This document shows positions 1-64,000 of a stretch of 64,000 nt of DNA, one piece after another; positions within the stretch are counted from its first letter, which is position 1, and every line of letters starts with the position of its first letter. The translations under genes were made by a program, and so were the position numbers. Under the pieces are notes generated by a model. It was not told where the DNA came from, did no database searches, and worked only from the letters and a program-made list of their open reading frames with translations. Origin of the DNA: Candidatus Dormibacteria bacterium (lineage in GTDB: Bacteria; Chloroflexota; Dormibacteria; Aeolococcales; Aeolococcaceae); contig JBEKXW010000009.1 of the NCBI GenBank assembly GCA_049511615.1, forward strand, positions 12,703 to 76,702, in the 5' to 3' direction.

Positions 1-38
1 CCACCGGGACGCCGCTGGAAACCCCCACCCGGGTCGAG

Positions 39-1409
39 GTGAAGCATCTCCTGTCCGACAGCCCGACCGCGGCTCCGGTGCCGCCCGGCCCGCTGCAGGC
101 CCGTCTTTTGCAACCACCGCCTCCGGGAGGCGGCGCGCCCGCCCCGCGCGAGCCCGCACCGTCGCTGCTGCGACCCGAAACCGCCGGGAGCGCCGGCGAA
201 GCCGTCCGGAGTCCGGGGGCGCCGGTGGGGCCGCTCGGGCCGGCGTTCCCGCGGCCCACGATCGGTGAGCGACTGGCGAACGGGGGTGATGCGGGGGCGT
301 CGAGACGGGCGCTGCGCGCGTCGCCGGGCTTCCCGGCCTCCTCCCCGCCGCTGCGCCGGACCATGACCGGAGGGCTACCCACCACCCCCGCCCCATCACC
401 GACGGCGGGCTGGAGCCGCCGCGTGACGGAGGTCGTTGCCGCCGACACGCCGGGCCGCGGCGGCCCGCCCCCGGTGGCATGGCAGCCTGGCGTGCCCTTG
501 AGCCGTGCGTTCGACTCGCTTCCGCCACCGGCACTCGCCCCCCCGGCGCCGTCGGCGCCGGACGCCCCGCCCCTCCGGACCCCGACCCCCGGAGACGGCT
601 CCCCCGTGCCGCCGGCCGGTGTGGCGCCGCCGCGACCGCGACCGCTCTCGCCGGTCGACGCCCCGATCGCACCCCCGCCGGGCTGGGGCATGCCGCCGGG
701 CCCGTCCGCGGCCGCTGCCGGCGCCGGAGCGCCATCTGCGCCTCCCGTCCCCTCCGCGCCTCCGACGCCCGTCAGCGCCCCCTCGCCCCCCGCCCTGCCG
801 GCGGACTGGCCGCCGCCCGCGTCCGCGGGCGGCCCTGCGCCAGCCTGGCCACCGGCCCCCTCATCAGGTCTCCCGGCGGCCCCGGCCACTCCCCACGGTC
901 CTCCCCCGTCTCCGGCACCGCCGCCCCTCCCGGACAGCGCCGTCACCGCCGGTCCGCCCCCGGCCGTCCCCTCCACCGTTTCCGGGCCCAGCCCGCCCTC
1001 GCTCCTGGTCGCCGCCGCGATCGGTCTCGTCGTGGGTCTGGCGGTCACCGTCCTCTGGGTCGCCGCCGCGCTCGGCACCGGTCTGTACCTGGGGGAGATC
1101 GCCGTCGTGGTGGGGGCGGCGGCGGGGCTGGTGGTGCGCCAGTGGGCACGGGCCAGCGGCCCGGGACCGACCGTCGTCGCCACCCTGGTCGCATTGGTCG
1201 CGATCGCGCCGGGGATGCTCTTCGCGGCTCTCGCCGTCTACAGCTCCGCCAACGCGGTCTCCTTTGTGAACGCCGTCGGTCTCCTCGACCGCTCCTTCCT
1301 GCCCCAGCTGTGGAGCGAGATCGGCGTGCTCGGGGCCGTCCTCGGGGCGGCGGGCGTCGTCCTCGCCGCGCTCGTCACGCTGCGCTGGCACCGGGCCTCT
1401 TCCCACTGA
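39..1409 (+). CDS. Proline-rich protein with C-terminal multi-pass membrane segment; possibly 5'-partial (frame is open to the window start)
   Basis: Long ORF. The N-terminal ~300 aa are PxxP-rich low complexity, and the C-terminal ~130 aa form 3-4 hydrophobic helices (LLVAAAIGLVVGLAVTVLWVAAALG...). GTG at 39 with no upstream stop in frame. The alternative Arg-rich frames look like GC artefacts. Confidence 0.4.
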   Translation: MKHLLSDSPTAAPVPPGPLQARLLQPPPPGGGAPAPREPAPSLLRPETAGSAGEAVRSPGAPVGPLGPAFPRPTIGERLANGGDAGASRRALRASPGFPASSPPLRRTMTGGLPTTPAPSPTAGWSRRVTEVVAADTPGRGGPPPVAWQPGVPLSRAFDSLPPPALAPPAPSAPDAPPLRTPTPGDGSPVPPAGVAPPRPRPLSPVDAPIAPPPGWGMPPGPSAAAAGAGAPSAPPVPSAPPTPVSAPSPPALPADWPPPASAGGPAPAWPPAPSSGLPAAPATPHGPPPSPAPPPLPDSAVTAGPPPAVPSTVSGPSPPSLLVAAAIGLVVGLAVTVLWVAAALGTGLYLGEIAVVVGAAAGLVVRQWARASGPGPTVVATLVALVAIAPGMLFAALAVYSSANAVSFVNAVGLLDRSFLPQLWSEIGVLGAVLGAAGVVLAALVTLRWHRASSH

Positions 1410-1488
1410 GGGGGGGCGCCGGCTCCCCTGCCGCACCCGGCCTGGCACCCTGACCGCGACCGGCGCTATCCTCGTCTCCCTGGCCCGC

Positions 1489-1563
1489 GCGGGAGTAACT
1501 CAACGGTAGAGTGCAACCTTCCCAAGGTTGAAGTTGCGGGTTCGAGCCCCGTCTCCCGCTCCA
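1489..1563 (+). tRNA. tRNA-Gly (anticodon CCC)
   Basis: 75-nt cloverleaf. Acceptor stem GCGGGAG/CTCCCGC, T-loop TTCGAGC, anticodon loop TTCCCAA (anticodon CCC), 3' CCA encoded. Confidence 0.9.
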
Positions 1564-1779
1564 CACGTCGAGACCGTCAGCGACGTCGTCCGGCCCGAGC
1601 GCCGGCTGAGATGGTCGGCTCCTCGGGGCCACCGCGCCGAGGCAGGAGAGCCGGAGGGCCGCCGGTTCGAGGCCGCGTCCGCGCCGGCCACGGCTGATGC
1701 CGGCGCCATGGGTCTCTTTGGTGAGCAACTGTCGCGCGTTCGCGACGGCGGAATGGTTTCGTGACTGCCAGCATCGGGC

Positions 1780-2010
1780 GGCAGTCTGGACAGCCCGCTG
1801 GTCCGCCCAATGGTCGAAGGAGGTGATGCTCACCACCAGGTCGAAGCTTCCCGAGGAGTACGGGAGCTTCGCAGCGAAGCCGGTCGAGAAGCGCAGCCGG
1901 GCATCGTCGGGGGACGTGGTGCGGGCCACCTGGATCATGCTCGGTGCGGCGTCGACGCCCGCCAGATCGGTCGCGTTGGGCAGTCGCCGACCCGCACCAC
2001 CGGAAGGAGC
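1780..2010 (-). pseudogene. Fragment of a class I SAM-dependent methyltransferase (motif II/III region only)
   Basis: The translated segment ...ATDLAGVDAAPSMIQVAR...KLPYSSGSFDLVVSITSFDHW matches MTase motifs post-I, II and III. No intact GxGxG motif or C-terminal part; the ORF runs through the tRNA on the opposite strand. Confidence 0.25.
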
Positions 2011-2099
2011 CGGTTCGTCACCGGCTGTGCCCGGATCCTCGCCGTGTTCCTGCTCGCGGTCTGGCTGGGCGGAGCCAACGCCTGCCTGGTGGTGGGGTC

Positions 2100-2336
2100 G
2101 CTCGAGCGGGCGCTGGTCTCGCTGCGGGGGCGAAGCTGGCGCACCGCTGCCGCGGCCCGTGCCGGGGCTTGACCGCCGAGCGAGCCGGTGCGGACGACCC
2201 CGAGGCACTCGCGCGTGCCCTGACCCTGCTGCTCGACGGCGCGCTCGCTGAGGGGGTGCTCGCCGCCGAGCCGTCGGCAGCCCAGGCGGCCAAGGACGCC
2301 GCCGCCGCGCTCGTCGAGCTTCACTGCCGGGCGTGA
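2100..2336 (+). pseudogene. Possible TetR-family C-terminal (ligand-domain) remnant without an HTH
   Basis: The C-terminal ...DPEALARALTLLLDGALAEGVLAAEPSAAQAAKDAAAALVELH resembles the tail of TetR ligand-binding domains. The N-terminal part of the ORF has no HTH. Confidence 0.2.
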
Positions 2337-2384
2337 GCCGGCGACCCCTGGGTCGGTGGAAGCTGCTCCGTCAGCCGGATCCCG

Positions 2385-3434
2385 TCAGCCTGCCCCGACG
2401 CTGGCGGCCCCGTGAGCGGGATCCCGCTGCCGGGCGGGGGACAGCATCCCTTCCAGGTGGTCGATGAGCTCCTCGAGAACCTCGGGCTGGAGCACCAGCT
2501 GGCGACGCCCACCCTGGCTGCGGTTGGCCACGATCCCCGCGTCGCGCAGGACCTTCACATGGTTGCTGACCGTGGGCTGGGCCAGCGCGAAGAGCTCGGC
2601 CAGCTCGCTGACCGTGCTCGGGGCCGTGCGGAGCACCTCGACCATGGCCAGCCGGGTCGGGTCCGAGATGGTCTTCAGGCGTCGCGCCAGGATCTCGGTG
2701 CGGGCCCGCGCCTCGGCCCCGCTGCCCTCGGCGCGCACCCCGATCATCACCGTCCCGGGCAGGTCGGCCAGCGAGCCCAGGTGGGCGAAGTAGGAGGGGA
2801 CCACCGCCACGATCCCCCCGGTGGGGAGCGAGGCGACCAGGTCCTCGAGGAGCCGGCCCTCCGGCTTGTAGGTGCTGCGGGCGACCTCCTGCCACGGGGC
2901 GCCCCGGTGCTGGATCTCGCGCCGGGCCGCGACCGCCGCCTCCACGGAACGCAGGCCGTTCCGCATCCAGTCCGATCGGACGGCGGACCAGACGTCGCGC
3001 ACCATCTCCACGAAGGCGCGGCGGGTCTCGGGCGACGAGCGCAACCGGGCCAGGCGGTTCCTCATCGCCACCCTGTCCTCGGGCGTTTCCGAGGCGAGCC
3101 GCAGGTCCACCGGTGCATCGGCGCAGAGGCTCTCGAGCCGGCCCAGCACCTCCTCGGCATCGAGCGAGAAGAGCAGCCCCCCGTGGTGGGCGAGGATGCC
3201 CACCTCCATCGAGCCGCTGCAGTCGGTCGCTTCCTCCGTGCCCCAGAAGGTGCGCACCCGCTCGCCCAGCTGGGGGGATTCGGCGTAGACCCTGCCGAGG
3301 GTGGCGTGGTCGCGGCGGAACTCGGGTCGCGAGGCGGCATGCAGGACCCAGTCCAGCTCGGACGCGACGGAACCGCCCACCACCACGTCGGGGGACGGTT
3401 GCTCCGATGCGGGCTGCTCGTGATAGAAGGGCAT
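2385..3434 (-). CDS. ArsR-family transcriptional regulator with a ~250-aa N-terminal extension (DUF5937-like) and a C-terminal winged HTH
   Basis: C-terminal ISDPTRLAMVEVLRTAPSTVSELAELFALAQPTVSNHVKVLRDAGIV is an HTH_20/ArsR motif. ATG at 3434 checked on the sequence. Confidence 0.8.
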   Translation of the reverse strand: MPFYHEQPASEQPSPDVVVGGSVASELDWVLHAASRPEFRRDHATLGRVYAESPQLGERVRTFWGTEEATDCSGSMEVGILAHHGGLLFSLDAEEVLGRLESLCADAPVDLRLASETPEDRVAMRNRLARLRSSPETRRAFVEMVRDVWSAVRSDWMRNGLRSVEAAVAARREIQHRGAPWQEVARSTYKPEGRLLEDLVASLPTGGIVAVVPSYFAHLGSLADLPGTVMIGVRAEGSGAEARARTEILARRLKTISDPTRLAMVEVLRTAPSTVSELAELFALAQPTVSNHVKVLRDAGIVANRSQGGRRQLVLQPEVLEELIDHLEGMLSPARQRDPAHGAASVGAG

Positions 3435-3461
3435 AGCTACGAGACTATATCATGATCTGGC

Positions 3462-3487
3462 TTGACATACTGATCAGTTCATGTCAA
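3462..3487. promoter_or_regulatory. AT-rich imperfect palindrome TTGACAT-N12-ATGTCAA (core CTGATCAG) 28 bp upstream of the ArsR gene start; candidate operator/promoter
   Basis: Read directly from the sequence. It lies in an AT-rich island in an otherwise ~72% GC window; TTGACA also fits a -35 box. Confidence 0.4.
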
Positions 3488-3794
3488 AATTCGGATATGG
3501 CTATGGACCCATGGATCACCCGACAAGCCGCAGGCGCGCGGATCGACGACCTGCGCCGCATCGCCGCCCGCGATCGACTCGCACGGGACGTCACGCCCCG
3601 TGACCGGCACTCCCTCGGTCAGCCGGCGGCGATCCGCCTCGCCGGGGAGGTCCTCCTGCGCTGGGCGTTCCCCGGCCGCTGAGGCCCGAGATCGCGCGGT
3701 CGTCGGGGGCCGGTCGCGCAGAGGTGTCGCCCCGGATGGCGTCCGCCGGCCGCGGCTGGCCAGGCCCCCAGGGGCCGCCCCACCTGCTGGGCAC

Positions 3795-3995
3795 TCAGCG
3801 GGCGCGGGCCGTCCAGCGGAGCACGAGGTACACCGCCAGCGCGATCAGCCCCAGGACCACCACCGTCTTGATCAGGAACATGATCACCCCGGCGGGCCAG
3901 CCGAGGATGACGTAGGCGAGGATCACCGCGATGACGGCGGTGACGATGATCGTGAGGGCGTGATGCGGCTGGAGCCGAGCCGGGGAGGTGCTCAT
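3795..3995 (-). CDS. Small hydrophobic membrane protein (66 aa, 2 TM)
   Basis: ORF with two clear transmembrane helices, transcribed divergently from the trx operon. Confidence 0.4.
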   Translation of the reverse strand: MSTSPARLQPHHALTIIVTAVIAVILAYVILGWPAGVIMFLIKTVVVLGLIALAVYLVLRWTARAR

Positions 3996-4110
3996 GGCCA
4001 GATCATGTCACGTTCCCGATCGGACCGCCGCAGCCACTGCCGGGAGACGCCGGTGGCGGCGCGTGCGCCGGTGGCGGCCGGCCACGCCGGGTGGGGCCGG
4101 AGTTGTTCGG

Positions 4111-4126
4111 ATACCCCTGGGGGTAT
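4111..4126. promoter_or_regulatory. Perfect palindrome ATACCCC-T-GGGGGTAT, a CsoR/CstR-type operator upstream of trx
   Basis: Seen in the sequence ~50 bp upstream of the trx ATG. Operators of the CsoR family are GC-rich pseudo-palindromes of the ATACC...GGTAT type. Confidence 0.5.
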
Positions 4127-4176
4127 ATAGTCGGGAACGCAAGAACCCCGCACGGGGGCATCAACTCGAGGTGGCC

Positions 4177-4554
4177 ATGTCGACGATCGCGCTGAGTGGA
4201 AAGAGCTTCTCCGAGACGGTGAGCCGGGATGGGATCGTCATGGTCGACTTCTGGGCGGCCTGGTGCGGGCCGTGCCGCGCCTTCGCGCCGGTGTTCGAGG
4301 CGGCGGCCACCGAGCACCCGGACATCGTCTTCGCCAAGGTCGACACCGAGGCGGAGCCGGCCCTCTCGAGGTCACTCGGGATCATGTCCATCCCCACCCT
4401 GATGATCTTCCGGGACGGCATCCTGGTCTTCGAACAGCCCGGTGCCCAGCCCGCGGCGGTGCTGGCCAGGCTGATCGACGCTGTCAGGGACCTGGACATG
4501 GACGCGGTCCGCCAGGAGATGACCGCCCCTGGAGCGGTCGCGGAGACGGCATGA
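4177..4554 (+). CDS. trxA: Thioredoxin
   Basis: WCGPC active site (DFWAAWCGPCRAF), ~125 aa, GAGG RBS 6 nt upstream of the ATG. Confidence 0.9.
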   Translation: MSTIALSGKSFSETVSRDGIVMVDFWAAWCGPCRAFAPVFEAAATEHPDIVFAKVDTEAEPALSRSLGIMSIPTLMIFRDGILVFEQPGAQPAAVLARLIDAVRDLDMDAVRQEMTAPGAVAETA

Positions 4555-4985
4555 CCGCCACCGCATCGACGAGCCGCCGGTTGCGGGTCGACCACGAGCG
4601 CGTCGACCGGTTCCGGATCACGGTCCGCCAGCACACCCTCTGGGTCGACCAGCCCGTGCTCGACGGCGGCGAGGACGGGGCCGCCACCCCCACCGAGCTG
4701 TTCGTCGCCAGCCTCGCCTCGTGCGTGGCCTTCTACGTCCGCCGCTTCCTCGCGCGGCACGGGCTGCCGGTGGCCGGGCTGTCCGTCATCGCCGACTACG
4801 ACATGGCCGCCCAGCCGGCCCGGGTGGGTGAGGTCCGCCTGCAGGTGCAGCTGGCGGGCGATCTGCCGCCGGAGCGGCGGGCGGCGCTGCTTGCGGTCGC
4901 CGCGCGCTGCACTGTCCACAACACCGTGCAGCACGGTCTCCCGGTCCGGATCGCGCTGGCCGCACCGGTCTCGGACCGGGCATGA
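4551..4985 (+). CDS. OsmC/Ohr-family peroxiredoxin-like protein
   Basis: ATGA overlap with the trx stop. OsmC-like sequence with conserved Cys (ASLASC..., AARCTVHN). Confidence 0.8.
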   Translation: MTATASTSRRLRVDHERVDRFRITVRQHTLWVDQPVLDGGEDGAATPTELFVASLASCVAFYVRRFLARHGLPVAGLSVIADYDMAAQPARVGEVRLQVQLAGDLPPERRAALLAVAARCTVHNTVQHGLPVRIALAAPVSDRA

Positions 4986-5037
4986 CGGGAAGGGGACGGC
5001 TCGCGACCGCGCTCGCGGCTCCCGAGCGGGGGCGGTC

Positions 5038-5307
5038 GTGAAGCTGGACGATGCGGCCGTCACCGAGGTGCTGCGGCGGCTGCGGCGGGCTGACGGCCAG
5101 ATCCGCGGCGTCATCCGCATGCTCGAGGAGGGCCGCGACTGCGTGGAGGTGGTGACCCAGCTCGCGGCGGTGTCCAGCGCCCTCGATCGGGCGGGTTTCC
5201 GGTTGATCGCGACCGGCCTCCAGCAGTGCGTGGCCGCGCGCGAGGGAGGCGAGGCTCCCACCATCGACGAGGGGCAGCTGGAGAAGCTCTTCCTATCCCT
5301 GGCGTGA
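5038..5307 (+). CDS. CsoR/RcnR/CstR-family (DUF156) metal- or persulfide-sensing repressor
   Basis: ~90 aa with IRGVIRMLEEGRDCVEVVTQL...LQQCVAA. It has two Cys at the CsoR ligand positions but no His at the C-4 position, i.e. the CstR/FrmR-like subtype. GTG start at 5038. Confidence 0.8.
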   Translation: MKLDDAAVTEVLRRLRRADGQIRGVIRMLEEGRDCVEVVTQLAAVSSALDRAGFRLIATGLQQCVAAREGGEAPTIDEGQLEKLFLSLA

Positions 5308-5718
5308 GCCTGGGGTGGCGCTCGCGACCGCCGGCTCGGCGACGGGGAGCGGATCCCGGGGACGGGTCTCCGGATGGCGGTCGAGCACGATCTGGTGGAC
5401 GATGTCGCATGCCTGCGCGATGCGCGGCTCCGCCAGCGAGTAGTAGACGGTGGTCCCGCCGCGCCGGGTGGCGACCAGCCCCGCGTGCCGCATCACTGAC
5501 AGATGCTGGCTGGCGTTGGGGAGGCTCATCCCCACGGTTTCGGCCAGGTCGCTGACGCAGCGCTCACCGCTCCTCAGCGCCTGGAGGATCATCAGGCGCT
5601 TGGGGTCGGTGAGGACCTTGCACATCTCGGCGTGAAGCCGGAAGGCCTCGGCGTTCCGCCGCCGGTCGTCGGCCTGCGCGCTGCTCGGCTCATCCGTCAT
5701 GGTCGCCATCGTAGCCAT
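5293..5718 (-). CDS. ArsR-family regulator with SqrR/BigR-like two-cysteine arrangement
   Basis: HTH_20 core (LTDPKRLMILQAL...VSDLAETVGMSLPNASQHLSVMRHAGLV). Cys in helix 2 (HAEMCKVL) and near the C-terminus (AQACDIV). ATG at 5718 verified. Confidence 0.8.
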   Translation of the reverse strand: MATMATMTDEPSSAQADDRRRNAEAFRLHAEMCKVLTDPKRLMILQALRSGERCVSDLAETVGMSLPNASQHLSVMRHAGLVATRRGGTTVYYSLAEPRIAQACDIVHQIVLDRHPETRPRDPLPVAEPAVASATPGSRQG

Positions 5719-5720
5719 TA

Positions 5721-5736
5721 TTGCGTCATTTCGCAA
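5721..5736. promoter_or_regulatory. Palindrome TTGCG-N6-CGCAA (site 1), immediately upstream of the ArsR2 start
   Basis: Read from the sequence; the same motif recurs at 5922-5937. Confidence 0.4.
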
Positions 5737-5921
5737 GTAACCAGCCAGCGGACGGATTCCGTCCCGTGACGGGCCGCCATGGACGGCGGGGTCCCCAGGC
5801 ATGCCTGTGCCAGACAGCCCGCGCCGATAAGGCCGTTGGGCACGGCTGGCGGTGGGCAGGAGTTCGGGGGGCAGAGGACGTTGCGCCCTGGAAGGCGCCG
5901 CGAGAAGCGCGGAGACTTTGG

Positions 5922-5937
5922 TTGCGTATAAGCGCAA
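5922..5937. promoter_or_regulatory. Palindrome TTGCG-N6-CGCAA (site 2), ~80 bp upstream of the dsrE-like gene
   Basis: Read from the sequence. It lies in the divergent intergenic region between ArsR2 and the dsrE-tusA-hdr operon. Confidence 0.4.
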
Positions 5938-6017
5938 GGACGCAACAAACGTGGCGACCCTCACCCGGTCGGGTGGCGGGCGGTGAGAGCCGGGCGACTA
6001 CGGAGGTGACGACGCAG

Positions 6018-6611
6018 ATGGTGGACAGCATGGCGACATCGACGACGGCCATGGCGGAGCGCACCGGCCCGGCGCTGACCGAGGAGGACGTGCGGCGGAT
6101 CGTGAGGTCCGAGATGGAGCGCGCCGTCGCCCGGGACCCCGGGAGCGGGAGGGCGACGATCATCGCCTCGAAGGGGACCCTCGACTTCGCCTACCCTCCC
6201 CTGATCCTCGCCACCACCGCGGCCGCCTCGGGGATGCAGACCTCGGTCTTCTTCACCTTCTACGGCCTGAACATCATCCACAAGGACTTCGAGCGCCTGC
6301 TCAAGGTCTCGCCGCTCGGCAACCCGGCGATGCCGATGCCGGTCACGATGCCGAACTTCGTTCTCGGGCTCCCCGGGATGGGCCCGATGGCGACCGGGAT
6401 GATGAAGGCGAAGTTCCGGGGCAAGCACGTCGCCTCCATCCGCGAGCTTCTCGCCACGGCACGGGAGCTCGACGTCCGGCTGATCGCGTGCCAGATGACC
6501 ATGGACGTCTTCGGTTACAAGCCCGAGGACTTCATCGAGGGAGTCGAGTTCGCCGGCGCGGCGGCCTTCCTCGCCGAGGCGCGTAAGGCGCACCTCACTC
6601 TCTTCATCTAG
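6018..6611 (+). CDS. DsrE/DsrF-like (DsrE2-type) sulfur-relay family protein
   Basis: Motif ATIIASKGTLDFAYPPLILATTAAASGMQTSVFFTFYGLNII is typical of the DsrE_2 family. First gene of the operon. Confidence 0.7.
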   Translation: MVDSMATSTTAMAERTGPALTEEDVRRIVRSEMERAVARDPGSGRATIIASKGTLDFAYPPLILATTAAASGMQTSVFFTFYGLNIIHKDFERLLKVSPLGNPAMPMPVTMPNFVLGLPGMGPMATGMMKAKFRGKHVASIRELLATARELDVRLIACQMTMDVFGYKPEDFIEGVEFAGAAAFLAEARKAHLTLFI

Positions 6612-6656
6612 GCCGGGCCACACCCGAGAACAGAGAACGCGTTCAGGAAGGAAACC

Positions 6657-6908
6657 ATGGCTGAGACCGAGATTCAGGCGACGGTGGTCGTCGACGCCCG
6701 CGGGCTGCTCTGCCCGATGCCGATCGTCAAGACCGCCAAGGCGATGAAGGAGCTCGCGCCCGGGGACGTGCTCAAGGTGATGGCCACCGACCGGGGGTCG
6801 GTCGCGGACGTCCCCGCCTGGGCGGGGAGCACCGGCAACGAGCTGCTGGAGTGGCATCAGGAGGGTGAGACGTTCGTCTTCCTGCTGCGCAAGGGCGAGG
6901 GGGACTGA
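6657..6908 (+). CDS. tusA: TusA-like sulfur carrier protein
   Basis: 83 aa with the CPxP motif (LLCPMPIV). AGGAAGG RBS. Confidence 0.85.
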   Translation: MAETEIQATVVVDARGLLCPMPIVKTAKAMKELAPGDVLKVMATDRGSVADVPAWAGSTGNELLEWHQEGETFVFLLRKGEGD

Positions 6909-6912
6909 TCCC

Positions 6913-7281
6913 ATGGCAGAGACCCAGAAGCTGGTGATCATGGTCACCCACGGTCCCGCCGAGCCGGAGCTCGCCTCCATCCCCTTCTCGATGGCCGGCG
7001 GAGCCCTGGCGTCGGACGTCGACGTCGTCATGGGCTTCCAGGGCGACGGCTGCCTGCTGGTCAAGAAGGGGGTTGCGGACACGGTGGCGGCGCCCGGGTT
7101 CACGCCGCTGCGCGAGCTGCTGCCGACCATCCAGGAGCTGGGGGGCAAGATCCTGGTCTGCTCCCCGTGCTGCAAGAGCCGCGGTCTGACCGAGGCGGAC
7201 CTGGTGGACGGAGCGGAGATCGTCGCGGCGGGCAGGTTCGTCGCCGAGATCACCTCGGCGACCAACAGCCTCACCTACTGA
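6913..7281 (+). CDS. DsrE-family sulfur-relay protein
   Basis: DsrE/DsrF fold signature (KLVIMVTHGP...GGKILVCSPCCKSRGL), 122 aa. Confidence 0.8.
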   Translation: MAETQKLVIMVTHGPAEPELASIPFSMAGGALASDVDVVMGFQGDGCLLVKKGVADTVAAPGFTPLRELLPTIQELGGKILVCSPCCKSRGLTEADLVDGAEIVAAGRFVAEITSATNSLTY

Positions 7282-7293
7282 GAGGAGACGGAG

Positions 7294-7560
7294 ATGTCGA
7301 CGGTGCTGACCGAGGCGGATGTGGCGGCGCTCGGCGTCGCCAAGGTCGTGGACGCGCGCGGCACGGGATGCCCAGGGCCGCTGCTCGAGGCCAAGAAGGC
7401 GATGGCGGGCATCGCCGTCGGCGATGTGATCGAGCTCTGGTCGAGCGACCCCCAGACCAAGGCCGACGTGGCGGCCTGGGCCGGCAAGGTTGGCCACGGG
7501 TTCCTCGGTGCGGTCGCCGCCCAGGGGTACGACCGCGTCCTCGTCCGCCGCGCCCGGTGA
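7294..7560 (+). CDS. tusA: TusA-like sulfur carrier protein (second copy)
   Basis: 88 aa with the CPxP motif (TGCPGPLL). GAGGAGA RBS. Confidence 0.85.
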   Translation: MSTVLTEADVAALGVAKVVDARGTGCPGPLLEAKKAMAGIAVGDVIELWSSDPQTKADVAAWAGKVGHGFLGAVAAQGYDRVLVRRAR

Positions 7561-7576
7561 GCTGAGGCCTGGTCGC

Positions 7577-8005
7577 GTGGTCCAGCCCGCGCCCTGCGGC
7601 GTCGAGGCGGGACCGGCGCGCGCGCCCCGGGTTCTCGTCTTCTCCACCAACGCCATCTCCGATCCCGGCATCGATCTGGCGGGGAGCTCGCACATGCACT
7701 ACTCACCCGAGGTGGTCGTCATCAGCCTGCCGTGCACCAGCGGGGTGCGGCCGGGGTGGATCGTCCACGCCCTCGAGCGGGGCTTCGATGGCGTCTTCAT
7801 CGCCGCCGACGGCGAGGAGTGCGGCTACCTGCCGGACTGCACCGCGCGCTCGTCGCGCATCGTCCAGGCGGCCCAGGCGCTGATGGCGGAGCGGGGGATC
7901 GACGGGCGCAGGGTGAAGATGGCGGCCATCTGCTCGGTGTGCGCCGAGCCGTTCACCCGCCAGGTGCGCGGCTTCACCGAGTCCCTGGCGGCGCTGGAGG
8001 GGTAG
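7577..8005 (+). CDS. MvhD/FlpD-like (methyl-viologen-reducing hydrogenase delta subunit family) protein
   Basis: RVLVFSTNAISDPGIDLAG...VVVISLPCTSGVRPGWIVHALERGFDGVFIAADGEECGYLPDC matches the MvhD fold. GTG start at 7577. The usual N-terminal CxxC is replaced by S/I. Confidence 0.65.
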   Translation: MVQPAPCGVEAGPARAPRVLVFSTNAISDPGIDLAGSSHMHYSPEVVVISLPCTSGVRPGWIVHALERGFDGVFIAADGEECGYLPDCTARSSRIVQAAQALMAERGIDGRRVKMAAICSVCAEPFTRQVRGFTESLAALEG

Positions 8006-8011
8006 GGGGCG

Positions 8012-10717
8012 ATGGAGGTGTCGACGGCCTACGACGCGCTGGTCATCGGCAGCGGGATCGGCGGCATGGAGGCGGCGATCAAGCTCGGCGACATGGGCTA
8101 CCGGGTGCTGGTGGTCGAGAAAGAGCCGTCGATCGGGGGCAAGATGATCCTGCTCAGCAAGGTCTTCCCCACCCTGGACTGCGCCAGCTGCATCTCGACG
8201 CCGAAGATGGCGGCGACCGCGCACCACCCCAACGTCACCGTTCTGACCCAGGCGGAGGTGACCCGCATCCGCGACCGTGATGGCGGCGGCTTCCACGCCA
8301 CCGTGCATCGGTCGGCGCGCTTCGTCGACGAGTCCCTGTGCACCGGTTGCCGGCTCTGCGAGATGGCCTGCACGGTCGCGGTCCCCGACCAGTTCAACGG
8401 CGAGATGGTCTCGCGGCGTGCCGCCTACATCCCCTTCCCCCAGGCGATCCCACAGAAGGCGCTCATCGAGCGCGCCGGTAGCTCGCCCTGCAGCTTCACC
8501 TGCCCCGCCGGGGTCAAGGCGCACGGCTACGTCTCGCTGGTGCGCAGCGGCAGGGACCAGGAGGCATTCGCCCTGGTGGCGGAGACGACCCCTCTGGTGG
8601 GCACCCTCGGCCGTGCCTGCTACGCCCCCTGCGAGGCGGAGTGCACCCGGGGCAGTCTGGAGGGCCCGGTGTCGATCCGCCGTCTCAAACGCTTCGTCGC
8701 CGACGCTCACTACGCGCTGCCCGAGCCCCCGGAGGGCGCGCGGCCGGCGCCGAACGGGAGGCGCATCGCTGTGGTCGGATCCGGACCCGCCGGCCTGACC
8801 GCGGCCTGGCAACTGGCGCGCGGTGGCTACGGGGTCACCATCTTCGAAGCAGCGCCCGCGCCGGGTGGCGCCCCCCGCCTCGCCATCCCCGGCTACCGCC
8901 TGCCCGTCGAGGTGATCGAGCGCGACATCCGCAACGTGACCGACCTGGGTGTCGAGATCGTGACCGGCACCCGCGTCGATGACCTCGCGGCATTCCGGGC
9001 GCAGGGGTACGACGCCGTGCTGGTGGCCACCGGGACACCGCGGCCCGCCCGCCTGCGCGTGCCTGGCGAGGACTCGCTCGACGGGATCCGCGCCGCGCTC
9101 GACCTCCTGCGCGACATCCGGCTCGATCACGCCCCGGACCTCGGCGGCAGGGTCGTCGCCGTCATCGGCGGGGGCAACGTCGCCATCGACGCGGCGCGCA
9201 GCGCCCGCCGCCTCGGCGCCGCGACGGTGCATCTCGTCTGCCTCGAGCAGCGCGCCGAGATGCCCGCCTACGCGTGGGAGGTCGACGAGGCGCTCGCCGA
9301 GGGCGTACGGCTGCACGACGGGTGGGGGATCGCGGGATTTCGTGGCGGCACCGAGGTGGAGGGGGTCGAGCTCAAGCGCTGCGTCGCGGTGTTCGACGCC
9401 GAGCACCGGTTCAGCCCGCGCTATGACGAGACCGCTGGTGAGGTGCTCGGCTGCGACGCGGTCGTCGTCGCCATCGGCATGGGTGCCGACACCGCGGCGT
9501 TCCCAGCGCTCGCGCCGGCGGGGGCGCGCGCCCTTCAGGCGGATGCCGAGCACCTTCAGACCGCGGTGCCATGGGTCTTCGCCGCCGGCGACGCCGTGAC
9601 CGGGCCCACCACCATCGCGGAGGCGGTCGGGCAGGGCCGCCGCGCCGCCTTCATGATCGACCGCTGGCTCCGCGATCTTCCCCTCACGGGCTTCGACGAA
9701 CCCCTGCCCAAGGTCGACGGGGCCGCGGTGCTGGCCCGGCAGCGCAGCCACAGCCGTCGCGCGCCACTCGCCGCCCGCCCTCAGCTGACCGAGGCGCCCG
9801 CCGGCTTCGTCGAGCTCGAACCCGCGCTCAGCGAGGACCAGGCACGCGAGGCCGCCGGTCGCTGCCTGGACTGCGGGGTCTGCTCGGAGTGCCACGAGTG
9901 CCTGGCCGCCTGCCCCGCGGCGGCGATCGACCTGGGCATGCGGGCGTCGGACGTCGAGGTCGCGGTGGGATCGGTCGTCGTCTCCACCGGCTACCGCATC
10001 TTCCCGGCCGATCTCAAGCCCGAGTACGGGTACGGGCGCTTCAAGAACGTGATCACCGGGACCCAGATGGAGCGCCTGCTGGCGCCGACCCGTCCCTACA
10101 ACACCGTGCTCCGGCCGGGCGACGGGAAGGTGCCGGAGCGGATCGGCTACGTGATGTGCACGGGTTCGCGTGACCAGACCGTGGGCAACCCGCTCTGCTC
10201 CAAGTTCTGCTGCATGTACTCGCTCAAGCAGAACCAGCTGATCATGGGCGCGCTCCCCCTCGCCGACGTGACCGTCCACTACATCGATATCCGGGCCGCC
10301 GGCAAGGGGTACGACGAGTTCTTCGAGCAGGCGAAGGGGATGGGGACGACCTTCGTCAAGGGCCGCGTTGCCGGCATCACCGAGAGGCCGGACGGCGACC
10401 TTGTCCTCCGCTACGAGGACATCGATCACGGCGGGGTGATCACCGAGGCGGAGTACGACCTCGTGGTCCTGGCGGTGGGCGTCCAGCCCAATCCGGAGGC
10501 CGCCCAACCCTTCGGGCCCGGTGAGCTGGTCCTGGACGAGCACGGCTACGTGGCCGAGGTCGACGAGGATCTCAACCCGGGCGCGACCAGCATCCCCGGC
10601 GTCTTCGTGGCGGGGGCAGCATCCGGCCCGCGGGACATCCCGGAGTCGATCCTCCATTCCGGTGCCGCCGTCGCCCAGGCCGCCGCCCACCTCGAGCGGC
10701 GGAGGGTGGCGTCGTGA
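8012..10717 (+). CDS. HdrL-like large heterodisulfide reductase subunit A homologue with an embedded GltD/NfnB-like NAD(P)H-binding module and ferredoxin domains
   Basis: HdrA hallmarks: N-terminal FAD site DALVIGSGIGGMEAA, FPTLDCASCI, and C-terminal YVMCTGSRD...NPLCSKFCCMY. Inserted GltD-like region: CSFTCPAGV...CYAPCEAEC, IAVVGSGPAGLTAAW, VVAVIGGGNVAIDAAR. Additional 2x[4Fe-4S] motif CLDCGVCSECHECLAACP. 901 aa. Confidence 0.85.
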   Translation: MEVSTAYDALVIGSGIGGMEAAIKLGDMGYRVLVVEKEPSIGGKMILLSKVFPTLDCASCISTPKMAATAHHPNVTVLTQAEVTRIRDRDGGGFHATVHRSARFVDESLCTGCRLCEMACTVAVPDQFNGEMVSRRAAYIPFPQAIPQKALIERAGSSPCSFTCPAGVKAHGYVSLVRSGRDQEAFALVAETTPLVGTLGRACYAPCEAECTRGSLEGPVSIRRLKRFVADAHYALPEPPEGARPAPNGRRIAVVGSGPAGLTAAWQLARGGYGVTIFEAAPAPGGAPRLAIPGYRLPVEVIERDIRNVTDLGVEIVTGTRVDDLAAFRAQGYDAVLVATGTPRPARLRVPGEDSLDGIRAALDLLRDIRLDHAPDLGGRVVAVIGGGNVAIDAARSARRLGAATVHLVCLEQRAEMPAYAWEVDEALAEGVRLHDGWGIAGFRGGTEVEGVELKRCVAVFDAEHRFSPRYDETAGEVLGCDAVVVAIGMGADTAAFPALAPAGARALQADAEHLQTAVPWVFAAGDAVTGPTTIAEAVGQGRRAAFMIDRWLRDLPLTGFDEPLPKVDGAAVLARQRSHSRRAPLAARPQLTEAPAGFVELEPALSEDQAREAAGRCLDCGVCSECHECLAACPAAAIDLGMRASDVEVAVGSVVVSTGYRIFPADLKPEYGYGRFKNVITGTQMERLLAPTRPYNTVLRPGDGKVPERIGYVMCTGSRDQTVGNPLCSKFCCMYSLKQNQLIMGALPLADVTVHYIDIRAAGKGYDEFFEQAKGMGTTFVKGRVAGITERPDGDLVLRYEDIDHGGVITEAEYDLVVLAVGVQPNPEAAQPFGPGELVLDEHGYVAEVDEDLNPGATSIPGVFVAGAASGPRDIPESILHSGAAVAQAAAHLERRRVAS

Positions 10718-12504
10718 GCAGCGCCGGGCTCCGCCCCGATCCCGCGAAGCCCGGCATCGACGCCGGTCCCCGACGGAGGATCGGCGTCTACGTCTGCCAG
10801 TGCGGCGGCAACATCTCCGACCACGTCGACGTCGAGCGGGTGGTGGAGGCGGCCAGCGCGGACGCCGACGTGGTGGTGGCGCGGGACGCGATGTTCACCT
10901 GCTCTGATGCCACCCAGCAGGAGATCGCTGCCGACATCGCCGCGCAGCACCTCGACGGGCTGGTGGTCGCTTCCTGCTCGCCGAAGCTCCACACCTTCAC
11001 CTTCCGGGGCGTGGCCCGGCGGGCCGGGCTCAACCCCTACGAGTACACCCAGGTCAACCTCCGCGAGCAGTGTTCGTGGACGCACACCGACGACCCCGAG
11101 GGGGCCACCCGGAAGGCGATCCGCCTGGTGCACGCCGGCATCGCCCGGACCCGGCTCACCGAGCCGCTGCAGCCGACCACGGTCGAGACGGTGCCCCGGG
11201 CGCTGGTCATCGGCGGCGGCGTGGCCGGGATGCGGGCGGCGATCGGGCTGGCCGAGATCGGCCTGGGTGTCACCCTGGTCGAGCGGGAGCGCAAGCTCGG
11301 TGGCTGGGTGGCGGGGTTTGGCGCCACCTTCCCTCATGGAACGCGCGGCGCCCGCTTGGTCGCGCGCCTGGCCGCGGAGATCCAGCGCCAGCCGGCGATC
11401 ACCGTCCTCACCGGTGCCGAGGTGGTCGCCAAGTCCGGGACCTATGGCAACTACCAGGTCACGGTGGCGGCCGGTGGCGAATCACGGACGCTCGCGGTCG
11501 GCCAGATCGTGGTGGCGACCGGCTTCGACAGCTACGAGCCGGAGGCCGGCGAGTTCGGTTACGGCATCCAGGGGGTGCTGACTCTGCCCGAGTTCCGGCG
11601 GCTGGTCGACCAGGGGCACGGTCCGCTCGCCTACCGTGGCCGGGCGGTCCGGACCATCGCCTACATCTACTGCGTGGGCAGTCGCGACGCCGAGCGTGCC
11701 TACTGCTCGCGCTTCTGCTGCACCGCCGCGGTGCACGCGTCGCTGCTCGCGGCGGAGCGGGATCCCGAGATCCGCCACTACCACCTCTACCGGGATCTCC
11801 GCACCTATGGGAAGAACGAGGCGATGCTCACCGAGTCCCGCCGGCGCGGCTCGGTGTACCTGAAGTTCGCCGATGACGAGCCGCCCCAGGTGGCCGGCGA
11901 CGGCGACGGACTTCACCTCACCGTCCGCGACCTGCTGACCGCGGGCGAGGAGCTCCGCGTCGATGCCGATCTCGTGGTCCTAGCCACCGGGATGGTTCCA
12001 CGGCGGAACCCGGGCCTGGTCGGCGCGCTCAAACTCCCGGTCGGCAGGGACGGGTTCTTCAACGAGATCCACCCCAAGCTGCGACCGGTGGAGACCGTCG
12101 TCGACGGCGTGATGATCGCCGGCGCCTGCCAGGGGCCCAAGACGATGGCGGAGAGCGTCGCCTCGGGGCTCGCCGCCGTCACCCAGGCGGCCGCGGTGCT
12201 GAAGCGGGGAGTGGCCGAGCTCGACCCCCAGGTGGCCACGGTCAGCACCTCGGCCTGCACCGGGTGTGGGGTCTGTCTCGACGCCTGCCCGTTCGGCGCC
12301 ATCTCGCTCGCGGCCGCCGGGACGGCGGCCGGGGAGGCGATCTCCTCTCCTGCGGCGATGGTCGCGACCATCGACGCCGCCGGGTGCAAGGGATGCGGTG
12401 GCTGCGCACCCGTCTGCCCCCAGGACGCCATCGACCTCAAGGGCTACACCGACGCCCAGGTGCGGGCGATGATCGATGGGCTCCTCGCCGGGGTGCCGGC
12501 ATGA
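10714..12504 (+). CDS. hdrA: Heterodisulfide reductase subunit A (HdrA) with N-terminal MvhD-like Cys domain and C-terminal 2x[4Fe-4S] ferredoxin
   Basis: GTGA overlap with the hdrL stop. FAD motif ALVIGGGVAGMRAAIGLA, HdrA signature YCVGSRD...YCSRFCC, ferredoxin CTGCGVCLDACP and CKGCGGCAPVCP. The N-terminal YVCQCGGNIS...MFTCSD...LVVASCS is MvhD-like. Confidence 0.85.
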   Translation: MSSAGLRPDPAKPGIDAGPRRRIGVYVCQCGGNISDHVDVERVVEAASADADVVVARDAMFTCSDATQQEIAADIAAQHLDGLVVASCSPKLHTFTFRGVARRAGLNPYEYTQVNLREQCSWTHTDDPEGATRKAIRLVHAGIARTRLTEPLQPTTVETVPRALVIGGGVAGMRAAIGLAEIGLGVTLVERERKLGGWVAGFGATFPHGTRGARLVARLAAEIQRQPAITVLTGAEVVAKSGTYGNYQVTVAAGGESRTLAVGQIVVATGFDSYEPEAGEFGYGIQGVLTLPEFRRLVDQGHGPLAYRGRAVRTIAYIYCVGSRDAERAYCSRFCCTAAVHASLLAAERDPEIRHYHLYRDLRTYGKNEAMLTESRRRGSVYLKFADDEPPQVAGDGDGLHLTVRDLLTAGEELRVDADLVVLATGMVPRRNPGLVGALKLPVGRDGFFNEIHPKLRPVETVVDGVMIAGACQGPKTMAESVASGLAAVTQAAAVLKRGVAELDPQVATVSTSACTGCGVCLDACPFGAISLAAAGTAAGEAISSPAAMVATIDAAGCKGCGGCAPVCPQDAIDLKGYTDAQVRAMIDGLLAGVPA

Positions 12505-12737
12505 GCCGCGACATTCGCGAGGTGATGCGCGACGAGCCCCTGGTCCGCGGCCGGCTGGTGGAGCTCCTGCTCCGCGAGGGGCCGCTGACCGTGCCGGAGG
12601 CGGCGGCGCGTGGCGGCTGGCCCGAGGACGAGGTGATGGTCTGGATGATGGGCCTGCGCAAGTACGGCCACGTCGCCGAGGAGAAGGCCAGCGCCGGCGA
12701 GGAGCGGTTCCGCTACGCGGCGGTGAGACGGTCGTGA
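12501..12737 (+). CDS. Small hypothetical protein (78 aa), possible winged-helix-like, translationally coupled between hdrA and hdrC
   Basis: ATGA overlap with the hdrA stop and GTGA overlap with the hdrC start. No recognisable family. Confidence 0.45.
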   Translation: MSRDIREVMRDEPLVRGRLVELLLREGPLTVPEAAARGGWPEDEVMVWMMGLRKYGHVAEEKASAGEERFRYAAVRRS

Positions 12738-13033
12738 GCGCGCTGGTCTCTCCGCACCGCCTTCGCGATCTTCGGGCCATGGGTCCGTTCGACGCCGAGG
12801 CCTGCATGAACTGCGGCGTCTGCACCGCCATCTGCCCGCTCGGGATGAGCCTGATGCCGCGCCTGCTGTTTCGCTACGTCGTGCTCGGCCTCGACGATCG
12901 GGTCATGGAGTCGAAGGACGCGATCTTCTCGTGCTTGCTCTGCCGGGCCTGCGAGGCGAGCTGCCCCGCCGGGGTGCACATCACCGAGGACGTGCGGCTG
13001 CTCCGCCACTGGCTGCTCGAGGAGGGACGCTGA
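12734..13033 (+). CDS. hdrC: Heterodisulfide reductase subunit C (HdrC), 2x[4Fe-4S] ferredoxin-like
   Basis: CMNCGVCTAICP and CLLCRACEASCP motifs; ~100 aa; GTG start overlapping the upstream stop. Confidence 0.8.
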   Translation: MSALVSPHRLRDLRAMGPFDAEACMNCGVCTAICPLGMSLMPRLLFRYVVLGLDDRVMESKDAIFSCLLCRACEASCPAGVHITEDVRLLRHWLLEEGR

Positions 13034-14109
13034 TGCCGCTGCCCATCCCCGACGTGGTGGGGATCCTGGCGGACAACCTTCGCCGGCGGGGATCCGTGCT
13101 CCCCATACCGGCGCGCCGGGCGACCCGCTGGGCGCGCGATCTCGGCATTCCCCGCGGCGGCGAGACCGTCCTCTACACGGGCCAGATGTACCAGCTGATC
13201 CCCTACATCGAGAGGCTGGTGCGTCTCGAGCAGCGGCTCGGCGACTCGCCACTGGCCCGGTTCAGCGGCCTGGCCCGCCGGGCGAACCGGCTGGTCAACG
13301 GGGTCGCCCTGGTGGCGCGGCCGCCGGTCGCGGAGCGGCGAGAGTACGACCGTGTCCCCGCCAACGTGGCGCGGCTGCTCACCCGGTCCGGGGTCGCCTT
13401 CGGCTGCCTGTACGAGGACGACCTCTACAGCGGGGCGCTCGCCCACGATCTCGGTGCCGACGAGGCGGTTGCCGCTCACGCGCGTCGGGTCGCCGGGATC
13501 CTCCGCCGGCACGGGGTCCGCGAGGTGATCACCATCGACCCCCACACGACGACGATGCTGCGCACCGTCTATCCGCGGCTGGTCGAGGGGTACGCGGTGC
13601 GGGTGCGCAGCTACCTCGAGGTGCTGGCCGAGCGCCGGCTGCCGGTGACCACCCCGCTGACCGGAGCCGTCGTCCTCCACGACTCCTGCGTCTACGCCCG
13701 CTGCGAGGGGATCGTCGAGGAGCCGCGGCGGCTGCTCGCCGCCGCAGGCCTCACCGTCCGCGACCCGGAGAGCTCGCGCATCCGCACCTGGTGCTGCGGT
13801 GGTCCGGCGGAGTCGCTCTTCCCCGCCACCGCCCTGGCGGTCGCCACCCAGCGCGTGGATCAGCTGCGGGCCGTGGCCCCTGACTGCGTCACCATGTGCC
13901 CGATCTGCCTGGTGAACCTGGGCAAGGCTGCGGACGGGAAGCTGCGCCTACGCGACATCTCCGACTGCCTCGTCGATGCGATCGAGCCGGAGGCCCGGCC
14001 CGGAGGGCCCAGCCGGGACAATGAGAAAGGGTCGGATGCCCGCCCGCCCGGGGTTTCCACACGGGGGCGCGGAACCGGGCCGGCGGGCGCCCGGGCTGCA
14101 CGCGTGTGA
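13033..14109 (+). CDS. hdrB: Heterodisulfide reductase subunit B (HdrB), CCG-domain protein
   Basis: TGATG overlap with the hdrC stop. C-terminal CCG domain HDSCVYARC...TWCCGGP...CVTMCPICL. The N-terminal CCG-like domain lacks the cysteines. Confidence 0.8.
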   Translation: MPLPIPDVVGILADNLRRRGSVLPIPARRATRWARDLGIPRGGETVLYTGQMYQLIPYIERLVRLEQRLGDSPLARFSGLARRANRLVNGVALVARPPVAERREYDRVPANVARLLTRSGVAFGCLYEDDLYSGALAHDLGADEAVAAHARRVAGILRRHGVREVITIDPHTTTMLRTVYPRLVEGYAVRVRSYLEVLAERRLPVTTPLTGAVVLHDSCVYARCEGIVEEPRRLLAAAGLTVRDPESSRIRTWCCGGPAESLFPATALAVATQRVDQLRAVAPDCVTMCPICLVNLGKAADGKLRLRDISDCLVDAIEPEARPGGPSRDNEKGSDARPPGVSTRGRGTGPAGARAARV

Positions 14110-14179
14110 CGCGTCCGGCATCGCTCCGTCACCAGCTCCTACGATCACCCCACCACCTCGGGCGCGACGATACCCAGCT

Positions 14180-14362
14180 ATGAGCGTGCGCCAGACTCTG
14201 GAGCGGTTGCGGGCCCTGATCGAGCGTGAACGGGGTCAGGGGATGGTCGAATACGCCCTGATCCTGGTCCTGATCGCCATCGTGGTCGTCCTCATCCTGC
14301 AGGTGGTCGGCAACCAGGTGGCCAACGCCTTCTCCAACGTCAGCAGCGGTCTCGGGAGCTGA
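14180..14362 (+). CDS. Flp/Fap-family pilin (60 aa)
   Basis: Flp motif GQGMVEYALILVLIAIVVVLI after a short leader. ATG at 14180 verified. Confidence 0.6.
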   Translation: MSVRQTLERLRALIERERGQGMVEYALILVLIAIVVVLILQVVGNQVANAFSNVSSGLGS

Positions 14363-14582
14363 CCCGGGGGTCTTGAGGGGGTCCCTCGAGGCGCCGGATC
14401 TCCAGCCGCCTCGGTGTCAGCCTGGCTCCGCCCGCCCCGGGGCGGTGCAGGAGCGAGGACCTTCGGCTCTAGCGTATCGGCGTCACCAATCCTTATTTTT
14501 GTGATGCCGCCGTCACCTGGAGGAGCGCCCACCGTGCCGAACCGCGCAGACGCCACCGCGCCCCATTGCCGGAGCTGAGACA

Positions 14583-16216
14583 TTGACCCCTCGCCGACTT
14601 GAGCTGACACCGCTTCCCGACCTGCTCCACGGGGCGCCCCGCGCCGGCGCCGTGAGGACCCGCCGTCCCGTCTACGTCGACCTGCTGCCTCCCTGCAACG
14701 CCGGCTGCCCGGCGGGCGAGAACATCCAGGCCTGGCTCGGATTCGCGCGCGATGGGAAGCACGAGGAGGCCTGGCGCCAGCTGGTCGCCGACAACCCGCT
14801 CCCCGCCATCCACGGGCGGGTCTGCTACCACCCCTGCGAGGACGTCTGCAACCGCAAGGAGCTGGACAGCTCGGTCTCGATCCACGCGGTCGAGCGCTTC
14901 CTGGGCGATCTCGCCCTGGAGCGGGGCTGGGCGTTCCCCGCGCCCCCCGCGCCGAGTGGGAAGCGGGTGCTGGTGATCGGGGCCGGCCCCAGCGGGCTCT
15001 CCGCCGCCTACCAGCTGGCCCGGCAGGGGCACCAGGTGGAGATCCGGGACCTGAGCTCCGAGGCGGGCGGGATGATGCGCTACGGCATCCCCGCCTACCG
15101 GCTGCCCCGCGACGTGCTGGCCGCTGAGATCGCCCGGGTCGAGGCGCTCGGGGTGCGCTTCGTCCGCGAGCACCGGGTGACCGACTTGGCCGCCGAGAGG
15201 GCCGAGGGCGGCTTCGACGCCGTCTTCGTGGCGGTCGGTGCCCACCTCTCCAAGCACGTCGACATCCCGGCCCGGGACGCGGGGCGGATCTACGACGCGG
15301 TGTCGTTCCTCCGCGACGTCGCCGCCGGTGGCGAGCCGGTGGTCGGCCGCCGGGTCGCCGTCTACGGCGGCGGCAACACCGCGATGGACGCCGCCCGGGT
15401 CGCCAAGCGGCTGGGTGCCAGCGACTCGATGATCGTCTATCGCCGCAACCGGGAGAGGATGCCGGCCCACGAGGATGAGGCCGACGCGGCCGAGCGCGAG
15501 GGGGTGCGGATCAACTGGCTGCACACCATCACCGCCTTCGAGGGACCGGAGCTGACCGTCGAGGTGATGGAGCTGGACAAGACCGGCTTCCCGCAGCCCA
15601 CCGGCCGGTTGGAGAAGCTGGCCGCCGACACCCTCATCCTGGCCGTCGGACAGGACGCCGACACCGGGTTCCTGCGCCGCGTGCCGGGGGTGGAGTTCAA
15701 GAGCGACGGCACGGTCATCGTCTCGGCCTCGATGATGACCGGCTGCCCGGGCGTGTTCGCGGGCGGGGACATGGTTCCCGCCGAGCGGACGGTCACCGTG
15801 GGCGTCGGCCACGGGAAGAAGGCCGCCCGGTTCATCGGCCAGTACCTGCAGGGGGCGGAGGCGGGCGTGGCCGCCAAGCACGACCTGGCCAGCTTCGACC
15901 GGCTCCACCCGTGGTACTTCGCCGACGCCCATGCCCGGCCCCAGCCGGAGCGGGAGCCGGGGGAGCGGGTGGCGGACTTCGCCGAGATCGTCGCCGGCCT
16001 GAGCGAGCAGGCGGCGGTCTTCGAGGCGCAGCGCTGCCTCTCCTGTGGCAACTGCTTCGAGTGCGACGGCTGCCTGGGCTCCTGCCCGGAGGATGCGGTG
16101 GTCAAGCTCGGGGTGGGGCACCGATACCGGTTCGACTACGACCGCTGCACCGGCTGCGGGACCTGCTTCGAGCAGTGCCCCGTGCATGCCATCGACATGG
16201 TCGGGGAGCCTCAGTG

Positions 16217-16217
<1 letters not shown>
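14583..16217 (+). CDS. Glutamate-synthase-small-subunit-like (GltD/PreT/SudA family) NAD(P)H flavoprotein with C-terminal 2x[4Fe-4S] ferredoxin domain
   Basis: N-terminal Fe-S motif CNAGCPAGENIQ...CYHPCEDVC, FAD/NAD sites VLVIGAGPSGLSAAY and VAVYGGGNTAMDAAR, C-terminal CLSCGNCFECDGC...CTGCGTCFEQCP. TTG start at 14583; a downstream GTG is also possible. Confidence 0.8.
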
Positions 16218-19830
<3,613 letters not shown>

Positions 19831-19831
<1 letters not shown>

Positions 19832-20835
19832 TGAAGCTCGACACCACCTACCTGGGCCTGGCCCTGTCGAATCCCCTGGTGGCCTCCGCCGGCCCGCTGT
19901 CGCGTAGCGTCAGCGGCATCCGGCGGCTGGCCGCGGCCGGCGTGGGCGCGGTCGTCCTGCCGTCGCTCTTCGAGGAGCAGATCCGGCGCGAGGCGGAGAG
20001 GGACGCCAACCTCGTCGAGGCGGGCAGTGAGAGCTTCGCCGAGGCGCTCACCTACATCCCCCTCCCGGTCTCCGACGGTCAGCCCCACCAGTACCTCAGC
20101 CTCATCGAGCGCGCCCGGGCGGCGGTCGCGATCCCGGTGATCGCGAGTCTCAACGGCGCGACGGCCGGCGGGTGGGCGGAGTACGCCACCTCCATGCAGG
20201 AGGCGGGCGCCTCCGCTATCGAGCTCAACATCTACTACCTGCAGGGTGACCCATTCGACCCCGGCCGCACGGTGGAGGAGCGGTACGTCGAGATCCTGCG
20301 CACGGTGCGAGCGGCCGTCACCATCCCGATCGCCGTGAAGCTGGGCCCCTACCTCAGCTCGGTGGGGGAGATGGCCACCCGCCTTCACGAGGCGGGCGCC
20401 GACGGCCTGGTCCTCTTCAACCGCTTCATGCAGACCGACATCGATGCCGCCACCCTCACGGTGAGCGCGGGGCTCCCACTCTCCACGCCCGCCGAGGCCA
20501 CCCTGCCCCGCGCCTGGATCGCCCGCCTGCGCGACAAGGTTCCGCTGTCCCTCGCTGCCACCAGCGGCGTGGAGAGCGCCACCGACGTGGCCGCCTACCT
20601 GCTGGCCGGGGCCGACGTGGTCATGACCACCTCGTCCCTGCTCCGCCATGGCCCCGAGCACGCCGCCGAGCTGATCGACGGACTGCAGGCCTGGATGGAG
20701 CGCAAGGGCCTCCAGAGCCTCGACCAGGTGCGCGGGCGGCTCTCGATGGCGGCTGCCGCCGATCCGTCGGCGTACGGGCGGTCCAGCTACCTCACCACCA
20801 TCGAGCAGGCGACCCGGGTCTACGCCCCCAGCTGA
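19831..20835 (+). CDS. Dihydroorotate-dehydrogenase-like (PreA/DHOD class 1 family) FMN protein without a ferredoxin tail
   Basis: TIM-barrel DHOD-like signature (LSNPLVASAGP..., AIELNIYY, VKLGPY, LVLFNRF). 1-nt overlap with the por stop. Confidence 0.8.
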
Positions 20836-20876
20836 GCACGGGACGGGAGGCCCGCGGGGTCGCCTACGATCGCCCG

Positions 20877-22073
20877 GTGGAGGCGAAACTGGCGACGGCC
20901 CCGGCCTCACCGCACCCGTTCGCCGCCGTGGCCGCGCTCGCCGCGCTCGGCGGCGCAGCCTTCTGCTTCGTCACCGGCGAGAACCTGCCGGTGGGGCTGC
21001 TGCCTCAGCTCTCCGCCGGTCTCGGCGTGTCGATCTCCGCCATCGGCCTGCTGGTGACCATCTATGCGGTGGTGGTGGTGGCGGTGTCGGCGCCGCTCAC
21101 CCACCTGACCCGGCACGTCCCCCGGCGCCCGCTCCTCAGCGGTCTGCTGGCCACGTTCGTGCTCGCGACGCTGGCGGCTTCGGCGGCTCCGAGCTACGGA
21201 TTGCTGGTGGTGGCCCGGGTGGTGATCGCCCTCGCCCAGGCGATCTTCTGGTCCATCGTCGCCGTGGTCGCGGTCGGTCTCGTCCCGCCCCGCTTCCGGG
21301 GGCGAGCGGTCGCCGGGGTCTTCGCCGGCAGCTCGATCGCACTGATCCTCGGTGTTCCCGCCGGAACCTGGATCGGCCAGCAGGCCGGCTGGCGGCTGCC
21401 CTTCGCCGTGCTGAGCGGCGCCGGACTGCTAGACCTCGCCGCCCTGGCGGTGCTCCTGCCCTCGACGCGGGCGGCCGAGGGCTACGCGGCCGCGGGGACC
21501 CATCCGGACGCACGCAGTTACCGCCTGGTCCTGCTGACCACCGCCCTCTGTGTCAGCGGCTCCCTGACCGCTTACACCTACGTCACCGCCTTCCTCACCC
21601 GGGTGAGCGGCCTGCCCCTCGGGGCGGTGGCGCCGGTGCTGCTGCTCACGGGGGTCGCCGACGCGGTGGGGGTCGGGGTCAACGGGTTCCTGCTGGACCG
21701 GCACCCCGCGGTGGCGAGGGTCGGCCCGTTGGTCCTGCTGACCGGGGCCCTCTTCGCGCTCTTCGCCTTCGGCACCTGTGGCGCCGCGACGGTCGTCCTC
21801 CAGGCGTGCGCCGGGATCGGCCTGTCCGGCGAGGCCATCGCCCTCCAGAGCCACGTCCTGGTGGTGGCGCCGCGGCGCACCGACATCGCCTCCGCCTGGT
21901 ACTCGGCGTCCTTCAACGTCGGCCTCGCCGGCGGGCCGGTCATCGGGGGGTTGGTGCTGTCCACCCTCGGGCTGCGCTGCACCCCGCTGGTCGGCGGCGT
22001 GCTCGCGTTGCTGGGTCTGACCACCATGCTCGTGGAAACCCGGCCGGCCCGGCACCGCGCGGCGGCCGGCTGA
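20877..22073 (+). CDS. MFS transporter
   Basis: 12-TM hydrophobic profile; MFS motif region GRAVAGVFAGSSIALILGVPAG. GTG start. Confidence 0.8.
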   Translation: MEAKLATAPASPHPFAAVAALAALGGAAFCFVTGENLPVGLLPQLSAGLGVSISAIGLLVTIYAVVVVAVSAPLTHLTRHVPRRPLLSGLLATFVLATLAASAAPSYGLLVVARVVIALAQAIFWSIVAVVAVGLVPPRFRGRAVAGVFAGSSIALILGVPAGTWIGQQAGWRLPFAVLSGAGLLDLAALAVLLPSTRAAEGYAAAGTHPDARSYRLVLLTTALCVSGSLTAYTYVTAFLTRVSGLPLGAVAPVLLLTGVADAVGVGVNGFLLDRHPAVARVGPLVLLTGALFALFAFGTCGAATVVLQACAGIGLSGEAIALQSHVLVVAPRRTDIASAWYSASFNVGLAGGPVIGGLVLSTLGLRCTPLVGGVLALLGLTTMLVETRPARHRAAAG

Positions 22074-22137
22074 TCCCCGGAGGTCGTCGCCGTCTCTCCG
22101 CGGCGGCGGCCGCTTGCCGGGGTACCGGCGGTCGGGG

Positions 22138-24465
22138 TCAGGAGGCGGCGGTGGTCAGGGGCTTGGTGAGGTCGTAGAGGGTCGTCCCGCCGGCCGTGGT
22201 CGTCGAGAAGTGGCTCTCGGCCCAGCTGGTGATGGCGCTGGACTCGGAGGACCCCCCGACCCCCGCGCCGCCGCCCGTGCCGCCGGCGATGAAGTAGTGG
22301 ATCTTGCCCTCGCTCACCAGCTTCTCGAAGACGGCCAGCGTCGGCCAGGGGTCGGTTCCGTTGAAGCCGCCGATGGCCATCACCGGGTCTCCGGTGGCGA
22401 GCTGGTAGCCGGCGGCGTCGTTGGCGCCCACGGTGGCGGCCACCCAGCTGTAGTGGCTGGCGTCCTTCTCCAGGAGGGCGGTCAGCGCGGCCGACGGGGT
22501 GCTGGCGTTGAGCAGCCCGCCACCTCCGGCCCCGGTGCCGCCGGGGAGGGTTCCCCGCCGGGTCGAGCTGCCGGTGCCACTGGGGAAGCCGCCCTCAGGC
22601 AGGGTGGTGCCGGTGCCGTTCGGCAGCGTCCGCTGCGGCGTGGTGGCGCCGCCGTTCGGTATGGCTCCCTGCGGTGGGGTGCCACCGAAGCCGGACGGGG
22701 CGCCTCCCTCCAGGTTGAAGCCGCCGCCGGGGCCGCCGGCCGGGGCCGTGCCACCGCTCGCGCCCGTGGCGTTGCCGCCGGTGGTGCTCCCCCCCGTCGT
22801 GCCACCACCCGTCGAGCTCCCGCCCGCCTGGCCGGCGGCGACGCCGCCCAGGCTGCCACTCGCGGTGCCCCCGGCGCTGCCGGGTAGGCCCGCTGTGGCA
22901 CCACCCGCCCCGGGCGTGCCGGCGAAGCCGGCTCCGCCTCCCGGCCCGCCGCTGGCGTCGGCGACCGCCGGTCCCGCCGAGGGGATGGCGCCGCTGTGCG
23001 GCGTGGCCACGGTGTCCAGCGCGTAGGCGGTCGATCCGGCGAGCGCCGTCGCCAGGACGCAGCCGGCCAGCAGCGCCGTCACCCAGCGCCGGCGGATGGG
23101 AGGCACCAGGAGCGCGATCGCGGTGACCAGGCCCGCGATCAGGACCGCCGGTCCCAGCCAGGGCAGCCAGGTGGGGCTGCGTCCGAGGAGGGCGTACGCC
23201 CAGATGACGGTGGCCGCGAGCGCGGCAGCCAGCAGGCTGCGAGCGGCGATCCGGTGGCGATGGCGCCAGAGCTCGACTCCGCCCATGCCGGCCAGGGCGC
23301 CGATGGCGGGGGCCAGGGCCACCGCGTAGTAGGGGTGGATGATGCCCTGGGCAAAGCTGAAAACGAGGGCGGTCACCACCAGCCAGCTGCCCCAGAGCAG
23401 GGCGGCGGCACGCCGGCCGTCGGTGCGCGGAGACCGCCCGCGCAGCCAGATGAGGGCACCGAGGAGGATCAGGGCCGCCGGGATGAGCCAGCTCGCCTGA
23501 CCGCCGAAGGTGTCGTTGAACATCCGGAAGAGGCCGGTGGGGCCCCAGACACCGGCGCCGCCGGCGCCCCCCCCCGCCACCACGCTTCCGGTCTCGTTGC
23601 CGGTGAGCCGGCCGAAGCCGTTGTAGCCGAAGATCAGGTTGAGCTCGCTGTTACCCGTCGAGCCGCCCACGTAGGGCCGGTCGGCCGCGGGCCAGAGGGT
23701 GACCAGGGCCACCCACCAACCTGCCGAGACCAGCACGGAGAGGCCGGCCGCGAGCAGCTGGACGATCCGACGCCGCAGCGAGACCGGGGCGGCGAGCAGG
23801 TACACCGCGGCGAAGTCGGGGAGCACCAGGAAGGCCCCCAGCATCTTGGTGAGGAATCCCAGCCCCACCAGGGCGCCGGCCAGCACCAGCCAGCGGGTCC
23901 GGCCGTCCTCCACGGCGCGGGTCAGCGCCCAGGCGCTGCCCACCAGGAGCAGGACGAGCAGGGCATCGGGGTTGTTGAAGCGGAACATCAGCGCGGCGAC
24001 CGGGGTCAGGGCGAGCACCGCACCGGCGATCAGCCCGGCGGCGTGACCGAAGCGGCGGCGCACCGTCGCGTAGAGCACCCCGACGGCGGCGACACCCTCC
24101 AGGGCCTGGGGGACCAGGATGCTCCATGCGTTGACCCCGAAGATGCGCGCCGCGATGTCCATCACCCACAGCGAGGCGGGCGGCTTGTCCACGGTGATGA
24201 AGTTGGAGGCGTCGAAGGATCCGAAGAGGAAGGCCTTCCAGCTCTTGGTGGCGGCCAGCACCGCCGCCGAGTAGAAGCCGTTGGCCCAGCCCGAGGCGCC
24301 GAGGTTCCAGAGGTAGAGGACCGCCGTCATCGCCAGCAGGCCGAGGAGAGAGACGGTCGTCCAGCCGGGGAGGCGCAGGGCCGCGAGGACACGCGCGCGG
24401 CGCCGCCCGCGGGAGAGCGGCGGGGAGGAGGCGATGCCCGGGGCGGTCGCCGCGTGATCTGTCAT
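22138..24465 (-). CDS. Glycosyltransferase family 39 / ArnT-like membrane glycosyltransferase with a long Gly/Ser/Thr-rich insert
   Basis: Multi-TM N-terminal domain with GT39/PMT-like features. A ~170-aa G/S/T/A low-complexity region lies in the middle, followed by a conserved C-terminal part. Confidence 0.75.
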   Translation of the reverse strand: MTDHAATAPGIASSPPLSRGRRRARVLAALRLPGWTTVSLLGLLAMTAVLYLWNLGASGWANGFYSAAVLAATKSWKAFLFGSFDASNFITVDKPPASLWVMDIAARIFGVNAWSILVPQALEGVAAVGVLYATVRRRFGHAAGLIAGAVLALTPVAALMFRFNNPDALLVLLLVGSAWALTRAVEDGRTRWLVLAGALVGLGFLTKMLGAFLVLPDFAAVYLLAAPVSLRRRIVQLLAAGLSVLVSAGWWVALVTLWPAADRPYVGGSTGNSELNLIFGYNGFGRLTGNETGSVVAGGGAGGAGVWGPTGLFRMFNDTFGGQASWLIPAALILLGALIWLRGRSPRTDGRRAAALLWGSWLVVTALVFSFAQGIIHPYYAVALAPAIGALAGMGGVELWRHRHRIAARSLLAAALAATVIWAYALLGRSPTWLPWLGPAVLIAGLVTAIALLVPPIRRRWVTALLAGCVLATALAGSTAYALDTVATPHSGAIPSAGPAVADASGGPGGGAGFAGTPGAGGATAGLPGSAGGTASGSLGGVAAGQAGGSSTGGGTTGGSTTGGNATGASGGTAPAGGPGGGFNLEGGAPSGFGGTPPQGAIPNGGATTPQRTLPNGTGTTLPEGGFPSGTGSSTRRGTLPGGTGAGGGGLLNASTPSAALTALLEKDASHYSWVAATVGANDAAGYQLATGDPVMAIGGFNGTDPWPTLAVFEKLVSEGKIHYFIAGGTGGGAGVGGSSESSAITSWAESHFSTTTAGGTTLYDLTKPLTTAAS

Positions 24466-24629
24466 GTCGCCACTATTGCGATCGGCGCGGGGAGCAGCCT
24501 GGGAGCACCCTGGGAGGTTGCTGTGACGTAGCGGCGCTTCGCGTGACCGGGACCGGCGCGGGCTCGACTCCCATCGACTTCCCAGCGGTTTCGGAGGCGT
24601 GCCCGAGCCCGGACGCGGATCGTGGTGGC

Positions 24630-25469
24630 ATGAACAGCGCCGCCCTCTCCCATCCCGCCCTCATCGATATCGTCATTCCCGTGTTCAACGAGGAGCGTGA
24701 CCTGGAGCGGAGCGTGCGCCGTCTGCGCGCTCACCTCGGGGCGAGCTTCCCCTTCCCAGTCGTGATCACCATCGCCGACAACGCGAGCACCGACGCCACC
24801 CGGGCGGTCGGGATGCGGCTCGCCGCCGAGCTGCCCTCGGTCCGTTACCTTCGCCTGGACCGCAAGGGCCGTGGCCGTGCCCTGGCCACGGCCTGGCTGC
24901 GCAGCCGGGCCGGCGTGGTCGCCTACATGGACGTCGACCTCTCCACCGGCCTCGACGCGCTCCTGCCGCTCGTCGCGCCTCTGGTCAACGGCCAGAGCGA
25001 CCTTGCCATCGGCAGCCGCCTGGCCGCCGGGTCGCATGTGCGCCGCGGCCCGAAGCGCGAGGTGATCTCCCGCACCTACAACGTGCTCCTGCGGCTGGCG
25101 CTGGGCGTCCGTTTCACGGACGCCCAGTGTGGCTTCAAGGCGCTCCGCGCCGATGTGGCGCGCCGGCTGGTGCCCGAGGTGGAGAACCGTTCGTGGTTCT
25201 TCGACACCGAGCTGCTGGTGCTGGCGGAGCGGTCGGGGCTGCGCATCCACGAGGTCCCGGTGGACTGGGTCGACGACCCCGACAGCCGGGTCCACATCGT
25301 CGCCACTGCCCTCGAGGACCTGCGCGGGGTGTGGCGGCTGCGTGGGTCGAGGGCGTCCCGCGCCCAGGATCTCCCAGCGCACGGGGGCCGGCTCAGCGGT
25401 GCTCGCCAGGCCAGCTGGGCCCCCCGTGCGCGCCAGCCCCACGTTGGGGACATCCCCGTCCATAACTGA
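24630..25469 (+). CDS. GT2-family glycosyltransferase (polyprenol-phosphate mannose/glucose synthase-like)
   Basis: IVIPVFNEERDL, ADNASTDAT and YMDVDLSTGLD are the DxD/GT2 motifs. Transcribed divergently from the GT39 gene. Confidence 0.85.
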   Translation: MNSAALSHPALIDIVIPVFNEERDLERSVRRLRAHLGASFPFPVVITIADNASTDATRAVGMRLAAELPSVRYLRLDRKGRGRALATAWLRSRAGVVAYMDVDLSTGLDALLPLVAPLVNGQSDLAIGSRLAAGSHVRRGPKREVISRTYNVLLRLALGVRFTDAQCGFKALRADVARRLVPEVENRSWFFDTELLVLAERSGLRIHEVPVDWVDDPDSRVHIVATALEDLRGVWRLRGSRASRAQDLPAHGGRLSGARQASWAPRARQPHVGDIPVHN

Positions 25470-25610
25470 CGTCTGGGCGCAGGGGTTCCGGCCGAGCGGC
25501 GGTCGAGTGAGCTGACACCTTCACGGGTCGGAGCCGGAGGCCGCCTCGGGACTGGCGCGGAGGGTCCGAGCCAACCGCCGAGAGGCTGACGGGGCGCTCC
25601 GCCGGTCCGA

Positions 25611-27023
25611 TCAGCCGCCGAGGGGCAGATCGATGCGGAAGGTCGCCCCCCCACCGGGGGTGTCGCCGACGGCCACCCGCCCCTGGTGCGCCGTCACCAC
25701 CCCGGCGACGATGCTGAGGCCGAGCCCGCTGCCGCCCCGGTCGCGGCTCCGCTCCGGGTCGGCGCGGTGGAAGCGCTCGAAGATCCGTCCCCGCGCCGCG
25801 CCCGGGATCCCCGGGCCGTGGTCGACGACCTCGATCACCGCCCAGCCCTGCTCCTCGCGCAGCGTCACCTCGATGGGCGTTCCGGGCGGGGTGTGGACCA
25901 CGGCGTTGCGGAGGAGGTTGGCCAGCACCTGGCGCAGCCGCTGCTCGTCGCCGGCGACGATCAGGGGCGCAGCCACCCGCGCGGTGATCGCCCGTCCCGG
26001 GTCGCTCACCCGGGCGTCGGCGCAGGCGTCGGCGACCAGCCCCTCGAGGTCCACCGGCGCCCGCTCCAGCGGCCGGCCCTGGTCGAGGCGGGCGAGCAGC
26101 AGGAGGTCGTCGATGAGCACCCCCATCCGCCGGGCCTCGGCCTCGATGCGGCCCAGGGCCGCCTCCAGCTCCGCCGGGTCCATGTCCGGGTTGCGGCGGA
26201 CCAGCTCCGCGTATCCGCGCATGGATGTCAGGGGGGTCCGCAACTCATGCGATGCGTCGGCCACGAACTGGCGGAGCCGCTGCTCCACCGCCGCTCGCTG
26301 GCCGAAGGCCGCCTCCAGCTGGCCGAGCATGGTGTTGAGGGCCAGGCCGAGCCGGCCCACCTCGGTGGTGGGTTCGGCGGGCGAGACCCGGCGGCCCAGC
26401 TCCCCGCCCGCGATGGCCCGGGCCGTCTCGCCCATGCGGGCCAGCGGCCGCAGCCCGCGGCGGATGATCAGCCAGGTGGCCAGGACGAGGAGGACCACCA
26501 CGGCGCCGCCCACCAGCAGCTCGAAGAGGAGCAGGTGACCGAGGGTGGCGTCGTAGCTGTCCATGGGGACGGCGGCGACCACGACGTCCCGGCTGCCGTC
26601 CGCGGCCGTCTCGCTGTAGACGAGGTACTCGCTGTAGGTCCCCGTCCCGCTCACGGTCAGGTACTCGCCGGTCTCGGAGGCGAGCCGGCCGGGGAGGAGC
26701 GGGTGGTTGGCGGTGGCGCTCAATTGATCCTGAGTGGGGACACCCAGGAAGGCGGGACCGCTCACCACCGTGCCGGTACCGGAGAGCACCTCGTCCCACA
26801 CCACCCCGGGCTGCGACCGTGGGCCGGCAGGTCCGGCTCCGCCGGGACCCCCGGGCCCACTCTGGGGGGAGCCCGCCACCAGGCCGATGCCGCTCCGGAC
26901 CTGCTGCTGGAGCTGGCCGAGGAGGAACGACTGCTGCTCCGCGTAGATCGCGGCGTCCGCCGCCGCGAGGCAGAGGACGAAGAGCGACACCAGGGCGACC
27001 AGCAGCCGCGCCCGGAGGGTCAT
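25611..27023 (-). CDS. Sensor histidine kinase (HAMP-HisKA-HATPase_c)
   Basis: H-box ASHELRTPLTSM, N/G boxes, two N-terminal TM segments. Stop abuts the response-regulator start. Confidence 0.9.
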   Translation of the reverse strand: MTLRARLLVALVSLFVLCLAAADAAIYAEQQSFLLGQLQQQVRSGIGLVAGSPQSGPGGPGGAGPAGPRSQPGVVWDEVLSGTGTVVSGPAFLGVPTQDQLSATANHPLLPGRLASETGEYLTVSGTGTYSEYLVYSETAADGSRDVVVAAVPMDSYDATLGHLLLFELLVGGAVVVLLVLATWLIIRRGLRPLARMGETARAIAGGELGRRVSPAEPTTEVGRLGLALNTMLGQLEAAFGQRAAVEQRLRQFVADASHELRTPLTSMRGYAELVRRNPDMDPAELEAALGRIEAEARRMGVLIDDLLLLARLDQGRPLERAPVDLEGLVADACADARVSDPGRAITARVAAPLIVAGDEQRLRQVLANLLRNAVVHTPPGTPIEVTLREEQGWAVIEVVDHGPGIPGAARGRIFERFHRADPERSRDRGGSGLGLSIVAGVVTAHQGRVAVGDTPGGGATFRIDLPLGG

Positions 27024-27024
27024 C

Positions 27025-27735
<711 letters not shown>

Positions 27736-27791
27736 GCCCCGATGTTGGCACCCGATCCTGGGAGTCTGCTCAGAGAATCCTTGGAGGCGGC

Positions 27792-28574
27792 TCAGCCGCG
27801 CGGGTCCACCACCACGTCCCCGGTGTCGGTCGAGATCGAGATGTCGTCGCGCGAGGTGGGGTCGGTGGGCACCTCGACGGACGTGTCCCCGGTCGACGAG
27901 CGAGCCGAGACCGCGTACGCCGGAGCGCCCGCCGGGAGGGTCACGGTGACGTCCCCGGTGTCGTCCTGCGCGGACACGTTGGTGGGCGGCTGGGCGAAGT
28001 CCAGGGAGACATCGCCGGTGTCGCTGCTGGCCGTGACGTCGACGGCGTCCATGTCCGCGCCCGTGATATCGCCGGTATCGGTGTCGAGATGGACCACGCC
28101 CGCTCCGCCGTTGACCTGCACGTCACCGGTGTCCGTCTGCAGGGAGAGGTTGTCGAGGCCGGACGCGCTGATGCCCCCGGTGTCGGTCGACGCGGTGACC
28201 GCGATCCCGGCGGGGACCGCGACCGTGAGATCGGCGGAGCAGTTGATGCCGGCGAACCACGGGCAGGACACGCTGATCGAGACACCCGCGCCGGTGGTGA
28301 CGACGTTGACGGTGGGTCGCACCAGGCTGTAGTGCGCGACCCCCCTCAGCTGCGCCTGGTCACCGCTGCCCGGCATCAGGGTGAGGTCGCCGCTGTCGAG
28401 CTTCACGCTCAGCTGACCGCCGGAGGGGGAGAAGGTGCGATGGATCTGGAAGCTGTCGAAGCTCACCAGGGCCACGGCGGTCAGCGCCGCCCAGCCGATC
28501 AGGGCCAGGCAGAGCGGCACACCGATGACGAGCGCGAGGAGCCGGCCGGTGGTCAGGCGCTGCGGAGTGGACAC
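27792..28574 (-). CDS. DUF4097 (LiaF/YvlB-like putative adhesin) domain protein with N-terminal TM anchor
   Basis: Repeated DTGD(V/I)xV motifs typical of DUF4097. Located downstream of the LuxR-type RR and HK. Confidence 0.7.
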   Translation of the reverse strand: MSTPQRLTTGRLLALVIGVPLCLALIGWAALTAVALVSFDSFQIHRTFSPSGGQLSVKLDSGDLTLMPGSGDQAQLRGVAHYSLVRPTVNVVTTGAGVSISVSCPWFAGINCSADLTVAVPAGIAVTASTDTGGISASGLDNLSLQTDTGDVQVNGGAGVVHLDTDTGDITGADMDAVDVTASSDTGDVSLDFAQPPTNVSAQDDTGDVTVTLPAGAPAYAVSARSSTGDTSVEVPTDPTSRDDISISTDTGDVVVDPRG

Positions 28575-28584
28575 GGTGGATCCT

Positions 28585-29223
28585 TCAGTTGTCGAGATAG
28601 CGGAGCACGGCGAGCACGCGCCGGTGGTCGCTGTCGGTGGGTGGGAGGTCGAGCTTGCTGAAGATGCTGTTGATGTACTTCTCGACCGCGGCGGTCCCGA
28701 TGTTCAGCGCTGCGGCGATGGCCGCGTTGGACCGGCCCTCGGCCATCAGTCCCAGCACCCTGCGCTCGCGCGGGGTCAGCGCGGCCAGCGGGCTGCGGCT
28801 GCGCGCCAGCAGCTGGGCGACGACCTCGGGGTCGAGCACGCTCCCCCCCTCGGCGACGCGGCGCAGCGCATCGATGAACTCGCCCACGTCCGCCACCCGG
28901 TCCTTGAGCAGGTAGCCGACCCCGCCCCGGCGCTCGGTCAGCAGCTCGGTCGCGTAGCGCTCCTCAACGTACTGGGAGAGCACGAGGACGCCGACCGCCG
29001 GCCACTGGCGGCGCACCACCAGCGCGGCCCGCAGGCCTTCGTCGGTGAACGTCGGAGGCATGCGCACGTCGACCACCACCACGTCGGGGCGCTGGGCGTC
29101 GACCGCGCGCAGGAAGGTCTCGGCGTCACCGGCGGTGGCGACGACGTCGCAGCCGGCCTCCGCCAGCAGGCGCGACAGGCCCTCACGGAGGAGGACCGAG
29201 TCTTCGGCGATCACGACGCGCAT
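28585..29223 (-). CDS. NarL/LuxR-family response regulator (LiaR-like)
   Basis: REC domain plus C-terminal LuxR HTH (LTPRERRVLGLMAEGRSNAAIAAAL). Confidence 0.9.
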   Translation of the reverse strand: MRVVIAEDSVLLREGLSRLLAEAGCDVVATAGDAETFLRAVDAQRPDVVVVDVRMPPTFTDEGLRAALVVRRQWPAVGVLVLSQYVEERYATELLTERRGGVGYLLKDRVADVGEFIDALRRVAEGGSVLDPEVVAQLLARSRSPLAALTPRERRVLGLMAEGRSNAAIAAALNIGTAAVEKYINSIFSKLDLPPTDSDHRRVLAVLRYLDN

Positions 29224-30521
29224 GGCAGCTCCACCTGGATGACGGTGGGTCCACCGGGAGGGCTGTCGATGTGGAGATTCCCATCGACACCGGCGACGCG
29301 GTCGGCGAGGCCGGAGAGCCCGGTCCCGGTGGGATCGGCGCCACCCACCCCGTCGTCGCGCACCGCCACGCGCAGCATCCCGGCGGCGCTGCGGATGTCG
29401 ACGGAGGCGTGGTGGGCGTGGGCGTGCTTGGCGACATTGGTGAGCGACTCGGCGACCACGAAGTAGGCGATGGACTCGGTGGTGAGCGAGGGTCGATCGG
29501 GGATGTCGACGGTGACCGCGACGGGGATCGGTGAGAGTGCGGCGAGGCCCGAGACGGCGGCGTCGAGGCCGCGATCCGTGAGCACCGGGGGGTGGACGCC
29601 GCGCACCAGCTGGCGCAGCTCCACCAGCGCCTCCTTGGCCTCGGCATGGGCACGGTCGATGAGGTCGCGGGCGCCCTCGGGGTCGGTGGCGAACTTGGCC
29701 TTGGCGCGGCCGAGCTCCATGGCCACCGAGACCAGGCGTTGCTGGGCGCCGTCGTGGAGGTCACGCTCGATCCGGAGGCGTTCGGCCTCGGCGGCGCCCA
29801 CCACCCGGGCCCGGCTGTCCTCCAGCTGAGCGACCCGGACGGCGAGCGCCCCGGAACCGGGGCCGAGCAGGGCACCTGCCAGGGCGGTCTCCATGGTGGC
29901 GAGACCGCGGACGACGGCCGGAGCCGCCAGCAGGACGACCAGCCCGGCGACGACCGCGCAGGTCATCGCCAGCGGTCCCTGGGCGACGAATCCTCCGATG
30001 GTGGCACCGCCGCGGGGCAGCGCGGTGTCGTAGGTGGGGAGGGTTATCAGGGCCAGCGGGAGGGCCCAGATGGCGACCGTGATGGTGAAGTCGATGGCGC
30101 CGACGGGAAGCCAGAGGATGCAGTAGGCGAGCTGCCGCCAGGTCGCCCGGGTGCGCAGGGGCCGGACCAGGGGCTGCCACCACCGGGGGTCGGGGAGGGG
30201 GGCGGCGGGTGGCGGGATGGTCACGCCCAGCAGGAGGGCGTAGCGCCCGCGTTCGAAGTGCGCCGCCCCGGTGATGACCCAGGCGGTCGCGGCCAGCACC
30301 GGGAGGCCGAGCAGGAAGACCGGCAGGAGGCCGATCCCCACCGAGACGCCGGTCACCGCGAGGGTGAAGATGGCGATGGCGACGGGCAGCCCCGCGAGCA
30401 GGTGGATGGTGGCGAGCCACGTCCGCGGGGAGACCAGCATCCCGGGCAGCTGCCGCACGTCCTTCGCGCGGAGGTCCTCGCCGGCGGCCCCGGCGGGCGA
30501 TGGAACCGACCTGTCGACCAT
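29211..30521 (-). CDS. Sensor histidine kinase, HisKA_3 type (LiaS/NarX-like) with multi-TM sensor
   Basis: H-box RIERDLHDGAQQRL, HATPase_c, ~6 TM N-terminal region. Confidence 0.85.
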   Translation of the reverse strand: MVDRSVPSPAGAAGEDLRAKDVRQLPGMLVSPRTWLATIHLLAGLPVAIAIFTLAVTGVSVGIGLLPVFLLGLPVLAATAWVITGAAHFERGRYALLLGVTIPPPAAPLPDPRWWQPLVRPLRTRATWRQLAYCILWLPVGAIDFTITVAIWALPLALITLPTYDTALPRGGATIGGFVAQGPLAMTCAVVAGLVVLLAAPAVVRGLATMETALAGALLGPGSGALAVRVAQLEDSRARVVGAAEAERLRIERDLHDGAQQRLVSVAMELGRAKAKFATDPEGARDLIDRAHAEAKEALVELRQLVRGVHPPVLTDRGLDAAVSGLAALSPIPVAVTVDIPDRPSLTTESIAYFVVAESLTNVAKHAHAHHASVDIRSAAGMLRVAVRDDGVGGADPTGTGLSGLADRVAGVDGNLHIDSPPGGPTVIQVELPCAS

Positions 30522-30664
30522 GGCCCAAGGTTATGGGGGCGGACCCTGTCCGGCCAGCCGGCCGGCCCACGGGTTTTTCGGGGGGTTTACCCTACTCGAA
30601 GCGAGGCGAGCCGGCCCGTTCCGCGCCCCTTCTCGCCGCTGCCGCGGATTCGACGCTACCGTAG

Positions 30665-31591
30665 GTGGCGATGGTGGCTGGCAGCGGCGACGGCAGGACC
30701 GGCGCGGACCGCGCCTCCGGCTCAGCGTCCTCCCGGTTGCGGCGGGGCTCGGTGGTGATCCTCGCCCTGGCCGCCTGCCTCCTCCTGGCGGTGGCGGTGG
30801 GCGCTCGAGGCAGCCCCGGCGGCGCACTCCCCCTGCCGGCGACACCGACGGCCTGGCAGGCGGCCTGCTACTTCCTGGTGGGGAGCATCGTCGGAGTCGG
30901 GCTGGCCGGCCTGCCGATCGCCGTGGGCATCCAGCGCCGGCGGGCCGCGGCCGGGGCGTACGGGGCTGCGTCCTGGTGGCAGAGGCTCGCGGCGGTCGCG
31001 CTTCCGATCGTGCTCCTGGTCGCGATCGTGGCGTGGTGGAACACGCACCCGCTGCACTTCGGGGCGGGGTCGCCGGTGACGGGCCCCGGGACGCGTCTGA
31101 CGCCCTCCACGACGGCGCTGCCCCCGGTTGCACCTGCCCCGCCCGCCAGCCCCGCGCTGATCCTCGTCGCGGTCCTGACGGGGATCGTCGTGGCGATCCT
31201 GGTGACCCTGGTGCTGGTGATGAGATCTCGCCGCCGCCCCGGCGTTCCGCCGGCCGTCCTCCCCGTCGACACGCCGGACGCCGTCGCCGCGGTGGATTCG
31301 GCGATCGACGCCCTCGGTGCCGAGGTGGACCCCCGCCGTGCGGTTATCGCCGCCTACGCCACCATGGAGCGGCTGCTCGGCGCCTCCGGCTCGCCGCGCC
31401 GTGCCGCCGACGCGCCCACCGAGCACCTGGAGCGGAGCCTGGTCCTGCTCGGGGCCGGTCGCAGCGCCGCCCGGCGGCTCACCGACCTCTTCGAGCGCGC
31501 GCGCTTCAGCGCCCAGGTCATCGACGAACCGGTGAGACGCGCCGCCTTCGAGGCCCTGGCGGCCGTCCGCCAGGATCTCGAGCCGGCGTGA
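30665..31591 (+). CDS. DUF4129-domain membrane protein
   Basis: C-terminal ...AYATMERLLGAS...LTDLFERARFS resembles DUF4129. N-terminal TM segments. Sits in the MoxR/DUF58 operon. Confidence 0.6.
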   Translation: MAMVAGSGDGRTGADRASGSASSRLRRGSVVILALAACLLLAVAVGARGSPGGALPLPATPTAWQAACYFLVGSIVGVGLAGLPIAVGIQRRRAAAGAYGAASWWQRLAAVALPIVLLVAIVAWWNTHPLHFGAGSPVTGPGTRLTPSTTALPPVAPAPPASPALILVAVLTGIVVAILVTLVLVMRSRRRPGVPPAVLPVDTPDAVAAVDSAIDALGAEVDPRRAVIAAYATMERLLGASGSPRRAADAPTEHLERSLVLLGAGRSAARRLTDLFERARFSAQVIDEPVRRAAFEALAAVRQDLEPA

Positions 31592-31601
31592 GGCGGCCGC
31601 G

Positions 31602-32117
31602 ATGAGGCGTGCCGCCGGCCCCCTCGCCCTGGCCGCGCTGGCCACCGCCGCGGCGGCCTTCCTGGCACCGGTGTCACCGGCCGCCGCCCCGTCGTTGTTC
31701 CTCGGATACGTCGCCAGCCTCGCGGCCTGCGCCGCCTGGTGGCTGCTGCGCCGGGACACGAGCGCGGAACCCGCCGGGGACGACGTGATGTCCTCCTTGC
31801 GACGCATGCCGGTCGAGGCCCCCCCCTCGCCACCGGCACGGCTGCGCGATCTGGAGAGGGTGATCGGCCTCGGGCTGAGCTCCGCCCTGGACGCCCAGGC
31901 GCGGCTCATCCCCGAGCTGCGCCAGCTCGCCTGCGCCCTGCTGACGACGCGGCACGGCGTCGAGGTCGATCCGGCGAGCGACGACGTCGCCAGGCGTGCC
32001 GGTCTGCCGGGAGAGCCGCTGCTGGGGCCCCGGCCGCGGAGGCGCCCCGAGTTCACCGAGCCCGGACCGTCGGCCGCCGAGGTGGGCAGGGTGATCGATC
32101 GCCTTGAGATGATCTGA
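31602..32117 (+). CDS. Hypothetical protein in the MoxR operon
   Basis: ORF between the DUF4129 and MoxR genes with N-terminal hydrophobic segments; no family recognised. Confidence 0.35.
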   Translation: MRRAAGPLALAALATAAAAFLAPVSPAAAPSLFLGYVASLAACAAWWLLRRDTSAEPAGDDVMSSLRRMPVEAPPSPPARLRDLERVIGLGLSSALDAQARLIPELRQLACALLTTRHGVEVDPASDDVARRAGLPGEPLLGPRPRRRPEFTEPGPSAAEVGRVIDRLEMI

Positions 32118-32299
32118 CCGGTCTCGTGAGCAACCACGTCCATCTCATCGCGCCAGCCGGCTCATCCCTGCGCTGCCTCCCGCGCGCGTTCGGTCATGCA
32201 CCCTCCGGAGGGACATCCTCCCGTGCTCGCCGGCGCCCTGGGCTGATCCCGCCCGTCAGGCGGTCTGGTTGGCGTCACCCACGGGTCCAGGTCTGAGCC

Positions 32300-33268
32300 G
32301 TGGCGACCATCAGCGACGTCGCCGCCGCCGGTGAGGCGATCCTCGCCGAGGTTGAGGAGGTCATCGTCGGCAAGCGGGATGCCCTCGAGATGCTGCTGGT
32401 CGGGGTCCTCGCCAACGGTCACGTCCTGATCGAGGACTACCCGGGCCTGGCCAAGACCCTGATCGCGCGCTCCCTGGCCCAGGTCATGGGCCTCGAGTTC
32501 CGCCGGGTCCAGTTCACCCCCGATCTGCTCCCCTCCGACATCACCGGGGCGTCGATCTTCGACCAGCGGAAGGCCGACTTCTCGTTCCAGCCCGGGCCGG
32601 TCTTCACCAACCTGCTCCTGGGCGACGAGATCAACCGGACGCCCCCCAAGACCCAGGCGGCCCTCCTCGAGGCGATGCAGGAGCGCCAGGTGACCGTCGA
32701 CGGTGTCACCCGCCCCCTGACCCCGCCCTTCATCGTCATCGCCACCCAGAATCCGATCGAGTACGAGGGGACCTACCCCCTGCCCGAGGCCCAGCTCGAC
32801 CGCTTCCTGCTCCGCATCGGGGTCGGCTATCCGAGCGCCGCCCAGGAGCAGGAGATCCTGCGGCGGCGGGTGGAGCGGCGCAGCGACAGCGTCACGCTGC
32901 GCCAGGTCGTCGACCGGGCCACCCTGCTCGGGCTTCAGAGCGCCGTCGAGGACGTGCACGTCGAACCGACCCTCACGGCGTACGTGGTCGACCTGGCCAC
33001 CGCCACCCGGTCGCGCAGCGACGTCCAGGTCGGCGCCAGTCCGCGGGGCAGCCTGGCGGTGCTGGCCGCGGCGCGGGCGCGGGCGGCCCTGCGGGGCCGG
33101 GACTTCGTGGTGCCCGAGGACGTGAAGGCGGTGGCGGTCGCCGCCCTCGGCCACCGCCTGAGCCTGCGGCCCGAGCTGTGGGTCCGGGGGGCGCGCGGGG
33201 ACGACGTGATCCGCGCCTGCCTCGATGCGGTGCCCACCCCGCCGACCCAGGCCGGGCCAGCCGGGTGA
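32300..33268 (+). CDS. MoxR-family AAA+ ATPase
   Basis: VIVGKRDALEMLLVGVLANGHVLIEDYPGLAKTLIARSLA..., Walker B and sensor regions; ~320 aa. Confidence 0.9.
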   Translation: MATISDVAAAGEAILAEVEEVIVGKRDALEMLLVGVLANGHVLIEDYPGLAKTLIARSLAQVMGLEFRRVQFTPDLLPSDITGASIFDQRKADFSFQPGPVFTNLLLGDEINRTPPKTQAALLEAMQERQVTVDGVTRPLTPPFIVIATQNPIEYEGTYPLPEAQLDRFLLRIGVGYPSAAQEQEILRRRVERRSDSVTLRQVVDRATLLGLQSAVEDVHVEPTLTAYVVDLATATRSRSDVQVGASPRGSLAVLAAARARAALRGRDFVVPEDVKAVAVAALGHRLSLRPELWVRGARGDDVIRACLDAVPTPPTQAGPAG

Positions 33269-34542
33269 GCTGGGCCCCCACCGCTCGCCTGCTCGCCTAC
33301 CCCTGGCTGATCGCCGCTCTCCTGCTGGCCGCCCTCGCCGCCGGGCGTCCTGAGCTGGCGGCGGTCGCGGCACCCCTTGCCGCCCTCCTCCTCGCCGGCC
33401 TGCTCAGCACCCGCCGTCCCCAGCTTCCCGCGGTTCTGGTATCCGCCGCCGAGGGCCGGGTGATCGAGGGGGACCGGGTCGACCTGACCGTCGACGTCGC
33501 CTTCCCCGGGGAGGTGGAGGCCCTGGAGGTCGGGCTGCTCCTGCCGTCCGGGGTCGAGCTGGTCGAGGCGGACAACCCACGCCTCCTCGCCCGTGCGGAC
33601 GGCCCCCGCCAGATCCTGACCGTCTCGGTCCGGCCGCGGCGCTGGGGGGTCTTCGCCCTGGGGCCGGTTCACCTCCGGGCCTTCGACGACTTCCGGCTGC
33701 GGCGTTTCGAGGCCCGGCTGGACGGCGGGGCGGTGATCCGCGCCTACCCGCGCGCCGAGAGGCTGCGCACCCTGGTCCGGCCCGCCCACACCCATCTCTA
33801 CAGCGGCAACCGGGTCGCGGCCCGCAAGGGGGAGGGGATCGAGTTCGCCGACACCCGGCCGTACGTCCCCGGAGATCAGTTGCGGAGCGTGAACTGGCGG
33901 GCCTCGGCGCGGCGCGGCGACCTCTGGGTCACCCTGCGGCATCCCGAGCGCAACGTCGACGTCGTGCTCCTTCTCGACACCTTCACCCACGCCGGAGCCG
34001 CGGACGGGAGCACCCTGGAGCAGATGGTCCGCGGCGCGTCGTCGCTGGCCTCGGCCTGGCTTCGCGAGCGCGACCGGGTCGGGGTCATCGACTTCGGAGG
34101 CACCCTCCGCTGGCTGGAGGTCGGCGGCGGCCTCCGCCATGCGTACCGGCTCGTCGACGCCCTGCTCGACACCCAGGTCGTCTTCAGCTACGCCTGGAAG
34201 GGGAGCGAGGTGATCCCGATCCGCCTCCTGCCGCCCCACGCCCTCGTCGTCGGGCTCAGCCCGCTCCTCGACCAGCGCTTCCTGAAGGCCCTCCTCGATC
34301 TCCGCGGCCGGGGGCTCGACGTCGCCGTGATCGAGCTGCCCGTCGAGCCTCACCTGGGGGCTCCGGCCACCGAGGTCGCGCTGCTCGCCCGGAGGATGTG
34401 GCGGTTGGAGCGGGAGACCGTGCGGGCCAGGCTCCTCCAGGCGGGCGTCGGGGTTGCGGAGTGGGCCGAGTCGGAGCCCCTGGAAGCGGTGGTGGCGGAG
34501 GTGGACGCGTGGCGCCGTCGCGCTCGACTGCGCGTCCGCTGA
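33265..34542 (+). CDS. DUF58-domain protein (MoxR partner, VWA-like)
   Basis: GTGA overlap with the moxR stop. DUF58 signature GEGIEFADTRPYVPGDQLRSVNWRASARRGDLWV. Confidence 0.85.
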   Translation: MSWAPTARLLAYPWLIAALLLAALAAGRPELAAVAAPLAALLLAGLLSTRRPQLPAVLVSAAEGRVIEGDRVDLTVDVAFPGEVEALEVGLLLPSGVELVEADNPRLLARADGPRQILTVSVRPRRWGVFALGPVHLRAFDDFRLRRFEARLDGGAVIRAYPRAERLRTLVRPAHTHLYSGNRVAARKGEGIEFADTRPYVPGDQLRSVNWRASARRGDLWVTLRHPERNVDVVLLLDTFTHAGAADGSTLEQMVRGASSLASAWLRERDRVGVIDFGGTLRWLEVGGGLRHAYRLVDALLDTQVVFSYAWKGSEVIPIRLLPPHALVVGLSPLLDQRFLKALLDLRGRGLDVAVIELPVEPHLGAPATEVALLARRMWRLERETVRARLLQAGVGVAEWAESEPLEAVVAEVDAWRRRARLRVR

Positions 34543-34586
34543 GCGCGGCCCTGCTGGCCGCCGGGCTTGCCGCCGTCCTGGCTGCG

Positions 34587-35078
34587 GTGGTCCTGGTCCG
34601 CGCGGCCGCGGCTGCGGAGGCCCCGTGGCTGGTGGCCGGGGCCGGCGCGGCCGGCGCCGTCGCTCTGCTGGTCATCGCCGCCGCCGTGCTCACCGCGCGC
34701 GCTGCCGCGGTGGGCTGGGGTGTGGCGCTGCTGGCCGCCGAGTACGCGATCTTCCTGGTGGGACGGGGGGCCCCACTCGACGCCTACGCGCCGCTCCTGG
34801 GCATCGGGCTCGTGCTCGTCGCCGAGCTCTCCTTCACGGCGTGCGAATGGCGGGGACCGCACGCCGTGGACTCCACCGTCGAGCTCCGCCGCTGGTCCCG
34901 GCTCGCGCTCGCCGCGGCGGCCGGGGGCGGCGTGGGCGGGGGAGCGCTGGCGCTGGCCGCAGCGGTGCCCGGTTCGGTAGCGGGGCTGGTCATCGGCGCG
35001 GCCGGCGTGGTGGGCCTGGTTGGCCTCGCCGCCTGGCTCCGCGCCTCGACCTCGGGGGAGACGCAGCCGGCCCCGTGA
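34587..35078 (+). CDS. Small multi-TM membrane protein downstream of the DUF58 gene (start uncertain)
   Basis: The hydrophobic ORF continues the operon. A GTG at 34587 or an earlier non-canonical start are both possible. Confidence 0.35.
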   Translation: MVLVRAAAAAEAPWLVAGAGAAGAVALLVIAAAVLTARAAAVGWGVALLAAEYAIFLVGRGAPLDAYAPLLGIGLVLVAELSFTACEWRGPHAVDSTVELRRWSRLALAAAAGGGVGGGALALAAAVPGSVAGLVIGAAGVVGLVGLAAWLRASTSGETQPAP

Positions 35079-35111
35079 CCGCGGGGAGATGCGGCCCGGG
35101 GCGCCGGCCGC

Positions 35112-36167
35112 TCAGGGTTGCTCGAGGACCTTTCCGTTGCGGGTGACCACGAGGTCGACGGTCACCTGACGCGCGGCGATGCCGAAGGGCAGCGGCGAAA
35201 CCCGGGCGGTGACCGCGTAGTGGAGGGTCCCGGCGGCGTCGATGCGCTCGCTGCAGGTCGTGGGGGACACCGCGGCGAAGTCGCCGGTGTTGTCGAGCCC
35301 GCATCCGCTCAGCTGGGGCTGGGCGGGGTTGACCCAGCTCGCCGGCGGTGTGAACCCGGGAGTGCTGTAGTCGCGGAGTGCGCTGGCGGGGATCGGGAGG
35401 CTGGGGTTGCCCTGGACGTAGGCGACGGTGCCGTCCCAGCAGACGTTGGCGCGAAGTCCAACCACGGCCCCGAACTCGGCGCCGACCATGGTGCCGCCGG
35501 CGAAGTCCTGGCAGGTCGTGCCCGAGGGTCCGCCCCCCGACGCCGAGAAGGAGCCGTGCGGGGCGGACTGCGGGGGAAGCCAGACCACCGCGGCGAGCCA
35601 TGCGGCGGCGATGCCGGGGAGGACCAGCCACGCCATCCACCGCGGGCGCCGCCGGATTTCACCGCCGGCAGCGTCCGCGTCCGCCTCCGCGTCCACGCCG
35701 CCGTCCTCCCGCCAGGCGATCACGAGGGTCGGCAGCATGAGCAGCAGCTCGGCCATGGCGAGCGCGATCCGGCCGGGGATACCGATGTCGACGGCGGCGA
35801 CGGGCGGGATCGAGAACATCGAGGTGGTCGCGCTGACCACCGTCACCACGATGTCGGATACGAACCAGAGCACGTACAGCAGGACGATGGCGAGCCCGCT
35901 CCAGCGGAAGCCGCGGCGGTACGCGAGGTCGCGGAGCCGGCGCTGGCGCTCGTCGAGGCGCGACGACCTTCGGAATGCCAGTCCCCCCGTGGCCTGGAGC
36001 AGGAGGAGGTCGAGCGCGGCGAGCGCGAGCACCATCAGGATGCCGAAGCCGTGGAGTGGCAGCGCCGAGGTGAGCAGGGCGGTGACGCCGACGGTCGCGA
36101 TCACCAGCGAGCGCCGCACCGGACCGGATCCGGGCCGGCCACCCGCCGCGCCCGTCCAGCGGCTCAC
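35112..36167 (-). CDS. Membrane protein with Cys-containing extracytoplasmic C-terminal domain (paralogue 2 of tandem pair)
   Basis: Shares with the upstream gene a DERQ..R..AY juxtamembrane motif, a VCWDG/ACWDGQ motif and a C-terminal VTVDLVVTRNGKV tail. The GTG at 36167 overlaps the upstream stop. Confidence 0.5.
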   Translation of the reverse strand: MSRWTGAAGGRPGSGPVRRSLVIATVGVTALLTSALPLHGFGILMVLALAALDLLLLQATGGLAFRRSSRLDERQRRLRDLAYRRGFRWSGLAIVLLYVLWFVSDIVVTVVSATTSMFSIPPVAAVDIGIPGRIALAMAELLLMLPTLVIAWREDGGVDAEADADAAGGEIRRRPRWMAWLVLPGIAAAWLAAVVWLPPQSAPHGSFSASGGGPSGTTCQDFAGGTMVGAEFGAVVGLRANVCWDGTVAYVQGNPSLPIPASALRDYSTPGFTPPASWVNPAQPQLSGCGLDNTGDFAAVSPTTCSERIDAAGTLHYAVTARVSPLPFGIAARQVTVDLVVTRNGKVLEQP

Positions 36168-37345
36168 GTGACGACCTCCGCGTGCCCGTTCCGGTCGATG
36201 ATGACCTGAACCGTCACGTGGCGGCTGAGGAAGGGGAGCAGGGTGGGAGAGAGGGTGCCCCGCCAGGTGAACGTGAGCGAGCCGCCGGGGCCGGCGGTGA
36301 TGGTCGGGCCGCACTGGGTGGCCGCCACGGTGACGAACGCCTGATTCTCCCAGCATTCCCCCCCGAAGTAGCTGGCCCCGGCGGGCTCGAAAGCACGCTG
36401 GCCGTCCCAGCAGGCGCTGACGGAGACCGGCATCTCCGCCGACACGCCCCACCCCACGGTCACCGTGGTCAAGGGGTCTCCGCATATCGGCGCAGCGCTC
36501 TGCTGCCCACCGGACGAAGGAGATGCCGGGCTGCCGCTCAGTACCGGCGCCGGCGTGGTCACGAAAGAGAGCGGCGAGGCGCGCACCGGAAGCACCAGCA
36601 GGCCGATGGATGCCAGCACCGGGATGGCGAACACCAGCACCACCAGCGCCACCGCGACGCGGGCCTGCACGTTGACACGTCGGGGCAGCGGCGCAGCGTC
36701 GGGGTCGGGCGGGGGAGGGGCGGGCTCGATGAAGGCCAGGACCATCCCGGGAAGGACAAAGAGCAGCTCCAGGAAGACGAAGAACCCGCCGCTCCCCAGG
36801 GCGTGCTCGGCCCACTCCCGGCTCGGCCTCGAGGCGACGTCAGCGAGCAGAAGTGCGCCGACTACCCCGGCGAAGACCGGGTAGGCGAGGCGGTGGGCGC
36901 GGTTGCGAAGCTCCTCCTGGCGCTCGTCGATCCGGCCCTCCGGCGCCGTCGCCATCCGCTGGGTCGCATTCCCCAGGGCGATGTTGAGGAGGACGAGGAA
37001 GATCAGCAGCAGCAGGGTGGCCGAGCCGAGCTGGGGGTTGGGGAGGGAGGTGGCGATGAGGCCCACGCAGTCGGCCGCGACGGCTGCGACCACGACACGG
37101 CGGACGCCGCGCCGCCCCAGCCAGCTTCCCGGCTCCCTGCGGACCCCGGCGACCACCGCCCAGGTGACCATTACCAGCAGGAGGTAGCCGGGCAGCGGCA
37201 GGATCGCCAGGAAGCCGTTCGTCGTGGCGAGGGCCAGGGGGCCGAGGATGAGCAGGAGAAAGAGGAGAAGGGCGGCGATGCCGGTCATCCGGTTGGAGAA
37301 GAGCCGGGGGTCGCGGCGCCGGCTGCGCGCGGGGTGGGCGCTCAC
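36164..37345 (-). CDS. Membrane protein with Cys-containing extracytoplasmic C-terminal domain (paralogue 1)
   Basis: 4-5 TM N-terminal part and a C-terminal ~150-aa domain with 4 Cys (CGDP...ACWDGQ...GGECW...QCGP). Start overlaps the XRE gene stop. Confidence 0.55.
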   Translation of the reverse strand: MSAHPARSRRRDPRLFSNRMTGIAALLLFLLLILGPLALATTNGFLAILPLPGYLLLVMVTWAVVAGVRREPGSWLGRRGVRRVVVAAVAADCVGLIATSLPNPQLGSATLLLLIFLVLLNIALGNATQRMATAPEGRIDERQEELRNRAHRLAYPVFAGVVGALLLADVASRPSREWAEHALGSGGFFVFLELLFVLPGMVLAFIEPAPPPPDPDAAPLPRRVNVQARVAVALVVLVFAIPVLASIGLLVLPVRASPLSFVTTPAPVLSGSPASPSSGGQQSAAPICGDPLTTVTVGWGVSAEMPVSVSACWDGQRAFEPAGASYFGGECWENQAFVTVAATQCGPTITAGPGGSLTFTWRGTLSPTLLPFLSRHVTVQVIIDRNGHAEVVT

Positions 37346-37707
37346 GGACGGACCCCTTCCGGGCTCTCGTCCGGACTCACCGGTTCCGCCGCCGGGGCGG
37401 CGGGCGGGACCGCCTCCCCCGGGCGCGGGCGCCCGTAGAGCTCCTCGCTCATCGGCCGGAGCGGGGTGCGCGAGAAGATCGCCTCGATGGGCAGGTCGAA
37501 CACCTCGCTGAGCCGGAAAGCGAGCTCGAGGCTGGGGTTGTAGTCGCCTCGCTCCAGGTAGCCGATGGTTTGGTGGTTGACCCCGACCAGCTCGGCGAGC
37601 GCCTGGCGGGAGAGCCCGCGCTCCAGACGGAGGACGGCGATCCGGTTGTGGAGGCGCGGCGGACCGCCGCCATCCGATGTCCTCTCACGACTTCCCGTAC
37701 TTGTCAT
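37342..37707 (-). CDS. XRE-family helix-turn-helix transcriptional regulator
   Basis: HTH_3 motif LRLERGLSRQALAELVGVNHQTIGYLERG. ATG at 37707 follows an AT-rich promoter-like island. Confidence 0.75.
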   Translation of the reverse strand: MTSTGSRERTSDGGGPPRLHNRIAVLRLERGLSRQALAELVGVNHQTIGYLERGDYNPSLELAFRLSEVFDLPIEAIFSRTPLRPMSEELYGRPRPGEAVPPAAPAAEPVSPDESPEGVRP

Positions 37708-37719
37708 CGCCCAGATAAT

Positions 37720-37747
37720 TGTATAGATACAACAGAATGCAAAGTCA
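37720..37747 (-). promoter_or_regulatory. Sigma70-like promoter for the XRE operon (TTGACT-16/17-TATACA on the minus strand)
   Basis: Read on the reverse complement. It is the only AT-rich stretch for kilobases and lies immediately upstream of the XRE ATG. Confidence 0.35.
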
Positions 37748-38196
37748 AGGGAACGAGACGGGTGTCTGAGCTCGGTCCTCTGCGCACCGAGACGGCGTCG
37801 AGCCGCTGCGATCCGAGCCGGTGCGCGCCGGGCCGTGGGAGTCGAGCCCGTCCGCGACGCTGGATGGCTGGCCGGGCTGTCGGCGCGCGGGGCCGTGCGC
37901 CCCCGTATGGGGCGTGGGGTCGGTCGCATCGGGTCATCCCCCGACCCCGATGCCGCGGTCTCGACCCCAGGCCCACCCTGCGCCTCCGAAGGACCCACTC
38001 CCGGTGACGCCTCACTGGCGAGGACCGCGTGCTCGCACCGTGAAGTATCCGCGGCCGCGTGGGGAGTTTCAATCCAAACGCGTCAAAGTGTCATAGGCAT
38101 CACGCCCAGAGGCTGCTCAGTGGCGACCCGATGCAGGGCGTCACAAGGACGTGACGACCGCGGCGAGCGCTGCCCCACGCGCCCCGGCGCCAGCGC

Positions 38197-38775
38197 TCAG
38201 ACGTCGGCCTGCCCGGCCTCCAGGTCCATCTCGTAGCTGAGGTGACACCGACCCGGGGAGTGCTCCACGGGCGGGCCGGCTCGGAAGCCCATCCGGTCGT
38301 AGAGGCGGCGCGCCGCCACCATCTCCGGCAGGGTGCCGAGGGTAAGGCGGGCCTTGCCGGAGGCCCGGGCCAGGGCGGCCGCGGTCTCGATCAGGGCTCG
38401 GCCCGCACCCCGCCCCTGGGCCGCGGGGGCCACGCCGAGCATCCGGAGGTGGGCCTCGTCGGGTGCCAGCTCGCGCTCCGGGTCGACCTTGCCGGTCAGC
38501 TCCACGGTGATCGAGCCGACGATGAGCCCGCCCTCGTCGACGGCCACCAGCACGGTGGTGCGATCACAGCGCCCCGCCACGTCGGCCACCATCTCGAGGT
38601 AGTCGGCGTCAGCCTCGCCGAAGAGGGCGGCGAAGCCGGCGCGGGTCTGCCGGCCCGCGTCGCCGCACTCCTCGGGCCGGACCGGGCGGACGACGATCCC
38701 GCCGGGCCCCTGAGCCTCGCTCCGGGATGCCCCTTCCCCCGCCCCGGCCGGTGGCCGGGCTGCCACTCCCCTCAC
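38197..38775 (-). CDS. GNAT-family N-acetyltransferase
   Basis: GNAT motif A region [21 protein letters not shown]. The GTG at 38775 overlaps the msrB stop (GTGA). Confidence 0.7.
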
Positions 38776-39179
38776 CGCTCGGGGATCATCTCGAGCGCGG
38801 CGGAGTTGATGCAGTAGCGCTTGCCGGTCGGTCCCGGCCCGTCGTCGAAGACGTGGCCCAGGTGGCCGCCGCAGCTCTTGCAGACCACCTCGGTGCGGCT
38901 CATCCCGTGGCTCCTGTCGACGTGGAAGTCGACCGCCTCGAGGTCGGTGGGCTCCGTGAAGCTCGGCCAGCCGCTCCCGGAGTCGAACTTGGTGTCGGAG
39001 CGGAAGAGCTGGGCCCCGCAGCCGGCGCAGTGGTAGGCGCCGGTCTCGTGGTTCTGCCAGTAGGCCCCGGTGAAGGCCGCCTCGGTCCCCTTCTGGCGGA
39101 GGATGGCGTATTGCTCCGGCGACAGCTTGGCCCGCCATTCGGCGTCGCTCAGGGTCGTCCGGTGGGTGCTCTCAGTCAT
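38772..39179 (-). CDS. msrB: Peptide-methionine (R)-S-oxide reductase MsrB
   Basis: SelR domain with two CxxC zinc sites and [11 protein letters not shown] at 39179 has a GAGGA RBS; the alternative ATG at 39194 has none. Confidence 0.9.
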
Positions 39180-39298
39180 GGCCGGTCCTCGCATCGTGGG
39201 CTCGCATCACCAGGGTACCCCGGCCGGTGCCGGAGACGTCCGCGCATCGCCGGCGCCGGTCCTGCCCGCCCCGGCGCGGCCGACGCGCCCAGGCCGAC

Positions 39299-40273
39299 CT
39301 AGCCGAGGTCACCCTCGAGCTGAGTGATCGTGGAGGTGGCGCAGACCGAGGCCGGCCGGTTCCCGGTCAGCTCGCAGATGGCGGCGGTGAGGTAGTTGGC
39401 GTTGCCCAGGATCGCCTGCGCCTGGTCGCTGCTGGAGTCGGCCAGGCTGCTGGCGATCTGCTGCCAGGTCATGCCCGCCAGGAGGGCCGGCGCCTCGATC
39501 GCCTGCCCGTTGGCCTGGTAGTCGACGGCGGGGTCGCCGCTTGCGACGTAGCGGCCGCCCAGGTCGATGAAGGGCAGCCCCCCGGTTTGCGACGAATAGG
39601 GGGAGGTGTCGTAGGTGGTCAGGATCGCCTGCTCGGCCGCGCTGGGCGTCTGGAGGGGGTTGCCGTCCCTGTCCGCGGTCTCGACCCCCTGGAAGTCAAT
39701 GTAGGAGCTGGAGTAGCTGGAGCCGGCGAAGGAGAAGGTGTCCGTGTCGGGGTAGACGTCGCCGCTCGCCGACGATGTCTCGTGGAGGTTGCTGAAGGTC
39801 CCGAAGCGGCCCAGTGCGACCACCAGGCCCCAGCGCTCAAAGGCACAGTACGGGCAGGAATCCTCGCCCACCATCAGGACCTCGGGCTTGCCCCCCGCCG
39901 TGAGAGCCGGAGTCGACGAGGGGAGCTTCTGGATCGGGTTGGAGACGGCGCCCGCCCCCACCGCCGCGAGGGTGGAGGGGCTCACCCCGGTCACCGCGCT
40001 CACCAGCGAATCGGGGGCGAGGGGGTCGGGGCTCGGCGCCGGCGCCGAGGCCGCCAGGACGATGAAGACGACGACGATGGCTACCACCACCGTGGTGACG
40101 CCGCCCCCCCACGCCCACGGGCTCTGCCACCAGGGGGCGCCGACCTCCACCTTCTGGACACGGCGTCGCGGCGGGGTGGTCGCGGGCCTCGGCGCGGAGG
40201 CGCCTCGCGCTCCCGCCGCCAGCTCCTGCCGGCGTTGTTTGGAGAGTCGGGCCACGGTGCCACCTCGAAGCAC
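39299..40273 (-). CDS. Membrane-anchored thioredoxin-fold protein, DUF929-like
   Basis: N-terminal basic tail plus one TM segment, then MVGEDSCPYCAFERW. The call is tentative. Confidence 0.55.
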   Translation of the reverse strand: MLRGGTVARLSKQRRQELAAGARGASAPRPATTPPRRRVQKVEVGAPWWQSPWAWGGGVTTVVVAIVVVFIVLAASAPAPSPDPLAPDSLVSAVTGVSPSTLAAVGAGAVSNPIQKLPSSTPALTAGGKPEVLMVGEDSCPYCAFERWGLVVALGRFGTFSNLHETSSASGDVYPDTDTFSFAGSSYSSSYIDFQGVETADRDGNPLQTPSAAEQAILTTYDTSPYSSQTGGLPFIDLGGRYVASGDPAVDYQANGQAIEAPALLAGMTWQQIASSLADSSSDQAQAILGNANYLTAAICELTGNRPASVCATSTITQLEGDLG

Positions 40274-40605
40274 CCACGCGCGGGCGGCTCACTGCGGAGC
40301 GGGGCCCAGTGGGCCGCTCGCGCGCATCCTCCCCTCGCCTGGCGCGACCGGCCAGGGCCGAAGGTCGGCAAGCCCTGGGGCCGTCGGGCATCGCCGCCGT
40401 TCACCCGCCGCCGGCCGGCACCCCACCCCCTGCGCCGGCGCCTTGACCTCGTTGCAACGCAAATGTGACAGGGCCACGCGGCGGTGTCACTCCCTGCCCA
40501 CGGCGGCATTCGCACCCGCCGGCCGTGCCCACCATTGGCTGACGGCGCCCGCGCGGGGGCCGTCCGTGCCCGTCGGGCGTCGCAGCACCTCGCCGGCAGC
40601 TCAGG

Positions 40606-42387
40606 ATGGATCAAGGAACGATGACCTGGAAGGCCCGATCCCGGGGGAGTGGGAGCGGCTTGATCGGCAAGCTGGCCCAGGCGAACATCGACGAGGTTGC
40701 CCCCGTCGACGACGAGGTCGTCGTCGTCCGGGACGACGACCCGGCGTCGGCGCCGGTCCGGCAGCGGCTGACGGCCGGCACCCTGCTCCGGGTCCGGGAG
40801 GTGACCCGGGCCGAGGACCTCGCCGCGCTCAACGCTGCGGGAAGGACACGAGCCGTCGTCCTCTGCCGGAGCGGGTTGGGGCTGGCCGCGCTGCACGAGG
40901 CCGTCCTGTCGGTCCACCGGGCCAGCCCGGACATCGCGCTCATGGTCCTCGACGACCAGGCCGGCGAGGCCCGCCAGGAGGTCGCGGCCCACGCCGGCGC
41001 CGACGGCCTGATCAACCTGGCGCAGGACTGGAAGGTGGTGGGGGAGGCCGTGCTCGCCGCCGCTGAGCGCCGGGCCCGAGCCCGCGCCGTCGGCGACGTC
41101 ATCGGCACGCAGCCCGAGCCCGAGCTCGTCGGCTCCCTGGAGCCGGAGTGGCCGCTGGCCGTGCTGGCGGTCGCGATCAACAACCTCGAGACGCTGGCCG
41201 GCCGGTACGCCCATGGCGACATGGACGCGCTGATGCTGGCCCTGGCGATCCGGCTCCGGCCGGTGCTCCGACCCAGTGACACCCTGGCGAGGACCGCCGA
41301 TCGCTCCCTGGTCATCGCCCGCCGCGATGACGACGAGCTGGCCGTCGCCGCGCTCGCCGATCGCCTCCTCCGCGCCTGCCGCGAGCCGCTGGTCGTCAGC
41401 GAGGAGAGCGTCCCGATCACGATCGCCATCGGCATCGCGGTCCGTGGCCGGCGGGCGGGGGAGGCCGGACCCACCGCGGCGGCCCTCCTGGACCAGGCCC
41501 AGGCCGCGCTCGGGCGCCTCCGCAACCACGGACGTGCCGCCTACGAGCTGGCCGACGCGGCCCTTCAGGCCCGCGTCACCGCCCAGCGCCAGACCGAGAT
41601 CGCGCTCCGCCACGCCATCGACGACCACGAGTTCCGGGTCTTCTATCAGCCTGTGGTCGAGCTCCAGGGCCGCCTCCTCACCTCGTTCGAAGCCCTGATG
41701 AGGTGGCAGCGGCCGCAGATCGGCCTCTTCGACGCCGCCAGCTTCGTCGAGGCCGCCCAGCGCAGCGGTCTCATGACCCGGATCGGTCAGACCATCCTCC
41801 ATGAGGCGGCCGAGGAGGCGGTGCGCTGGGCGACCCCGGGGTTGGTGTCGCCCGCGCTCTCGGTGAACCTCTCGCCGCAGGAATACTTCCTGCCCACCCT
41901 GGTGGCGAGCATCGGCCGGATCCTCGCCGAGGTCGGGCTGGCTCCCGCCCGGCTGATCGTGGAGGTCCCCCACAAGCTCCTCGAGCGCGATGCCCTCTCG
42001 GCCCGGAGCATCCTCCGCGACCTCTCGTCGCTGGGCGTCACCCTGGTCGCCGACGACTACGAGGGCGAGCTGACCGGCGAGCTCCGCCAGCTCCCCCTCC
42101 GGATGGTCAAGCTCCGGATGGGCCTCCTCGACGGCATCGAGAGCGACGCCGAGCGCCGGGCGCGGGTGGCGGGGATCGCCGCGCAGGTGCGCGCGGCGGG
42201 CTGGCTCTGCGTCGGCAAGGGTGTGGAGACGGCGGCCCAGGCCGCGATCCTCCGCGACCTCGGCTGCCATGGCGGTCAGGGCTTCCTGTTCAGCGGGGCC
42301 CGCCCGGCCGAGGAGCTGGCCATGTTCCGCGGTGCCGACGGCGTCTGGGCCTGGACCCCCCAGGCGAGAGCCGTCCCCGCCTCCTAG
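40606..42387 (+). CDS. Cyclic-di-GMP phosphodiesterase: degenerate receiver - degenerate GGDEF - EAL domain protein
   Basis: EAL motifs (EALMRWQ, DDYEG, GKGVETAAQ). The GGDEF motif is replaced by RTADRS, and the REC-like N-terminal lacks the phospho-acceptor Asp. Confidence 0.8.
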   Translation: MDQGTMTWKARSRGSGSGLIGKLAQANIDEVAPVDDEVVVVRDDDPASAPVRQRLTAGTLLRVREVTRAEDLAALNAAGRTRAVVLCRSGLGLAALHEAVLSVHRASPDIALMVLDDQAGEARQEVAAHAGADGLINLAQDWKVVGEAVLAAAERRARARAVGDVIGTQPEPELVGSLEPEWPLAVLAVAINNLETLAGRYAHGDMDALMLALAIRLRPVLRPSDTLARTADRSLVIARRDDDELAVAALADRLLRACREPLVVSEESVPITIAIGIAVRGRRAGEAGPTAAALLDQAQAALGRLRNHGRAAYELADAALQARVTAQRQTEIALRHAIDDHEFRVFYQPVVELQGRLLTSFEALMRWQRPQIGLFDAASFVEAAQRSGLMTRIGQTILHEAAEEAVRWATPGLVSPALSVNLSPQEYFLPTLVASIGRILAEVGLAPARLIVEVPHKLLERDALSARSILRDLSSLGVTLVADDYEGELTGELRQLPLRMVKLRMGLLDGIESDAERRARVAGIAAQVRAAGWLCVGKGVETAAQAAILRDLGCHGGQGFLFSGARPAEELAMFRGADGVWAWTPQARAVPAS

Positions 42388-42429
42388 CTATAGCTAAGCT
42401 AGGGTTCCGCGCCGGCAGCGCGACGTGGC

Positions 42430-43770
42430 TCAGGCCGTGGGCTGGCTTCCGTAGGTCTGCTCGGGGGCGAGCGCTGAGCTGAGCCCCAGGTCGGCGCATC
42501 CGGCCGCGCTGGCCACGATCACGCCGTACTTGTCGCCCGGGGCCAGGCCCTGCCAGAAGAGGGTGACGGTGGCCCCGTTCTGCGAGATGTTCACCCCGGA
42601 GCCGGCGGCGATGGTCAGCCCCCAGGCCGCGCCCGACCAGCTCCGGAGCGCACCCACCCAGGAGCTGCCGTTCCAGTAGGCGACGAGCTGGAGGGTCCCC
42701 GCCCGGTCGACGGGCGGGGCGCTGGGAGACGCGGTCGCGCTCGCCGCGGGCAGCGTCGCCTGGTAGGGAAGGACCACTGCGATCAGGTCAAAGGCGGGAG
42801 TCCCCGTCCCGACGGCGCTGGCCAGCCGGACGCTGACGAAGGGATTGGAGTAGCCGGCCACCGGGTCGCTGCCGATCCCGCTCGCGCTCGAGACGGCGGC
42901 GAGCCCGCTGGGGAGCTTGCCGGAGGGGATCGCCGTGCAGGCCTCCGCCGGCGCGACGACGTCCACCCCTGATGCGGTGGGCAGGTCGGAGGCCGGCAGC
43001 GTGGCCGGCGCCGTCGTGGCGCTGGGGGGCGCCGCGGTGGGACCGGTGCCGAGCAGGGCGTGGGCGACGAAGACGGCGCCGGCGACCAGGATGGCGATGA
43101 CGGCGAGAGCAGCGAGTCCCATAACGATGGCGAAGCCCCTGCCGAGCGGACGCGGGGGCTCGCCCTCCGGACGGCCGCGCCGGTTGGGGGGCCCGGACCC
43201 TCGGCGGCCCGGAGGCGTTCCGTTCGCGGCTCGCGCGGCCGTCGGACGCTCCGCCTCCCAGGGGCTGTCGGCGATCCGCCCGGCGGCCGGCGGGACGCTT
43301 TCACCTGCCACTGGCGCTCCGGGTGCCACCGCGGCCGGCGGCTGCGGGGGGGTGGGCGACCGGGGCGTCATCAGCCGGTCGAGCGGGGCGATCGGCGCCC
43401 CGAAGCGCTTCTGGGCGTCGGCGACAGCCGCGGCGATATCGCCGGCCGAGGGCTGGCGGAGCGAGCGTGCCATCCGCGGGCTGTCGGCAAAGAAGAGCAG
43501 GCCGTCCGCGTACATCCCGTGAGCGGTGACGACCTCGTCCCGGGTGCGGGGGCGAGGGTCAGCCGCCTCCGCCGCGGGGAGACTGCCGTAGGCGGGACGC
43601 CAGCTCCCCAGGGCCGCGTCCAACTCGCTCAGGCCGCGGAGGAACTGGATCAGGTGCCGGTGCGCCTCGGCCTGCTCCGGCCCGGAGGCCGTGTCGGAAG
43701 AATCCACGCCATCCCCTACAGTGGCATGCGCGGAAGCGATCATGCCAGTCTCGAAGCCCGTCCGGCACAC
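42430..43770 (-). CDS. Hypothetical single-pass membrane protein with Pro-rich linker and extracytoplasmic C-terminal domain
   Basis: Long ORF with one TM segment (FAIVMGLAALAVIAILVAGAVFV); no recognisable domain. Confidence 0.4.
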   Translation of the reverse strand: MCRTGFETGMIASAHATVGDGVDSSDTASGPEQAEAHRHLIQFLRGLSELDAALGSWRPAYGSLPAAEAADPRPRTRDEVVTAHGMYADGLLFFADSPRMARSLRQPSAGDIAAAVADAQKRFGAPIAPLDRLMTPRSPTPPQPPAAVAPGAPVAGESVPPAAGRIADSPWEAERPTAARAANGTPPGRRGSGPPNRRGRPEGEPPRPLGRGFAIVMGLAALAVIAILVAGAVFVAHALLGTGPTAAPPSATTAPATLPASDLPTASGVDVVAPAEACTAIPSGKLPSGLAAVSSASGIGSDPVAGYSNPFVSVRLASAVGTGTPAFDLIAVVLPYQATLPAASATASPSAPPVDRAGTLQLVAYWNGSSWVGALRSWSGAAWGLTIAAGSGVNISQNGATVTLFWQGLAPGDKYGVIVASAAGCADLGLSSALAPEQTYGSQPTA

Positions 43771-43922
43771 GCGGCGTGGCCCTCCTTGCCCGCCGTCTCA
43801 CGGCCGTCGCCGCCCCGCGGTGACGATGTGGTTGGGATGGCCGGGGTGATCGGAGCGCTGTGTCCCGCCTGTTACGCCTCCGCAACAGGGGGTGACGATC
43901 GGATCGCTAACGTCACCTTCGC

Positions 43923-44651
43923 ATGACCTACGTGCCCGGTTCGATGTTCGGCGAGGCGGCGACGTTGGGAGGAGGGCATCGGCGCGCCGCGGCCATCGAT
44001 GCCCGGGTGCGCGCCGCGATCGCAGCCTGCCAGACGTTCCTGGTGGTGCGCATCCTGAGCGTGCTGCTCGGGGTCAGCCTGTTGCCGGCCCGGCTTCCCG
44101 CCGTGGAGCTGCGCCTCGACGCGACCCACGCCGTGATCCTGCCCCTGGCCGGCCTCAATCGCGGCATGGTCCTGCTCACCGTCGGCTTCGTCTCCGCCGT
44201 GGAGCTGTACCTCGTCTACCGCCTCGCCGACCGGGTGCGGCTGGCCCGCTTCGGCGTCCTGCTCATCGAGTCGCTGGCGATCGTGCTCACCACCATCGCC
44301 CTCGCCTTCGGCGCCGGCTTCGCCCTCCTGCCCCTGGTCACCGCGGTGGGCGCGACCTGCCTCCTCCTGCTCAACCAGGTCCGCTGGGCATTCCTGCTCC
44401 AACCCAAGCAGCGCGACCTGACCGGCTACCGCCAGGGTGGCACCTTCGCCGGGTACGCGGGGCCGTCGCTGGAGAGCCCCAAGGCCCCGCAGCGGGTGGG
44501 CTACGTGGCGCGGCGGAGCGACGAGACGGGGCCGGTGGCCGGCGACGCGAGCGGGGGGCCCCAGGTGCTGCGCACGGACCACCCCGCCTCCTCCAGGCCC
44601 GCGGATTCCCCGTCGGGATCGACGCTCGCCTGGCCGAAGCGCCCAGTCTGA
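43923..44651 (+). CDS. Hypothetical 4-TM membrane protein
   Basis: ORF with four hydrophobic helices; no recognisable domain. Confidence 0.4.
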   Translation: MTYVPGSMFGEAATLGGGHRRAAAIDARVRAAIAACQTFLVVRILSVLLGVSLLPARLPAVELRLDATHAVILPLAGLNRGMVLLTVGFVSAVELYLVYRLADRVRLARFGVLLIESLAIVLTTIALAFGAGFALLPLVTAVGATCLLLLNQVRWAFLLQPKQRDLTGYRQGGTFAGYAGPSLESPKAPQRVGYVARRSDETGPVAGDASGGPQVLRTDHPASSRPADSPSGSTLAWPKRPV

Positions 44652-45055
44652 GCCAGCACTCGGGGGCGCCCGCCGCCCCGGGGCGCGGGGCCGATGCGGG
44701 CCGCCGGCGAGGCGACCCCGGCGCTCCGGATACCATCGCAGCGATGCTCGCCGCCCCCTGACCCCGGCGGCCGGGGCGGCGCATCGGCAAGCGACCTCTG
44801 ATGGGGAGCCCACGGCGGCGCCATGATGCCCCTCACCGCCCGCAACTCGGCCGAATTCGAGGCCCCGGCCGGGATGACCGCCGTGCCGGTGGTGCTCGCC
44901 CCCCCTGGCGGGACGCCTTCACGTCCTCCTGGTCGCGTTGGAGGGCGGATGGTAGGGTGGTTCGCGGCGTCCGCGACGCTACCTCATTCTGCGCGGGTTG
45001 ACCGATTCGATATCCTCTGGGGCATGGAACCGCTCCCACCGACGATGCGCGCCTG

Positions 45056-45706
45056 ATGGGGGATCTGCGCGACCTCGTTCAGCTCCATCTGGTCACCGAT
45101 CCCCTCTACGACCAGAACTGCTACATCCTGCGGCGGCGTGACGTGGACCGGTGCCTGGTCATCGATCCCGGGCTCCAGGCCCCAGCCGTGCTCCGGCTCC
45201 TGGGGGAGGAGGGGCTCGGCTGCGACCGGATCCTGCTCACCCACGGTCACCCCGATCACCTGGCGGGGGTGCCGGCCGTGAAGGCGGCGCTCGGCTGTCC
45301 CGCCGCCATCCACCCCGACGACCGCTGGCTCCTCGAGCAGGCGGGAATGTTCCCCGGCATCCCCGACGACCTCCCCGAGGTGGTCTGCGAGGACGATCTC
45401 ACCGGCGGAGAGTTGATCGCCTGGCAGGGGCTGGAGGTGGCGGTGCTCCACACCCCGGGGCACACGCCCGGCTCGGTCTGTTTCGTCGTCGGCCCCGACC
45501 TGCTGGCCGGCGACACGCTCTTCCGCCGCAGCGTCGGCCGCACCGACCTCCCCGGCGGCTCCTGGGAGACCCTGCTCTTCTCGATCCAGGACCGCCTCTA
45601 TGCGCTCCCCGCGGACACCGTCGTCCACCCCGGCCACGGGCCCTCCACGACCATCGGCGAGGAGATGCGGGCCAATCCCTTCGTTCTCCACCCCACCTTC
45701 CGCTGA
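45056..45706 (+). CDS. MBL-fold metallo-hydrolase (glyoxalase II-like)
   Basis: HxHxDH motif (LTHGHPDHLAG), plus HTPGHTPG and a downstream His. Confidence 0.85.
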   Translation: MGDLRDLVQLHLVTDPLYDQNCYILRRRDVDRCLVIDPGLQAPAVLRLLGEEGLGCDRILLTHGHPDHLAGVPAVKAALGCPAAIHPDDRWLLEQAGMFPGIPDDLPEVVCEDDLTGGELIAWQGLEVAVLHTPGHTPGSVCFVVGPDLLAGDTLFRRSVGRTDLPGGSWETLLFSIQDRLYALPADTVVHPGHGPSTTIGEEMRANPFVLHPTFR

Positions 45707-45710
45707 TCGG

Positions 45711-46388
45711 TCAGCCGCCCCTGCCGAAGCGCTCCAGCAGGTCGTGGACGATGCCACCGGTCACCCCCCAGATGGTCCGCCCCTCCACCTCGTAGTGGTG
45801 GACGAGGCGGGTCTCACCCGGCTCCGCGGTCCACGCCTCGGAGCGGTGGCCGGCCGCCAGCAGGTTGTGCAGCGGAAGCCAGAACCACTCGGCGACCTCG
45901 AAACCGTCGCCGCGCACCTCGAACGGCCGTCGCTGCAGGGCGGCGATCGGCGTGAGCCGGAGATCGGAGCGGTGGGTGAGCCGGGCGGGGAGGGAGCCGA
46001 TGACCTCGACGTCGGCGGGGTCGACGCCGACCTCCTCGCCGGCCTCGCGCAGAGCGGTGGCGACGATGTCGCGATCCCCGTGCTCCCGGGAGCCGCCGGG
46101 AAGCCCGATCTGGCCGGCGTGGAGGCGGAGGTGGTCGGCGCGGCGGACAAAGAGGAGGGGGATCCCCTCCCGCGCCGGGTCGAAGAGCATCAGGACCGGC
46201 GCCTCGCGCTTGCCCGGGGGCGGCGGCGCCTTGGGCGCGGGCCCGGCCAGGGCCTTCCGCAACCGGGCGAGGAGCTCGCTGGTCACCCGCCCACTATGCG
46301 GGTCCGGGGGTGGGCAGCGAGCGCGCGCAGCGCGCCTTCGGCGCGGAGTCGCGCCGAGCCAGGGGGGAGCCGCAGGTGGCTTGGCCAC
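45711..46388 (-). CDS. NUDIX hydrolase, CoA pyrophosphatase (NudL-like); start uncertain
   Basis: Nudix box GLPGGSREHGDRDIVATALREAGEEVG, with CoAse-like N-terminal context. Confidence 0.7.
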   Translation of the reverse strand: MAKPPAAPPWLGATPRRRRAARARCPPPDPHSGRVTSELLARLRKALAGPAPKAPPPPGKREAPVLMLFDPAREGIPLLFVRRADHLRLHAGQIGLPGGSREHGDRDIVATALREAGEEVGVDPADVEVIGSLPARLTHRSDLRLTPIAALQRRPFEVRGDGFEVAEWFWLPLHNLLAAGHRSEAWTAEPGETRLVHHYEVEGRTIWGVTGGIVHDLLERFGRGG

Positions 46389-47090
46389 CGCGGCGAGGGG
46401 GCGGCACGCCCCCTGATGGGCACGGGGATCCCACGCCGCCGGCGGCGCGGGGCGATCAGCGGGTCGGAACCTGCTGGCGGAGCGCGGACTCGAGGCGCCA
46501 CAGCGCCTCGGCGTGGGCGATCGCCTCGCCGAGCATCCCGGCGAACAGCCGCTGCCGGAGGTAGCGCACGGTGGCCTCGGTCTCGGCGGCGTCGGCCGCG
46601 ACCTGGTCGGGCCTCCTCGCGTCCATCCTCGTGGTCTCCTCGTATGCTTCCAGCGGTGTGGCGACCGGCCACCCCTGCAAAGTACGCGCGCCGGAGCGGA
46701 TCGGGGTCACGTGCCCGGCGAGGCTTGGTGAAGACTCGTGAAGGGGCGCCAAGGCGATGCCACGGGCTATGACGGAGCGAGACGAAGTGTGGGTGGTGAC
46801 GCGCGCGAAGTGTCATCCGGCACGCGGCTGCCACGAACGGTGACGACGCGAGAACAGCGGGTGTGCCCGCTCTGCGCCGGCGAGCTCCGCTTCTCGCACC
46901 GCGAGTACCTGGGTGGGCGGCGCTCGGTGCCCGTGCTCCGCTGCAGGGCATGCGGCGCCCAGGTTCGGGGCGAGCCTCAGGCCGACGATGCGCGGCCCCG
47001 ATCCCAGCCCCCGGCCCGTCGCCGTCCCCTGCCCGAGGGCGGGCAACCCGACAACTTCGTGCTCGACCCCGACACCGCCACGCGGCTGCG

Positions 47091-47930
47091 TCAGCTGCTG
47101 GAGGGCGAGGCCGCTGCTCCGGATACCTGAGACCGCGACGCCGCGGTTTGCCCGGTCCGAGAGAATCTGTCAAACCAGTCCATAACGATCCGGTTGACCT
47201 GCTCCCGATCGATGTCGACGGAGATGCCGTGCCCGCTGCGGGGCAGCATGTGCCGCTCGACCGCGGCGCTGCAGAGCAGGCGGCGCTCGATCTCCGCGGC
47301 GTTGGCCGGATCGATGACCCGGTCACGCTCGCCGTGGCAGATCAGCACCGGGGCGCGCACGGACACCAGCTCGTCACGCACATGGGCGAGCAGGCGTGCG
47401 AGCTCGTGGATCGAGCCGGTCGAGCGGCGGCCGTAGGACCACAGCTCCTCGATGCCCTCGAGCCGGTAGAGGTCGACGTCGCCATGGGGCCGGTCCCAGC
47501 GCACCACGTGCTTGGCGACGGGCAGCAGCCGAGGCCTCCAGCCGGTGAGCCAGACCGGGGTGGCCAGGCAGGCCACCGCGCGGATCGCGGGGTGGGTGGC
47601 GGCGAGGTGGAGGGCGAGGCTGCCCCCGCCCGACTGGCCGGCGACCACCACCTCGTCGCACTCGGAGCGCAGCTCGGCGAGCGCCTCCTCCGCCGACGCG
47701 GCCCAGTCCTCCCAGCGGGTCCGCGCCAGATCCTCCGGGGTGGTTCCGTGGCCGGCGAGGAGTGGCCCGTGACACCGCCACCCGGCGTTGGCCAGCTCCT
47801 CACCGAGCTGGCGCAGCTCCGGCGGGGTCCCGGCGAAGCCGTGCAGCAGCAGCGCACCCCTGCGGCCGGTGCCGATCCGCCACGGCCCGACCACCTCGGG
47901 GTCGAAGGGCTCGTCGCTGCGCGTGGTCAT
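47091..47930 (-). CDS. Alpha/beta-hydrolase-fold esterase/lipase
   Basis: Nucleophile elbow GQSGG; HGF oxyanion region LLLHGFAG; catalytic His near the C-terminus. ATG at 47930 verified. Confidence 0.8.
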   Translation of the reverse strand: MTTRSDEPFDPEVVGPWRIGTGRRGALLLHGFAGTPPELRQLGEELANAGWRCHGPLLAGHGTTPEDLARTRWEDWAASAEEALAELRSECDEVVVAGQSGGGSLALHLAATHPAIRAVACLATPVWLTGWRPRLLPVAKHVVRWDRPHGDVDLYRLEGIEELWSYGRRSTGSIHELARLLAHVRDELVSVRAPVLICHGERDRVIDPANAAEIERRLLCSAAVERHMLPRSGHGISVDIDREQVNRIVMDWFDRFSRTGQTAASRSQVSGAAASPSSS

Positions 47931-47968
47931 GGTGCCGAGTGTAGTGGTGATGCTACCGTGCGCCTGCC

Positions 47969-48994
47969 ATGACCTCGTCGCTGGTGAGCGCCCTCCATCG
48001 CGTCGTCGAGGGGAACGACCTGGACACCGCCACGGCCCGGGCGGTCATGGATGAGATGTTCGAGGGGGTGGCGACCCCGGCCCAGATGGGAGCCTTCCTG
48101 GCCGCGCTGCGGGTCAAGGGTGAGACCGTCGAGGAGCTGACCGGGATGGTGGAGTCGATGCGCGACCACGCCGTGCCGGTGCCGCTCCGGGCTGCCGCGG
48201 TCGACACCTGCGGGACGGGCGGAGACCGCGCCGGCACCTTCAACATCTCGACCGCCGCGGCCCTGGTGGTGGCCGGAGCCGGCTGTCCGGTGGCCAAGCA
48301 CGGCAACCGTGCGGCCTCGTCCCGATGCGGTAGCGCCGACGTGCTCGAGGCCCTGGGGGTGGCCATCTCCCTCCCACCCGAGGGCGTGCTCCGCTGCATC
48401 GAGTCGGCGGGCATCGGATTCATGCTCGCCCCCGTCTATCACCCGGCCATGCGCCACGTCGGCCCGGTGCGCCAGGAGCTGGGCATCCGCACCGTCTTCA
48501 ACGTGATCGGCCCGCTGGCGAACCCCGCCCGGGTGCGCCACCAGCTGATCGGAACCCCGTCGGACGCCCTGGCGGGGAAGATGGCGGGGGTGCTGAGCCG
48601 GCTCGGACATCGCCGCGCGGTCGTCTTCTCGGGGGCCGGCGGCACCGATGAGCTGGTGCTCCACGCCCCCTCGCACGCCTACGTGGTGGTCGAGGGCGCG
48701 ATCGAGGAGATCGACATCGATCCCGCCCGCCTCGGCCTCAGCGCGGCTCCGCTCGCCGCCCTGGCGGGTGGGGATGCGGCGGCCAACGCCGACCGGATGC
48801 GCGCGGTCCTGGCCGGGGAGCGCGGCCCGATCCGCGACTGCGTCGTCCTCAACGCCGGGGCCGCCCTCTACGCGGCCGAGCGGGTGCCCGGCATCGAGGC
48901 GGGGATGGAGGAGGCGGAGAGGGCGCTCGAGTCGGGCGCCGCCCAGGCTCGACTGGAGGCGCTCGTGCGCGTGTCCTCCGAGGCGGCCGCATGA
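47969..48994 (+). CDS. trpD: Anthranilate phosphoribosyltransferase
   Basis: TrpD motifs DTCGTGGDRAGTFNISTA and KHGNRAASS; 341 aa. Confidence 0.9.
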   Translation: MTSSLVSALHRVVEGNDLDTATARAVMDEMFEGVATPAQMGAFLAALRVKGETVEELTGMVESMRDHAVPVPLRAAAVDTCGTGGDRAGTFNISTAAALVVAGAGCPVAKHGNRAASSRCGSADVLEALGVAISLPPEGVLRCIESAGIGFMLAPVYHPAMRHVGPVRQELGIRTVFNVIGPLANPARVRHQLIGTPSDALAGKMAGVLSRLGHRRAVVFSGAGGTDELVLHAPSHAYVVVEGAIEEIDIDPARLGLSAAPLAALAGGDAAANADRMRAVLAGERGPIRDCVVLNAGAALYAAERVPGIEAGMEEAERALESGAAQARLEALVRVSSEAAA

Positions 48995-49719
48995 CCGGTG
49001 GGGGAGACCCCCCCGTGCCGGCCGAGCCCCGGGGCCGGCGGCTGCTCGCTCTCCAGGACCTCGACGATCGCATCGCCCACCTTCAGACTGAGTTGGCCGA
49101 CCTCGAGGCCGCCCTTGCCGGCGACCCCGAGCTGGAGCGCCTCCGCGAGGCGGCGCGAGCCACCGAGGCGGACCGCCAGGGAGCGGAGGAGAGGAGCCGT
49201 GGGGTGGAGCGCGAGCTGATCGGCGTGCGCCAGCGGGCCCGCACCCTGGAGCGCCGCCTCTACGACGGCTCGGTGCGCAACCCGCAGGACCTGCTCGGCC
49301 TGCAGCACGACCTGGCCGCCCTCAAGCCGCGGCTCGACGACCTCGAGGCCAGCCTGCTGGAGTGGATGGAGGCGACCGAGAGCGTCGAGGTGGAGGCGGG
49401 CAGGGCGCGCGCCGCGGTCGTGGCGCGCGAGGCGGAGCGCGGAGCCCTGGAGGCGCCCCGCCGCGAGCGCCTCGATGCCGCGCGGCGCGAGCTCGAGGAG
49501 GCGCGCACGGCGCGCGCCGCCGCGGCGGCGACGATCGACCCCGGTGACCTCCGCACCTACGAACGGGTGGCGGCCAAGCACCGGCCCGCCGTCGTCCACC
49601 TGGAGCGGGACAGCTGCGGGGGCTGCCACCTCCCGCTGGGGGTCCGCGAGGCCAACCAGGCCCGCGCCGGGGACGGGCTGGTCCAGTGCAGCAACTGCGA
49701 CCGGGTGGTGATCCGGTGA
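48991..49719 (+). CDS. COG1579-type coiled-coil zinc-ribbon protein
   Basis: Coiled-coil body with C-terminal CGGCHLPL...CSNCDRVV. ATGA overlap with the trpD stop; upstream of rnhA, as is usual for this family. Confidence 0.8.
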   Translation: MTGGGDPPVPAEPRGRRLLALQDLDDRIAHLQTELADLEAALAGDPELERLREAARATEADRQGAEERSRGVERELIGVRQRARTLERRLYDGSVRNPQDLLGLQHDLAALKPRLDDLEASLLEWMEATESVEVEAGRARAAVVAREAERGALEAPRRERLDAARRELEEARTARAAAAATIDPGDLRTYERVAAKHRPAVVHLERDSCGGCHLPLGVREANQARAGDGLVQCSNCDRVVIR

Positions 49720-50177
49720 GCCGATCGTCCCCGGGCCCCACCGGGGCGCCCCCGCCGGGAACGGTCCTCGCCTTCACGGACGGCGCCTGCTCGGGGAACC
49801 CGGGGCCGGGCGCGTGGGCATACCGGCTGGAGTGGCCCGACGGCCGGGTGGAGGAGGCGGTGGGCGCGGAGCTGGCCACCACCAACAACCGCGAGGAGCT
49901 GAAGGCGGTCCGCGAGGCGCTCCAGGCGATCCGCCGCCGGATCGGCACCGACCCGGGGTGGCAGATCGTGGTGCGCACCGACAGCCTGGGCGTGATCAAC
50001 TGGCTGACCCGGCGGTGGAAGCGCCATGCCAACCTCGACCTCTTTCCGGGGATCGACCCCCTGGTGGACGGCCGGGTCGCCTTCGAGCACGTGCGCGGCC
50101 ACGCCGGCGACCCGGGCAACGAGCGGGTCGACTCCCTCGCGGTGGCCGCCATCCGGGAGCTGATCGGGGGCGCCTGA
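49716..50177 (+). CDS. rnhA: Ribonuclease HI
   Basis: DGACSGNPGPGAW...TNNREEL...HAGDPGNERVD catalytic motifs. The GTG overlaps the upstream stop. Confidence 0.85.
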   Translation: MSRSSPGPTGAPPPGTVLAFTDGACSGNPGPGAWAYRLEWPDGRVEEAVGAELATTNNREELKAVREALQAIRRRIGTDPGWQIVVRTDSLGVINWLTRRWKRHANLDLFPGIDPLVDGRVAFEHVRGHAGDPGNERVDSLAVAAIRELIGGA

Positions 50178-50486
50178 TCAGCGGTTGAGCAGCCCGGCCA
50201 CCCCCAGGGCCACACCGGCGCCCACGACGGCGCCGACGAGCTCCACGATCAGCGCTGCGCGCCCGATCGGGGACCGGCAGGTCCGGCAGCGGCCCCCCTG
50301 GAGGGCGTAGCTGGCGAACGGCACCAGCTCGTACCAGCGCAGCTGGCGGCGGCAGGCGTCGCAGCGGGAGCGGCCGTGGAGGGCGCCCCGCCAGCCACGC
50401 GACAGCACCACGCCCCCGAAGGAGCCGATCACCGCGCCGGCGAGCGCTCCGAACACGCCGAGGATCACCCCGAGGGGGACGCTCAC
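50178..50486 (-). pseudogene. Stand-alone prepilin-peptidase N-terminal (zinc-binding) domain; peptidase A24 catalytic domain absent (truncated pilD)
   Basis: LGVILGVFGALAGAVIGSFGG...SRCDACRRQLRWYELVPFASYALQGGRCRTCRSPIG is the A24 N-terminal domain. The ORF ends ~100 aa in, abutting the convergent rnhA. Confidence 0.5.
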
Positions 50487-50608
50487 GCCGAGCCCGTCAC
50501 GCCCCGGCCCGCGACGGCGGCCGGGAAGCGTCGAGAAACGATCACGGTGCCTCCACACCACGGCGGCGGACCTGTGGATAAGTAGTCGGCCGCCTATACT
50601 GCCAGACA

Positions 50609-51718
50609 ATGCTGGACGGGCTGGACCTGCGCATCGAGCCGTTGCTCGACGCGCTCTTCGACCAGGGGGCCTCGGACCTGATCCTCAGTGCCGGAGCCCC
50701 TCCCTCGCTGCGCCTCGACGGCCAGCTGGTGGCCGCCGCGTCCCGGGCTCTGACCGATGAACAGGCCCGCAAGCTCATCGACCAGCTCCTCGGCGCCGAC
50801 CACCGCCACACCCTCGAGAAGGACGGCTCGGTCGACTTCTCCTTCCAGTGGACCGACCGAGGCCGGGTGCGGGGCAACGCCTTCCATCAGCGGGGGTCGG
50901 TCGCGGTGGCTCTGCGCGCCATTCCCAGCCAGATTCCCAGCTTCAGCGAGCTGCGGCTGCCTCCGATCGCCGAGCGCCTCGTCGAGCTGCCCCGCGGCCT
51001 CATCCTGGTGACCGGCCCCACCGGCGCCGGCAAGTCGACCACCCAGGCCTCGATGATCGATTGGATCAATCACTCGCGCGCCCAGCACATCATCACCATC
51101 GAGGACCCCATCGAGTACGTCCACTTCAACCGCCGCTGCGTGGTCGAGCAGCGCGAGCTGGGGCTGGACACGCCGACCTTCGCCGACGCGCTCCGCGCCT
51201 GCCTGCGCCAGGACCCCGATGTCCTGCTGGTGGGCGAGATGCGCGATCTGGACTCGATCCGGATCGCCCTGGCCATCGCCGAGACCGGTCACCTGGTCTT
51301 CGCCACCCTCCACACCAACGACACCACCCAGGCGATCAACCGGATCGTCGACGTCTTCCCCGGCGAGCAGCAGCAGCAGATCCGGGTGCAGCTGGCGGCC
51401 TCGCTACAGGCCGTGATCTACCAGCAGCTGCTCCCCATGCGCGAGGGTGGCCGGGTCGCCGCCTTCGAGGTCCTGATGGCCAATGCGGCGGTCAGGAACC
51501 TGGTCCGCGAGAACAAGTCGGCCCAGCTGCGCAACCTCATCGCCACCGGCCGCGGAGAGGGGATGCAGACCCTGGAGACCTCCCTCAACGAGCTGATCGC
51601 CGAGGGCCTGGTGGAGTGGGAGGACGCGGTGTCGGTGTCCCTCTACCCCAAGGAGGTCCACCGCCCCGAGCCGTCCGGCTCCTACGCTCCGCCGGTGTCG
51701 TCGACGGCCGGGCGGTAG
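50609..51718 (+). CDS. pilT: Type IV pilus retraction ATPase PilT
   Basis: GLILVTGPTGAGKSTT Walker A, Asp and His boxes, PilT C-terminal region; 369 aa. Confidence 0.9.
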   Translation: MLDGLDLRIEPLLDALFDQGASDLILSAGAPPSLRLDGQLVAAASRALTDEQARKLIDQLLGADHRHTLEKDGSVDFSFQWTDRGRVRGNAFHQRGSVAVALRAIPSQIPSFSELRLPPIAERLVELPRGLILVTGPTGAGKSTTQASMIDWINHSRAQHIITIEDPIEYVHFNRRCVVEQRELGLDTPTFADALRACLRQDPDVLLVGEMRDLDSIRIALAIAETGHLVFATLHTNDTTQAINRIVDVFPGEQQQQIRVQLAASLQAVIYQQLLPMREGGRVAAFEVLMANAAVRNLVRENKSAQLRNLIATGRGEGMQTLETSLNELIAEGLVEWEDAVSVSLYPKEVHRPEPSGSYAPPVSSTAGR

Positions 51719-51740
51719 CCAGCCGCGCCGGCTGGTCACG

Positions 51741-51769
51741 GCCCCGGGGCGCGCCGCGTGCTGCGGCGC
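51741..51769. terminator. GC-rich hairpins (GCCCCGGGGC; GCGCCGC-GTGCT-GCGGCGC) between convergent pilT and pilA; candidate bidirectional terminator
   Basis: Palindromes read from the sequence. No U-tract, which is usual for high-GC genomes. Confidence 0.3.
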
Positions 51770-51802
51770 ACCCCGCTTCTGGCCGTTCCGCCGCTTGGCG
51801 GG

Positions 51803-52210
51803 TTAGCCGGTCTGGCAGACGGCGCCGTTGACGGAGCCCGCAACGGTCCCCGTCGAGTTGGTATACGCGAAGCTCTCACCGGTCTGGGGCGCGGCCTGTA
51901 GGTAGGGATTGGTGCCAGTGAGTAGCTCGGCGGTGTTTACAACGTCGCCCGCCGCAGGTGCCGCCTTGTCTCCTCCGTTAACCGGGTACACGCTGTTCTG
52001 GACGTAGTAGCCGTCCGCGGCGGTCTGGACCGCCTCGGTGTCCGACTTGCACGAGGCGCTCTGGGCGTTGCCTTTCACGCCGGTGACGTTGATCACCACG
52101 ATGGCGGCCAGGACCCCCAGGATCGCGATCACCACGAGCAGCTCGATGAGGGTGAAGCCTCCCTCCCCCTTGCGGCGGTGACGCGTCACCCGTTGTCTTA
52201 GGTTAACCAT
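51803..52210 (-). CDS. pilA: Type IV major pilin (PilA-like)
   Basis: Prepilin leader ...RRKGEG|GFTLIELLVVIAILGVLAAI with the class III signal. AGGAGGGAGG RBS. Confidence 0.85.
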   Translation of the reverse strand: MVNLRQRVTRHRRKGEGGFTLIELLVVIAILGVLAAIVVINVTGVKGNAQSASCKSDTEAVQTAADGYYVQNSVYPVNGGDKAAPAAGDVVNTAELLTGTNPYLQAAPQTGESFAYTNSTGTVAGSVNGAVCQTG

Positions 52211-52281
52211 GATTGCCTCCCTCCTGGTTGAGATACTATATTCGTCTTCGGGCCGCCGAACTCACGGCCCTATGGTCGCTG

Positions 52282-53568
52282 TTACGAGCCGTAGTCGATA
52301 CTGATGATTCCCGCTGTCGTCCCTCCCTCGCAGGCCGCTTCGACCACGACCCCGCCGATCACGGTGCCGGTGTTGCCGAGCACGTCGTCCTGGTAGACCC
52401 AGCAGTAGCCTCCCGTCGGCGGGCTCGCGTCCACCTGCACGGTCCCCGCGGGCTGCCGGGGACTTTTGGCATCGATGGTCAGGCTTCCGACGACGAGGGC
52501 GTTCCCCGTACCCGTCATCGCGGAGCCGGAGACGTCGGCGGTGGCGCCTGCCTGCACCTCCATGCCGGCGGCCGACCCGCCACCCGTCGCGAACACTCCG
52601 CCCGTGACATTGAGGCTGCCACCCGTGCCAACGCAGATCACGGCCCGCGTTGGGCAGAGGTCGGTGTCCAGGCCACCGGGATCGAACTCCAAGGTTATGT
52701 CACCGGTAAGCTGGCCTCCGTCGCCAAGCTGGCCTCCGTCGCCGATGCTGAGGCTGGTGCCGGGCATGAAATCCAGGGTCGCGGCGCTCTGATCGGGGCC
52801 CTGATCTTCGACGGTCACGAGGGTATTGGTGATGCTGAGGGGATCCTCGAAGATCACCTGGCTGCCCGGGCTCAGGTAGTGATGCTGGGTCTCGCTCCCA
52901 TCCCAGTCGATGGTCCCGGTGTCCGAGAAGTAGCAGCCGCTGTCCAGGGGGTTCGAGCGGGTGCCGTCGTCATCCTCGAGCGCTCTGCACTCGTACTGAG
53001 GTGGCGGCGATGGCAGTCTCGGGGCATCGGGCGATACGGTGCCGCCCAGCGTCGCCGGCGGGGAGGGGCTGATATGGGCAGCGTTGCATGAGCTCGACGG
53101 ACCGCAGGCGACGACCCCCGGGTCCGCGGACACCGAACCCGATCCCGTGACACCGTGGTTGAAGACCACGGGACCCTCGGCGCCGAGCACACCGTCGACG
53201 GTGGAGGGCTGGTTGCCAAGGACGCACACCGCGCACTGATCCGCGAGGAGGTCGGCCGTCGTCCCCGGGTTGCACGCGGCCGTCCGGTAGGAGGCGGTGG
53301 CGCCGGTGGTCGTCATGGAGATGGTGGCCTGGGTGCCGACCACGCAGTCCGCTCCCGCCTGCTCCGCGGCCTGGGCTGCGAGGAACATCCCTCCCTCGGC
53401 GGCGGCATCGGAGCTCGTCGCCGACTGCGTGTGCGCCTGCCGCAGCTCGACCGCGTCCGCGAGCTGCAGCACCGCGGTGGTGACCAGCGCGAAGAAGACC
53501 ACGAAGGCGAGGGCCATGATCAGGACCTGACCCTGTTCGCCTCGGCGCCGTGCGCGTCGCGTCAGCAT
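52282..53568 (-). CDS. Pilus-associated protein with N-terminal hydrophobic anchor (PilX/TadG-like), 428 aa
   Basis: The ATG at 53568 gives MLTRRARRRGEQGQVLIMALAFVVFFALV. The C-terminal part is Gly/Thr-rich and carries an 18-nt tandem duplication (GDGGQL x2). Confidence 0.55.
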   Translation of the reverse strand: MLTRRARRRGEQGQVLIMALAFVVFFALVTTAVLQLADAVELRQAHTQSATSSDAAAEGGMFLAAQAAEQAGADCVVGTQATISMTTTGATASYRTAACNPGTTADLLADQCAVCVLGNQPSTVDGVLGAEGPVVFNHGVTGSGSVSADPGVVACGPSSSCNAAHISPSPPATLGGTVSPDAPRLPSPPPQYECRALEDDDGTRSNPLDSGCYFSDTGTIDWDGSETQHHYLSPGSQVIFEDPLSITNTLVTVEDQGPDQSAATLDFMPGTSLSIGDGGQLGDGGQLTGDITLEFDPGGLDTDLCPTRAVICVGTGGSLNVTGGVFATGGGSAAGMEVQAGATADVSGSAMTGTGNALVVGSLTIDAKSPRQPAGTVQVDASPPTGGYCWVYQDDVLGNTGTVIGGVVVEAACEGGTTAGIISIDYGS

Positions 53569-54197
53569 GGCCCGGTGCCCCCACCGGTGAGGGGATCGTT
53601 TGGCCAGGGCTCGGTGGCCAGGGGCTGGAGGTCGAAGCTGAGGGTCGCGGGGTTGGCGAGCCGCGGAACGGCGCTGGTCACGGTGACGTCCAGCCCGACG
53701 GGCCACTCGTACGGGGGGGGGATGCTCATGGTCAGGCTGACCGGGGAGGTGGTCACGGCCACGCTCGACAGCTCCGTCCCGCCGGCCCACGAAGATCGCG
53801 AGACCGTCTTCGCGGGCAGCGAGAGCGTGTAGATGGCCATGTCGCACTGGGTGGCGTCGGCGAGGTCGGGCCACTCCACGCAGACCACGTCGGCGGAGCC
53901 GCACTGGCCGTGAAACGGCGGCGTCTCGGCGGCGCAGCCGCCGTATGGCCGGCCGCTCGGAACCTCGATGCAGGTGGCGCGGTGCACGTCCTCGGCGAGC
54001 AGCTGCTCGAAGCTGATGGCATCGGAAGCGGCGGCGAGGCGGTCCCGGGAGGCTCCGGGGTCGAGGATGCTGCGCAAGCCGACGGTGAAGACCATTCCGA
54101 TCACCGCCCCGATGATGCCGAGCAGGGCCAGCGTGATCAGGGCCTCGATGAGCGTGAATCCCCGCTCCCCGGGGCGCGATCGGGCCCGCGGGCTCAC
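53562..54197 (-). CDS. Prepilin-type minor pilin / pseudopilin
   Basis: VSPRARSRPGERG|FTLIEALITLALLGIIGAV prepilin N-methylation motif. GTG at 54197 overlaps the upstream stop. Confidence 0.65.
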   Translation of the reverse strand: MSPRARSRPGERGFTLIEALITLALLGIIGAVIGMVFTVGLRSILDPGASRDRLAAASDAISFEQLLAEDVHRATCIEVPSGRPYGGCAAETPPFHGQCGSADVVCVEWPDLADATQCDMAIYTLSLPAKTVSRSSWAGGTELSSVAVTTSPVSLTMSIPPPYEWPVGLDVTVTSAVPRLANPATLSFDLQPLATEPWPNDPLTGGGTGPC

Positions 54198-54709
54198 GAC
54201 ACGTCCTCCTTCCAGACAACCTGGTGGAGCGGGATCGACCCCTTGGACACGGTGATGCTGATCTCCTGCACACCGTAGTCGTAGCCGCTCGTCCTGCCGC
54301 CCCGGCCGAACCCGGTCGTGCACGTCTGCGGGCTGAACCCGGGGAGGGACACCGTCGAGGACTCGACGACGGACGTGATCGCCCAGCTCACCCCCTGATC
54401 GCGGTAGGCGGCGGGGACGGCGGGCGCGGGGTACGTGGTCGCGCACGGCTGGTAGCCGACAGGTGCCTCGGGCTGGAGGTAGTCGGCGAGGTAGCGGGCG
54501 GCGCCGTCCAGGGTCGCCTGGGTCTGGGCCTCCCCGGAGCTGCGCACGACAGCGGAGAAGCCGTAGGCGATCCCCACCACCGCGACGGAGATCACGGCGA
54601 GCGCCACCAGCATCTCAATAAGGGTCAACCCCGCCTCCCCGCGCCTCGCTCGCCGGGAGTGGAAGGTCGCCGCTGCCCCGCGCCCAGGGTCGGAGAGTCG
54701 CATCTTCAC
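54194..54709 (-). CDS. Prepilin-type minor pilin / pseudopilin
   Basis: ...RRGEAG|LTLIEMLVALAVISVAVVGIAY. Start is GTG at 54709 (overlapping the pilC stop) or ATG at 54703. Confidence 0.7.
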   Translation of the reverse strand: MKMRLSDPGRGAAATFHSRRARRGEAGLTLIEMLVALAVISVAVVGIAYGFSAVVRSSGEAQTQATLDGAARYLADYLQPEAPVGYQPCATTYPAPAVPAAYRDQGVSWAITSVVESSTVSLPGFSPQTCTTGFGRGGRTSGYDYGVQEISITVSKGSIPLHQVVWKEDVS

Positions 54710-55950
54710 CCCTTGAACGCCGACGCGAAGCCGTAGATGGCCTGGATCAACGAGATCGCGACCAAGCCGACGATCGACCCCACGCTGACGATCAGGATCG
54801 GCTCCACGATCGAGGTCAGCCGCTTGAGCCGGTTGTCCAGCTCGCTGTCGTACATCTTGGCGGTCTCGGCGAGGTGCTGGTCGAGGGTGCCCGTCTCCTC
54901 ACCCACCCTCACCATCTGGATCACCAGCGGTGGGAAGAGCGCCGTCTGGCGCAGCGAGCGCGAGAAGCTCTCGCCGATGGCGACCTGCGCCCCGACCTCG
55001 CGCAGCGCGCTGCGGTAGACGGGGTTGCGGGTGCTCTCCACCACCACCGAGAAGCTGGTGCTGACGGGCACGCCGGCCGCCAGGGTGTCGCTCAGGGCGC
55101 GGCAGAAGCGCTCGATGCTGGCCGCGCGCATCATCTCCCCGATGGCGGGGAGGCGGAGCAGGAGTCGATTGAACTGCATCTTCCCTGTCTCGGTGCGCAT
55201 GTAGTAGCCGACACCGAGGATGGCTACCAGGAGACCGACCAGGATCCAGACGGCATTGTTCCCGATGAAGGCGCTGAAGTTGAGCAGCGCGGCGGCTATC
55301 CCGGGCAGCTTGGCTCCGTACTCCGCGAAGAGGGTGCGGAATTGCGGCAGGACAAAGACCACCAGCCCGGTCGCCACCACCAGGGCCATGCCGAGGACGA
55401 TCGCCGGGTACATGAGTGCGCCCCGGATCTTGGTCCGGGTCTCCAGCTCGCGCTCGAAATGGTTGGCGGCGCGGACCAGGACGTCGTCGATGTGGCCGGT
55501 CATCTCGGAGGCCCGGAGCAGGTCGGCCAGCACCGGGGGGAATACCTGGGGGTGGCGGGCGACGGCGGCGCTGAGCAGTCCGCCCCGCTCCAGGTCGGCG
55601 ACCATCGAGGCGCACGCCTGGCGCATCCGCCTGCTGGGGGCCCCGTCAGCGATCGTCTCCAGCGCGGTGGTGAGCGGAACCCCCACCCGGACAAAGGTGG
55701 AGAGCTGCCGGCAGAAGACCACGACCTCCGGGAGCTTGACCTTGGTCAGCCCGTCCAGGAAGCCGCTGAGGGGGGCCCGGGAGCGCGCCTTGACCGCGGT
55801 GGGGCGCAGCCCGCGCACCGCGATCGCGTGCCAGACCGCCTCGGAATCGGTGGCCTCCATCATCCCCTTGACCTCGCCGCCATCGGGGTCGACCGCCGTG
55901 TACTCGAAGAGCTGCATCCGCCGGGGCTGGGAGGGGGCGGCATCGATCAT
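54706..55950 (-). CDS. pilC: Type IV pilus assembly platform protein PilC (GspF family)
   Basis: Two T2SSF repeats, ~400 aa, three TM segments. Confidence 0.9.
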   Translation of the reverse strand: MIDAAPSQPRRMQLFEYTAVDPDGGEVKGMMEATDSEAVWHAIAVRGLRPTAVKARSRAPLSGFLDGLTKVKLPEVVVFCRQLSTFVRVGVPLTTALETIADGAPSRRMRQACASMVADLERGGLLSAAVARHPQVFPPVLADLLRASEMTGHIDDVLVRAANHFERELETRTKIRGALMYPAIVLGMALVVATGLVVFVLPQFRTLFAEYGAKLPGIAAALLNFSAFIGNNAVWILVGLLVAILGVGYYMRTETGKMQFNRLLLRLPAIGEMMRAASIERFCRALSDTLAAGVPVSTSFSVVVESTRNPVYRSALREVGAQVAIGESFSRSLRQTALFPPLVIQMVRVGEETGTLDQHLAETAKMYDSELDNRLKRLTSIVEPILIVSVGSIVGLVAISLIQAIYGFASAFKG

Positions 55951-55960
55951 GGCCGGCGCC

Positions 55961-57700
55961 TCAGATCGTGTAGACGGTCCGCATCACCTCGGCGAGGGTG
56001 GTGCGACCACTGGCGGCGATGTCGCAACCGGCCTGCTGGAGGGTGTGCATCCCGTTCTCGACGGCGGATGCCAGCAACTCCGTGTGATGCGACCTGGCCA
56101 CGATCCGCTCCCGGACGGGGTCGTCGACCCGGAGGCACTCGAAGACGCCCACCCGGCTGTGAAAGCCGGTTCCGGTACACCGCGCGCAGCCCACCGCCTG
56201 GGGCAGCCGAGTCGGGGGGTCGTCGCCGATGATGGCGCGATAGAAGGCGGCCTCGGCCGCCGTCGTGGCTGCCGAGCCGGCGCATCGCTCGCAGACCAGC
56301 CGCACCAGCCGCTGCGCCACCACCCCGATCAGGGCCGAGGCCACCAGGTACGGCTCGATACCCATGTCGATGAAGCGGTAGATGGCGCCCACAGAGTCGG
56401 CGGCGTGCATCGAGCACAGCACCAGGTGTCCGGTGAGCGCCGATTGGATCGCGATCTGGGCGGTCTCGACATCGCGGACCTCGCCCACCAGGATGATGTC
56501 GGGGTCCTGTCGGAGGATCGCCTTGAGGCCGTTGGCGAAGGTGGTCCCCGCCAGGCGGTTGATCTGGACCTGGTTGATGTTCTCGAAGCGGTACTCGACC
56601 GGGTCCTCGATGGTGGTGATGTTCCGAGCGGCGCTGTCCAGCTCGCTGAGAGCGGCATACAGCGTGGTGGTCTTGCCGGCGCCGGTGGGGCCGGCCACCA
56701 CCAGCATGCCGTACGGCGAGTCGATGAGCCGGCGCAGCCGCTCGCGGGCCGCGGGCTGCAATCCCAGCTCGGCGAGGGGGACCAGCGACCGGGTGCGGTC
56801 GAGGAGCCGCAGCACCACCTTCTCGCCCCAGATCGTCTCCATGGTGGAGACGCGGATGTCGACCGGCCTCCCGTCGATGGTCATCTCCAGCTGACCGTCC
56901 TGGCTGCGGTGGCGGTCGACGATGTCCATGTTGGCGAGGATCTTGAGCCGCGACGCGATCGGCCCCACCAGGCTGGTGGGCAGGTCATTGACGTCGTGGA
57001 GAGCTCCGTCGATCCGGAACCGGATCCGCAGCCGGTCGGCCTGCGGCTCGACGTGGACGTCGGAGGCACGGTCGCGGAGTGCCTGGGTGAGCAGCAGGTC
57101 CACGATCTGCACCACCGGGGCGTCGGCGCGGAGCGGTATCTGCAGGGTTGCGGCCGGGCCTTCCTGGCGATCGATAACCGCCCGCTGCACCGCGTGGTCC
57201 ACCTTGTGGAGCACCGTGTAGTGGCGGTCGAGTGCCCGCTCCAGGGCCAGCCGACCAGCCAGACGGGGAAAGACGGGCTGGGCCAGGGCCTGCTGGAGGG
57301 CGGCCATCCGATCGGTGTCGGCGGGGTCGGCGACGGCGCAGTGGACCATGCCCAGCTCGTCAATCAGCAGCGGAAGGGCACCCAGGGAGTGCGCGGTCGC
57401 CGGGTCGATCAGGTAGAGGGCCTCCTGTTCGGGGGCGACCTGCTCCAGGTCGACCGCGTTGTATCCGAGCTGCTCGGCCAGGGCGGCGACGACCGCCCCC
57501 TCGCGGGCGCCGGCATCGACGAGCAGCTCGCCGATCTTGCGTTTGTCGCGGCGCTGCCGGCGAAGGGCGGCACGAACGGATGCCGGCGTGGCAGCACCCC
57601 TGCCGATCAGCATCTCTCCGAGCGGAAGAGGCGCCTTCACCGGGGGCGGGTCGAGCGTGTCCGGGCTCTCCGATCGCCGGGTGAACCGAGAGATCATCAC
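55961..57700 (-). CDS. pilB: Type IV pilus assembly ATPase PilB (GspE family) with N-terminal T2SE_Nter domain
   Basis: Walker A VVAGPTGAGKTTTL, Asp/His boxes, tetracysteine CERC...CARCTGTG. Confidence 0.9.
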   Translation of the reverse strand: MMISRFTRRSESPDTLDPPPVKAPLPLGEMLIGRGAATPASVRAALRRQRRDKRKIGELLVDAGAREGAVVAALAEQLGYNAVDLEQVAPEQEALYLIDPATAHSLGALPLLIDELGMVHCAVADPADTDRMAALQQALAQPVFPRLAGRLALERALDRHYTVLHKVDHAVQRAVIDRQEGPAATLQIPLRADAPVVQIVDLLLTQALRDRASDVHVEPQADRLRIRFRIDGALHDVNDLPTSLVGPIASRLKILANMDIVDRHRSQDGQLEMTIDGRPVDIRVSTMETIWGEKVVLRLLDRTRSLVPLAELGLQPAARERLRRLIDSPYGMLVVAGPTGAGKTTTLYAALSELDSAARNITTIEDPVEYRFENINQVQINRLAGTTFANGLKAILRQDPDIILVGEVRDVETAQIAIQSALTGHLVLCSMHAADSVGAIYRFIDMGIEPYLVASALIGVVAQRLVRLVCERCAGSAATTAAEAAFYRAIIGDDPPTRLPQAVGCARCTGTGFHSRVGVFECLRVDDPVRERIVARSHHTELLASAVENGMHTLQQAGCDIAASGRTTLAEVMRTVYTI

Positions 57701-58135
57701 CGGCGAGCCCTAACCTCCACTACGGTTTCTCCTCTGCTCCCCGGACAGCCCGGGAACGGCGAACGCACTCCTTGGAGATCCCCCAACCCCCGAGGCGCCC
57801 TGGCGCCGTGGTCCTGGATCGCGCTCCCCCATGCGTGCCAGCCACCCCCATGACCACGGTGCCTTTCAGGGCCCTAACTCGCTTGGCCTCGCGACGACGG
57901 ACGGGCGAGCGCCCCGCGGACACCAGCCTAGGAGAGGGAGAGGTCGCGCACCAGACCCCACATGGGGCGGTCCGTCCACCGAATTTGGGTGGTGGCGGGG
58001 CGCGCTGGCCGGCCCCAGAATGGCGCTGTGGACTGTCGCGCTGCGGCCGCCGAAGTCGCTGTGCCCGGGTCGAGGCCTCGATCCGATCAGCGGCGGTTGA
58101 CTGTGCCCGCGGGCTGAACCAGGAGGATGGCGGAG

Positions 58136-59020
58136 GTGGGTGCTCCGGTGGAGCTCGAGGAGCGTTTGGCCGAGCTCGAGCGCCAGCGCAGCGAGGGCTC
58201 GCTCTCGGAGATCGGATACAACCTGCGCCGGAACCTGCTCATCACGCGATCCGAGGATCTGGCCCGGCGCCGTGCAGCCGCCAGGGTGGTCGCACCCCGC
58301 CCCACGGTGGTCACACCCCGCCCCTCAGCACCACGGCCCGCGCCGGCGGCTCCGAAGCGCGGACGGCGTCTCGAACCGGACCAGCGGCGCCGTGGACCGA
58401 CGTCGCCCCCACGGTGGGGGCTGGCCCGCCGGGGCTGGGCGCGGTTGGCCTCGCGTCCCGCCGTGATGATGCTGGCCGCCGCGGTCGTGGTCGGCATCGC
58501 GGTGTTCGCCGTCTACCGCGTCAGCAACGCCGGAGCCACCCCATCAGCGACCGCGCCGCACTCACAGGGTGGGGCGGCTGCAGCAGGTGCCACGGCCGGG
58601 CCGAGCCAGAGCGCGGCCGCGGTGTCCCCCCCTGCCGCGCTGGCAACGGTGATCGACGCCACCCAGACCACGCCTGGCGGCGGCACCGTCACCCTGCTCA
58701 GCTACGCGGACCACTTCGCGTCGGGAAGCTCCATCAACAACCCCCTGCCTCCGGGCGGCTTCTACGCAGCGGTGGATCTCAGGGTGTGCGCCGGGACCGC
58801 CGGGTCCTTCGTGTCGCCGTTCCAGTTCGCTCTCGTCGAGCCTGGTCAGGCTCAGGTGGGCATCGCCACGGGACCGACCTTGGGCAAGCAGCCGGAGCTG
58901 TCGGTCCAGCAGCTGCCGCCGGGCGCCTGCGTCACCGGGTGGCTCAGCTACGGAGTCGCCGCCAGGCCCACTGCCCTGGACGACAGCGGGGACAGCCTGA
59001 CCTGGCCCATCCCCGGCTAA
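58136..59020 (+). CDS. Membrane-anchored protein with N-terminal SHOCT-like helix and C-terminal DUF4352-like extracytoplasmic domain
   Basis: ELEERLAELERQRSEGSLSEIGYNLRRNLL, one TM segment, and a C-terminal beta-rich domain. A GTG at 58136 is preferred over the ATG at 58127 on RBS spacing. Confidence 0.45.
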   Translation: MGAPVELEERLAELERQRSEGSLSEIGYNLRRNLLITRSEDLARRRAAARVVAPRPTVVTPRPSAPRPAPAAPKRGRRLEPDQRRRGPTSPPRWGLARRGWARLASRPAVMMLAAAVVVGIAVFAVYRVSNAGATPSATAPHSQGGAAAAGATAGPSQSAAAVSPPAALATVIDATQTTPGGGTVTLLSYADHFASGSSINNPLPPGGFYAAVDLRVCAGTAGSFVSPFQFALVEPGQAQVGIATGPTLGKQPELSVQQLPPGACVTGWLSYGVAARPTALDDSGDSLTWPIPG

Positions 59021-60798
59021 CTCACGGGACGGGCCGGCCGGCCGGCATGGCATTCCTCCACCGCCTCGGCTATGAGTCCCAGCAGATCGCGAGCCGCGAT
59101 CGGCTTCAGCCCGAACCGGTCGCAGCCGGCTGCCACCGCCCGTTCGGCGGTATCGCCGATCCGGTCGGCGGAGAGGACGACGACCGCGAGCGGTCGGTCG
59201 ACTCCTCCGCGGAGCGATTCGATGATCTCGAGACCGCTGCCGTCGGGCAGCTGCACGTCGAGGACGACGACATCGGCAGGTGAGCTGGCGATCGCCTCCA
59301 GCGCACCGCTCCGGGTGGCCACCGATCGCACCCGGTAACCGGCCGCGGTCAGGACATCGCTGATCGACTGCCGGCTGACGGCATCGTCCTCGACCACCAG
59401 GATCGAGGCCGCCCCGCCGTCCTCTCCGACCACCGCGCTCTGGCCACCGGTGGGGCGGAGCAGGCGGGGCGGAAGGGGCTCGCGGGATCGGCGCAGGCTG
59501 AAGCAGAAGCGGCTGCCAATCCCCACCTCGCTGCTCACCTCCAACCGGCTTCCGTGCAGCGCGACGATCCGCTGGCAGATCGCCAGGCCCAGGCCCACTC
59601 CCTGGCCATGCGATCCGTCTCCGCGTTCGAACGGCTCGAAGATCCGTTCTGTCTCCGATGGCGGAATCCCCCTCCCGGTGTCGCAGACGGCGAAGTGGAC
59701 CTGTTCCGGACCTACCTCGATCTCGAGCCAGGCGCGGCCGCCGGCATCCGTGAACTTGACCGCGTTGGTGAGGAGGTTGACCAGCACCTGGCGGAGGCGG
59801 ATGGGGTCGGCGAGCACTCGGGGGACGCCGGCCAGCCCCGGCCACTCGATGGCGATCGCGGCGGAGCCCGCCAGGGGGGAGATCAGTGCGGAGACATCGT
59901 CGAGGACCGCGGAGATGTCCACCGGCTGCGGGCGGACGTCGAGGCGGCCGGCCTCCAGCCGTCCCAGGTCGAGGAGGTTGTCGACCAGGGCAAGGAGGTG
60001 GCTGGCGACGTTGTGGATGCGGCCGCCAACCGCACGGACCTGATCCTCCGCGAGCCTCCCGAAGGATGGATCGGAGAGCAGTTCCGCCGAGACCATGATC
60101 CCGGCGATCGAGCCCCTCAGCTCGTGGGAGAGGCTGCTCAGAAACGAGCGGGTCGCCTCCATCTCCTTACGCAGCGACTGCGATGCGACGGCGATCCGAT
60201 CCACGAGCTCGGGGGTGGCGGCCTCGCTCCACAGCGGCGTTCGGCTGAGCTCGGCTGCCATGCGGGCGACGAAGCGCTCGTCTTCCAGCGTGAACTCGGG
60301 GCCTCCGCGCTTGTTGGCGGCGTAGACGAGTCCGATGACCTCCCGATGGCGCACCAGCGGCGCCGAGACGAAGGAGGTGATCGGATGGCCGTCGGGCAAG
60401 CCGAGGACGGCGGTGTGCGGGCGAATATCGTCCAGCCGCAGGGGCCGGCCCGTCTCGAGGGCCTTCCTCAGCAGGCCATCGGCTTCCGCTCTCTCCACCG
60501 CGATGGTCCCGCCGACGCTCCGCGCCAGGCCGGATTGGACAACCGTGCCCGTGCCCCCGTCCGGCCCGTCGAAAAGGACGACCCCGGCGTGGCCGGCGCC
60601 CAGCACGCTGCGGATGTCGTGGGTGGTCCACTGGAGGACGCTGGCGGGCCGGACCTGGCGCAGCAGGGCCAGATTGGCCCGGACCAGGCGCTGCGCCTTG
60701 GTCCGAAGGAGAGCGATCTGCTCATCGGCCTCCGGCAGCTGTCCGGTTCCCTCCGCGGCGAGGCCGTCCGGCTCGACCGGCTCCTGCCCCGCGGTCAA
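59017..60798 (-). CDS. Hybrid sensor histidine kinase (GAF-HisKA-HATPase_c-REC)
   Basis: H-box LSHELRGSIAGI, N/G boxes, C-terminal receiver ILVVEDDAVSRQ...VVVLDVQLPDGSG. Confidence 0.85.
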   Translation of the reverse strand: MTAGQEPVEPDGLAAEGTGQLPEADEQIALLRTKAQRLVRANLALLRQVRPASVLQWTTHDIRSVLGAGHAGVVLFDGPDGGTGTVVQSGLARSVGGTIAVERAEADGLLRKALETGRPLRLDDIRPHTAVLGLPDGHPITSFVSAPLVRHREVIGLVYAANKRGGPEFTLEDERFVARMAAELSRTPLWSEAATPELVDRIAVASQSLRKEMEATRSFLSSLSHELRGSIAGIMVSAELLSDPSFGRLAEDQVRAVGGRIHNVASHLLALVDNLLDLGRLEAGRLDVRPQPVDISAVLDDVSALISPLAGSAAIAIEWPGLAGVPRVLADPIRLRQVLVNLLTNAVKFTDAGGRAWLEIEVGPEQVHFAVCDTGRGIPPSETERIFEPFERGDGSHGQGVGLGLAICQRIVALHGSRLEVSSEVGIGSRFCFSLRRSREPLPPRLLRPTGGQSAVVGEDGGAASILVVEDDAVSRQSISDVLTAAGYRVRSVATRSGALEAIASSPADVVVLDVQLPDGSGLEIIESLRGGVDRPLAVVVLSADRIGDTAERAVAAGCDRFGLKPIAARDLLGLIAEAVEECHAGRPARPVS

Positions 60799-61472
60799 CG
60801 CCTTGCCTCACCGTCGGGCACGAGGCCCCAGCGCATCGCCTTCACCACCGCCTCGAGCTGACTGTGGGCCTCGAGCTTCCCGAGGATGCTCTTCACGTGG
60901 CCTCTGCAGGTGTGGACGCTGATGCCCAGGCGGCGTGCGATGGTCTGGGGGTCGAGACCCTGGCAGAGGCAGCCGAGGACCTCGGTCTCGCGCTCGGTGA
61001 GGCTGGCGGTGGGTGGCGAGACCGCCGGGCGGGCGGCCTGCACCCTGTCCAGGAGCACGCTGAGCACGCTCCCGTCCACCGACATCTCCCCCTCACCCGC
61101 GCGCCGGAGGGCGTCAAGGACGGTGCTGATGCTGCTCTCCTTGGGGAGGATGCCGCAGGCGCCGATGGAGGCGACCCGGGCCACCAGCTCCACATCCGTG
61201 TAGGCGGTGAGGATCACGATCCGAAGATCGGGATCCAGCTTCAGGAGGCTTCGCGACGCCTCGACCCCGTCACCGTCCGGGAGCCGGACGTCGGTGAGCA
61301 GGATGTCCGGGTGGCTGGTGAGGAATACCGCGCGCCCCTCGGCGATGGTGGCTGCGATGCCGACGCAGCGCATGTCGGACTGCAGGTCGATGGCCATGGC
61401 GATCGACTCCGCCACCGCTCGGTGGTCGTCAACGACCAGGACCCGCAGGAGCTGACGGGCAGCTTCAGCCAT
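60795..61472 (-). CDS. NarL/LuxR-family response regulator
   Basis: REC (VLVVDDHRAV...LLTDVRLPDGDG) plus LuxR HTH (LTERETEVLGCLCQGLDPQTIARRL). Confidence 0.85.
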   Translation of the reverse strand: MAEAARQLLRVLVVDDHRAVAESIAMAIDLQSDMRCVGIAATIAEGRAVFLTSHPDILLTDVRLPDGDGVEASRSLLKLDPDLRIVILTAYTDVELVARVASIGACGILPKESSISTVLDALRRAGEGEMSVDGSVLSVLLDRVQAARPAVSPPTASLTERETEVLGCLCQGLDPQTIARRLGISVHTCRGHVKSILGKLEAHSQLEAVVKAMRWGLVPDGEARR

Positions 61473-62263
61473 CGCCAGCCGCTGGCGGGCCGGCTGACAC
61501 CGGGGCCGGTATGGCGCTCCATGTCCCTAGCAAGGCCATCCACGGTAGCGCAGCGAGCTGACTGGCGCTCGATTCCGTCGCCGAGACCGACGCGGGCGTC
61601 TGGGCACAAGTCCCACGCGCCGGGGGACAACGCGGGACGCACTCGGGCCCGGGTGGGTGGGCCTGCGCAACGGCCCATTCTCGGAGGGCCGCCGTCCCCA
61701 TAAGCTCGGCCCGCCAGGGAGCGGGGGTGTGTGCGGGTGGACATCGGATGGGCGGGACACTGCTACCTGCGGCGCGGGGCGCCACGGCGGCCGCGCCGGG
61801 CGGCGCCGGCGTCCCTTCCCGCCATCTCGTCATGCGATGGGCCGAGGTCGTTCGCCCGGCCCGCACCGGCTTGCATCTCGGGGTGGGATGATCCACCGAC
61901 CTGGCCGCCCGCGCCGCGGGGTCGTCCGCATGACGACCACAGCAGGAGACGGCACCGACCTCACGGGTGACCTGCCCTGGCGCGAGGCACAGGCAATGCT
62001 GCGCCGGCTCCGACAGATCTTCTCTGATCACGATGCACATGCCGGCGGCTGGATCCTGACTCCTGTCAGCCGCGGCTTCATCGCCTCCAGGGGCAGGGGC
62101 CTCTCGGTCACCTTCTCCGCCTCCGAGGTTCCGGCGATGGAGCTCGTGGGACGTGGTCGACGCCGTGTTGCGCCAGGCGCGGAGCGCCCAGGGCCGAAGG
62201 CTGAAAGCCCCTGAGGCACCACTCTCGGCGGGATCGCGGGCCTGGCGAGCGGACGAGGGCGGG

Positions 62264-64000
62264 TCAGGGAGCGGGAGCACCGTTGTCGCCCTGGCGCCGT
62301 GCCACCAGCTCCACACGTGACCGGATGTCGAGCTTGGCGAAGACCCGCTGGAGGTGGGTCTCGACAGTGTTGACGGAGAGGGACAGCGAGGCGGCGATCT
62401 GCCGGTTGGTTCTGCCCTGCGATGCCAGCTCGGCGATCCGCTTCTCCTGGGGCGTGAGTCCCGTTCCTGGCGCGGAGCGGCGTGATCGGCGGCCTCCCGC
62501 CGCGGCGAGCTCGTGGCGGAGGTGGGAAGAGAGGAGATCGGCTCCGGCCTGCTCCGCGCGCCGCAACCCCTCGGCCAGCGGGCCCCGAGCCTCGACGTGG
62601 CGGCCGGAACGTCGCAGTGTCTGACCCAGATACAGCAGCGCCGTGATGCGGTCAAGCTCGAGGCCGCTCGACCGCGCCGCCTCCACAGCCGTCCGATCGT
62701 GCGCCTCCGCGGCGGCGGGATCGCCGTCACCCCGCGCCAGCGCCGCGCGACCCCAGGCCGCAGCCACACGTGGCCAGCCGCAGCGAAGATGCTCGGCACG
62801 AGTCTCCAACTGGCGAAGCAGAACCTCGCCTCCGACGCGGTCTCCCGATTCGACGTGGGCCGCGATGGCGTGTGCCGTCCAGGGGACGACGCAGGGCTCC
62901 TCCACGCCGAGGCGCTCGGCGACCTGCTGCAGCCCGACATAGTGCTCAACCGCCCCGGCTGGGTCCCCGCCCAGCAGGCGCAGCTGCCCCCGCACGTGAC
63001 CGATCCGGAGCACGGCGATGGGGTCCGGACCGTCGCGGACACCGCGTTCCGCACGTGTGCAGGCGTCGCTGCTCTCGTCGAGGCGGTTCTGGTGAAGCAG
63101 CACGGCGGCGAGCATCGCCGTCGCCGCGGCGCTGACGCCCGGGGCCCCGTCCGCGGCTTTGACGGCAGCCGCCGCCAGGGCGGCGGCCTCGTCGAGGCGG
63201 GCCAGTCGAAGCAGCACGTCGGCCCGCGTGATCATCAGCTGAGCGGCGGCGAGCGTTGAGCCGGCATGGCGGGCCATCGCCAGCGTGGTTCCCAGGACGC
63301 GATCGGCCTCGCTGAGCTCACCGAGGCAGATCGCGGTCTGGGCGAAGAGCTGGGCGCTGCCGTACGGCGGCATCAGGGTGTCCGGCCGTCGCCGTAAGTC
63401 CTCGATGCCGGCCCACGCCGGATCCTCTCCCAGCGGCAGCGCTGGATGCGTTCCTCCCAGGACGCGCAGGTACGCGTCGACGGCCGCGAGCCGCGGGCTG
63501 ACGGCCGCCTCCAAGCTGATCAGCTTCGCCTCAGCCACCGTTGACAGCGCCGCCGGGACTCCGGCTGCCTGCCAGCTGACGGTGGCGAGGTCCAGAAGGG
63601 CCGCCGCCGCCATCTCCGGCGCTGCGCTACCGGCGAGCTCCGCCGCCTTCGCGTAGTGGGCGGCGGAGCTCGAGGCCCTGCCGGTGGCGATGCACGCGTG
63701 TCCGAGAGCGCGGAGGAGCCGTGCCTCTGCTTCCGGCTCGGCGGGCATGTCGCCATGACGGTGGAGGCGTTGGAGGACGCTGCCCGCTGCCACGGCGCGC
63801 CCCGATAGGAGAAGGGTCTCACCGAGGGACAACCGCAGCTCGAAGCCCGCCCGGTCCCCGGCCAGCTCCACCGCGGCTCGGAAGTGCCGGGCGGCGGACA
63901 CCGCGGAGCCCTCCTCGAGAGCTCCCGCCGCGACCCGGGCGATGATCTCGACCGCTGACCCGTCGCCGGACAGATCTGACTTGAGGGCGTGATCGGCCGC
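62264..64000 (-). CDS. Large LuxR-family (LAL/MalT-like) transcriptional regulator, TPR-like repeats plus C-terminal LuxR HTH; 5'-partial at the window edge
   Basis: C-terminal LTPQEKRIAELASQGRTNRQIAASLSLSVNTVETHLQRVF. The frame stays open from the annotated GTG (63901) to the end of the window, and no N-terminal ATPase domain is visible, so the gene probably continues beyond the window. Confidence 0.7.
   Translation of the reverse strand, partial: AADHALKSDLSGDGSAVEIIARVAAGALEEGSAVSAARHFRAAVELAGDRAGFELRLSLGETLLLSGRAVAAGSVLQRLHRHGDMPAEPEAEARLLRALGHACIATGRASSSAAHYAKAAELAGSAAPEMAAAALLDLATVSWQAAGVPAALSTVAEAKLISLEAAVSPRLAAVDAYLRVLGGTHPALPLGEDPAWAGIEDLRRRPDTLMPPYGSAQLFAQTAICLGELSEADRVLGTTLAMARHAGSTLAAAQLMITRADVLLRLARLDEAAALAAAAVKAADGAPGVSAAATAMLAAVLLHQNRLDESSDACTRAERGVRDGPDPIAVLRIGHVRGQLRLLGGDPAGAVEHYVGLQQVAERLGVEEPCVVPWTAHAIAAHVESGDRVGGEVLLRQLETRAEHLRCGWPRVAAAWGRAALARGDGDPAAAEAHDRTAVEAARSSGLELDRITALLYLGQTLRRSGRHVEARGPLAEGLRRAEQAGADLLSSHLRHELAAAGGRRSRRSAPGTGLTPQEKRIAELASQGRTNRQIAASLSLSVNTVETHLQRVFAKLDIRSRVELVARRQGDNGAPAP

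Follow-up and report, generated by a model that had tools for sequence, protein, structure and literature searches.

The closest known redox module to the operon described here is the HdrABC/HdrL-MvhD cluster of Syntrophobacter fumaroxidans and Desulfobacterium autotrophicum, with which we compared it by published descriptions. This type is known from sulfate reducers, as Sfum_0819-0824 in S. fumaroxidans (PMC5947623) and as locus VIII of D. autotrophicum HRM2, in which tandem hdrL/hdrA genes are accompanied by hdrCB (PMC2702500). In S. fumaroxidans, HdrABC/HdrL is produced with sulfate only; it is proposed to reduce DsrC (PMC5947623), which belongs to the same TusA-DsrEFH-DsrC sulfur relay. 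Common to these clusters and the Dormibacteria locus are HdrL (an HdrA fusion with a glutamate-synthase/NfnB-like NAD(P)H module), a separate HdrA, a hydrogenase-less MvhD, HdrC and HdrB in one locus (PMC5947623, PMC2702500). Unlike them, the Dormibacteria locus is joined to dsrE2-tusA-dsrE3-tusA and to the gene of an ArsR regulator, lacks an FdhB-like FeS protein and nearby dsr genes, and has a one-CCG HdrB and an inserted winged-helix subunit; it is further set apart by HdrA and HdrL having lost complementary domains, and by its hosts, which belong to non-sulfate-reducing soil phyla.

The sHdr-LbpA systems (type I, shdrC1B1AHC2B2; type II, shdrC1B1AHB3-etfAB-emo) share with this locus TusA, DsrE2- and DsrE3-type carriers, an ArsR-type repressor and a small ORF between hdrA and hdrC-hdrB, and they too include an HdrB variant, sHdrB3, that holds one non-cubane cluster (PMC11094781). 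The present locus differs in that its HdrA is of the long methanogen type and not sHdrA, it has MvhD, HdrL and a single HdrCB pair, and neither an LbpA/GcvH-like gene nor EtfAB-EMO was found in the window (the whole 64-kb stretch of DNA analysed here) or at related loci. The Desulfovibrio FlxABCD-HdrABC, reportedly proposed by Ramos et al. in 2015 (cited in PMC5861303) to reduce the sulfur-relay protein DsrC, possibly by bifurcation, resembles it in having HdrABC, an MvhD-like protein (FlxD) and a flavoprotein module that oxidises NAD(P)H; in the present locus, however, FlxA, FlxB and FlxC are missing, and the NAD(P)H module sits in an HdrA paralogue. As in the methanogen MvhAGD-HdrABC (PDB 5odc), there is a homologous HdrA (E=9e-118) that keeps the Cys-rich N-terminal and C-terminal ferredoxin domains, the MvhD and HdrC folds are present and the HdrB fold is retained, whereas there is neither hydrogenase nor formate dehydrogenase, the inserted ferredoxin domain is missing from HdrA, one of the two non-cubane cluster motifs is found in HdrB, and the MvhD Cys set differs.

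Staphylococcus aureus CstA (cst operon) has domains of rhodanese, TusA and DsrE type, and Enterococcus faecalis CstR controls an NADH-dependent CoA-persulfide reductase. Like such CstR-controlled operons, our locus has a His-less CsoR-family repressor and a palindromic operator near sulfur-carrier and thiol-redox genes, and the same logic of carriers combined with an NAD(P)H-dependent persulfide-processing enzyme (in Dormibacteria, a predicted one); unlike in those operons, the enzyme would be a multi-subunit Hdr-type FeS flavoprotein complex. An earlier note on this DNA had held that the locus does not match the three established Hdr types; this is right for sHdr, Mvh/Fdh-Hdr, Flx-Hdr and Qmo, but the note had missed a fourth described type, HdrABC/HdrL-MvhD. 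The operon combines parts of known systems, and we found the arrangement itself undescribed.

Gene content and limits of the locus

Gene calls and gene order were checked by third-position GC analysis and Pfam/NCBIfam scans, which confirmed the identities and order claimed before. The operon consists of ten co-directional genes (6018-14109, + strand) in the order DsrE2B-like, TusA, DsrE3-like, TusA, MvhD-like, HdrL, HdrA, 78-aa winged-helix, HdrC and HdrB-like, and upstream of it lie the trx-osmC-csoR operon and, in divergent orientation, arsR:

4111-4126: perfect palindrome ATACCCCTGGGGGTAT resembling a CsoR-family operator, ~50 nt before trx, read from sequence
4177-4554, + strand: trx, thioredoxin (Pfam Thioredoxin E=2e-25; WCGPC motif)
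4551-4985, + strand: osmC, OsmC-family protein (Pfam OsmC E=1e-18)
5038-5307, + strand: CsoR-family repressor (Pfam Trns_repr_metal E=2e-23)
5293-5709, - strand: arsR, ArsR/SmtB-family (Pfam HTH_5 E=3e-16; NCBIfam HTH_metalloreg 95 bits)
5721-5736: candidate ArsR operator 1, TTGCGTCATTTCGCAA (TTGCG-N6-CGCAA), adjoining the arsR start
5922-5937: candidate ArsR operator 2, TTGCGTATAAGCGCAA, about 80 nt upstream of dsrE2
6018-6611, + strand: DsrE2B-like protein, DrsE_2 family (Pfam DrsE_2 E=2e-49)
6657-6908, + strand: TusA 1 (Pfam TusA E=5e-25; CPxP motif)
6913-7281, + strand: DsrE3-like protein, 122 aa (Pfam DsrE E=1.5e-16)
7294-7560, + strand: TusA 2 (Pfam TusA E=4e-17)
7577-8005, + strand: FlpD/MvhD-like iron-sulfur protein (Pfam FlpD E=1e-26)
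8012-10717, + strand: HdrL, 901 aa (HdrA core with GltD/NfnB-like insert)
10714-12504, + strand: HdrA, methanogen type (PDB 5odc_A E=9e-118)
12501-12737, + strand: 78-aa ORF, winged-helix, Cys-free (no Pfam/NCBIfam match)
12734-13033, + strand: HdrC-like protein, 2x[4Fe-4S] (Pfam Fer4 families; TIGR03290 HdrC E=2e-14)
13033-14109, + strand: HdrB-like protein (Pfam CCG, one domain)
14180-14362: Flp/Fap pilin gene, outside the system

The limits given previously do not hold: the end at 14362 wrongly takes in the pilin gene, which is unrelated to the system, and the start at 4111 is the CsoR-type operator palindrome before trx. Translational coupling by overlaps had been proposed throughout; it applies to the last four junctions, which join the last five genes (hdrL/hdrA GTGA, hdrA/small ORF ATGA, small ORF/hdrC GTGA, hdrC/hdrB TGATG), but not to the other five, which have gaps of 4-45 nt. 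The osmC start likewise overlaps the trx stop (ATGA). Directly downstream of the operon lies a PFOR gene; S. fumaroxidans also has an HdrAL/POR cluster (PMC5947623).

Redox subunits, carriers and regulators

HdrL is an HdrA-type flavoprotein core without the N-terminal and C-terminal ferredoxin domains, and it bears, as had been claimed of one of the two HdrA-type proteins, an NAD(P)H module; this NfnB/GltD-type module (NAD(P)H-FAD-2x[4Fe-4S], about residues 157-610) splits the inserted-ferredoxin domain between its two cluster motifs. HdrA has an N-terminal Cys-rich domain, a FAD/[4Fe-4S] core and a C-terminal 2x[4Fe-4S] ferredoxin domain, and no inserted ferredoxin domain; its residues 21-251 and 261-591 align to residues 4-234 and 320-650 of 5odc_A HdrA, and its match to sHdrA (6tjr) reaches only 2e-32. 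Because these domain losses are complementary, so that the two proteins jointly make up one full HdrA domain set, their sequences argue for a HdrL/HdrA heterodimer. An archaeal relative likewise has two unequal HdrA paralogues. The MvhD-like protein, aligned to MvhD (5odc_D, 8rvu_F), has a non-canonical Cys set with no N-terminal CxxC and five invariant Cys, among them a C-terminal CSVC, while HdrC has eight invariant Cys (80/80 sequences).

The hdrB of the earlier note encodes an HdrB-like protein with one CCG motif only, which is intact and comprises C219, C254, C255, C289 and C292; five Cys are invariant, and the N-terminal half is Cys-less, with conserved Tyr/Gln/Glu/Asp/His residues. Its profile matched the PDB entry of EtfD (9ojn) at 7e-17 and HdrB at 1e-5, and a Foldseek search with its AF2 model likewise returned EtfD, not HdrB, as best structural match, the HdrB fold being retained. 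The 78-aa protein, with no match in the Pfam and NCBIfam scans, has only 77 homologues that we could find (those with names are annotated as hypothetical proteins or small transcriptional regulators), and its orthologue lies inside the same cluster wherever checked (78 related loci). Its AF2 model (pLDDT 89) has a winged-helix fold, and it is homologous to a 110-aa protein at the same position in the archaeal locus L087 (hhalign 96.6%); it is a conserved component between hdrA and hdrC.

Among the carriers, the DsrE2B-like protein scores 194 bits against NCBIfam DsrE2, below the cutoff of 210, and has 2qs7 as its best PDB match; its Cys158 is invariant (52/52 sequences), as are Cys19 of TusA 1 (51/51) and Cys26 of TusA 2 (67/67). 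The DsrE3-like protein carries the motif VCSPCC and best matches 3mc3 (DsrE3A) in the PDB with the active-site Cys aligned; two Cys are kept in ~85% of 50 orthologues. These conserved residues speak for proteins competent as sulfur carriers.

The CsoR-family repressor is of the CstR-like C-x-C type with two Cys and, aligned to CsoR 4m1p and 7mq1, has Gly at the Cu-ligand His position; its description as CstR-like is borne out, as it is His-less and has a recognisable predicted operator. The palindrome ATACCCCTGGGGGTAT, the sole exact copy within the window, is a candidate operator that precedes trx, not the hdr operon. Unlike in CstR-controlled operons, the trx-osmC-csoR trio, previously described as flanking the system, is loosely linked, occurring near the cluster in ~10 of 80 loci with varying position and orientation; trx and osmC are accessory genes, and the trio is no constant part of the cluster. 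The divergent ArsR is Cys-containing, with a recognisable candidate operator, but has three Cys and not the two claimed: Cys30 and Cys101, conserved across 36 cluster-adjacent ArsR proteins, and a third at position 51. TTGCG-N6-CGCAA has two matches only in the window with one mismatch allowed, both in the arsR-dsrE2 spacer, and both palindromes are conserved in orthologous spacers; six Dormibacterota loci (L001, L008, L010, L011, L012, L013) have candidate operator 1 in the equivalent position, in L003/L004 it adjoins arsR, and candidate operator 2 falls in the best-conserved stretch of the intergenic alignment.

Distribution and neighbours

The HdrB-like marker was found in 219 species-level genomes, which are MAGs of Dormibacterota, Chloroflexota and Actinomycetota; all hosts found are uncultured. 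In 80 independent genomes spread over three phyla, almost every complete locus keeps the core tusA-mvhD-hdrL-hdrA-small-hdrC-hdrB in this order, a recurrence that places the gene arrangement far beyond chance. A DsrE-family gene is always attached to the core, in three layouts, and TusA 2 is found in all three. Several recurrent neighbours point to reactive sulfur: besides ArsR, found at 35 loci, they include rhodanese, glutaredoxin, hemerythrin, further DsrE copies, CsoR/Trx/OsmC, a flavoprotein resembling SQR and a class-V aminotransferase. The class-V aminotransferase (cysteine-desulfurase-like) genes adjoin nine loci, and TPMT/TehB-like methyltransferases six.

The claimed absence of LbpA, hydrogenase and Flx is borne out within the window, where formate dehydrogenase and a QmoC-type membrane subunit were not found either; none of LbpA, hydrogenase, formate dehydrogenase, FlxABC or a QmoC-type subunit was among the recurrent neighbours within 10 kb in ~80 related loci. 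A TusE/DsrC-like match occurred in 1 of 84 loci. A paralogous cluster (L065/L082) has TusA, MvhD, two HdrA-like proteins, DsrE and a QmoC-like membrane subunit, and no HdrB.

Proposed function and competing explanations

The operon most probably serves to process carrier-bound sulfane sulfur in redox reactions coupled to NAD(P)(H), under the control of ArsR, and to the reading that we favour, an ArsR-controlled soluble Hdr-type complex that processes this sulfur reductively with NAD(P)(H), we assign a probability of about 0.5. The operon products would assemble into a soluble multi-subunit heterodisulfide-reductase-type complex, with HdrL and HdrA as a heterodimeric flavoprotein core to which the MvhD-like iron-sulfur protein and the small winged-helix subunit would attach, and which HdrC would wire to the HdrB-like catalytic subunit with its single non-cubane [4Fe-4S] site. 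The substrate would be sulfane sulfur (persulfide, polysulfide, trisulfide) on the conserved cysteines of TusA and the DsrE2/DsrE3-like proteins, and the electron partner NAD(P)(H) at the NfnB/GltD-type module of HdrL; NAD(P)H would drive the reduction of carrier-bound sulfane sulfur to sulfide, serving sulfane-sulfur homeostasis or detoxification. The divergent ArsR repressor, presumably sensing reactive sulfur species, would control expression via the two TTGCG-N6-CGCAA operators. The persulfide induction and the sulfur entry at HdrB put forward in the earlier note are inferences, as is bifurcation. Flavin-based bifurcation to a second, low-potential acceptor may be coupled; we consider it doubtful because the reduction potential of persulfide/polysulfide is hardly positive enough for NAD(P)H-driven ferredoxin reduction.

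Judged by protein type, the reductive direction is favoured over the oxidative one, as the module, with its full-length HdrA plus MvhD, is of the sort found in Hdr enzymes that reduce or bifurcate and not of the stripped sHdrA kind. It is favoured also because the closest described cluster, S. fumaroxidans HdrABC/HdrL, is proposed to reduce DsrC (PMC5947623), and because the NfnB-type Nfn1 is an NADPH polysulfide-reducing 'sulfide dehydrogenase' (PMC5861303). Against this reading, the set of DsrE2B, DsrE3 and TusA accompanies sulfur-oxidising sHdr systems (PMC11094781), and nearby SQR-like genes fit an oxidative route. Against the favoured explanation more broadly, the ArsR Cys, as placed by alignment, are off the validated SqrR/BigR sensor positions (SqrR C41/C107), and remote HdrB-like relatives are paired with LutB-like proteins in settings unrelated to sulfur; moreover, as the L065/L082 cluster lacks HdrB, the carrier-interacting site may not be HdrB.

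A possible but clearly less probable alternative is a third, LbpA-independent sulfur-oxidising Hdr system, in which sulfane sulfur made by SQR/rhodanese would pass via DsrE/TusA to HdrB and be oxidised (to sulfite), with electrons flowing via HdrC and HdrA/HdrL straight to NAD(P)+ and bifurcation through MvhD to a second acceptor perhaps powering the uphill step. The carrier set equals that of the sHdr systems, SQR-like and rhodanese genes lie close to some loci, and the hosts are mostly aerobic soil lineages. In addition, hdrA-small-hdrC-hdrB mirrors hdrA-hyp-hdrC2-hdrB2 of type I shdr in the position of the small ORF (PMC11094781), and the usual targets of RSS-type repressors are sulfur oxidation genes (PMC12423496, PMC10451225). 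However, HdrA is not of the sHdrA type, there is a single HdrCB pair with a one-cluster HdrB, an LbpA/GcvH-like gene was found neither in the window nor in 84 loci, and sulfite-handling genes are absent among the recurrent neighbours; furthermore, NAD(P)+ reduction from sulfane-sulfur oxidation is thermodynamically uphill unless there is a second acceptor, and none is encoded.

We regard it as unlikely that the target of reduction by the Hdr module is a different disulfide or a small molecule (for example an LMW thiol disulfide or an organic substrate), with TusA/DsrE serving biosynthetic trafficking or maturation. Such a role would suit the nine loci adjoined by cysteine-desulfurase-like genes, the LutB-like LUD-domain proteins beside distant HdrB-like homologues, the HdrB N-terminal half (a conserved polar Tyr/Glu/Asp/His pocket with no second cluster) and the modelled preference for EtfD; it is at odds with TusA directly upstream of mvhD in nearly every locus and DsrE genes in all three layouts, a carrier linkage unusually tight for a mere maturation factor, and no candidate genes for an alternative substrate co-vary with the cluster. 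A selenium/tellurium system (selenide or selenopersulfide trafficking, detoxification) is very improbable: the TPMT/TehB-like methyltransferases beside six loci would suit it, and TusA 1 scores equally against YedF (selenium-metabolism TusA-like) and TusA, the best NCBIfam match of OsmC is 'OsmC-related (seleno)protein', and HdrL, HdrC and HdrB each touch NF045663 'diclust_near_Sec', but these weak matches all fall far under curated cut-offs, and neither the window nor the recurrent neighbour families showed selD, selA, selB or yedE.

The operon thus joins the genes of small sulfur carriers with those of a predicted iron-sulfur enzyme of heterodisulfide-reductase type that is linked to NAD(P)H, and more than 200 species of uncultured soil bacteria have it.

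Gene content and spread of the hdr cluster

The G+C content of the window is ~72%, and raw ORF lists are for this reason full of spurious frames; genes were called from third-position GC profiles (one coding frame per stretch), and products were named by Pfam and NCBIfam scans.

Genes of the locus (window coordinates, strand, product)
4177-4554, +, thioredoxin (trx)
4551-4985, +, OsmC-family protein
5038-5307, +, CsoR-family repressor
5293-5709, -, ArsR-family regulator
6018-6611, +, DrsE_2/DsrE2-like protein (Pfam DrsE_2)
6657-6908, +, first TusA (Pfam TusA)
6913-7281, +, DsrE, 122 aa (Pfam DsrE)
7294-7560, +, second TusA (Pfam TusA)
7577-8005, +, FlpD/MvhD-like protein (FlpD family, E=1e-26)
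8012-10717, +, HdrL, 901 aa
10714-12504, +, HdrA, 596 aa
12501-12737, +, 78-aa protein (no Pfam or NCBIfam family match)
12734-13033, +, HdrC-like 2x[4Fe-4S] protein, 99 aa
13033-14109, +, HdrB-like CCG-domain protein, 358 aa

These scans bear out the gene list that the earlier note had drawn up from the sequence, with several corrections of detail. The ten genes from dsrE2 to hdrB had been described as coupled by overlaps throughout; this holds for the last four junctions (GTGA, ATGA, GTGA and TGATG), the other five being gaps of 4-45 nt. The interval then assigned to the locus, 4111-14362, starts at a regulatory palindrome instead of a gene start and ends by taking in an unrelated Flp/Fap pilin gene (14180-14362, + strand); ArsR, described as a two-Cys protein, holds three Cys, and the HdrB-like protein carries a single CCG motif instead of two. 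A scan 3' of hdrB for a terminator or promoter found none. A group of Type IV pilus or Tad-like genes follows 36 kb beyond the Flp gene (50178-57700; a prepilin peptidase fragment, two T2SSE ATPases, T2SSF and N-methyl pilins). Window positions 1-2300 gave no clean gene call, the GC signal at third positions there being weak and jumping repeatedly between frames.

Homologues of the HdrB-like protein number >1,600 at E<=1e-5 in a set of 5.8 billion proteins, the closest named ones coming from Candidatus Dormibacteria (87% identity) and Candidatus Limnocylindrales, and a scan of one genome per species found the protein in 219 genomes. The best 80 of these 219 are all metagenome-assembled genomes (MAGs), mainly from peat and soil, and belong to Dormibacterota, Chloroflexota and Actinomycetota (Thermoleophilia, Gaiellales, Solirubrobacterales and Acidimicrobiales). 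When all window proteins were compared by tblastn with the fetched loci, the core tusA-mvhD-hdrL-hdrA-small-hdrC-hdrB (small being the gene of the 78-aa protein) was found in practically all loci not cut by a contig end, either in the window's own layout (arsR on the - strand, then dsrE2-tusA-dsrE-tusA-core) or as dsrE-tusA-core or arsR-tusA-core-dsrE2. Judged by gene order, the core is a conserved, laterally spread module rather than a chance juxtaposition. The trx-osmC-csoR genes do not qualify as a fixed member of the system: they are missing beside the closest relative (locus L001) and occur in ~10 loci with varying position and orientation. A cultured carrier was sought in a plasmid collection; all matches there were <30% identical and stood in settings unrelated to this one, for example a biosynthetic cluster of Streptomyces.

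An archaeal counterpart of the core is present in a Halobacteriota/Archaeoglobaceae MAG (locus L087, 4569-10227), in the order FlpD-HdrA (436 aa)-HdrA (652 aa)-small protein (110 aa)-HdrC-HdrB (408 aa), with a DsrE gene ~4 kb from it. Two Thermoleophilia MAGs carry a second, paralogous cluster, arsR-tusA-mvhD-hdrA'-hdrA-QmoC-like-dsrE (locus L082, 12300-18860, - strand; the same in L065), from which HdrB is absent; hdrA' encodes an HdrL-like core without the NAD(P)H insert, and the QmoC-like protein (387 aa) has 2x[4Fe-4S] and membrane helices. Judging from this cluster, TusA/MvhD/HdrA-pair modules may form a wider family in which the electron exit can be exchanged. Because it has tusA and dsrE but no HdrB, the site that interacts with the carriers may belong to the HdrA/MvhD part; HdrCB, QmoC and the NfnB insert would then be electron modules that can replace one another.

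Redox subunits and the winged-helix protein

HdrA matched methanogen HdrA (5odc_A, E=9e-118) in an alignment that runs from the N-terminal Cys-rich domain through the core with FAD and [4Fe-4S] to the 2x[4Fe-4S] ferredoxin domain at the C-terminus, with the ~85 residues of the inserted ferredoxin domain swapped for nine. Its match to the short sHdrA 6tjr was much weaker (2e-32) and covered the core only; sHdrA is a short protein (~350 aa) with FAD and one [4Fe-4S] cluster, and without ferredoxin or N-terminal domains. HdrL begins right at the FAD fingerprint and stops at the end of the flavin core, without both terminal domains. Of the inserted ferredoxin domain it retains both cluster motifs, CTGCRLCEMAC at about residue 110 and CLDCGVCSECHECLAACP at about residue 620. 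The two motifs are separated by an NfnB/GltD-type module of ~450 residues with 2x[4Fe-4S], FAD and NAD(P)H sites: residues 157-542 matched Pfam Fer4_20 and Pyr_redox_2 within HdrA-type sequence, and PDB matches were to NfnA, NfnI and GltD over residues 154-630 and to HdrA over 619-897. A separate flavoprotein, whose gene lies 500 nt downstream of the operon, shares 37% identity with the insert. Since the domain losses of HdrA and HdrL are complementary, the two jointly making up one full HdrA domain set, an HdrA-HdrL heterodimer is likely. According to the work on 5odc, the HdrA site in methanogens reportedly hands low-potential electrons to ferredoxin; in the heterodimer, this ferredoxin-feeding site would be hard-wired to the NAD(P)(H) flavin.

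The MvhD-like protein has five invariant Cys, including a conserved C-terminal CSVC, and is missing the canonical N-terminal CxxC (STNAI in place of CCNWC). Relative to MvhD, it has gained this C-terminal CxxC and one further Cys; its Fe-S cluster ligand set, and perhaps the cluster type, may differ from those of MvhD. HdrC has eight invariant Cys. For the HdrB-like protein, a single-sequence PDB search gave no match, and a search with a 24-sequence profile matched M. smegmatis EtfD (9ojn, 7e-17) and, weakly, methanogen HdrB (1e-5). Its AlphaFold2 model (pLDDT 76) has a double-Rossmann-like HdrB fold, with EtfD, LutA and HdrB as top Foldseek matches. The intact CCG motif comprises C219, C254, C255, C289 and C292; at the CCG-motif positions of the N-terminal counterpart stand Tyr/Thr/Gly, Glu/Asp/Tyr and Asp-Pro-His-Thr, and the conserved residues of this half are Tyr48, Tyr53, Gln54, Glu128, Asp/Glu130, Tyr132 and Asp169-Pro-His171. 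This single-CCG pattern is kept in 24 close and 113 distant homologues, the 113 being the full-length representatives of a family of 181 members (E<=1e-30, after 50% clustering). Two distant members, one in a Caldisphaeraceae MAG (L085) and one (L086) in a MAG with an HdrB-like protein that groups with one bearing the name Candidatus Korarchaeota, stand beside a LUD-domain plus 4Fe-4S (LutB-like) gene and not beside HdrC/HdrA; given this pairing, the family is not confined to sulfur-carrier contexts. As guides to context the distant archaeal homologues are uninformative for sulfur, two of the three sitting with LutB-like genes; the third, L087, does have the module.

The 78-aa protein is a Cys-free minimal winged helix (predicted structure pLDDT 89; Foldseek matches to SmtB, Z-alpha and MarR wings) with 19 invariant residues. 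Only 77 homologues are known, the named ones being hypothetical proteins or small regulators, and an orthologue was found within the hdr cluster in 78 related loci. The small protein of L087 is also homologous to it (hhalign 96.6%). Its orthologues inside the cluster and its archaeal homologue thus mark it as an old and integral part of the module; it is more probably a subunit than an independent regulator.

Carriers, regulators and neighbouring genes

The carriers keep their Cys: the CPxP Cys is present in both TusA (51/51 and 67/67), Cys158 of the DsrE2-like protein in 52/52, and both Cys of the 122-aa DsrE in ~85% of orthologues. The best PDB matches, 2qs7 for the DsrE2-like protein and 3mc3 for the 122-aa DsrE, are DsrE2B and DsrE3A, respectively, in the classification of Tanabe et al. 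(PMC11094781); together with TusA, these matches thus identify the carrier set as the one accompanying the sHdr systems of sulfur oxidisers.

An ArsR gene adjoins the cluster in 35/81 loci, and the cluster-adjacent proteins fall into two subtypes by conserved Cys (Cys30 and Cys101, or C101-x3-C105). ArsR was rejected as an SqrR/BigR orthologue. Persulfide sensors of the SqrR/BigR/sHdrR type have their sensing Cys pair at the equivalents of SqrR C41 and C107; in an alignment with the 6o8l family, C41 of SqrR aligns with Gln, and there is no query Cys at the C-terminal (C107) position. The palindrome TTGCG-N6-CGCAA has only two copies in the window (5721-5736 and 5922-5937), both in the arsR-dsrE2 spacer; six orthologous spacers of Dormibacterota (L001, L008, L010, L011, L012 and L013) have kept both copies, and Limnocylindrales loci have one copy beside arsR. 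There is good comparative evidence for this pair as candidate ArsR operators serving both divergent promoters.

In the CsoR-family protein, Cys36 and Cys65 align with the Cys ligands of CsoR, and Gly stands four residues before the second Cys (His in CsoR 4m1p, Asn in 7mq1); CstR-type persulfide sensors likewise have two Cys without the Cu(I)-ligand His. Because a perfect palindrome, ATACCCCTGGGGGTAT (4111-4126), precedes trx, this protein most likely autoregulates trx-osmC-csoR and not the hdr operon. A degenerate palindrome of the same type, ATATCCTCTGGGGCAT (45010-45025), has three mismatches, which is about chance level; ~30 nt downstream of it begins a gene for a 216-aa MBL-fold protein (45056-45706, + strand) with weak similarity to GloB and Blh (sulfur transferase/dioxygenase), which may be a CstR-type target, for example a persulfide dioxygenase. 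Upstream of trx lie two genes on the - strand: the product of one (2385-3434) has 349 aa, with an ArsR-type HTH at its C-terminus and a long, unassigned N-terminal part, and the other (3795-3995) encodes a 66-aa two-helix membrane protein. Both stand at the same upstream position in L001 and its duplicates L002/L006, and L012 has the 349-aa ArsR-domain protein only.

Directly downstream of the operon is a trio of genes, all translationally coupled, which also follows the hdr cluster in L001/L002/L006 (copies of one contig), L012 and L066.

Downstream trio (14583-20835, in order, strand, product)
First, +, PRK12771-type NAD(P)-binding FeS flavoprotein, 544 aa (the relative of the HdrL insert)
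Second, +, NifJ-type pyruvate:ferredoxin oxidoreductase (PFOR), 1205 aa
Third, +, PRK07565 dihydroorotate-dehydrogenase-like protein

The trio may provide a ferredoxin link or constitute an NAD(P)-dependent PFOR. A hemerythrin gene lies directly downstream of the cluster in 10 loci; further recurrent neighbours are a Crp/Fnr regulator, a class-V aminotransferase, an SQR-like flavoprotein, a rhodanese, a TPMT/TehB-like methyltransferase, extra DsrE, glutaredoxin, OsmC, CsoR and Trx. Only one of 84 loci had a TusE/DsrC-like match at E below 0.01, and the window gave an insignificant one alone (E=0.42, 42190-42297).

Relation to known Hdr systems and direction of electron flow

In the HdrABC/HdrL-MvhD clusters of sulfate reducers, as here, HdrL consists of an HdrA core with a glutamate-synthase/NfnB-like NAD(P)H module, and mvhD, hdrA, hdrC and hdrB share one locus without hydrogenase. 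HdrL is found with MvhD, HdrA, HdrC and HdrB in Desulfobacterium autotrophicum locus VIII, where hdrL and hdrA are in tandem (PMC2702500), and in Syntrophobacter fumaroxidans Sfum_0819-0824 (PMC5947623); the latter organism has an HdrAL/POR cluster too (PMC5947623), echoed here by the PFOR directly downstream. Compared by published cluster descriptions, the redox module is a member or close relative of this poorly characterised HdrL-MvhD type. The earlier note had held that the locus matches none of three established types: it is indeed not sHdr, Mvh/Fdh-Hdr, Flx-Hdr or Qmo, but the described fourth type had been overlooked.

sHdr systems share with this locus the attendance of TusA and DsrE2/DsrE3 sulfur transferases, whose active Cys are conserved here, but we rejected sHdr membership: HdrA is of the wrong type; sHdr has two HdrC/HdrB-type units (C1B1 and C2B2, or B3), whereas the window and each syntenic locus have one hdrC-hdrB pair; and LbpA and lipoate maturation genes are linked to sHdr, whereas neither the window nor any of 84 loci gave a GcvH/LbpA-like match at E<=1 (tblastn with one E. 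coli GcvH query, of limited sensitivity), and no such family was found among recurrent neighbours. QmoABC has a membrane QmoC, in which an HdrC-like FeS domain is joined to a membrane domain of cytochrome-b type, whereas HdrC here is soluble, a QmoC-like protein occurring only in the separate cluster of L065/L082; FlxABCD-HdrABC has separate FlxA, FlxB and FlxC genes beside hdrABC, whereas here there are none, the HdrL insert being the sole NAD(P)H module of the operon. In the Mvh/Fdh-HdrABC of methanogens, HdrB carries a pair of CCG motifs, for two non-cubane [4Fe-4S] clusters; the HdrB-like protein here has a single motif. MvhD there has the canonical Cys ligands of a [2Fe-2S] cluster; the protein here matches the FlpD fold family and has the N-terminal motif replaced and five invariant Cys. 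A methanogen-type Hdr with an adjacent [NiFe] hydrogenase MvhAG or formate dehydrogenase as electron input is dismissed, as neither was found in the 64-kb window or among the recurrent neighbour families of 81 loci. Sox, Dsr and Apr genes were likewise not found in the rest of the window. The reported absence of LbpA, hydrogenase and Flx from the window therefore stands, as does the NAD(P)H module of one HdrA-type flavoprotein (the NfnB/GltD insert of HdrL, by Pfam and PDB matches); overall, the earlier observation is confirmed and its interpretation partly supported.

The locus is not categorically new, yet it is widespread and unstudied; we found no publication on this TusA/DsrE-MvhD-HdrL-HdrA-HdrCB arrangement in a search that most subscription journals lay outside. 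As far as our searches show, several features are new: TusA and DsrE carriers and an ArsR regulator are in fixed fusion with the module; its HdrB belongs to a single-CCG family whose N-terminal half is polar and conserved; domains are split between HdrA and HdrL in a complementary way; a winged-helix subunit is conserved; and the locus occurs in >200 uncultured species, from soil phyla that are not known to carry out dissimilatory sulfur metabolism.

The set of redox subunits is fixed, with all expected cofactor ligands present, and tightly linked to Cys-competent carriers, and the operon lies under ArsR with conserved candidate operators. We infer that these subunits would assemble as one complex that shuttles electrons between NAD(P)(H) and TusA-/DsrE-carried sulfur at the single-cluster HdrB site. 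We favour the reductive direction, in which NAD(P)H would reduce carrier-bound sulfane sulfur with release of sulfide, because the module, with full-length HdrA and MvhD, is of a kind known only from reductive or bifurcating enzymes, because thiol-reducing genes (trx, grx) accompany the cluster, and because NAD(P)H-dependent persulfide reductases controlled by CstR provide a precedent. The same direction is favoured by the nearest described cluster, the S. fumaroxidans HdrABC/HdrL, which is made only when sulfate is present and has been proposed as a DsrC reductase (PMC5947623), and by NfnB-type Nfn1, an NADPH-dependent polysulfide-reducing 'sulfide dehydrogenase' (PMC5861303). The rival is the oxidative direction, in which the Hdr complex would oxidise carrier-bound sulfane sulfur; the sHdr-type carrier set, the SQR and rhodanese genes near some loci and the aerobic lifestyle of the hosts speak for it.

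Flavin-based bifurcation is possible, two HdrA-type flavins and one NfnB-type flavin being predicted, and it is energetically doubtful for persulfide reduction. A bolder form of the oxidative reading would make the complex a third, LbpA-independent sulfur-dissimilating Hdr, bifurcating, sulfur-oxidising, NAD(P)+-reducing and widespread in uncultured soil Dormibacterota, Chloroflexota and Actinomycetota: the HdrA/HdrL heterodimer would bifurcate electrons drawn from TusA/DsrE sulfane sulfur at the single-cluster HdrB, the low-potential branch leading to NAD(P)+ via the NfnB-like insert and MvhD passing electrons to a second acceptor. We consider this unlikely; if true, abundant soil heterotrophs would gain an unrecognised source of reducing power in reduced sulfur.

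Hdr-type complexes have a central place in methanogenesis, sulfate reduction and sulfur oxidation, and to our knowledge the route of protein-bound sulfur to the HdrB site is unclear even in the studied sHdr system. The operon unites two sets so far described apart, the carriers of sulfur oxidisers and the NAD(P)H-linked HdrL/HdrA/MvhD module of sulfate reducers, and this union is found in hundreds of uncultured species whose phyla are dominant in soil and peat and do not count as sulfur specialists. As a compact soluble system without hydrogenase or LbpA, it is suited to the study of carrier-to-Hdr sulfur transfer and of a possible HdrA/HdrL heterodimer, and it hints at an overlooked route of reactive-sulfur handling in soils.

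Follow-up and report, generated by a model that had tools for sequence, protein, structure and literature searches.

ScCsoR from S. coelicolor (SCO0620) binds the sequence ATACCn6GGTAT, as mapped by EMSA, and is released from it by HSnH; it is autoregulated, and both of its Cys residues are required for sulfane-sulfur sensing (PMC7533328). CsoR-family regulators of the x-C-x-C type from outside the Firmicutes have been described as 'largely uncharacterized', and SSN cluster 3, with SCO0620 and Rv1766, groups the actinomycete x-C-x-C proteins as candidate persulfide sensors (PMC8643695). Another member of the family, TTHA1953 from T. thermophilus, is a dithiol (C39/C68) regulator of sulfur metabolism whose oxidation ends DNA binding; its most derepressed target is the thioredoxin SoxW, and alongside it T. 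thermophilus has a separate Cu-CsoR with an operator of its own (PMC10318464).

Here we analyze an operon of three genes, coding for a thioredoxin, an OsmC-like protein and a CsoR-family repressor, in a 64-kb stretch of DNA (hereafter the window) from an uncultured soil bacterium of Candidatus Dormibacteria, on a contig carried by peat or permafrost samples. Compared with the published description of ScCsoR, and not by sequence alignment with SCO0620, the system is alike in its PF02583 repressor, whose two Cys lie at a distance of 29 residues and which lacks the ligand His, in the ATACC-N6-GGTAT operator at or near the -10 region, and in negative autoregulation, which is predicted here. It differs in its origin from Candidatus Dormibacteria and not from Actinomycetota, in having one clear operator instead of two, in the position of the repressor gene as the last of the operon, and in its cargo, thioredoxin and an OsmC-like protein in place of persulfide dioxygenase (PDO), rhodanese and TauE. 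The Firmicute CstR proteins (S. aureus, E. faecalis, S. pneumoniae; PDB 7MQ1) have in common with the window repressor the x-C-x-C fingerprint, an operator of the pseudo-palindromic ATACC…GGTAT type, the first Cys within an 'RDC' motif (GRDC in the window, DRDC in SpCstR) and, as we infer, the dithiol mechanism of persulfide sensing. However, the identity over the core is only 43%, Gly instead of Asn stands at position Y of the window repressor, the Firmicute proteins fall into SSN cluster 4 or 10 (the window repressor is expected in cluster 3), and their cst genes (cstA, cstB, sqr, coaP, rhodaneses) are not in the window operon. TTHA1953 is set apart by its operator, TACNNTACNNNNGTANNGTA, without the C/G tracts of the window operator, and by its regulon, the periplasmic Sox pathway. 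The Cu(I)-CsoR proteins (M. tuberculosis, G. thermodenitrificans, S. lividans; PDB 2HH7, 4M1P, 4ADZ) belong to the same fold family, have Cys at the same two positions and use a GC-rich operator of the ATACC/GGTAT type, whereas the window repressor has neither the His ligand nor the Tyr/Glu second shell, and neither copA nor copZ accompanies it. No CsoR-controlled trx-osmC operon was found in the literature that was searched, and a search on Rv1766 yielded no functional information. The combined evidence suggests that trx-osmC-cstR is probably an autoregulated, copper-independent, thiol-based switch of the CstR/ScCsoR (x-C-x-C) type, with sulfane sulfur as the likely signal.

The operon and its promoter

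The features discussed below are, with coordinates counted from the first nucleotide of the window:

4103..4108, + strand: putative -35 hexamer TTGTTC, found by eye, 17 nt before TATAGT
4111..4126, no strand: operator ATACCCC-TG-GGGGTAT (inverted repeat, 7+2+7), where the CstR-like repressor is predicted to bind
4126..4131, + strand: putative -10 hexamer TATAGT, sharing 1 nt (T4126) with the right arm of the operator
4146..4158, no strand: second GC-rich inverted repeat CCCCGCACGGGGG in the trx 5' UTR
4168..4174, + strand: trx ribosome-binding site GAGGTGG, read from the sequence
4177..4554, + strand: thioredoxin, 125 aa, active site W29-C30-G31-P32-C33 (WCGPC)
4551..4985, + strand: OsmC-family protein of 144 aa; conserved residues are Glu49, Cys58 (in ASCVA) and Cys120 (in an HCTVH-type motif)
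5038..5307, + strand: CsoR-family (PF02583) repressor of the CstR/ScCsoR type, 89 aa, GTG start, with Cys35 (5140-5142), Gly60 (5215-5217) and Cys64 (5227-5229)

The genes were called with a three-position codon model, which agrees with the public gene calls; an antisense ORF at 4161-5264, proposed by GC3-only gene calling, was set aside, as both the three-position model and the public calls give the operon. The gene string proposed by the first-pass annotation was borne out by profile matches to PF00085, PF02566 and PF02583. The thioredoxin scores above the family cut-off (PF00085, 2e-25; TIGR01068, 100.6 bits against 96.8), and so does the OsmC-like protein (PF02566, 1.1e-18, 67.9 bits against 27.5). 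The latter exhibits the fold, the conserved Glu and the two Cys of the OsmC/Ohr thiol-dependent hydroperoxide reductases, but belongs to a distant subfamily: its PDB matches to OsmC/Ohr are remote (the best, with E 8e-10, is to a fusion protein), and the best NCBIfam match, 'OsmC-related (seleno)protein', reaches 47 bits, under the cut-off of 95. In an alignment of 18 sequences Glu49 and Cys58 are invariant, and the second Cys (Cys120) is found in every sequence that reaches that position, 3 of the 18 being truncated or aberrant there. The window gene lies under a CsoR-family repressor, not under OhrR or sigma factors, and is coupled in translation to thioredoxin, as implied by the ATGA overlap at the trx/osmC junction. 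The gap of 52 nt between osmC and the repressor gene contains no terminator-like site.

Apart from the operator (positions 4111-4126, ATACCCCTGGGGGTAT), the 64-kb window contains no match to this 16-mer, even when up to 3 mismatches are allowed. The operator had been announced as a perfect 16-bp palindrome; it is indeed an inverted repeat of the CsoR type, but not a perfect one, since the two 7-bp arms flank a non-symmetric TG and the element matches itself on the opposite strand with 2 mismatches (0.14 chance matches expected). It ends 50 nt before the trx ATG (4177), in agreement with the distance of about 50 bp given earlier. The pattern ATACC-N6-GGTAT with at most 1 mismatch yields the operator and one 1-mismatch site at 61497, and neither this search nor that with the 16-mer (up to 3 mismatches) revealed a second operator in any promoter of the window.

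A scan of positions 3900-5500 with consensus models found neither promoters nor terminators, and the putative promoter hexamers were picked by eye and are backed only by their position across lineages. TTGTTC agrees with TTGACA in 3 of 6 positions, which is below the reporting level of the consensus scan; TTG-type hexamers occur at the equivalent place in the related loci L090 (TTGACC), L093 and L105. An alternative -10 hexamer, TATATA (4124-4129), would overlap the operator by 3 nt, and the -10 equivalents TATAAT (L093), TATACT (L085) and TATAGG/TAGGAT (L090) all directly abut it. With this arrangement, a bound repressor would be expected to block RNA polymerase at the trx promoter. The ribosome-binding site is kept in L085 and L090 as GAGGTGG or GGAGGTGG. 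The second repeat (4146..4158) could possibly be a weak second operator or an RNA hairpin; its spacing is unlike that of the consensus operator, and it is therefore not claimed as one. In L090 the same relative position is occupied by a second site, ATACCCCCAGGGGTTA, that is clear though degenerate; L093 has GCCCCCGGGGGC, and L111 possesses two full operator sites, 32 nt apart.

Family and cysteine fingerprint of the repressor

The repressor is a confident member of the Trns_repr_metal/DUF156 family (PF02583, 83.1 bits against a gathering threshold of 22.8, E 1.8e-23), with CsoR, CstR and InrS as PDB matches (E-values from 4e-12 to 4e-8). Its identity to Firmicute CstR (43%) is no higher than that to the Cu-CsoRs (38-47%), and hence overall similarity alone assigns no function. 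Cys35 and Cys64 occupy the X and Z positions, matching the Cys residues of GtCsoR, SlCsoR and SpCstR in alignments, and their spacing of 29 residues recurs in MtCsoR (C36/C65), SaCstR (C31/C60) and ScCsoR (C37/C66), whereas the PDB alignments place Gly60 at the position of the Cu-ligand His (Y) and Asp34 at that of the Tyr. The first-pass annotation, which had reported the Cys of the CsoR ligand set without the Cu(I)-binding His, was thus right on both counts. It had also named a His ligand at a shifted position as grounds for grouping the protein with the Cu-sensing CsoRs; the whole protein contains no His, so a shifted ligand is impossible, and no Tyr, so that there is no Tyr/Glu second shell either.

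The same fingerprint, D/E-C…G/A/T…C, characterizes the whole clade. In a set of 75 sequences, composed of the window repressor and relatives from Actinomycetota genomes, C-x-C is present in all 74 full-length members (73 relatives and the window protein), and it is found in 120 of the 120 closest database clusters as well.

The operator and its regulons in related loci

The operator assignment is corroborated by the related loci, in which ATACC-N6-GGTAT occurs 99 times in 614 kb against 0.03 sites expected by an analytic Markov estimate, i.e. with an enrichment of about 3000-fold. Sites are present in 63 of the 80 loci, with the consensus ATACCCC-NN-GGGGTAT, and the next gene begins at a median of 51 nt from the site, compared with 50 nt in the window. 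When 7 diverged trx promoters were aligned, the operator was the only invariant block (12 of 13 invariant columns), contrary to the possibility, raised at the outset, that the palindrome would be missing from orthologous promoters. Together with the use of the same motif by ScCsoR (PMC7533328), this upholds the earlier assignment. The operator type is also used by the Cu-sensing CsoR/RicR proteins, and therefore the operator alone does not reveal the inducer.

Behind the operator, the relatives carry typical sulfane-sulfur genes. The first gene there codes for a CoA-disulfide reductase plus rhodanese (31 cases), the repressor itself (23), thioredoxin (12, in addition to the window) or PDO-rhodanese (8), and rhodanese, TauE and DUF302 genes are likewise found behind operators. 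The 12 actinobacterial thioredoxins directly behind the operator are 48-62% identical to that of the window. A PDO-rhodanese/rhodanese/TauE circuit accompanies the relatives of the window repressor in L016, L020 and L114; a relative with 72% identity closes such a PDO-Rhd/Rhd/TauE string behind the same operator, and among the relatives at 72-78% identity the same operator precedes PDO-Rhd/Rhd/TauE, trx by itself, trx-osmC or osmC-methyltransferase. Other Dormibacteria lineages (74-78% identity) likewise have the triad trx-osmC-cstR behind the operator, in different surroundings. A tblastn search for OsmC in 80 actinobacterial CstR loci gave no match, and hence the triad cannot be taken as the usual layout of the family.

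The association with sulfur-detoxification genes, clear in relatives at 49-72% identity, is not repeated in the window operon or close to it, where tblastn found no sulfurtransferase, PDO, CoA-persulfide reductase, SQR or TauE. An MBL-fold match at 45113-45685 was not taken as a PDO, as it is weak (26-29% identity to PDO-rhodanese). A neighbor of the ArsR type is not put forward as a second persulfide sensor: it has no Cys at the SqrR C41 position and scores 64 bits against the BigR model, with a cut-off of 155. Downstream of the operon lie genes for DsrE2, TusA, DsrE, TusA, FlpD/MvhD and HdrA/C/B-like proteins. This Hdr/TusA neighborhood had been invoked as pointing to reactive sulfur species; the adjacency is real, but weak as evidence, as it is not conserved (it is missing in the L085-L088 lineage) and a mismatch-tolerant search of the window found no operator at the DsrE/TusA/Hdr locus, for which direct control by the repressor was accordingly rejected. 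The proposal of a reactive-sulfur module is nevertheless supported by the sulfane-sulfur genes behind the operator in the relatives, which suggest the likely inducer of the window operon.

The proposed switch and its signal

By analogy to the characterized homologs, from which its DNA binding, tetramer state and cysteine chemistry are extrapolated, the 89-aa repressor would bind ATACCCC-TG-GGGGTAT, presumably as a tetramer like the rest of its family. As the operator takes up the spacer between the putative trx promoter hexamers and touches or overlaps the -10 element, binding should silence trx-osmC-cstR. Persulfides or polysulfides would most likely modify or crosslink Cys35 and Cys64' across the subunit interface, the affinity for DNA would decrease and the operon would be derepressed. 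The induced thioredoxin may then reduce persulfidated thiols (thioredoxins are known to reduce protein persulfides, PMC6196236) and recycle the two-Cys OsmC-like protein, which in turn might reduce hydroperoxide-like or per/polysulfide substrates, until fresh reduced repressor shuts the trx promoter again. That sulfane sulfur is the inducer under physiological conditions is, for this organism, suggested only by genomic context; so is what the OsmC-like protein acts on, the least secure step of the proposal.

Or perhaps the same repressor, with the same operator and chemistry, responds to general thiol oxidation (organic hydroperoxide, H2O2, hypochlorite, disulfide stress), which would make the operon a Trx-dependent OsmC peroxidase module instead of a sulfane-sulfur one? 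The cargo is what would be expected of a peroxide- or disulfide-stress regulon, namely thioredoxin and a protein of the OsmC/Ohr fold that has the conserved Glu and both Cys of thiol peroxidases, and it includes no sulfur-transfer gene. Moreover, CstRs and TTHA1953 are oxidized by H2O2 in vitro and then lose DNA binding, and the reaction of CstRs with H2O2 in vitro is only 3-5 fold slower than that with CysSSH (PMC8643695), hence the fold alone gives no specificity. Nonetheless, H2O2 fails to switch on the cst operon in S. aureus cells (PMC8643695), the relatives with 49-78% identity control PDO, rhodanese, TauE and CoA-disulfide-reductase/rhodanese from the same operator, and thioredoxin is itself a recurrent first gene of sulfur operons (e.g. 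L044 and L060, with the order trx-…-CoAPR-cstR), all of which makes general oxidation an unlikely signal.

We consider it quite improbable that the repressor senses another soft electrophile or chalcogen (selenium or tellurium species, thiol-reactive organics), with the OsmC-like protein as part of a chalcogen-detoxification set. This reading draws on the '(seleno)protein' name of the best NCBIfam match and on a TehB/TPMT-like SAM methyltransferase gene that follows the OsmC-like gene in the same string in L108-L110 and L095, but the matches are sub-threshold, the methyltransferase is missing from the window, and sulfur genes make up the regulons of the wider clade.

Regulation of the redox proteins by a copper(I)-sensing CsoR is close to refuted. 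Admittedly, the best PDB and NCBIfam matches carry the names CsoR or RicR, the operator looks like a CsoR/RicR site, and CstR can bind Cu(I) in vitro. Yet the score against the RicR model is 53.6 bits with a cut-off of 175, the repressor possesses neither His nor Tyr, and in CstR the loss of the His abolishes Cu-driven allostery (PMC8643695). No match to CopA or CopZ was obtained with tblastn in the window, while sister lineages (L090/L091, L111-L113) carry a separate CsoR with the Y-C…H-xxx-C fingerprint, together with copA-copZ, adjoining the C-x-C paralog. Least probable of all is a sensor of aldehydes like FrmR or of Ni/Co like RcnR/InrS, for although relatives are annotated as 'FrmR family' by JGI and the N-terminus weakly matches both models, the scores (FrmR 28 bits against 133, RcnR 21 against 138) are below the cut-offs, residue 2 is Lys (of the 120 closest sequences, a single one has Pro2) and the His that H-C-H-H or P-C-H-x would require is missing; of the original 'CstR/FrmR-type' label the evidence backs only the CstR half, in line with the universal C-x-C of the clade.

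For the CstR-type sulfane-sulfur switch, a more speculative extension concerns its cargo. Thioredoxin and the OsmC-like protein could conceivably form a reductive branch of sulfane-sulfur detoxification, with the OsmC-fold protein as a Trx-dependent per/polysulfide reductase, but we regard this as doubtful. The analogy behind it is the peroxiredoxin that reduces S8 to H2S (PMC9426444).

The regulator involves no new principle and is probably a rather ordinary new member of the persulfide-sensing CstR type; the locus carries the x-C-x-C type into Candidatus Dormibacteria, and it is the cargo genes that are unusual. Across the relatives, a single repressor/operator pair goes with swappable cargo: PDO-rhodanese-TauE, CoA-disulfide-reductase/rhodanese, thioredoxin, the OsmC-like protein or a methyltransferase. 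The compact system of three genes and one operator is suitable for testing the roles of thioredoxin and OsmC in persulfide removal, and the lineages with thiol and Cu sensors side by side, having similar operators, offer a system for asking how cross-talk is avoided. If the reductive branch were real, Dormibacteria and some Actinomycetota would have wired it into the CstR switch, where it would replace or accompany the oxidative PDO/rhodanese/TauE branch, and the locus would then represent a new activity of the OsmC family and the first regulatory circuit for an uncultured phylum.

The operon and its operator

The operon under study comprises three genes:

4177–4554, +: thioredoxin (trx), 125 aa; PF00085, 2e-25; TIGR01068, 100.6 bits vs a cut-off of 96.8; WCGPC active site
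4551–4985, +: OsmC-family protein, 144 aa; PF02566, 1.1e-18
5038–5307, +: PF02583 repressor, 89 aa, GTG start; 83.1 bits vs 22.8

The trx stop and the osmC start overlap as ATGA, a gap of 52 nt separates osmC from the repressor gene, and the terminator scan revealed no terminator-like sites between the three genes. The same three genes appear in the public gene calls of metagenome contigs with an identical thioredoxin, and the identical proteins in NCBI are assigned to a Candidatus Dormibacteria MAG.

The operator, ATACCCCTGGGGGTAT at 4111–4126, ends 50 nt before trx. Allowing up to 3 mismatches, this 16-mer matches only itself in the 64-kb window (0.14 chance matches expected), while ATACC-N6-GGTAT with at most 1 mismatch recurs in the whole window only as a 1-mismatch site at 61497. 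On the opposite strand the operator matches itself with 2 mismatches and is therefore a 7-bp inverted repeat with a non-symmetric TG centre (7+2+7); the first-pass annotation correctly placed an operator-type repeat ahead of trx, but its "perfect 16-bp palindrome" does not hold. The right arm runs into a TAT-starting hexamer in every promoter compared (TATAGT, abutting it, in the window; TATAAT in L093, a metagenome locus with an OsmC-like relative; TATACT in L085 and TATAGG in L090, contigs with close repressor relatives), with a TTG-type hexamer 16–18 nt upstream of such hexamers. Judging from these hexamers, read by eye, the operator probably fills the spacer of the promoter and touches or overlaps the -10 region; a consensus promoter scan around the operon reported no promoter. 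The trx 5' UTR holds another, GC-rich inverted repeat (CCCCGCACGGGGG, 4146–4158), which may be a weak second operator or an RNA hairpin; in sister promoters a comparable place is taken by a degenerate second operator (ATACCCCCAGGGGTTA, L090) or by two full sites (L111).

A search of one genome per species identified 187 relatives of the repressor; the best 80 loci, all from Actinomycetota (49–66% identity), were fetched. Fetched loci were picked for a protein resembling either the repressor or OsmC, and their genes were predicted with a composition-based caller, so that start codons are approximate. In 614 kb of the 80 loci there are 99 ATACC-N6-GGTAT sites, spread over 63 loci, compared with 0.03 expected under a first-order Markov model. 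The consensus ATACCCC-NN-GGGGTAT is exact in 66 of the 99 and in the window's site, and 82 of the resulting 100 sites lie at -30 to +200 nt from a called gene start (median 51 nt). In an alignment of seven diverged trx promoters (window, L085, L090, L093, L095, L104, L105), 12 of the 13 invariant columns belong to ATACCC…GGGTAT, the background being otherwise 50% identical; the motif is thus kept in 7/7 orthologous promoters rather than absent from them, and the operator assignment is upheld. Judging by this distribution, the operator is evidently a property of the repressor family.

The repressor and the genes it accompanies

Ligand positions were read off alignments to the solved structures of family members from G. 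thermodenitrificans, S. lividans and S. pneumoniae, both Cys residues of which align with Cys35 and Cys64 of the repressor. The ligand His of Cu-CsoR corresponds to Gly60 and the second-shell Tyr to Asp34, and the local GRDC motif is similar to the DRDC of SpCstR. The whole repressor contains no histidine or tyrosine, which disposes of a His ligand at a shifted position and confirms the non-copper (no-His) ligand set proposed earlier. The NCBIfam models for RicR (53.6 bits, cut-off 175), FrmR (28 bits, cut-off 133) and RcnR (21 bits, cut-off 138) all fail, and residue 2 is Lys; Pro2, needed by FrmR, occurs in 1 of the 120 closest sequences. Identity to Cu-CsoRs (38–47%) and to SpCstR (43%) is nearly equal, so that global similarity is undecisive, and the function would be decided by fingerprint and context. 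All 74 full-length members of the 75-sequence repressor cluster (80 loci plus window), including the window's, possess Cys at both positions and Ala/Gly/Thr at the His position, and all 120 closest clusters in a large protein collection (66–99% identity) exhibit D/E/G-C…G…C.

Called proteins of the fetched loci were clustered, with Pfam run on cluster representatives only. Ranked by how often their genes come first behind an operator, the products are CoA-disulfide-reductase-like flavoproteins ending in a rhodanese domain (31 times), the repressor (23), thioredoxins that share 48–62% identity with the window's (12, not counting the window), metallo-beta-lactamase/rhodanese fusions of the persulfide-dioxygenase type (PDO-Rhd; 8) and rhodaneses that carry a YgaP membrane domain (6); the same gene strings also hold single-domain rhodaneses, TauE, DUF302 and a 54-aa Cys-rich protein. 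The S. coelicolor circuit recurs in two actinobacterial loci (L016, L020), with trx and PDO-Rhd on one side, rhodanese, TauE, repressor and DUF302 on the other, and three operators between. Three others (L030, L037, L043) have operator-trx-repressor without osmC, and in L044 and L060 trx heads trx-…-CoAPR-…-repressor strings (CoAPR, CoA-disulfide/persulfide-reductase type). The Cys-rich family of ~54 aa (MTCKTCGKTTWAGCGQHI…WCPGH…), without a Pfam or NCBIfam match, occurs in L067 and 15 other loci (e.g. L041, L064–L072) and in L094 (about 2075–2240); in actinobacterial loci its gene either comes next after the CstR-like gene or stands immediately behind ATACC-N6-GGTAT, and it looks like an unannotated member of the CstR-like regulon.

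Repressors 72–78% identical to the window's were traced to contigs, each behind the same operator:

L085–L088 (78%): trx-osmC-repressor; operator ATACCCCCATGGGTAT; right flank different, no Hdr/TusA
L090/L091 (78%): trx-osmC-repressor directly downstream of copA-copZ-csoR; then MFS, rhodanese and Hdr-like genes
L108–L110 (78%): osmC-methyltransferase-repressor
L111–L113 (74%): trx-repressor, two operators 32 nt apart; also beside copA-copZ-csoR
L114 (72%): PDO-Rhd, rhodanese, TauE, repressor

In L108 the window's exact operator precedes what is apparently the beginning of a thioredoxin (MSTIALSG…), cut short and joined to a brief tail, and the last residues of a 49-aa ORF (…AEPRIAQACDIVHQIVLDR) resemble the C-terminal end of the window's ArsR-type protein; these features, at 1777–1926 and 3287–3436, suggest that sequence around the module was recently deleted or rearranged. 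In L095 and L108 the OsmC-like gene is followed by one for a TehB/TPMT-like SAM methyltransferase (3408–4049 and 2355–3011, respectively), which hints at thiol or chalcogen methylation as further cargo of the same switch.

The OsmC-like protein (best PDB match, E 8e-10, the OsmC domain of a fusion protein) is, as judged from its sequence, a distant OsmC/Ohr relative. An alignment of the window's sequence with 17 relatives (18 in all) shows no variation at Glu49 and Cys58 (ASCVA), and Cys120 (HCTVH-type motif) is present in every sequence reaching that position, 3 of the 18 being truncated or aberrant there. Among 15 fetched metagenome loci with relatives at 53–66% identity, an operator lies upstream in five: four of these have trx (L093, L095, L104, L105), and in one (L094) the OsmC-like gene stands behind the 54-aa Cys-rich protein; the others show unrelated contexts. 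Near the OsmC-like gene, L096 and L104 carry a class-V aminotransferase (cysteine-desulfurase-like) and L105 carries a Pyr_redox_2 fragment. This OsmC occurs in 0 of the 80 actinobacterial repressor loci, which makes the trx-osmC pairing a lineage-restricted cargo of a general switch.

The flanking Hdr/TusA locus

Other features of the window are:

39–1409, +: 456-aa low-complexity ORF rich in Pro/Ala, with hydrophobic segments towards the C-terminus; the caller kept only the 3' part, 1032–1409
5296–5709, -: ArsR/SmtB-type regulator; its gene converges on the repressor gene, sharing 15 nt with it at the 3' ends, and is divergent from the Hdr-like cluster
6006–13998: Hdr-like string, in order DsrE2, TusA, DsrE, TusA, FlpD/MvhD-like, 901-aa HdrA-like (FAD/NAD(P)-binding oxidoreductase and Fer4_20 domains), 596-aa HdrA, 78-aa ORF, HdrC-like and CCG-domain HdrB-like proteins
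45113–45685, +: metallo-beta-lactamase-fold region, 26–29% identical to actinobacterial PDO-rhodanese proteins, too weak a similarity to call a persulfide dioxygenase

The Hdr-like string, of a composition unusual for a Dormibacteria genome, differs in arrangement from the textbook sHdr cluster. The adjacency on which the first-pass annotation drew is real, but as evidence it is weak: window scans found no operator in the cluster, the convergent ArsR-type gene stands between it and the operon, and the cluster is missing beside the triad in L085–L088, although in L090/L091 Hdr-like genes do recur nearby. The neighbourhood lends at most weak support to a sulfur-stress reading. The ArsR/SmtB-type protein has Cys in helices 1, 3 and 5 and none at the SqrR C41 position, scores below the cut-off of the BigR model, and possibly controls the sulfur-carrier/Hdr locus.

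A probable thiol switch and the copper-type paralogue of sister lineages

The interpretation of the repressor as a CstR-type thiol repressor is supported by the x-C-x-C fingerprint, the relatives' regulons and the operator's conservation and enrichment; with the observed operon anatomy, an autoregulated CstR/ScCsoR-type thiol switch is the best-supported reading of trx-osmC-repressor. By analogy with characterised homologues for DNA binding and Cys chemistry, the reduced repressor would sit on the operator across the -10 and spacer, sulfane sulfur would modify or crosslink Cys35 and Cys64', and the repressor would then leave the DNA; Trx and the OsmC-like protein would be produced, and new reduced repressor would restore repression. 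Sulfane sulfur as the inducer in the source organism, like the substrate of the OsmC-like protein, we infer from context only. The pdo promoter of S. coelicolor contains two ATACCn6GGTAT sites bound by ScCsoR (SCO0620), a self-repressing regulator which HSnH releases and which requires Cys37 and Cys66 (PMC7533328). ScCsoR and Rv1766 belong to SSN cluster 3, which holds 3,175 largely uncharacterized x-C-x-C candidate persulfide sensors of actinomycetes, and His loss removes Cu-driven allostery (PMC8643695). TTHA1953 of T. thermophilus is a dithiol CsoR-family sulfur regulator with a thioredoxin as its top target (PMC10318464); thioredoxin-like proteins reduce protein persulfides (PMC6196236), and a peroxiredoxin converts S8 to H2S (PMC9426444). 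A CsoR-family-controlled trx-osmC operon was not found described in the literature searched.

Or perhaps the same machinery responds to peroxide or disulfide stress? This main rival is a possible reading: the Trx and OsmC cargo would suit it, and CstRs react with H2O2 in vitro, only 3–5 fold slower than with CysSSH (PMC8643695). Sensing of copper, nickel/cobalt or formaldehyde by the repressor is effectively excluded, the required ligands being missing.

The proposed thiol switch of the window represents a known regulator type with an unusual cargo in an uncultured phylum. Cu-type csoR, copA and copZ were not found in the window; the csoR beside copA-copZ in L090 and L111 (…DRYCIDVL…DHVSHCVV…) exhibits the full Tyr-Cys…His…Cys copper fingerprint, so these organisms keep a copper sensor and its His-less paralogue side by side. 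The copA-copZ-csoR sets adjoining the paralogue's operon span 878–5270 in L090, where the copA promoter carries ATACCCCTGCCCCGTACTGGTAT, and 2587–6270 in L111. L090 and L111 offer a natural system for asking how cross-talk is prevented between two sensors of the CsoR family whose GC-rich operators are similar.

Follow-up and report, generated by a model that had tools for sequence, protein, structure and literature searches.

The account that we favour, with slightly better than even confidence, is that the ArsR-family protein encoded next to sulfur-carrier and Hdr-like genes in this stretch of Dormibacterota DNA (64 kb, called the window throughout) is a thiol-switch repressor with a new cysteine topology, which binds a 16-bp palindrome and probably responds to reactive sulfur. 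The repression, the leaderless start, the reacting cysteines and reactive sulfur rather than another oxidant as the inducer are the parts of this account that we infer. The conserved cysteines are not placed as in SqrR and BigR, and the protein thus belongs in an uncharacterised cysteine-switch subfamily. It stands outside the SqrR/BigR subfamily, yet it may be a SqrR-like dithiol switch answering sulfane sulfur.

The locus and its regulator

The ArsR gene is divergent from genes for DsrE2, TusA, DsrE, a second TusA, FlpD/MvhD and HdrA/C/B-like proteins, across an intergenic gap of 299 bp (5719-6017):

5293-5700, minus strand: putative ArsR/SmtB-family repressor gene, 135 aa from the inferred start ATG 5700
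5293-5718, minus strand: database call of the ArsR gene, start ATG 5718, 141 aa
6003-6009: putative ribosome-binding site GGAGGTG of dsrE2
6018-6611, plus strand: DsrE2-like sulfur carrier, first gene of the operon (Pfam DrsE_2, 167.7 bits; syntenic in L001-L008)
6657-6908, plus strand: TusA (Pfam TusA; syntenic in L001-L008)
6865-7281, plus strand, listed ORF: DsrE (Pfam DsrE, 60.5 bits; syntenic in L001-L008)
7294-7560, plus strand: second TusA (Pfam TusA; syntenic in L001-L008)
7490-14109, plus strand: Hdr-like redox module as a whole (Pfam matches)
7490-8005, plus strand, ORF: FlpD/MvhD-like protein (Pfam)
8012-10717, plus strand: flavoprotein/FeS fusion of 901 aa (Pfam)
10714-12504, plus strand: HdrA-like protein of 596 aa (Pfam)
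12476-13033, plus strand: HdrC-like ferredoxin (Pfam)
12931-14109, plus strand: HdrB-like CCG protein (Pfam)

The two TusA genes score 87.6 and 62.2 bits with Pfam TusA. The Hdr-like module is presumed, from the shared strand and tight spacing, to be co-transcribed with dsrE2. Nine related Dormibacterota genomes were retrieved, all nine of them metagenome assemblies, and the gene order DsrE2-TusA-DsrE-TusA-Hdr-like was also found in eight syntenic Dormibacterota loci (L001-L008). Due to the FlpD/MvhD protein and the large HdrA fusions, the Hdr cluster here is possibly not a canonical sHdr system. The ArsR gene is adjoined by a CsoR-family gene (5041-5307) with a Cys-x29-Cys pattern and without the Cu-ligand His, as in CstR, and judging by this pattern its product could sense sulfur besides the ArsR protein or in its place. 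Thioredoxin and OsmC genes also adjoin the locus within the window.

The ArsR protein scores 59.5 bits with Pfam HTH_5 (cutoff 22) and 95.2 bits with the NCBIfam ArsR/SmtB model NF033788 (cutoff 55). Its AlphaFold model (pLDDT 89) has the topology a1-a2-a3-a4-b1-b2-a5, and its best Foldseek matches are ArsR proteins throughout. The protein would be a homodimeric ArsR/SmtB-type repressor, one of a widespread subfamily. An ArsR-type regulator beside a dsrE-tusA-hdr operon, with a divergent region of about 300 bp, was what the preliminary description had reported, and the profile scores of the regulator, the Pfam matches of the operon genes and the measured distance bear it out. The recognition helix LPNASQHL is near-invariant in the alignment of ArsR relatives, and the protein carries the whole subfamily signature, H-A-x-x-C-K in helix 1, A-C-D in helix 5 and L-P-N-A-S-Q-H-L in the recognition helix. 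No characterised member of this subfamily was found in the literature on ArsR proteins with DUF302/rhodanese genes, on those with OsmC/redox genes and on the SqrR SSN, in a search that covered part of the journals.

Cysteine positions and the SqrR/BigR register

The protein had been described as a two-cysteine regulator with one cysteine in helix 2, in the topology of SqrR and BigR, and without the CxC metal site; of these claims the last one holds. There are three cysteines, C33, C54 and C104 (numbered on the 141-aa translation), which the AlphaFold model places in helix 1, at the start of helix 3 and in helix 5, and helix 2 has none. The helix-3 CxC arsenic/metal motif is absent: the protein reads C54-V-S56 where E. 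coli ArsR reads C-V-C, and Cys54 itself is variable (28 of 121 aligned sequences). Cys33 is present in 120 of the 121 aligned sequences, and so is Cys104. In a 48-sequence alignment His29 was invariant and Asp105 almost so, and the conserved set of the subfamily comprises two helix-1 residues, His29 and Cys33, and the helix-5 residues Cys104, Asp105 and, in most cases, His108. Because LHAEMCKV was among the peptide patterns by which the genome contigs were scanned, the apparent universality of His29 and Cys33 in the 40-48%-identical archaeal loci is biased and was not used as evidence.

Among the best 150 cluster representatives, both C33 and C104 were present in 75, C33 only in 51, C104 only in 12 and neither in 12. 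In these 150 the two cysteines were not found to co-occur above chance (odds ratio about 1.5), and C104 is thus not an obligate partner of C33. At the level of sequence comparison, the split reveals a one-Cys and a two-Cys subtype and not an obligate pair. Exactly C33 and C104, and no further cysteine, were present in 46 of the 75 two-Cys representatives, and C33 was the sole cysteine of the whole protein in 30 of the 51 with C33 only.

In both the phmmer and the MAFFT alignments C41 of SqrR aligns with Gln46, and C107 comes to lie opposite Leu112 by gap-free extension of an alignment that ends three residues earlier. No cysteine was found at either SqrR column, nor anywhere at positions 40-49 or 105-119, in the 121 aligned sequences, and the C41 column had none in the 150 broader representatives either. 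The helix-5 Cys104 lies 8 residues before Leu112, and the BigR equivalog model NF040642 reached 64.2 bits against a cutoff of 155. The cysteines thus do not align with the sensing pair of SqrR and BigR, a result that the preliminary description had itself named as decisive against its reading, and membership in that family is refuted by the alignment. SqrR and BigR are among the best PDB sequence matches (E 2.6e-13 and 2.3e-12), Foldseek gives a probability of 1.0 to both, and the ArsR gene is co-localised with sulfurtransferase and sulfur-oxidation genes, as in the SqrR/BigR group, both in the window and in eight relatives. However, ArsR proteins that are not such sensors (Rv0081, NolR, Mb0332) match equally well or better, and the operator TTGCG-N6-CGCAA does not match the SqrR operator core, which is ATTC-N8-GAAT (bioRxiv 10.64898/2026.05.15.721447). 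It is therefore extremely unlikely that the protein is a true SqrR/BigR-type persulfide sensor, in which an intraprotomer cysteine pair of helix 2 and helix 5 forms a tetrasulfide. In that group exposure to persulfide leads to a tetrasulfide bridge, or to a di- or trisulfide one, and DNA binding is lost.

Operator palindromes and the ArsR promoter

The following elements were read in and around the intergenic region:

5708-5713, minus strand: putative -10 box TACGAT of the ArsR promoter, read from the sequence, followed by 7 nt and ATG 5700
5721-5736: predicted proximal operator TTGCGTCATTTCGCAA, in the ArsR direction TTGCGAAATGACGCAA; exact match, 0.02 expected per window
5880-5885: upstream half-site GTTGCG, in the conserved block GGACGTTGCGCCCTGG of the alignment
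5922-5945: predicted distal composite operator TTGCG-TATAAG-CGCAA-GGA-CGCAA, 73-96 nt upstream of the dsrE2 start codon

The palindrome TTGCG-N6-CGCAA occurs exactly twice in the 64-kb window (5721-5736 and 5922-5937); shuffled windows held a mean of 0.02, and none of 100 shuffles had two or more copies. The proximal copy is 3 nt from ATG 5718 and the distal copy 81 nt upstream of the dsrE2 ATG. The distal operator consists of the full palindrome (5922-5937) and an extra half-site offset by 8 bp, a composite block that is nearly invariant in the alignment of nine loci, and the layout of half-site, 3 nt and full palindrome is also seen ahead of an OsmC gene (L052) and of the ArsR gene (L059). 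The half-site GTTGCG at 5880-5885 is the inverted partner of CGCAAC at 5941-5946, and the 299-bp gap holds 3 of the 26 TTGCG and 3 of the 35 CGCAA pentamers of the window.

In each of the eight syntenic Dormibacterota loci both palindromes are kept at equivalent positions with 0-1 mismatch, whereas the intervening DNA has diverged and varies in length (162-259 bp edge to edge). Nine loci from other lineages, with unrelated neighbours, also have a palindrome with 0-1 mismatch immediately before the ArsR gene, so the motif tracks the ArsR protein and not the operon or the CsoR-like gene. Altogether it precedes the ArsR gene in 17 of 17 compared loci with an ArsR protein at least 60% identical (18 of 18 with the window included). 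On this comparative evidence TTGCG-N6-CGCAA is the own operator of the ArsR subfamily, and the ArsR protein is predicted to bind, almost certainly, both 16-bp palindromes. The CsoR-like neighbour was considered as the binder and rejected, as the motif follows the ArsR gene into loci without that neighbour. The duplicated palindrome, with one copy abutting the ArsR start and one about 80 bp upstream of dsrE, thus stands as it had been described, its conservation in related genomes was confirmed, and autoregulation together with control of the sulfur operon, which had been proposed from it, would fit these patterns. At two mismatches or fewer the window has 19 sites (the two exact ones, an overlapping degenerate neighbour at 5930 and 16 others), which we estimate to be about the number expected by chance; none in the 64-kb window lies near the thioredoxin-OsmC-CsoR genes.

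The codon ATG 5718 sits between the proximal operator and the putative -10 box. The left half of this operator, TTGCGA, is 17 nt upstream of the -10-like box and is thus probably also the -35 element of the ArsR promoter. A strict scan for TTGCGN, 17-18 nt, TAnnnT, 6-10 nt and an in-frame start found this layout in 10 of 18 loci, and variants of it were seen by eye in four more (L003-L006). The conserved spacing suggests an autorepressed, leaderless ArsR promoter with ATG 5700 rather than 5718 as the start. A generic sigma-70 scan called no promoter in 5200-6100, and Rfam gave no RNA family in 5600-6100. For dsrE2, TATAAG was rejected as a -10 box, the spacer of the distal palindrome being TATAGG or ATACAG in relatives and no fitting -35 being present, and TTGCGT was rejected as a -35 element for lack of a matching -10.

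Proposed mechanism, rival explanations and meaning

In the mechanism that we propose, the reduced ArsR homodimer would bind TTGCG-N6-CGCAA at two places. At the proximal site it would cover the -35 element and the spacer of its own, probably leaderless, promoter and so repress itself, and from the composite distal site about 80 bp upstream of dsrE2 it would repress the DsrE2-TusA-DsrE-TusA-FlpD-HdrACB-like operon. Thiol reactions of the helix-1 Cys33 and the helix-5 Cys104 would release the DNA, and rising cytoplasmic sulfane sulfur would most likely lead to a di- or polysulfide link between the two or to a persulfide. The outcome would resemble that of SqrR and BigR but with a different pair of positions.

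Several known systems can be compared with this. The persulfide sensors of ArsR SSN cluster 4, namely SqrR (Rhodobacter capsulatus), BigR (Xylella, Acinetobacter), HlyU, YgaV, SoxR and sHdrR, share with the protein the ArsR/SmtB winged-helix fold, the absence of a CxC site, the pairing with sulfur-transferase or sulfur-oxidation genes, a two-fold symmetric operator of equal 16-bp span, one conserved helix-5 cysteine and, probably, a dithiol switch. Their sensing pair, however, lies in helix 2 and at the C-terminal end of helix 5 (SqrR C41/C107; BigR C42/C108; HdsHdrR C50/C116), whereas the conserved pair here is C33 of helix 1 and C104 in the middle of helix 5; in addition, the half-sites are TTGCG/CGCAA here and ATTC/GAAT in SqrR, and the subfamily here also has one-Cys members. 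Li et al. 2025 (PMC12423496) recorded the existence, and only that, of ArsR-type regulators next to shdr clusters without the canonical cysteine pair. The locus here is alike in that an ArsR gene without a pair equivalent to Cys50/Cys116 stands by an Hdr-like cluster with DsrE and TusA, and it goes further in defining a subfamily with conserved residues, an operator and a promoter layout. RexT of Nostoc (SSN cluster 6) is likewise a thiol-based ArsR redox sensor, of H2O2, and controls thioredoxin-type genes, but it senses with two proximal helix-3 cysteines (PMC10054925), and the helix-3 Cys54 is not conserved here. The best solved-structure match by sequence is Rv0081 (E 3.4e-14) and the top Foldseek match is 2kko, a Mycobacterium bovis ArsR-type protein. 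The Rv0081/Rv2034-type proteins of Mycobacterium (SSN clusters 3 and 2) are compact and without classical metal sites, as here. However, Rv0081 and 2kko do not have the two cysteines (Phe and Leu in Rv0081, Gly and Phe in 2kko), and Rv0081 and Rv2034 have been tied to the hypoxic response and not to sulfur carriers (PMC10054925).

Gene context was compared in ten homologue loci (L050-L059). It consisted of Hdr/FlpD genes in L050, DUF302-OsmC-TauE-rhodanese in L051, DUF302-rhodanese in L052 and L053, OsmC in L054, glutaredoxin and a divergent Psr-like molybdoenzyme in L055, DUF302-OsmC-rhodanese in L056 and L057, DUF302-OsmC with TauE in L058 and glutaredoxin-SOD in L059; a metal transporter, metallothionein or metallochaperone was found in none of the ten. 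In a two-Cys relative from Bathyarchaeia (L016) the ArsR gene is followed by DsrE2-TusA. Rhodanese, TauE and DUF302 neighbours are typical of the regulons of known persulfide sensors (PMC10054925), while the glutaredoxin, SOD, OsmC and HSP20 contexts point to general oxidative or thiol stress and not specifically to sulfane sulfur.

These latter contexts bring in the possibility of a general oxidant or electrophile thiol switch similar to OhrR, with Cys33 sensing and Cys104 resolving, for which the sulfur operon would be one of several targets and whose signal would be stress from ROS, organic hydroperoxide or disulfides and not persulfides in particular. OhrR, a homodimeric winged-helix repressor with a conserved sensing cysteine in its N-terminal helix and frequent Ohr/OsmC-family neighbours, comes in one-Cys and two-Cys types, without or with a second resolving cysteine, and this recalls the 51 representatives with C33 only and the 30 with a single cysteine among the best 150. 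The likeness is one of analogy and implies no homology; OhrR has a MarR and not an ArsR fold and senses organic hydroperoxides. OsmC/Ohr-family genes are the commonest direct neighbours (L051, L054, L056, L057, L058), in L052 the OsmC gene is preceded by a second operator pair, one clade has ArsR followed by glutaredoxin-Cpn10-SOD, and the genes adjoining the locus in the window include thioredoxin and OsmC. However, the operon here and in eight relatives encodes DsrE2, TusA, DsrE and an Hdr-like complex, and with the rhodanese, TauE and DUF302 neighbours elsewhere we regard this explanation as unlikely, although worth keeping in mind.

A metal sensor with a new site would use His29/Cys33 (H-x3-C) and Cys104/Asp105/His108 (C-D-x2-H) as a Cys2His-type site, and binding of Zn(II), Cu(I), Cd(II) or Ni(II) would release the DNA. 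The i/i+4 spacing of His29/Cys33 and of Cys104/His108, on two helices, is like that of a tetrahedral metal site and the residues are strongly conserved, and the dimer interface of SmtB and CzrA, built by helices 1 and 5, is also the place of the classical helix-5 metal sites. Against such a site, many members have Gln, Asp, Arg or Gly instead of His108, and His29 gives way to Gln, Tyr or Arg in the wider family. The classical helix-5 set D/H-x-H ... H-x2-E/H reads E97, R99, I110 and D113 (positions assigned by the offsets of the SmtB and NmtR alignments), with a ligand-type residue at two of the four and both His missing. The helix-3 CxC site is absent as well, and with no metal gene in the ten contexts a metal sensor seems improbable. 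The same two interface helices carry two near-invariant cysteines per protomer, four per dimer, which could ligate a bridging Fe-S cluster, so that the FeS-rich Hdr operon would be expressed according to cluster, redox or sulfur status, and many Fe-S proteins are encoded by the operon; yet such ligation is impossible in the large sister group that has only Cys33, often as the sole cysteine, and Fe-S assembly genes were absent from every context examined, which makes this reading very unlikely. Finally, the cysteines could be part of the structural core of a ligand-independent repressor, controlled by its own level or by a partner, for example the CstR-like neighbour. C33 and C104 replace buried hydrophobic residues of Rv0081, SqrR and NmtR (Phe/Leu in helix 1, Val/Leu in helix 5), and the nearest solved relatives, Rv0081 and the Rv2034-type protein, are without a known inducer site (PMC10054925). 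However, it is cysteine in particular, and not just any hydrophobic residue, that is near-invariant across phyla along with His29 and Asp105, which is unusual where a residue has a purely structural role, and the consistent thiol and sulfur neighbourhood argues for sensing, so that we find this explanation quite improbable too.

To our knowledge, the characterised reactive-sulfur sensors of the ArsR superfamily share one cysteine geometry, which combines helix 2 with the end of helix 5. The laboratory working on sHdr regulation has pointed out that the SqrR-type pair is absent from many ArsR proteins encoded next to Hdr-like sulfur clusters and that these must work differently (PMC12423496). 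The thiol-switch reading makes the locus a testable candidate, with a protein subfamily, two near-invariant cysteines, a cross-phylum 16-bp operator and a predicted promoter layout. It is a possibility, to which we give slightly less than an even chance, that the locus is the first example of a cross-phylum class of thiol-switch ArsR repressors that has so far gone unrecognised, with its own geometry, operator code, leaderless autorepressed promoter and regulon. If so, the class would sense with the helix-1 Cys33, which His29 flanks, and would fall into one-Cys and two-Cys subtypes as in OhrR, according to whether the helix-5 Cys104 is present. Its targets in bacteria and archaea would be sulfur-carrier/Hdr, rhodanese-DUF302-OsmC and glutaredoxin modules. 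The class would also supply the missing type of regulator for those Hdr-like sulfur clusters whose ArsR proteins are without the SqrR cysteines. For Dormibacterota the locus offers a first handle on the regulation of sulfur-carrier and Hdr genes, and the operator motif could serve regulon prediction in metagenome-assembled genomes.

Cysteine topology of the ArsR protein

Translated from ATG 5718, the minus-strand ORF that ends at 5293 gives a product of 141 aa (MATMATMTDEP...), and this protein is an ArsR/SmtB-family regulator (Pfam HTH_5, 59.5 bits; NCBIfam ArsR/SmtB, 95.2 bits against a cutoff of 55) whose nearest relatives come from Candidatus Dormibacterota metagenome-assembled genomes. 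The preliminary description had read it as a two-cysteine protein with one cysteine in helix 2, in the register of the persulfide sensors SqrR and BigR. It has three cysteines, C33 ('AEMCKVL'), C54 ('GERCVSDL') and C104 ('AQACDIV'), and in the AlphaFold model (pLDDT 89; model numbering is the 141-aa numbering minus 6) helix 2 (model residues 33-42) is without any. C33 lies in helix 1 (7-30), C54 at the start of helix 3 (49-56) and C104 in the middle of helix 5 (92-108). The phmmer alignment to SqrR (6o8l/6o8k) sets 'RLMIMCYLASGEKSV' opposite 'RLMILQALRSGERCV', and therefore SqrR C41 corresponds to Gln46 and C107 to Leu112, while SqrR has Leu and Val opposite C33 and C104. This alignment refutes both the proposed cysteine register and membership in the SqrR/BigR subfamily. 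The BigR equivalog model scored 64.2 bits against its cutoff of 155. In sequence and fold, SqrR and BigR are no better matches than the non-sensor ArsR proteins Rv0081, NolR and Mb0332. The predicted lack of an arsenic or metal CxC site was correct: C54 stands at the first cysteine position of the ArsR C-V-C motif, but the second is Ser56.

Cysteine occurrence in 121 aligned sequences (query and 120 homologues)
C33: 120/121
C104: 120/121
C54: 28/121
Any position 40-49: 0/121
Any position 105-119: 0/121

Two motifs mark the subfamily, H29-A-E-x-C33-K in helix 1 and A-C104-D105-x-x-H108 in helix 5. H29, C33 and C104 were invariant and D105 at least 90% conserved in a 48-sequence alignment, and H108 was present in 93 of the 121 aligned sequences. 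According to the alignments, C33 and C104 stand where other ArsR proteins have buried hydrophobic residues in helices 1 and 5, and the two facing each other is compatible with these data, which are not proof of it. Searching the full set of 1.84 billion cluster representatives with HMMER yielded 1,240 matches below 1e-10, and cysteines were tallied in the best 150.

Cysteine subtypes in the best 150 of 1,240 matching representatives
C33 and C104: 75 (exactly these two cysteines in 46)
C33 only: 51 (single cysteine in the whole protein in 30)
C104 only: 12
Neither C33 nor C104: 12
Cysteine at the SqrR C41 column: 0

This split indicates that conservation centres on the helix-1 cysteine, to which one in helix 5 is frequently added, a one-Cys/two-Cys division that recalls OhrR. 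More remote ArsR relatives (40-48% identical; loci L010-L042), retrieved with a bias from the scan's peptide patterns, were mostly from DPANN archaea, with some Planctomycetota and others, and most were one-Cys forms keeping His29, Cys33 and Asp105 with Phe at 104. There were also two two-Cys Nitrospirota relatives, and one of them, L027, was near TauE-like and SelD-like genes, judged from N-terminal sequences. On the soil contig L058, where the C33/C104-type ArsR heads a DUF302-OsmC operon, a different ArsR paralogue (1231-1605, minus strand) adjoins DsrE2-TusA-FlpD genes; it has Leu at the C33 equivalent, Cys at the start of helix 3 ('ERSCEV') and, by eye, Cys at the apparent C104 equivalent ('LAACGLM'). 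Thus, these sulfur-carrier genes may be associated with yet another, third arrangement of cysteines.

The divergent operon and a conserved operator

The preliminary description of a dsrE-tusA-hdr operon divergent from the ArsR gene was right in outline, and the genes could be assigned by Pfam.

Plus-strand genes divergent from the ArsR gene
6018-6611, +, DsrE2 (Pfam DrsE_2, 167.7 bits)
3' of DsrE2, +, TusA, DsrE and a second TusA (Pfam)
within 7490-22073, +, FlpD/MvhD-like protein (Pfam)
within 7490-22073, +, 901-aa flavoprotein/FeS fusion with HdrA-like and GltD-like domains (Pfam)
within 7490-22073, +, 596-aa HdrA-like protein (Pfam)
within 7490-22073, +, HdrC-like ferredoxin, then HdrB-like CCG protein (Pfam)
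14583-16217, +, GltD-like protein, downstream of the HdrC/HdrB genes
within 15911-19831, +, pyruvate:ferredoxin oxidoreductase, downstream of the GltD-like gene
within 7490-22073, +, dihydroorotate-dehydrogenase-like protein and MFS transporter, after the oxidoreductase gene

With its FlpD and large HdrA fusions the hdr cluster is atypical, unlike the textbook sHdr. A canonical sHdr-LbpA system is a poorer likeness of 7490-22073 than an electron-bifurcating module of Hdr/Mvh type to which sulfur carriers deliver. A 128-aa ORF overlapping the end of the HdrB-like gene (13976-14362, plus strand) had a borderline Flp/Fap pilin match (Pfam, 32.7 bits against a cutoff of 32.2) and is probably spurious in this GC-rich DNA.

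The 299-bp gap between the ArsR and DsrE2 genes carries two copies of the palindrome TTGCG-N6-CGCAA, exactly as claimed. They are the only two in the window (5721-5736 and 5922-5937), where a one-mismatch search gave zero further sites, and dinucleotide-preserving shuffles had a mean of 0.02, with two or more in 0/100. The gap holds 3 of the 26 TTGCG and 3 of the 35 CGCAA pentamers of the window. Conservation in related genomes was likewise found. In the syntenic Dormibacterota loci (L001-L008; ArsR 69-87% identical), which have the same divergent order of ArsR and DsrE2-TusA-DsrE-TusA-flavoprotein, both sites occur at equivalent positions with 0-1 mismatch in 8/8, sometimes with TGCAA in place of CGCAA. 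The DNA between them is poorly conserved (edge-to-edge distance 162-259 bp), and by sequence comparison the pair is a phylogenetic footprint. In the alignment of these loci the distal block hardly varies across ~75 bp; its composite at 5922-5945 (TTGCG-TATAAG-CGCAA-GGA-CGCAA) is a full dyad with an extra half-site at an 8-bp offset, and GTTGCG at 5880-5885 is another inverted partner.

Contigs L050, L051, L052/L053 and L054-L059 supplied family members at a greater distance (ArsR 60-78% identical). A 0-1 mismatch dyad lies directly upstream of the ArsR gene in every distinct locus, beside genes quite unlike the Dormibacterota sulfur operon order. Sites with 0-1 mismatch have an expectation of ~3e-5 per position, and 18/18 loci have one within the ~100 bp preceding the ArsR gene, which is therefore not due to chance. 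In L052, a separate OsmC gene at a distance of 4.5 kb from the ArsR gene is preceded at ~100 bp by a second, composite copy (TTGCA-CCA-TTGCG-CAAGTA-CGCAA, 10988-11011). This copy is evidence for a regulon beyond the adjacent operon and for repeated use of the order half-site, 3 nt, full dyad; L059 has the same composite layout. Across the family the recognition helix 'LPNASQHL' hardly changes. We conclude that the dyad is the predicted operator of this ArsR subfamily itself, tracking the protein and not the operon. Since it follows the ArsR gene whatever the neighbours, the CsoR-like protein encoded next to it in the window is excluded as the binder.

In the ArsR direction, the window reads TTGCGA, 17 nt, TACGAT, 7 nt and ATG 5700. 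A strict scan found the layout TTGCGN/17-18 nt/TAnnnT/6-10 nt/in-frame start in 10/18 loci, and variants were seen by eye in L003-L006, with longer operator spacing and TACAAT, TAGAAT or TATAAT 6 nt before GTG in L003-L005; a generic sigma-70 scan gave zero promoter calls in this region. The layout suggests a leaderless ArsR mRNA from a promoter whose -35 element and spacer bound repressor would cover in classic autorepression. On this reading transcription probably begins downstream of ATG 5718, the start given in the database, and a 135-aa protein is the likely product. The ~80-nt dsrE2 leader has an inverted repeat (CTCACC...GGTGAG, within 5953-5990), and a weak hairpin on the minus strand was predicted at 5965-5953 by the terminator scan; the repeat was not conserved in L003-L008 and had zero Rfam matches.

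Gene neighbourhoods and the likely signal

Neighbourhoods of ArsR homologues
L050: adjoins Hdr/FlpD cluster
L051: ArsR-DUF302-OsmC-TauE-rhodanese
L052/L053: ArsR-DUF302-rhodanese
L054: ArsR-OsmC
L055: ArsR-glutaredoxin; divergent hemerythrin and Psr-like molybdoenzyme
L056: ArsR-DUF302-OsmC-rhodanese
L057: ArsR-DUF302-OsmC-rhodanese-EamA
L058: ArsR-DUF302-OsmC; TauE divergent
L059: ArsR-glutaredoxin-Cpn10-SOD

In L016 (Bathyarchaeia) a 48%-identical two-Cys relative is followed by DsrE2-TusA, and zero metal transporter genes were found in L050-L059 and L016. These neighbourhoods point to thiol/sulfur chemistry, not metals. OsmC is the gene most often directly after members of this ArsR subfamily in other phyla, and this link is kept in the window in a different arrangement.

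Genes immediately beside the ArsR gene in the window
3988-4554, +, thioredoxin, directly upstream of the OsmC/CsoR-like genes
4263-4985, +, OsmC-like ORF, true start probably later, directly upstream of the CsoR-like gene
5041-5307, +, CsoR/RcnR-family gene (Pfam Trns_repr_metal, 83 bits), convergent with the ArsR gene with a 15-bp overlap of 3' ends

The CsoR-family protein has Cys-x29-Cys and Gly at the position of the ligand His of Cu-sensing CsoR, where the aligned 85-aa chain of 7mq1-7mq3 has Asn; this chain, deposited as copper-sensing CsoR, we take to be Enterococcus faecalis CstR. The protein is a candidate CstR-like persulfide sensor. L001 has its gene beside that of ArsR, L046 has it beside a partial ArsR match, and L002 lacks it. 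A 349-aa protein (2385-3434, minus strand), with counterparts of 79-85% identity close to ArsR in L001 and L002, has a C-terminal ArsR-type HTH (HTH_5, 48 bits, residues 258-302), its N-terminal ~250 aa being without Pfam match.

The expected autoregulation and control of the sulfur operon gain strong comparative support from the conserved operators at the ArsR gene and dsrE2. The reduced ArsR dimer would repress the dsrE2 operon and, at the leaderless promoter, its own gene; it would be released once Cys33 is modified, either by itself or in a bridge with Cys104. In the Dormibacteria host the trigger may be sulfane sulfur carried by the controlled pathway, which is the weakest step of the scheme. 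A general oxidant sensor fits about as well, given the OsmC, glutaredoxin and SOD contexts of homologues.

The known ArsR-family reactive-sulfur sensors all form one sequence cluster defined by a helix 2/helix 5 cysteine pair (PMC10054925), and the SqrR operator core, ATTC-N8-GAAT (bioRxiv 10.64898/2026.05.15.721447), has the same 16-bp span as TTGCG-N6-CGCAA but different half-sites. Li et al. (PMC12423496) note ArsR-type regulators beside shdr clusters in which the two canonical cysteines are missing. In the limited literature covered, we found no published description of a helix 1/helix 5 cysteine subfamily. The ArsR protein (5293-5700) is best filed as a putative thiol-switch repressor with a cysteine topology unlike that of SqrR/BigR and a newly defined operator, and this turns an acknowledged gap in the regulation of sulfur oxidation into a directly testable system.
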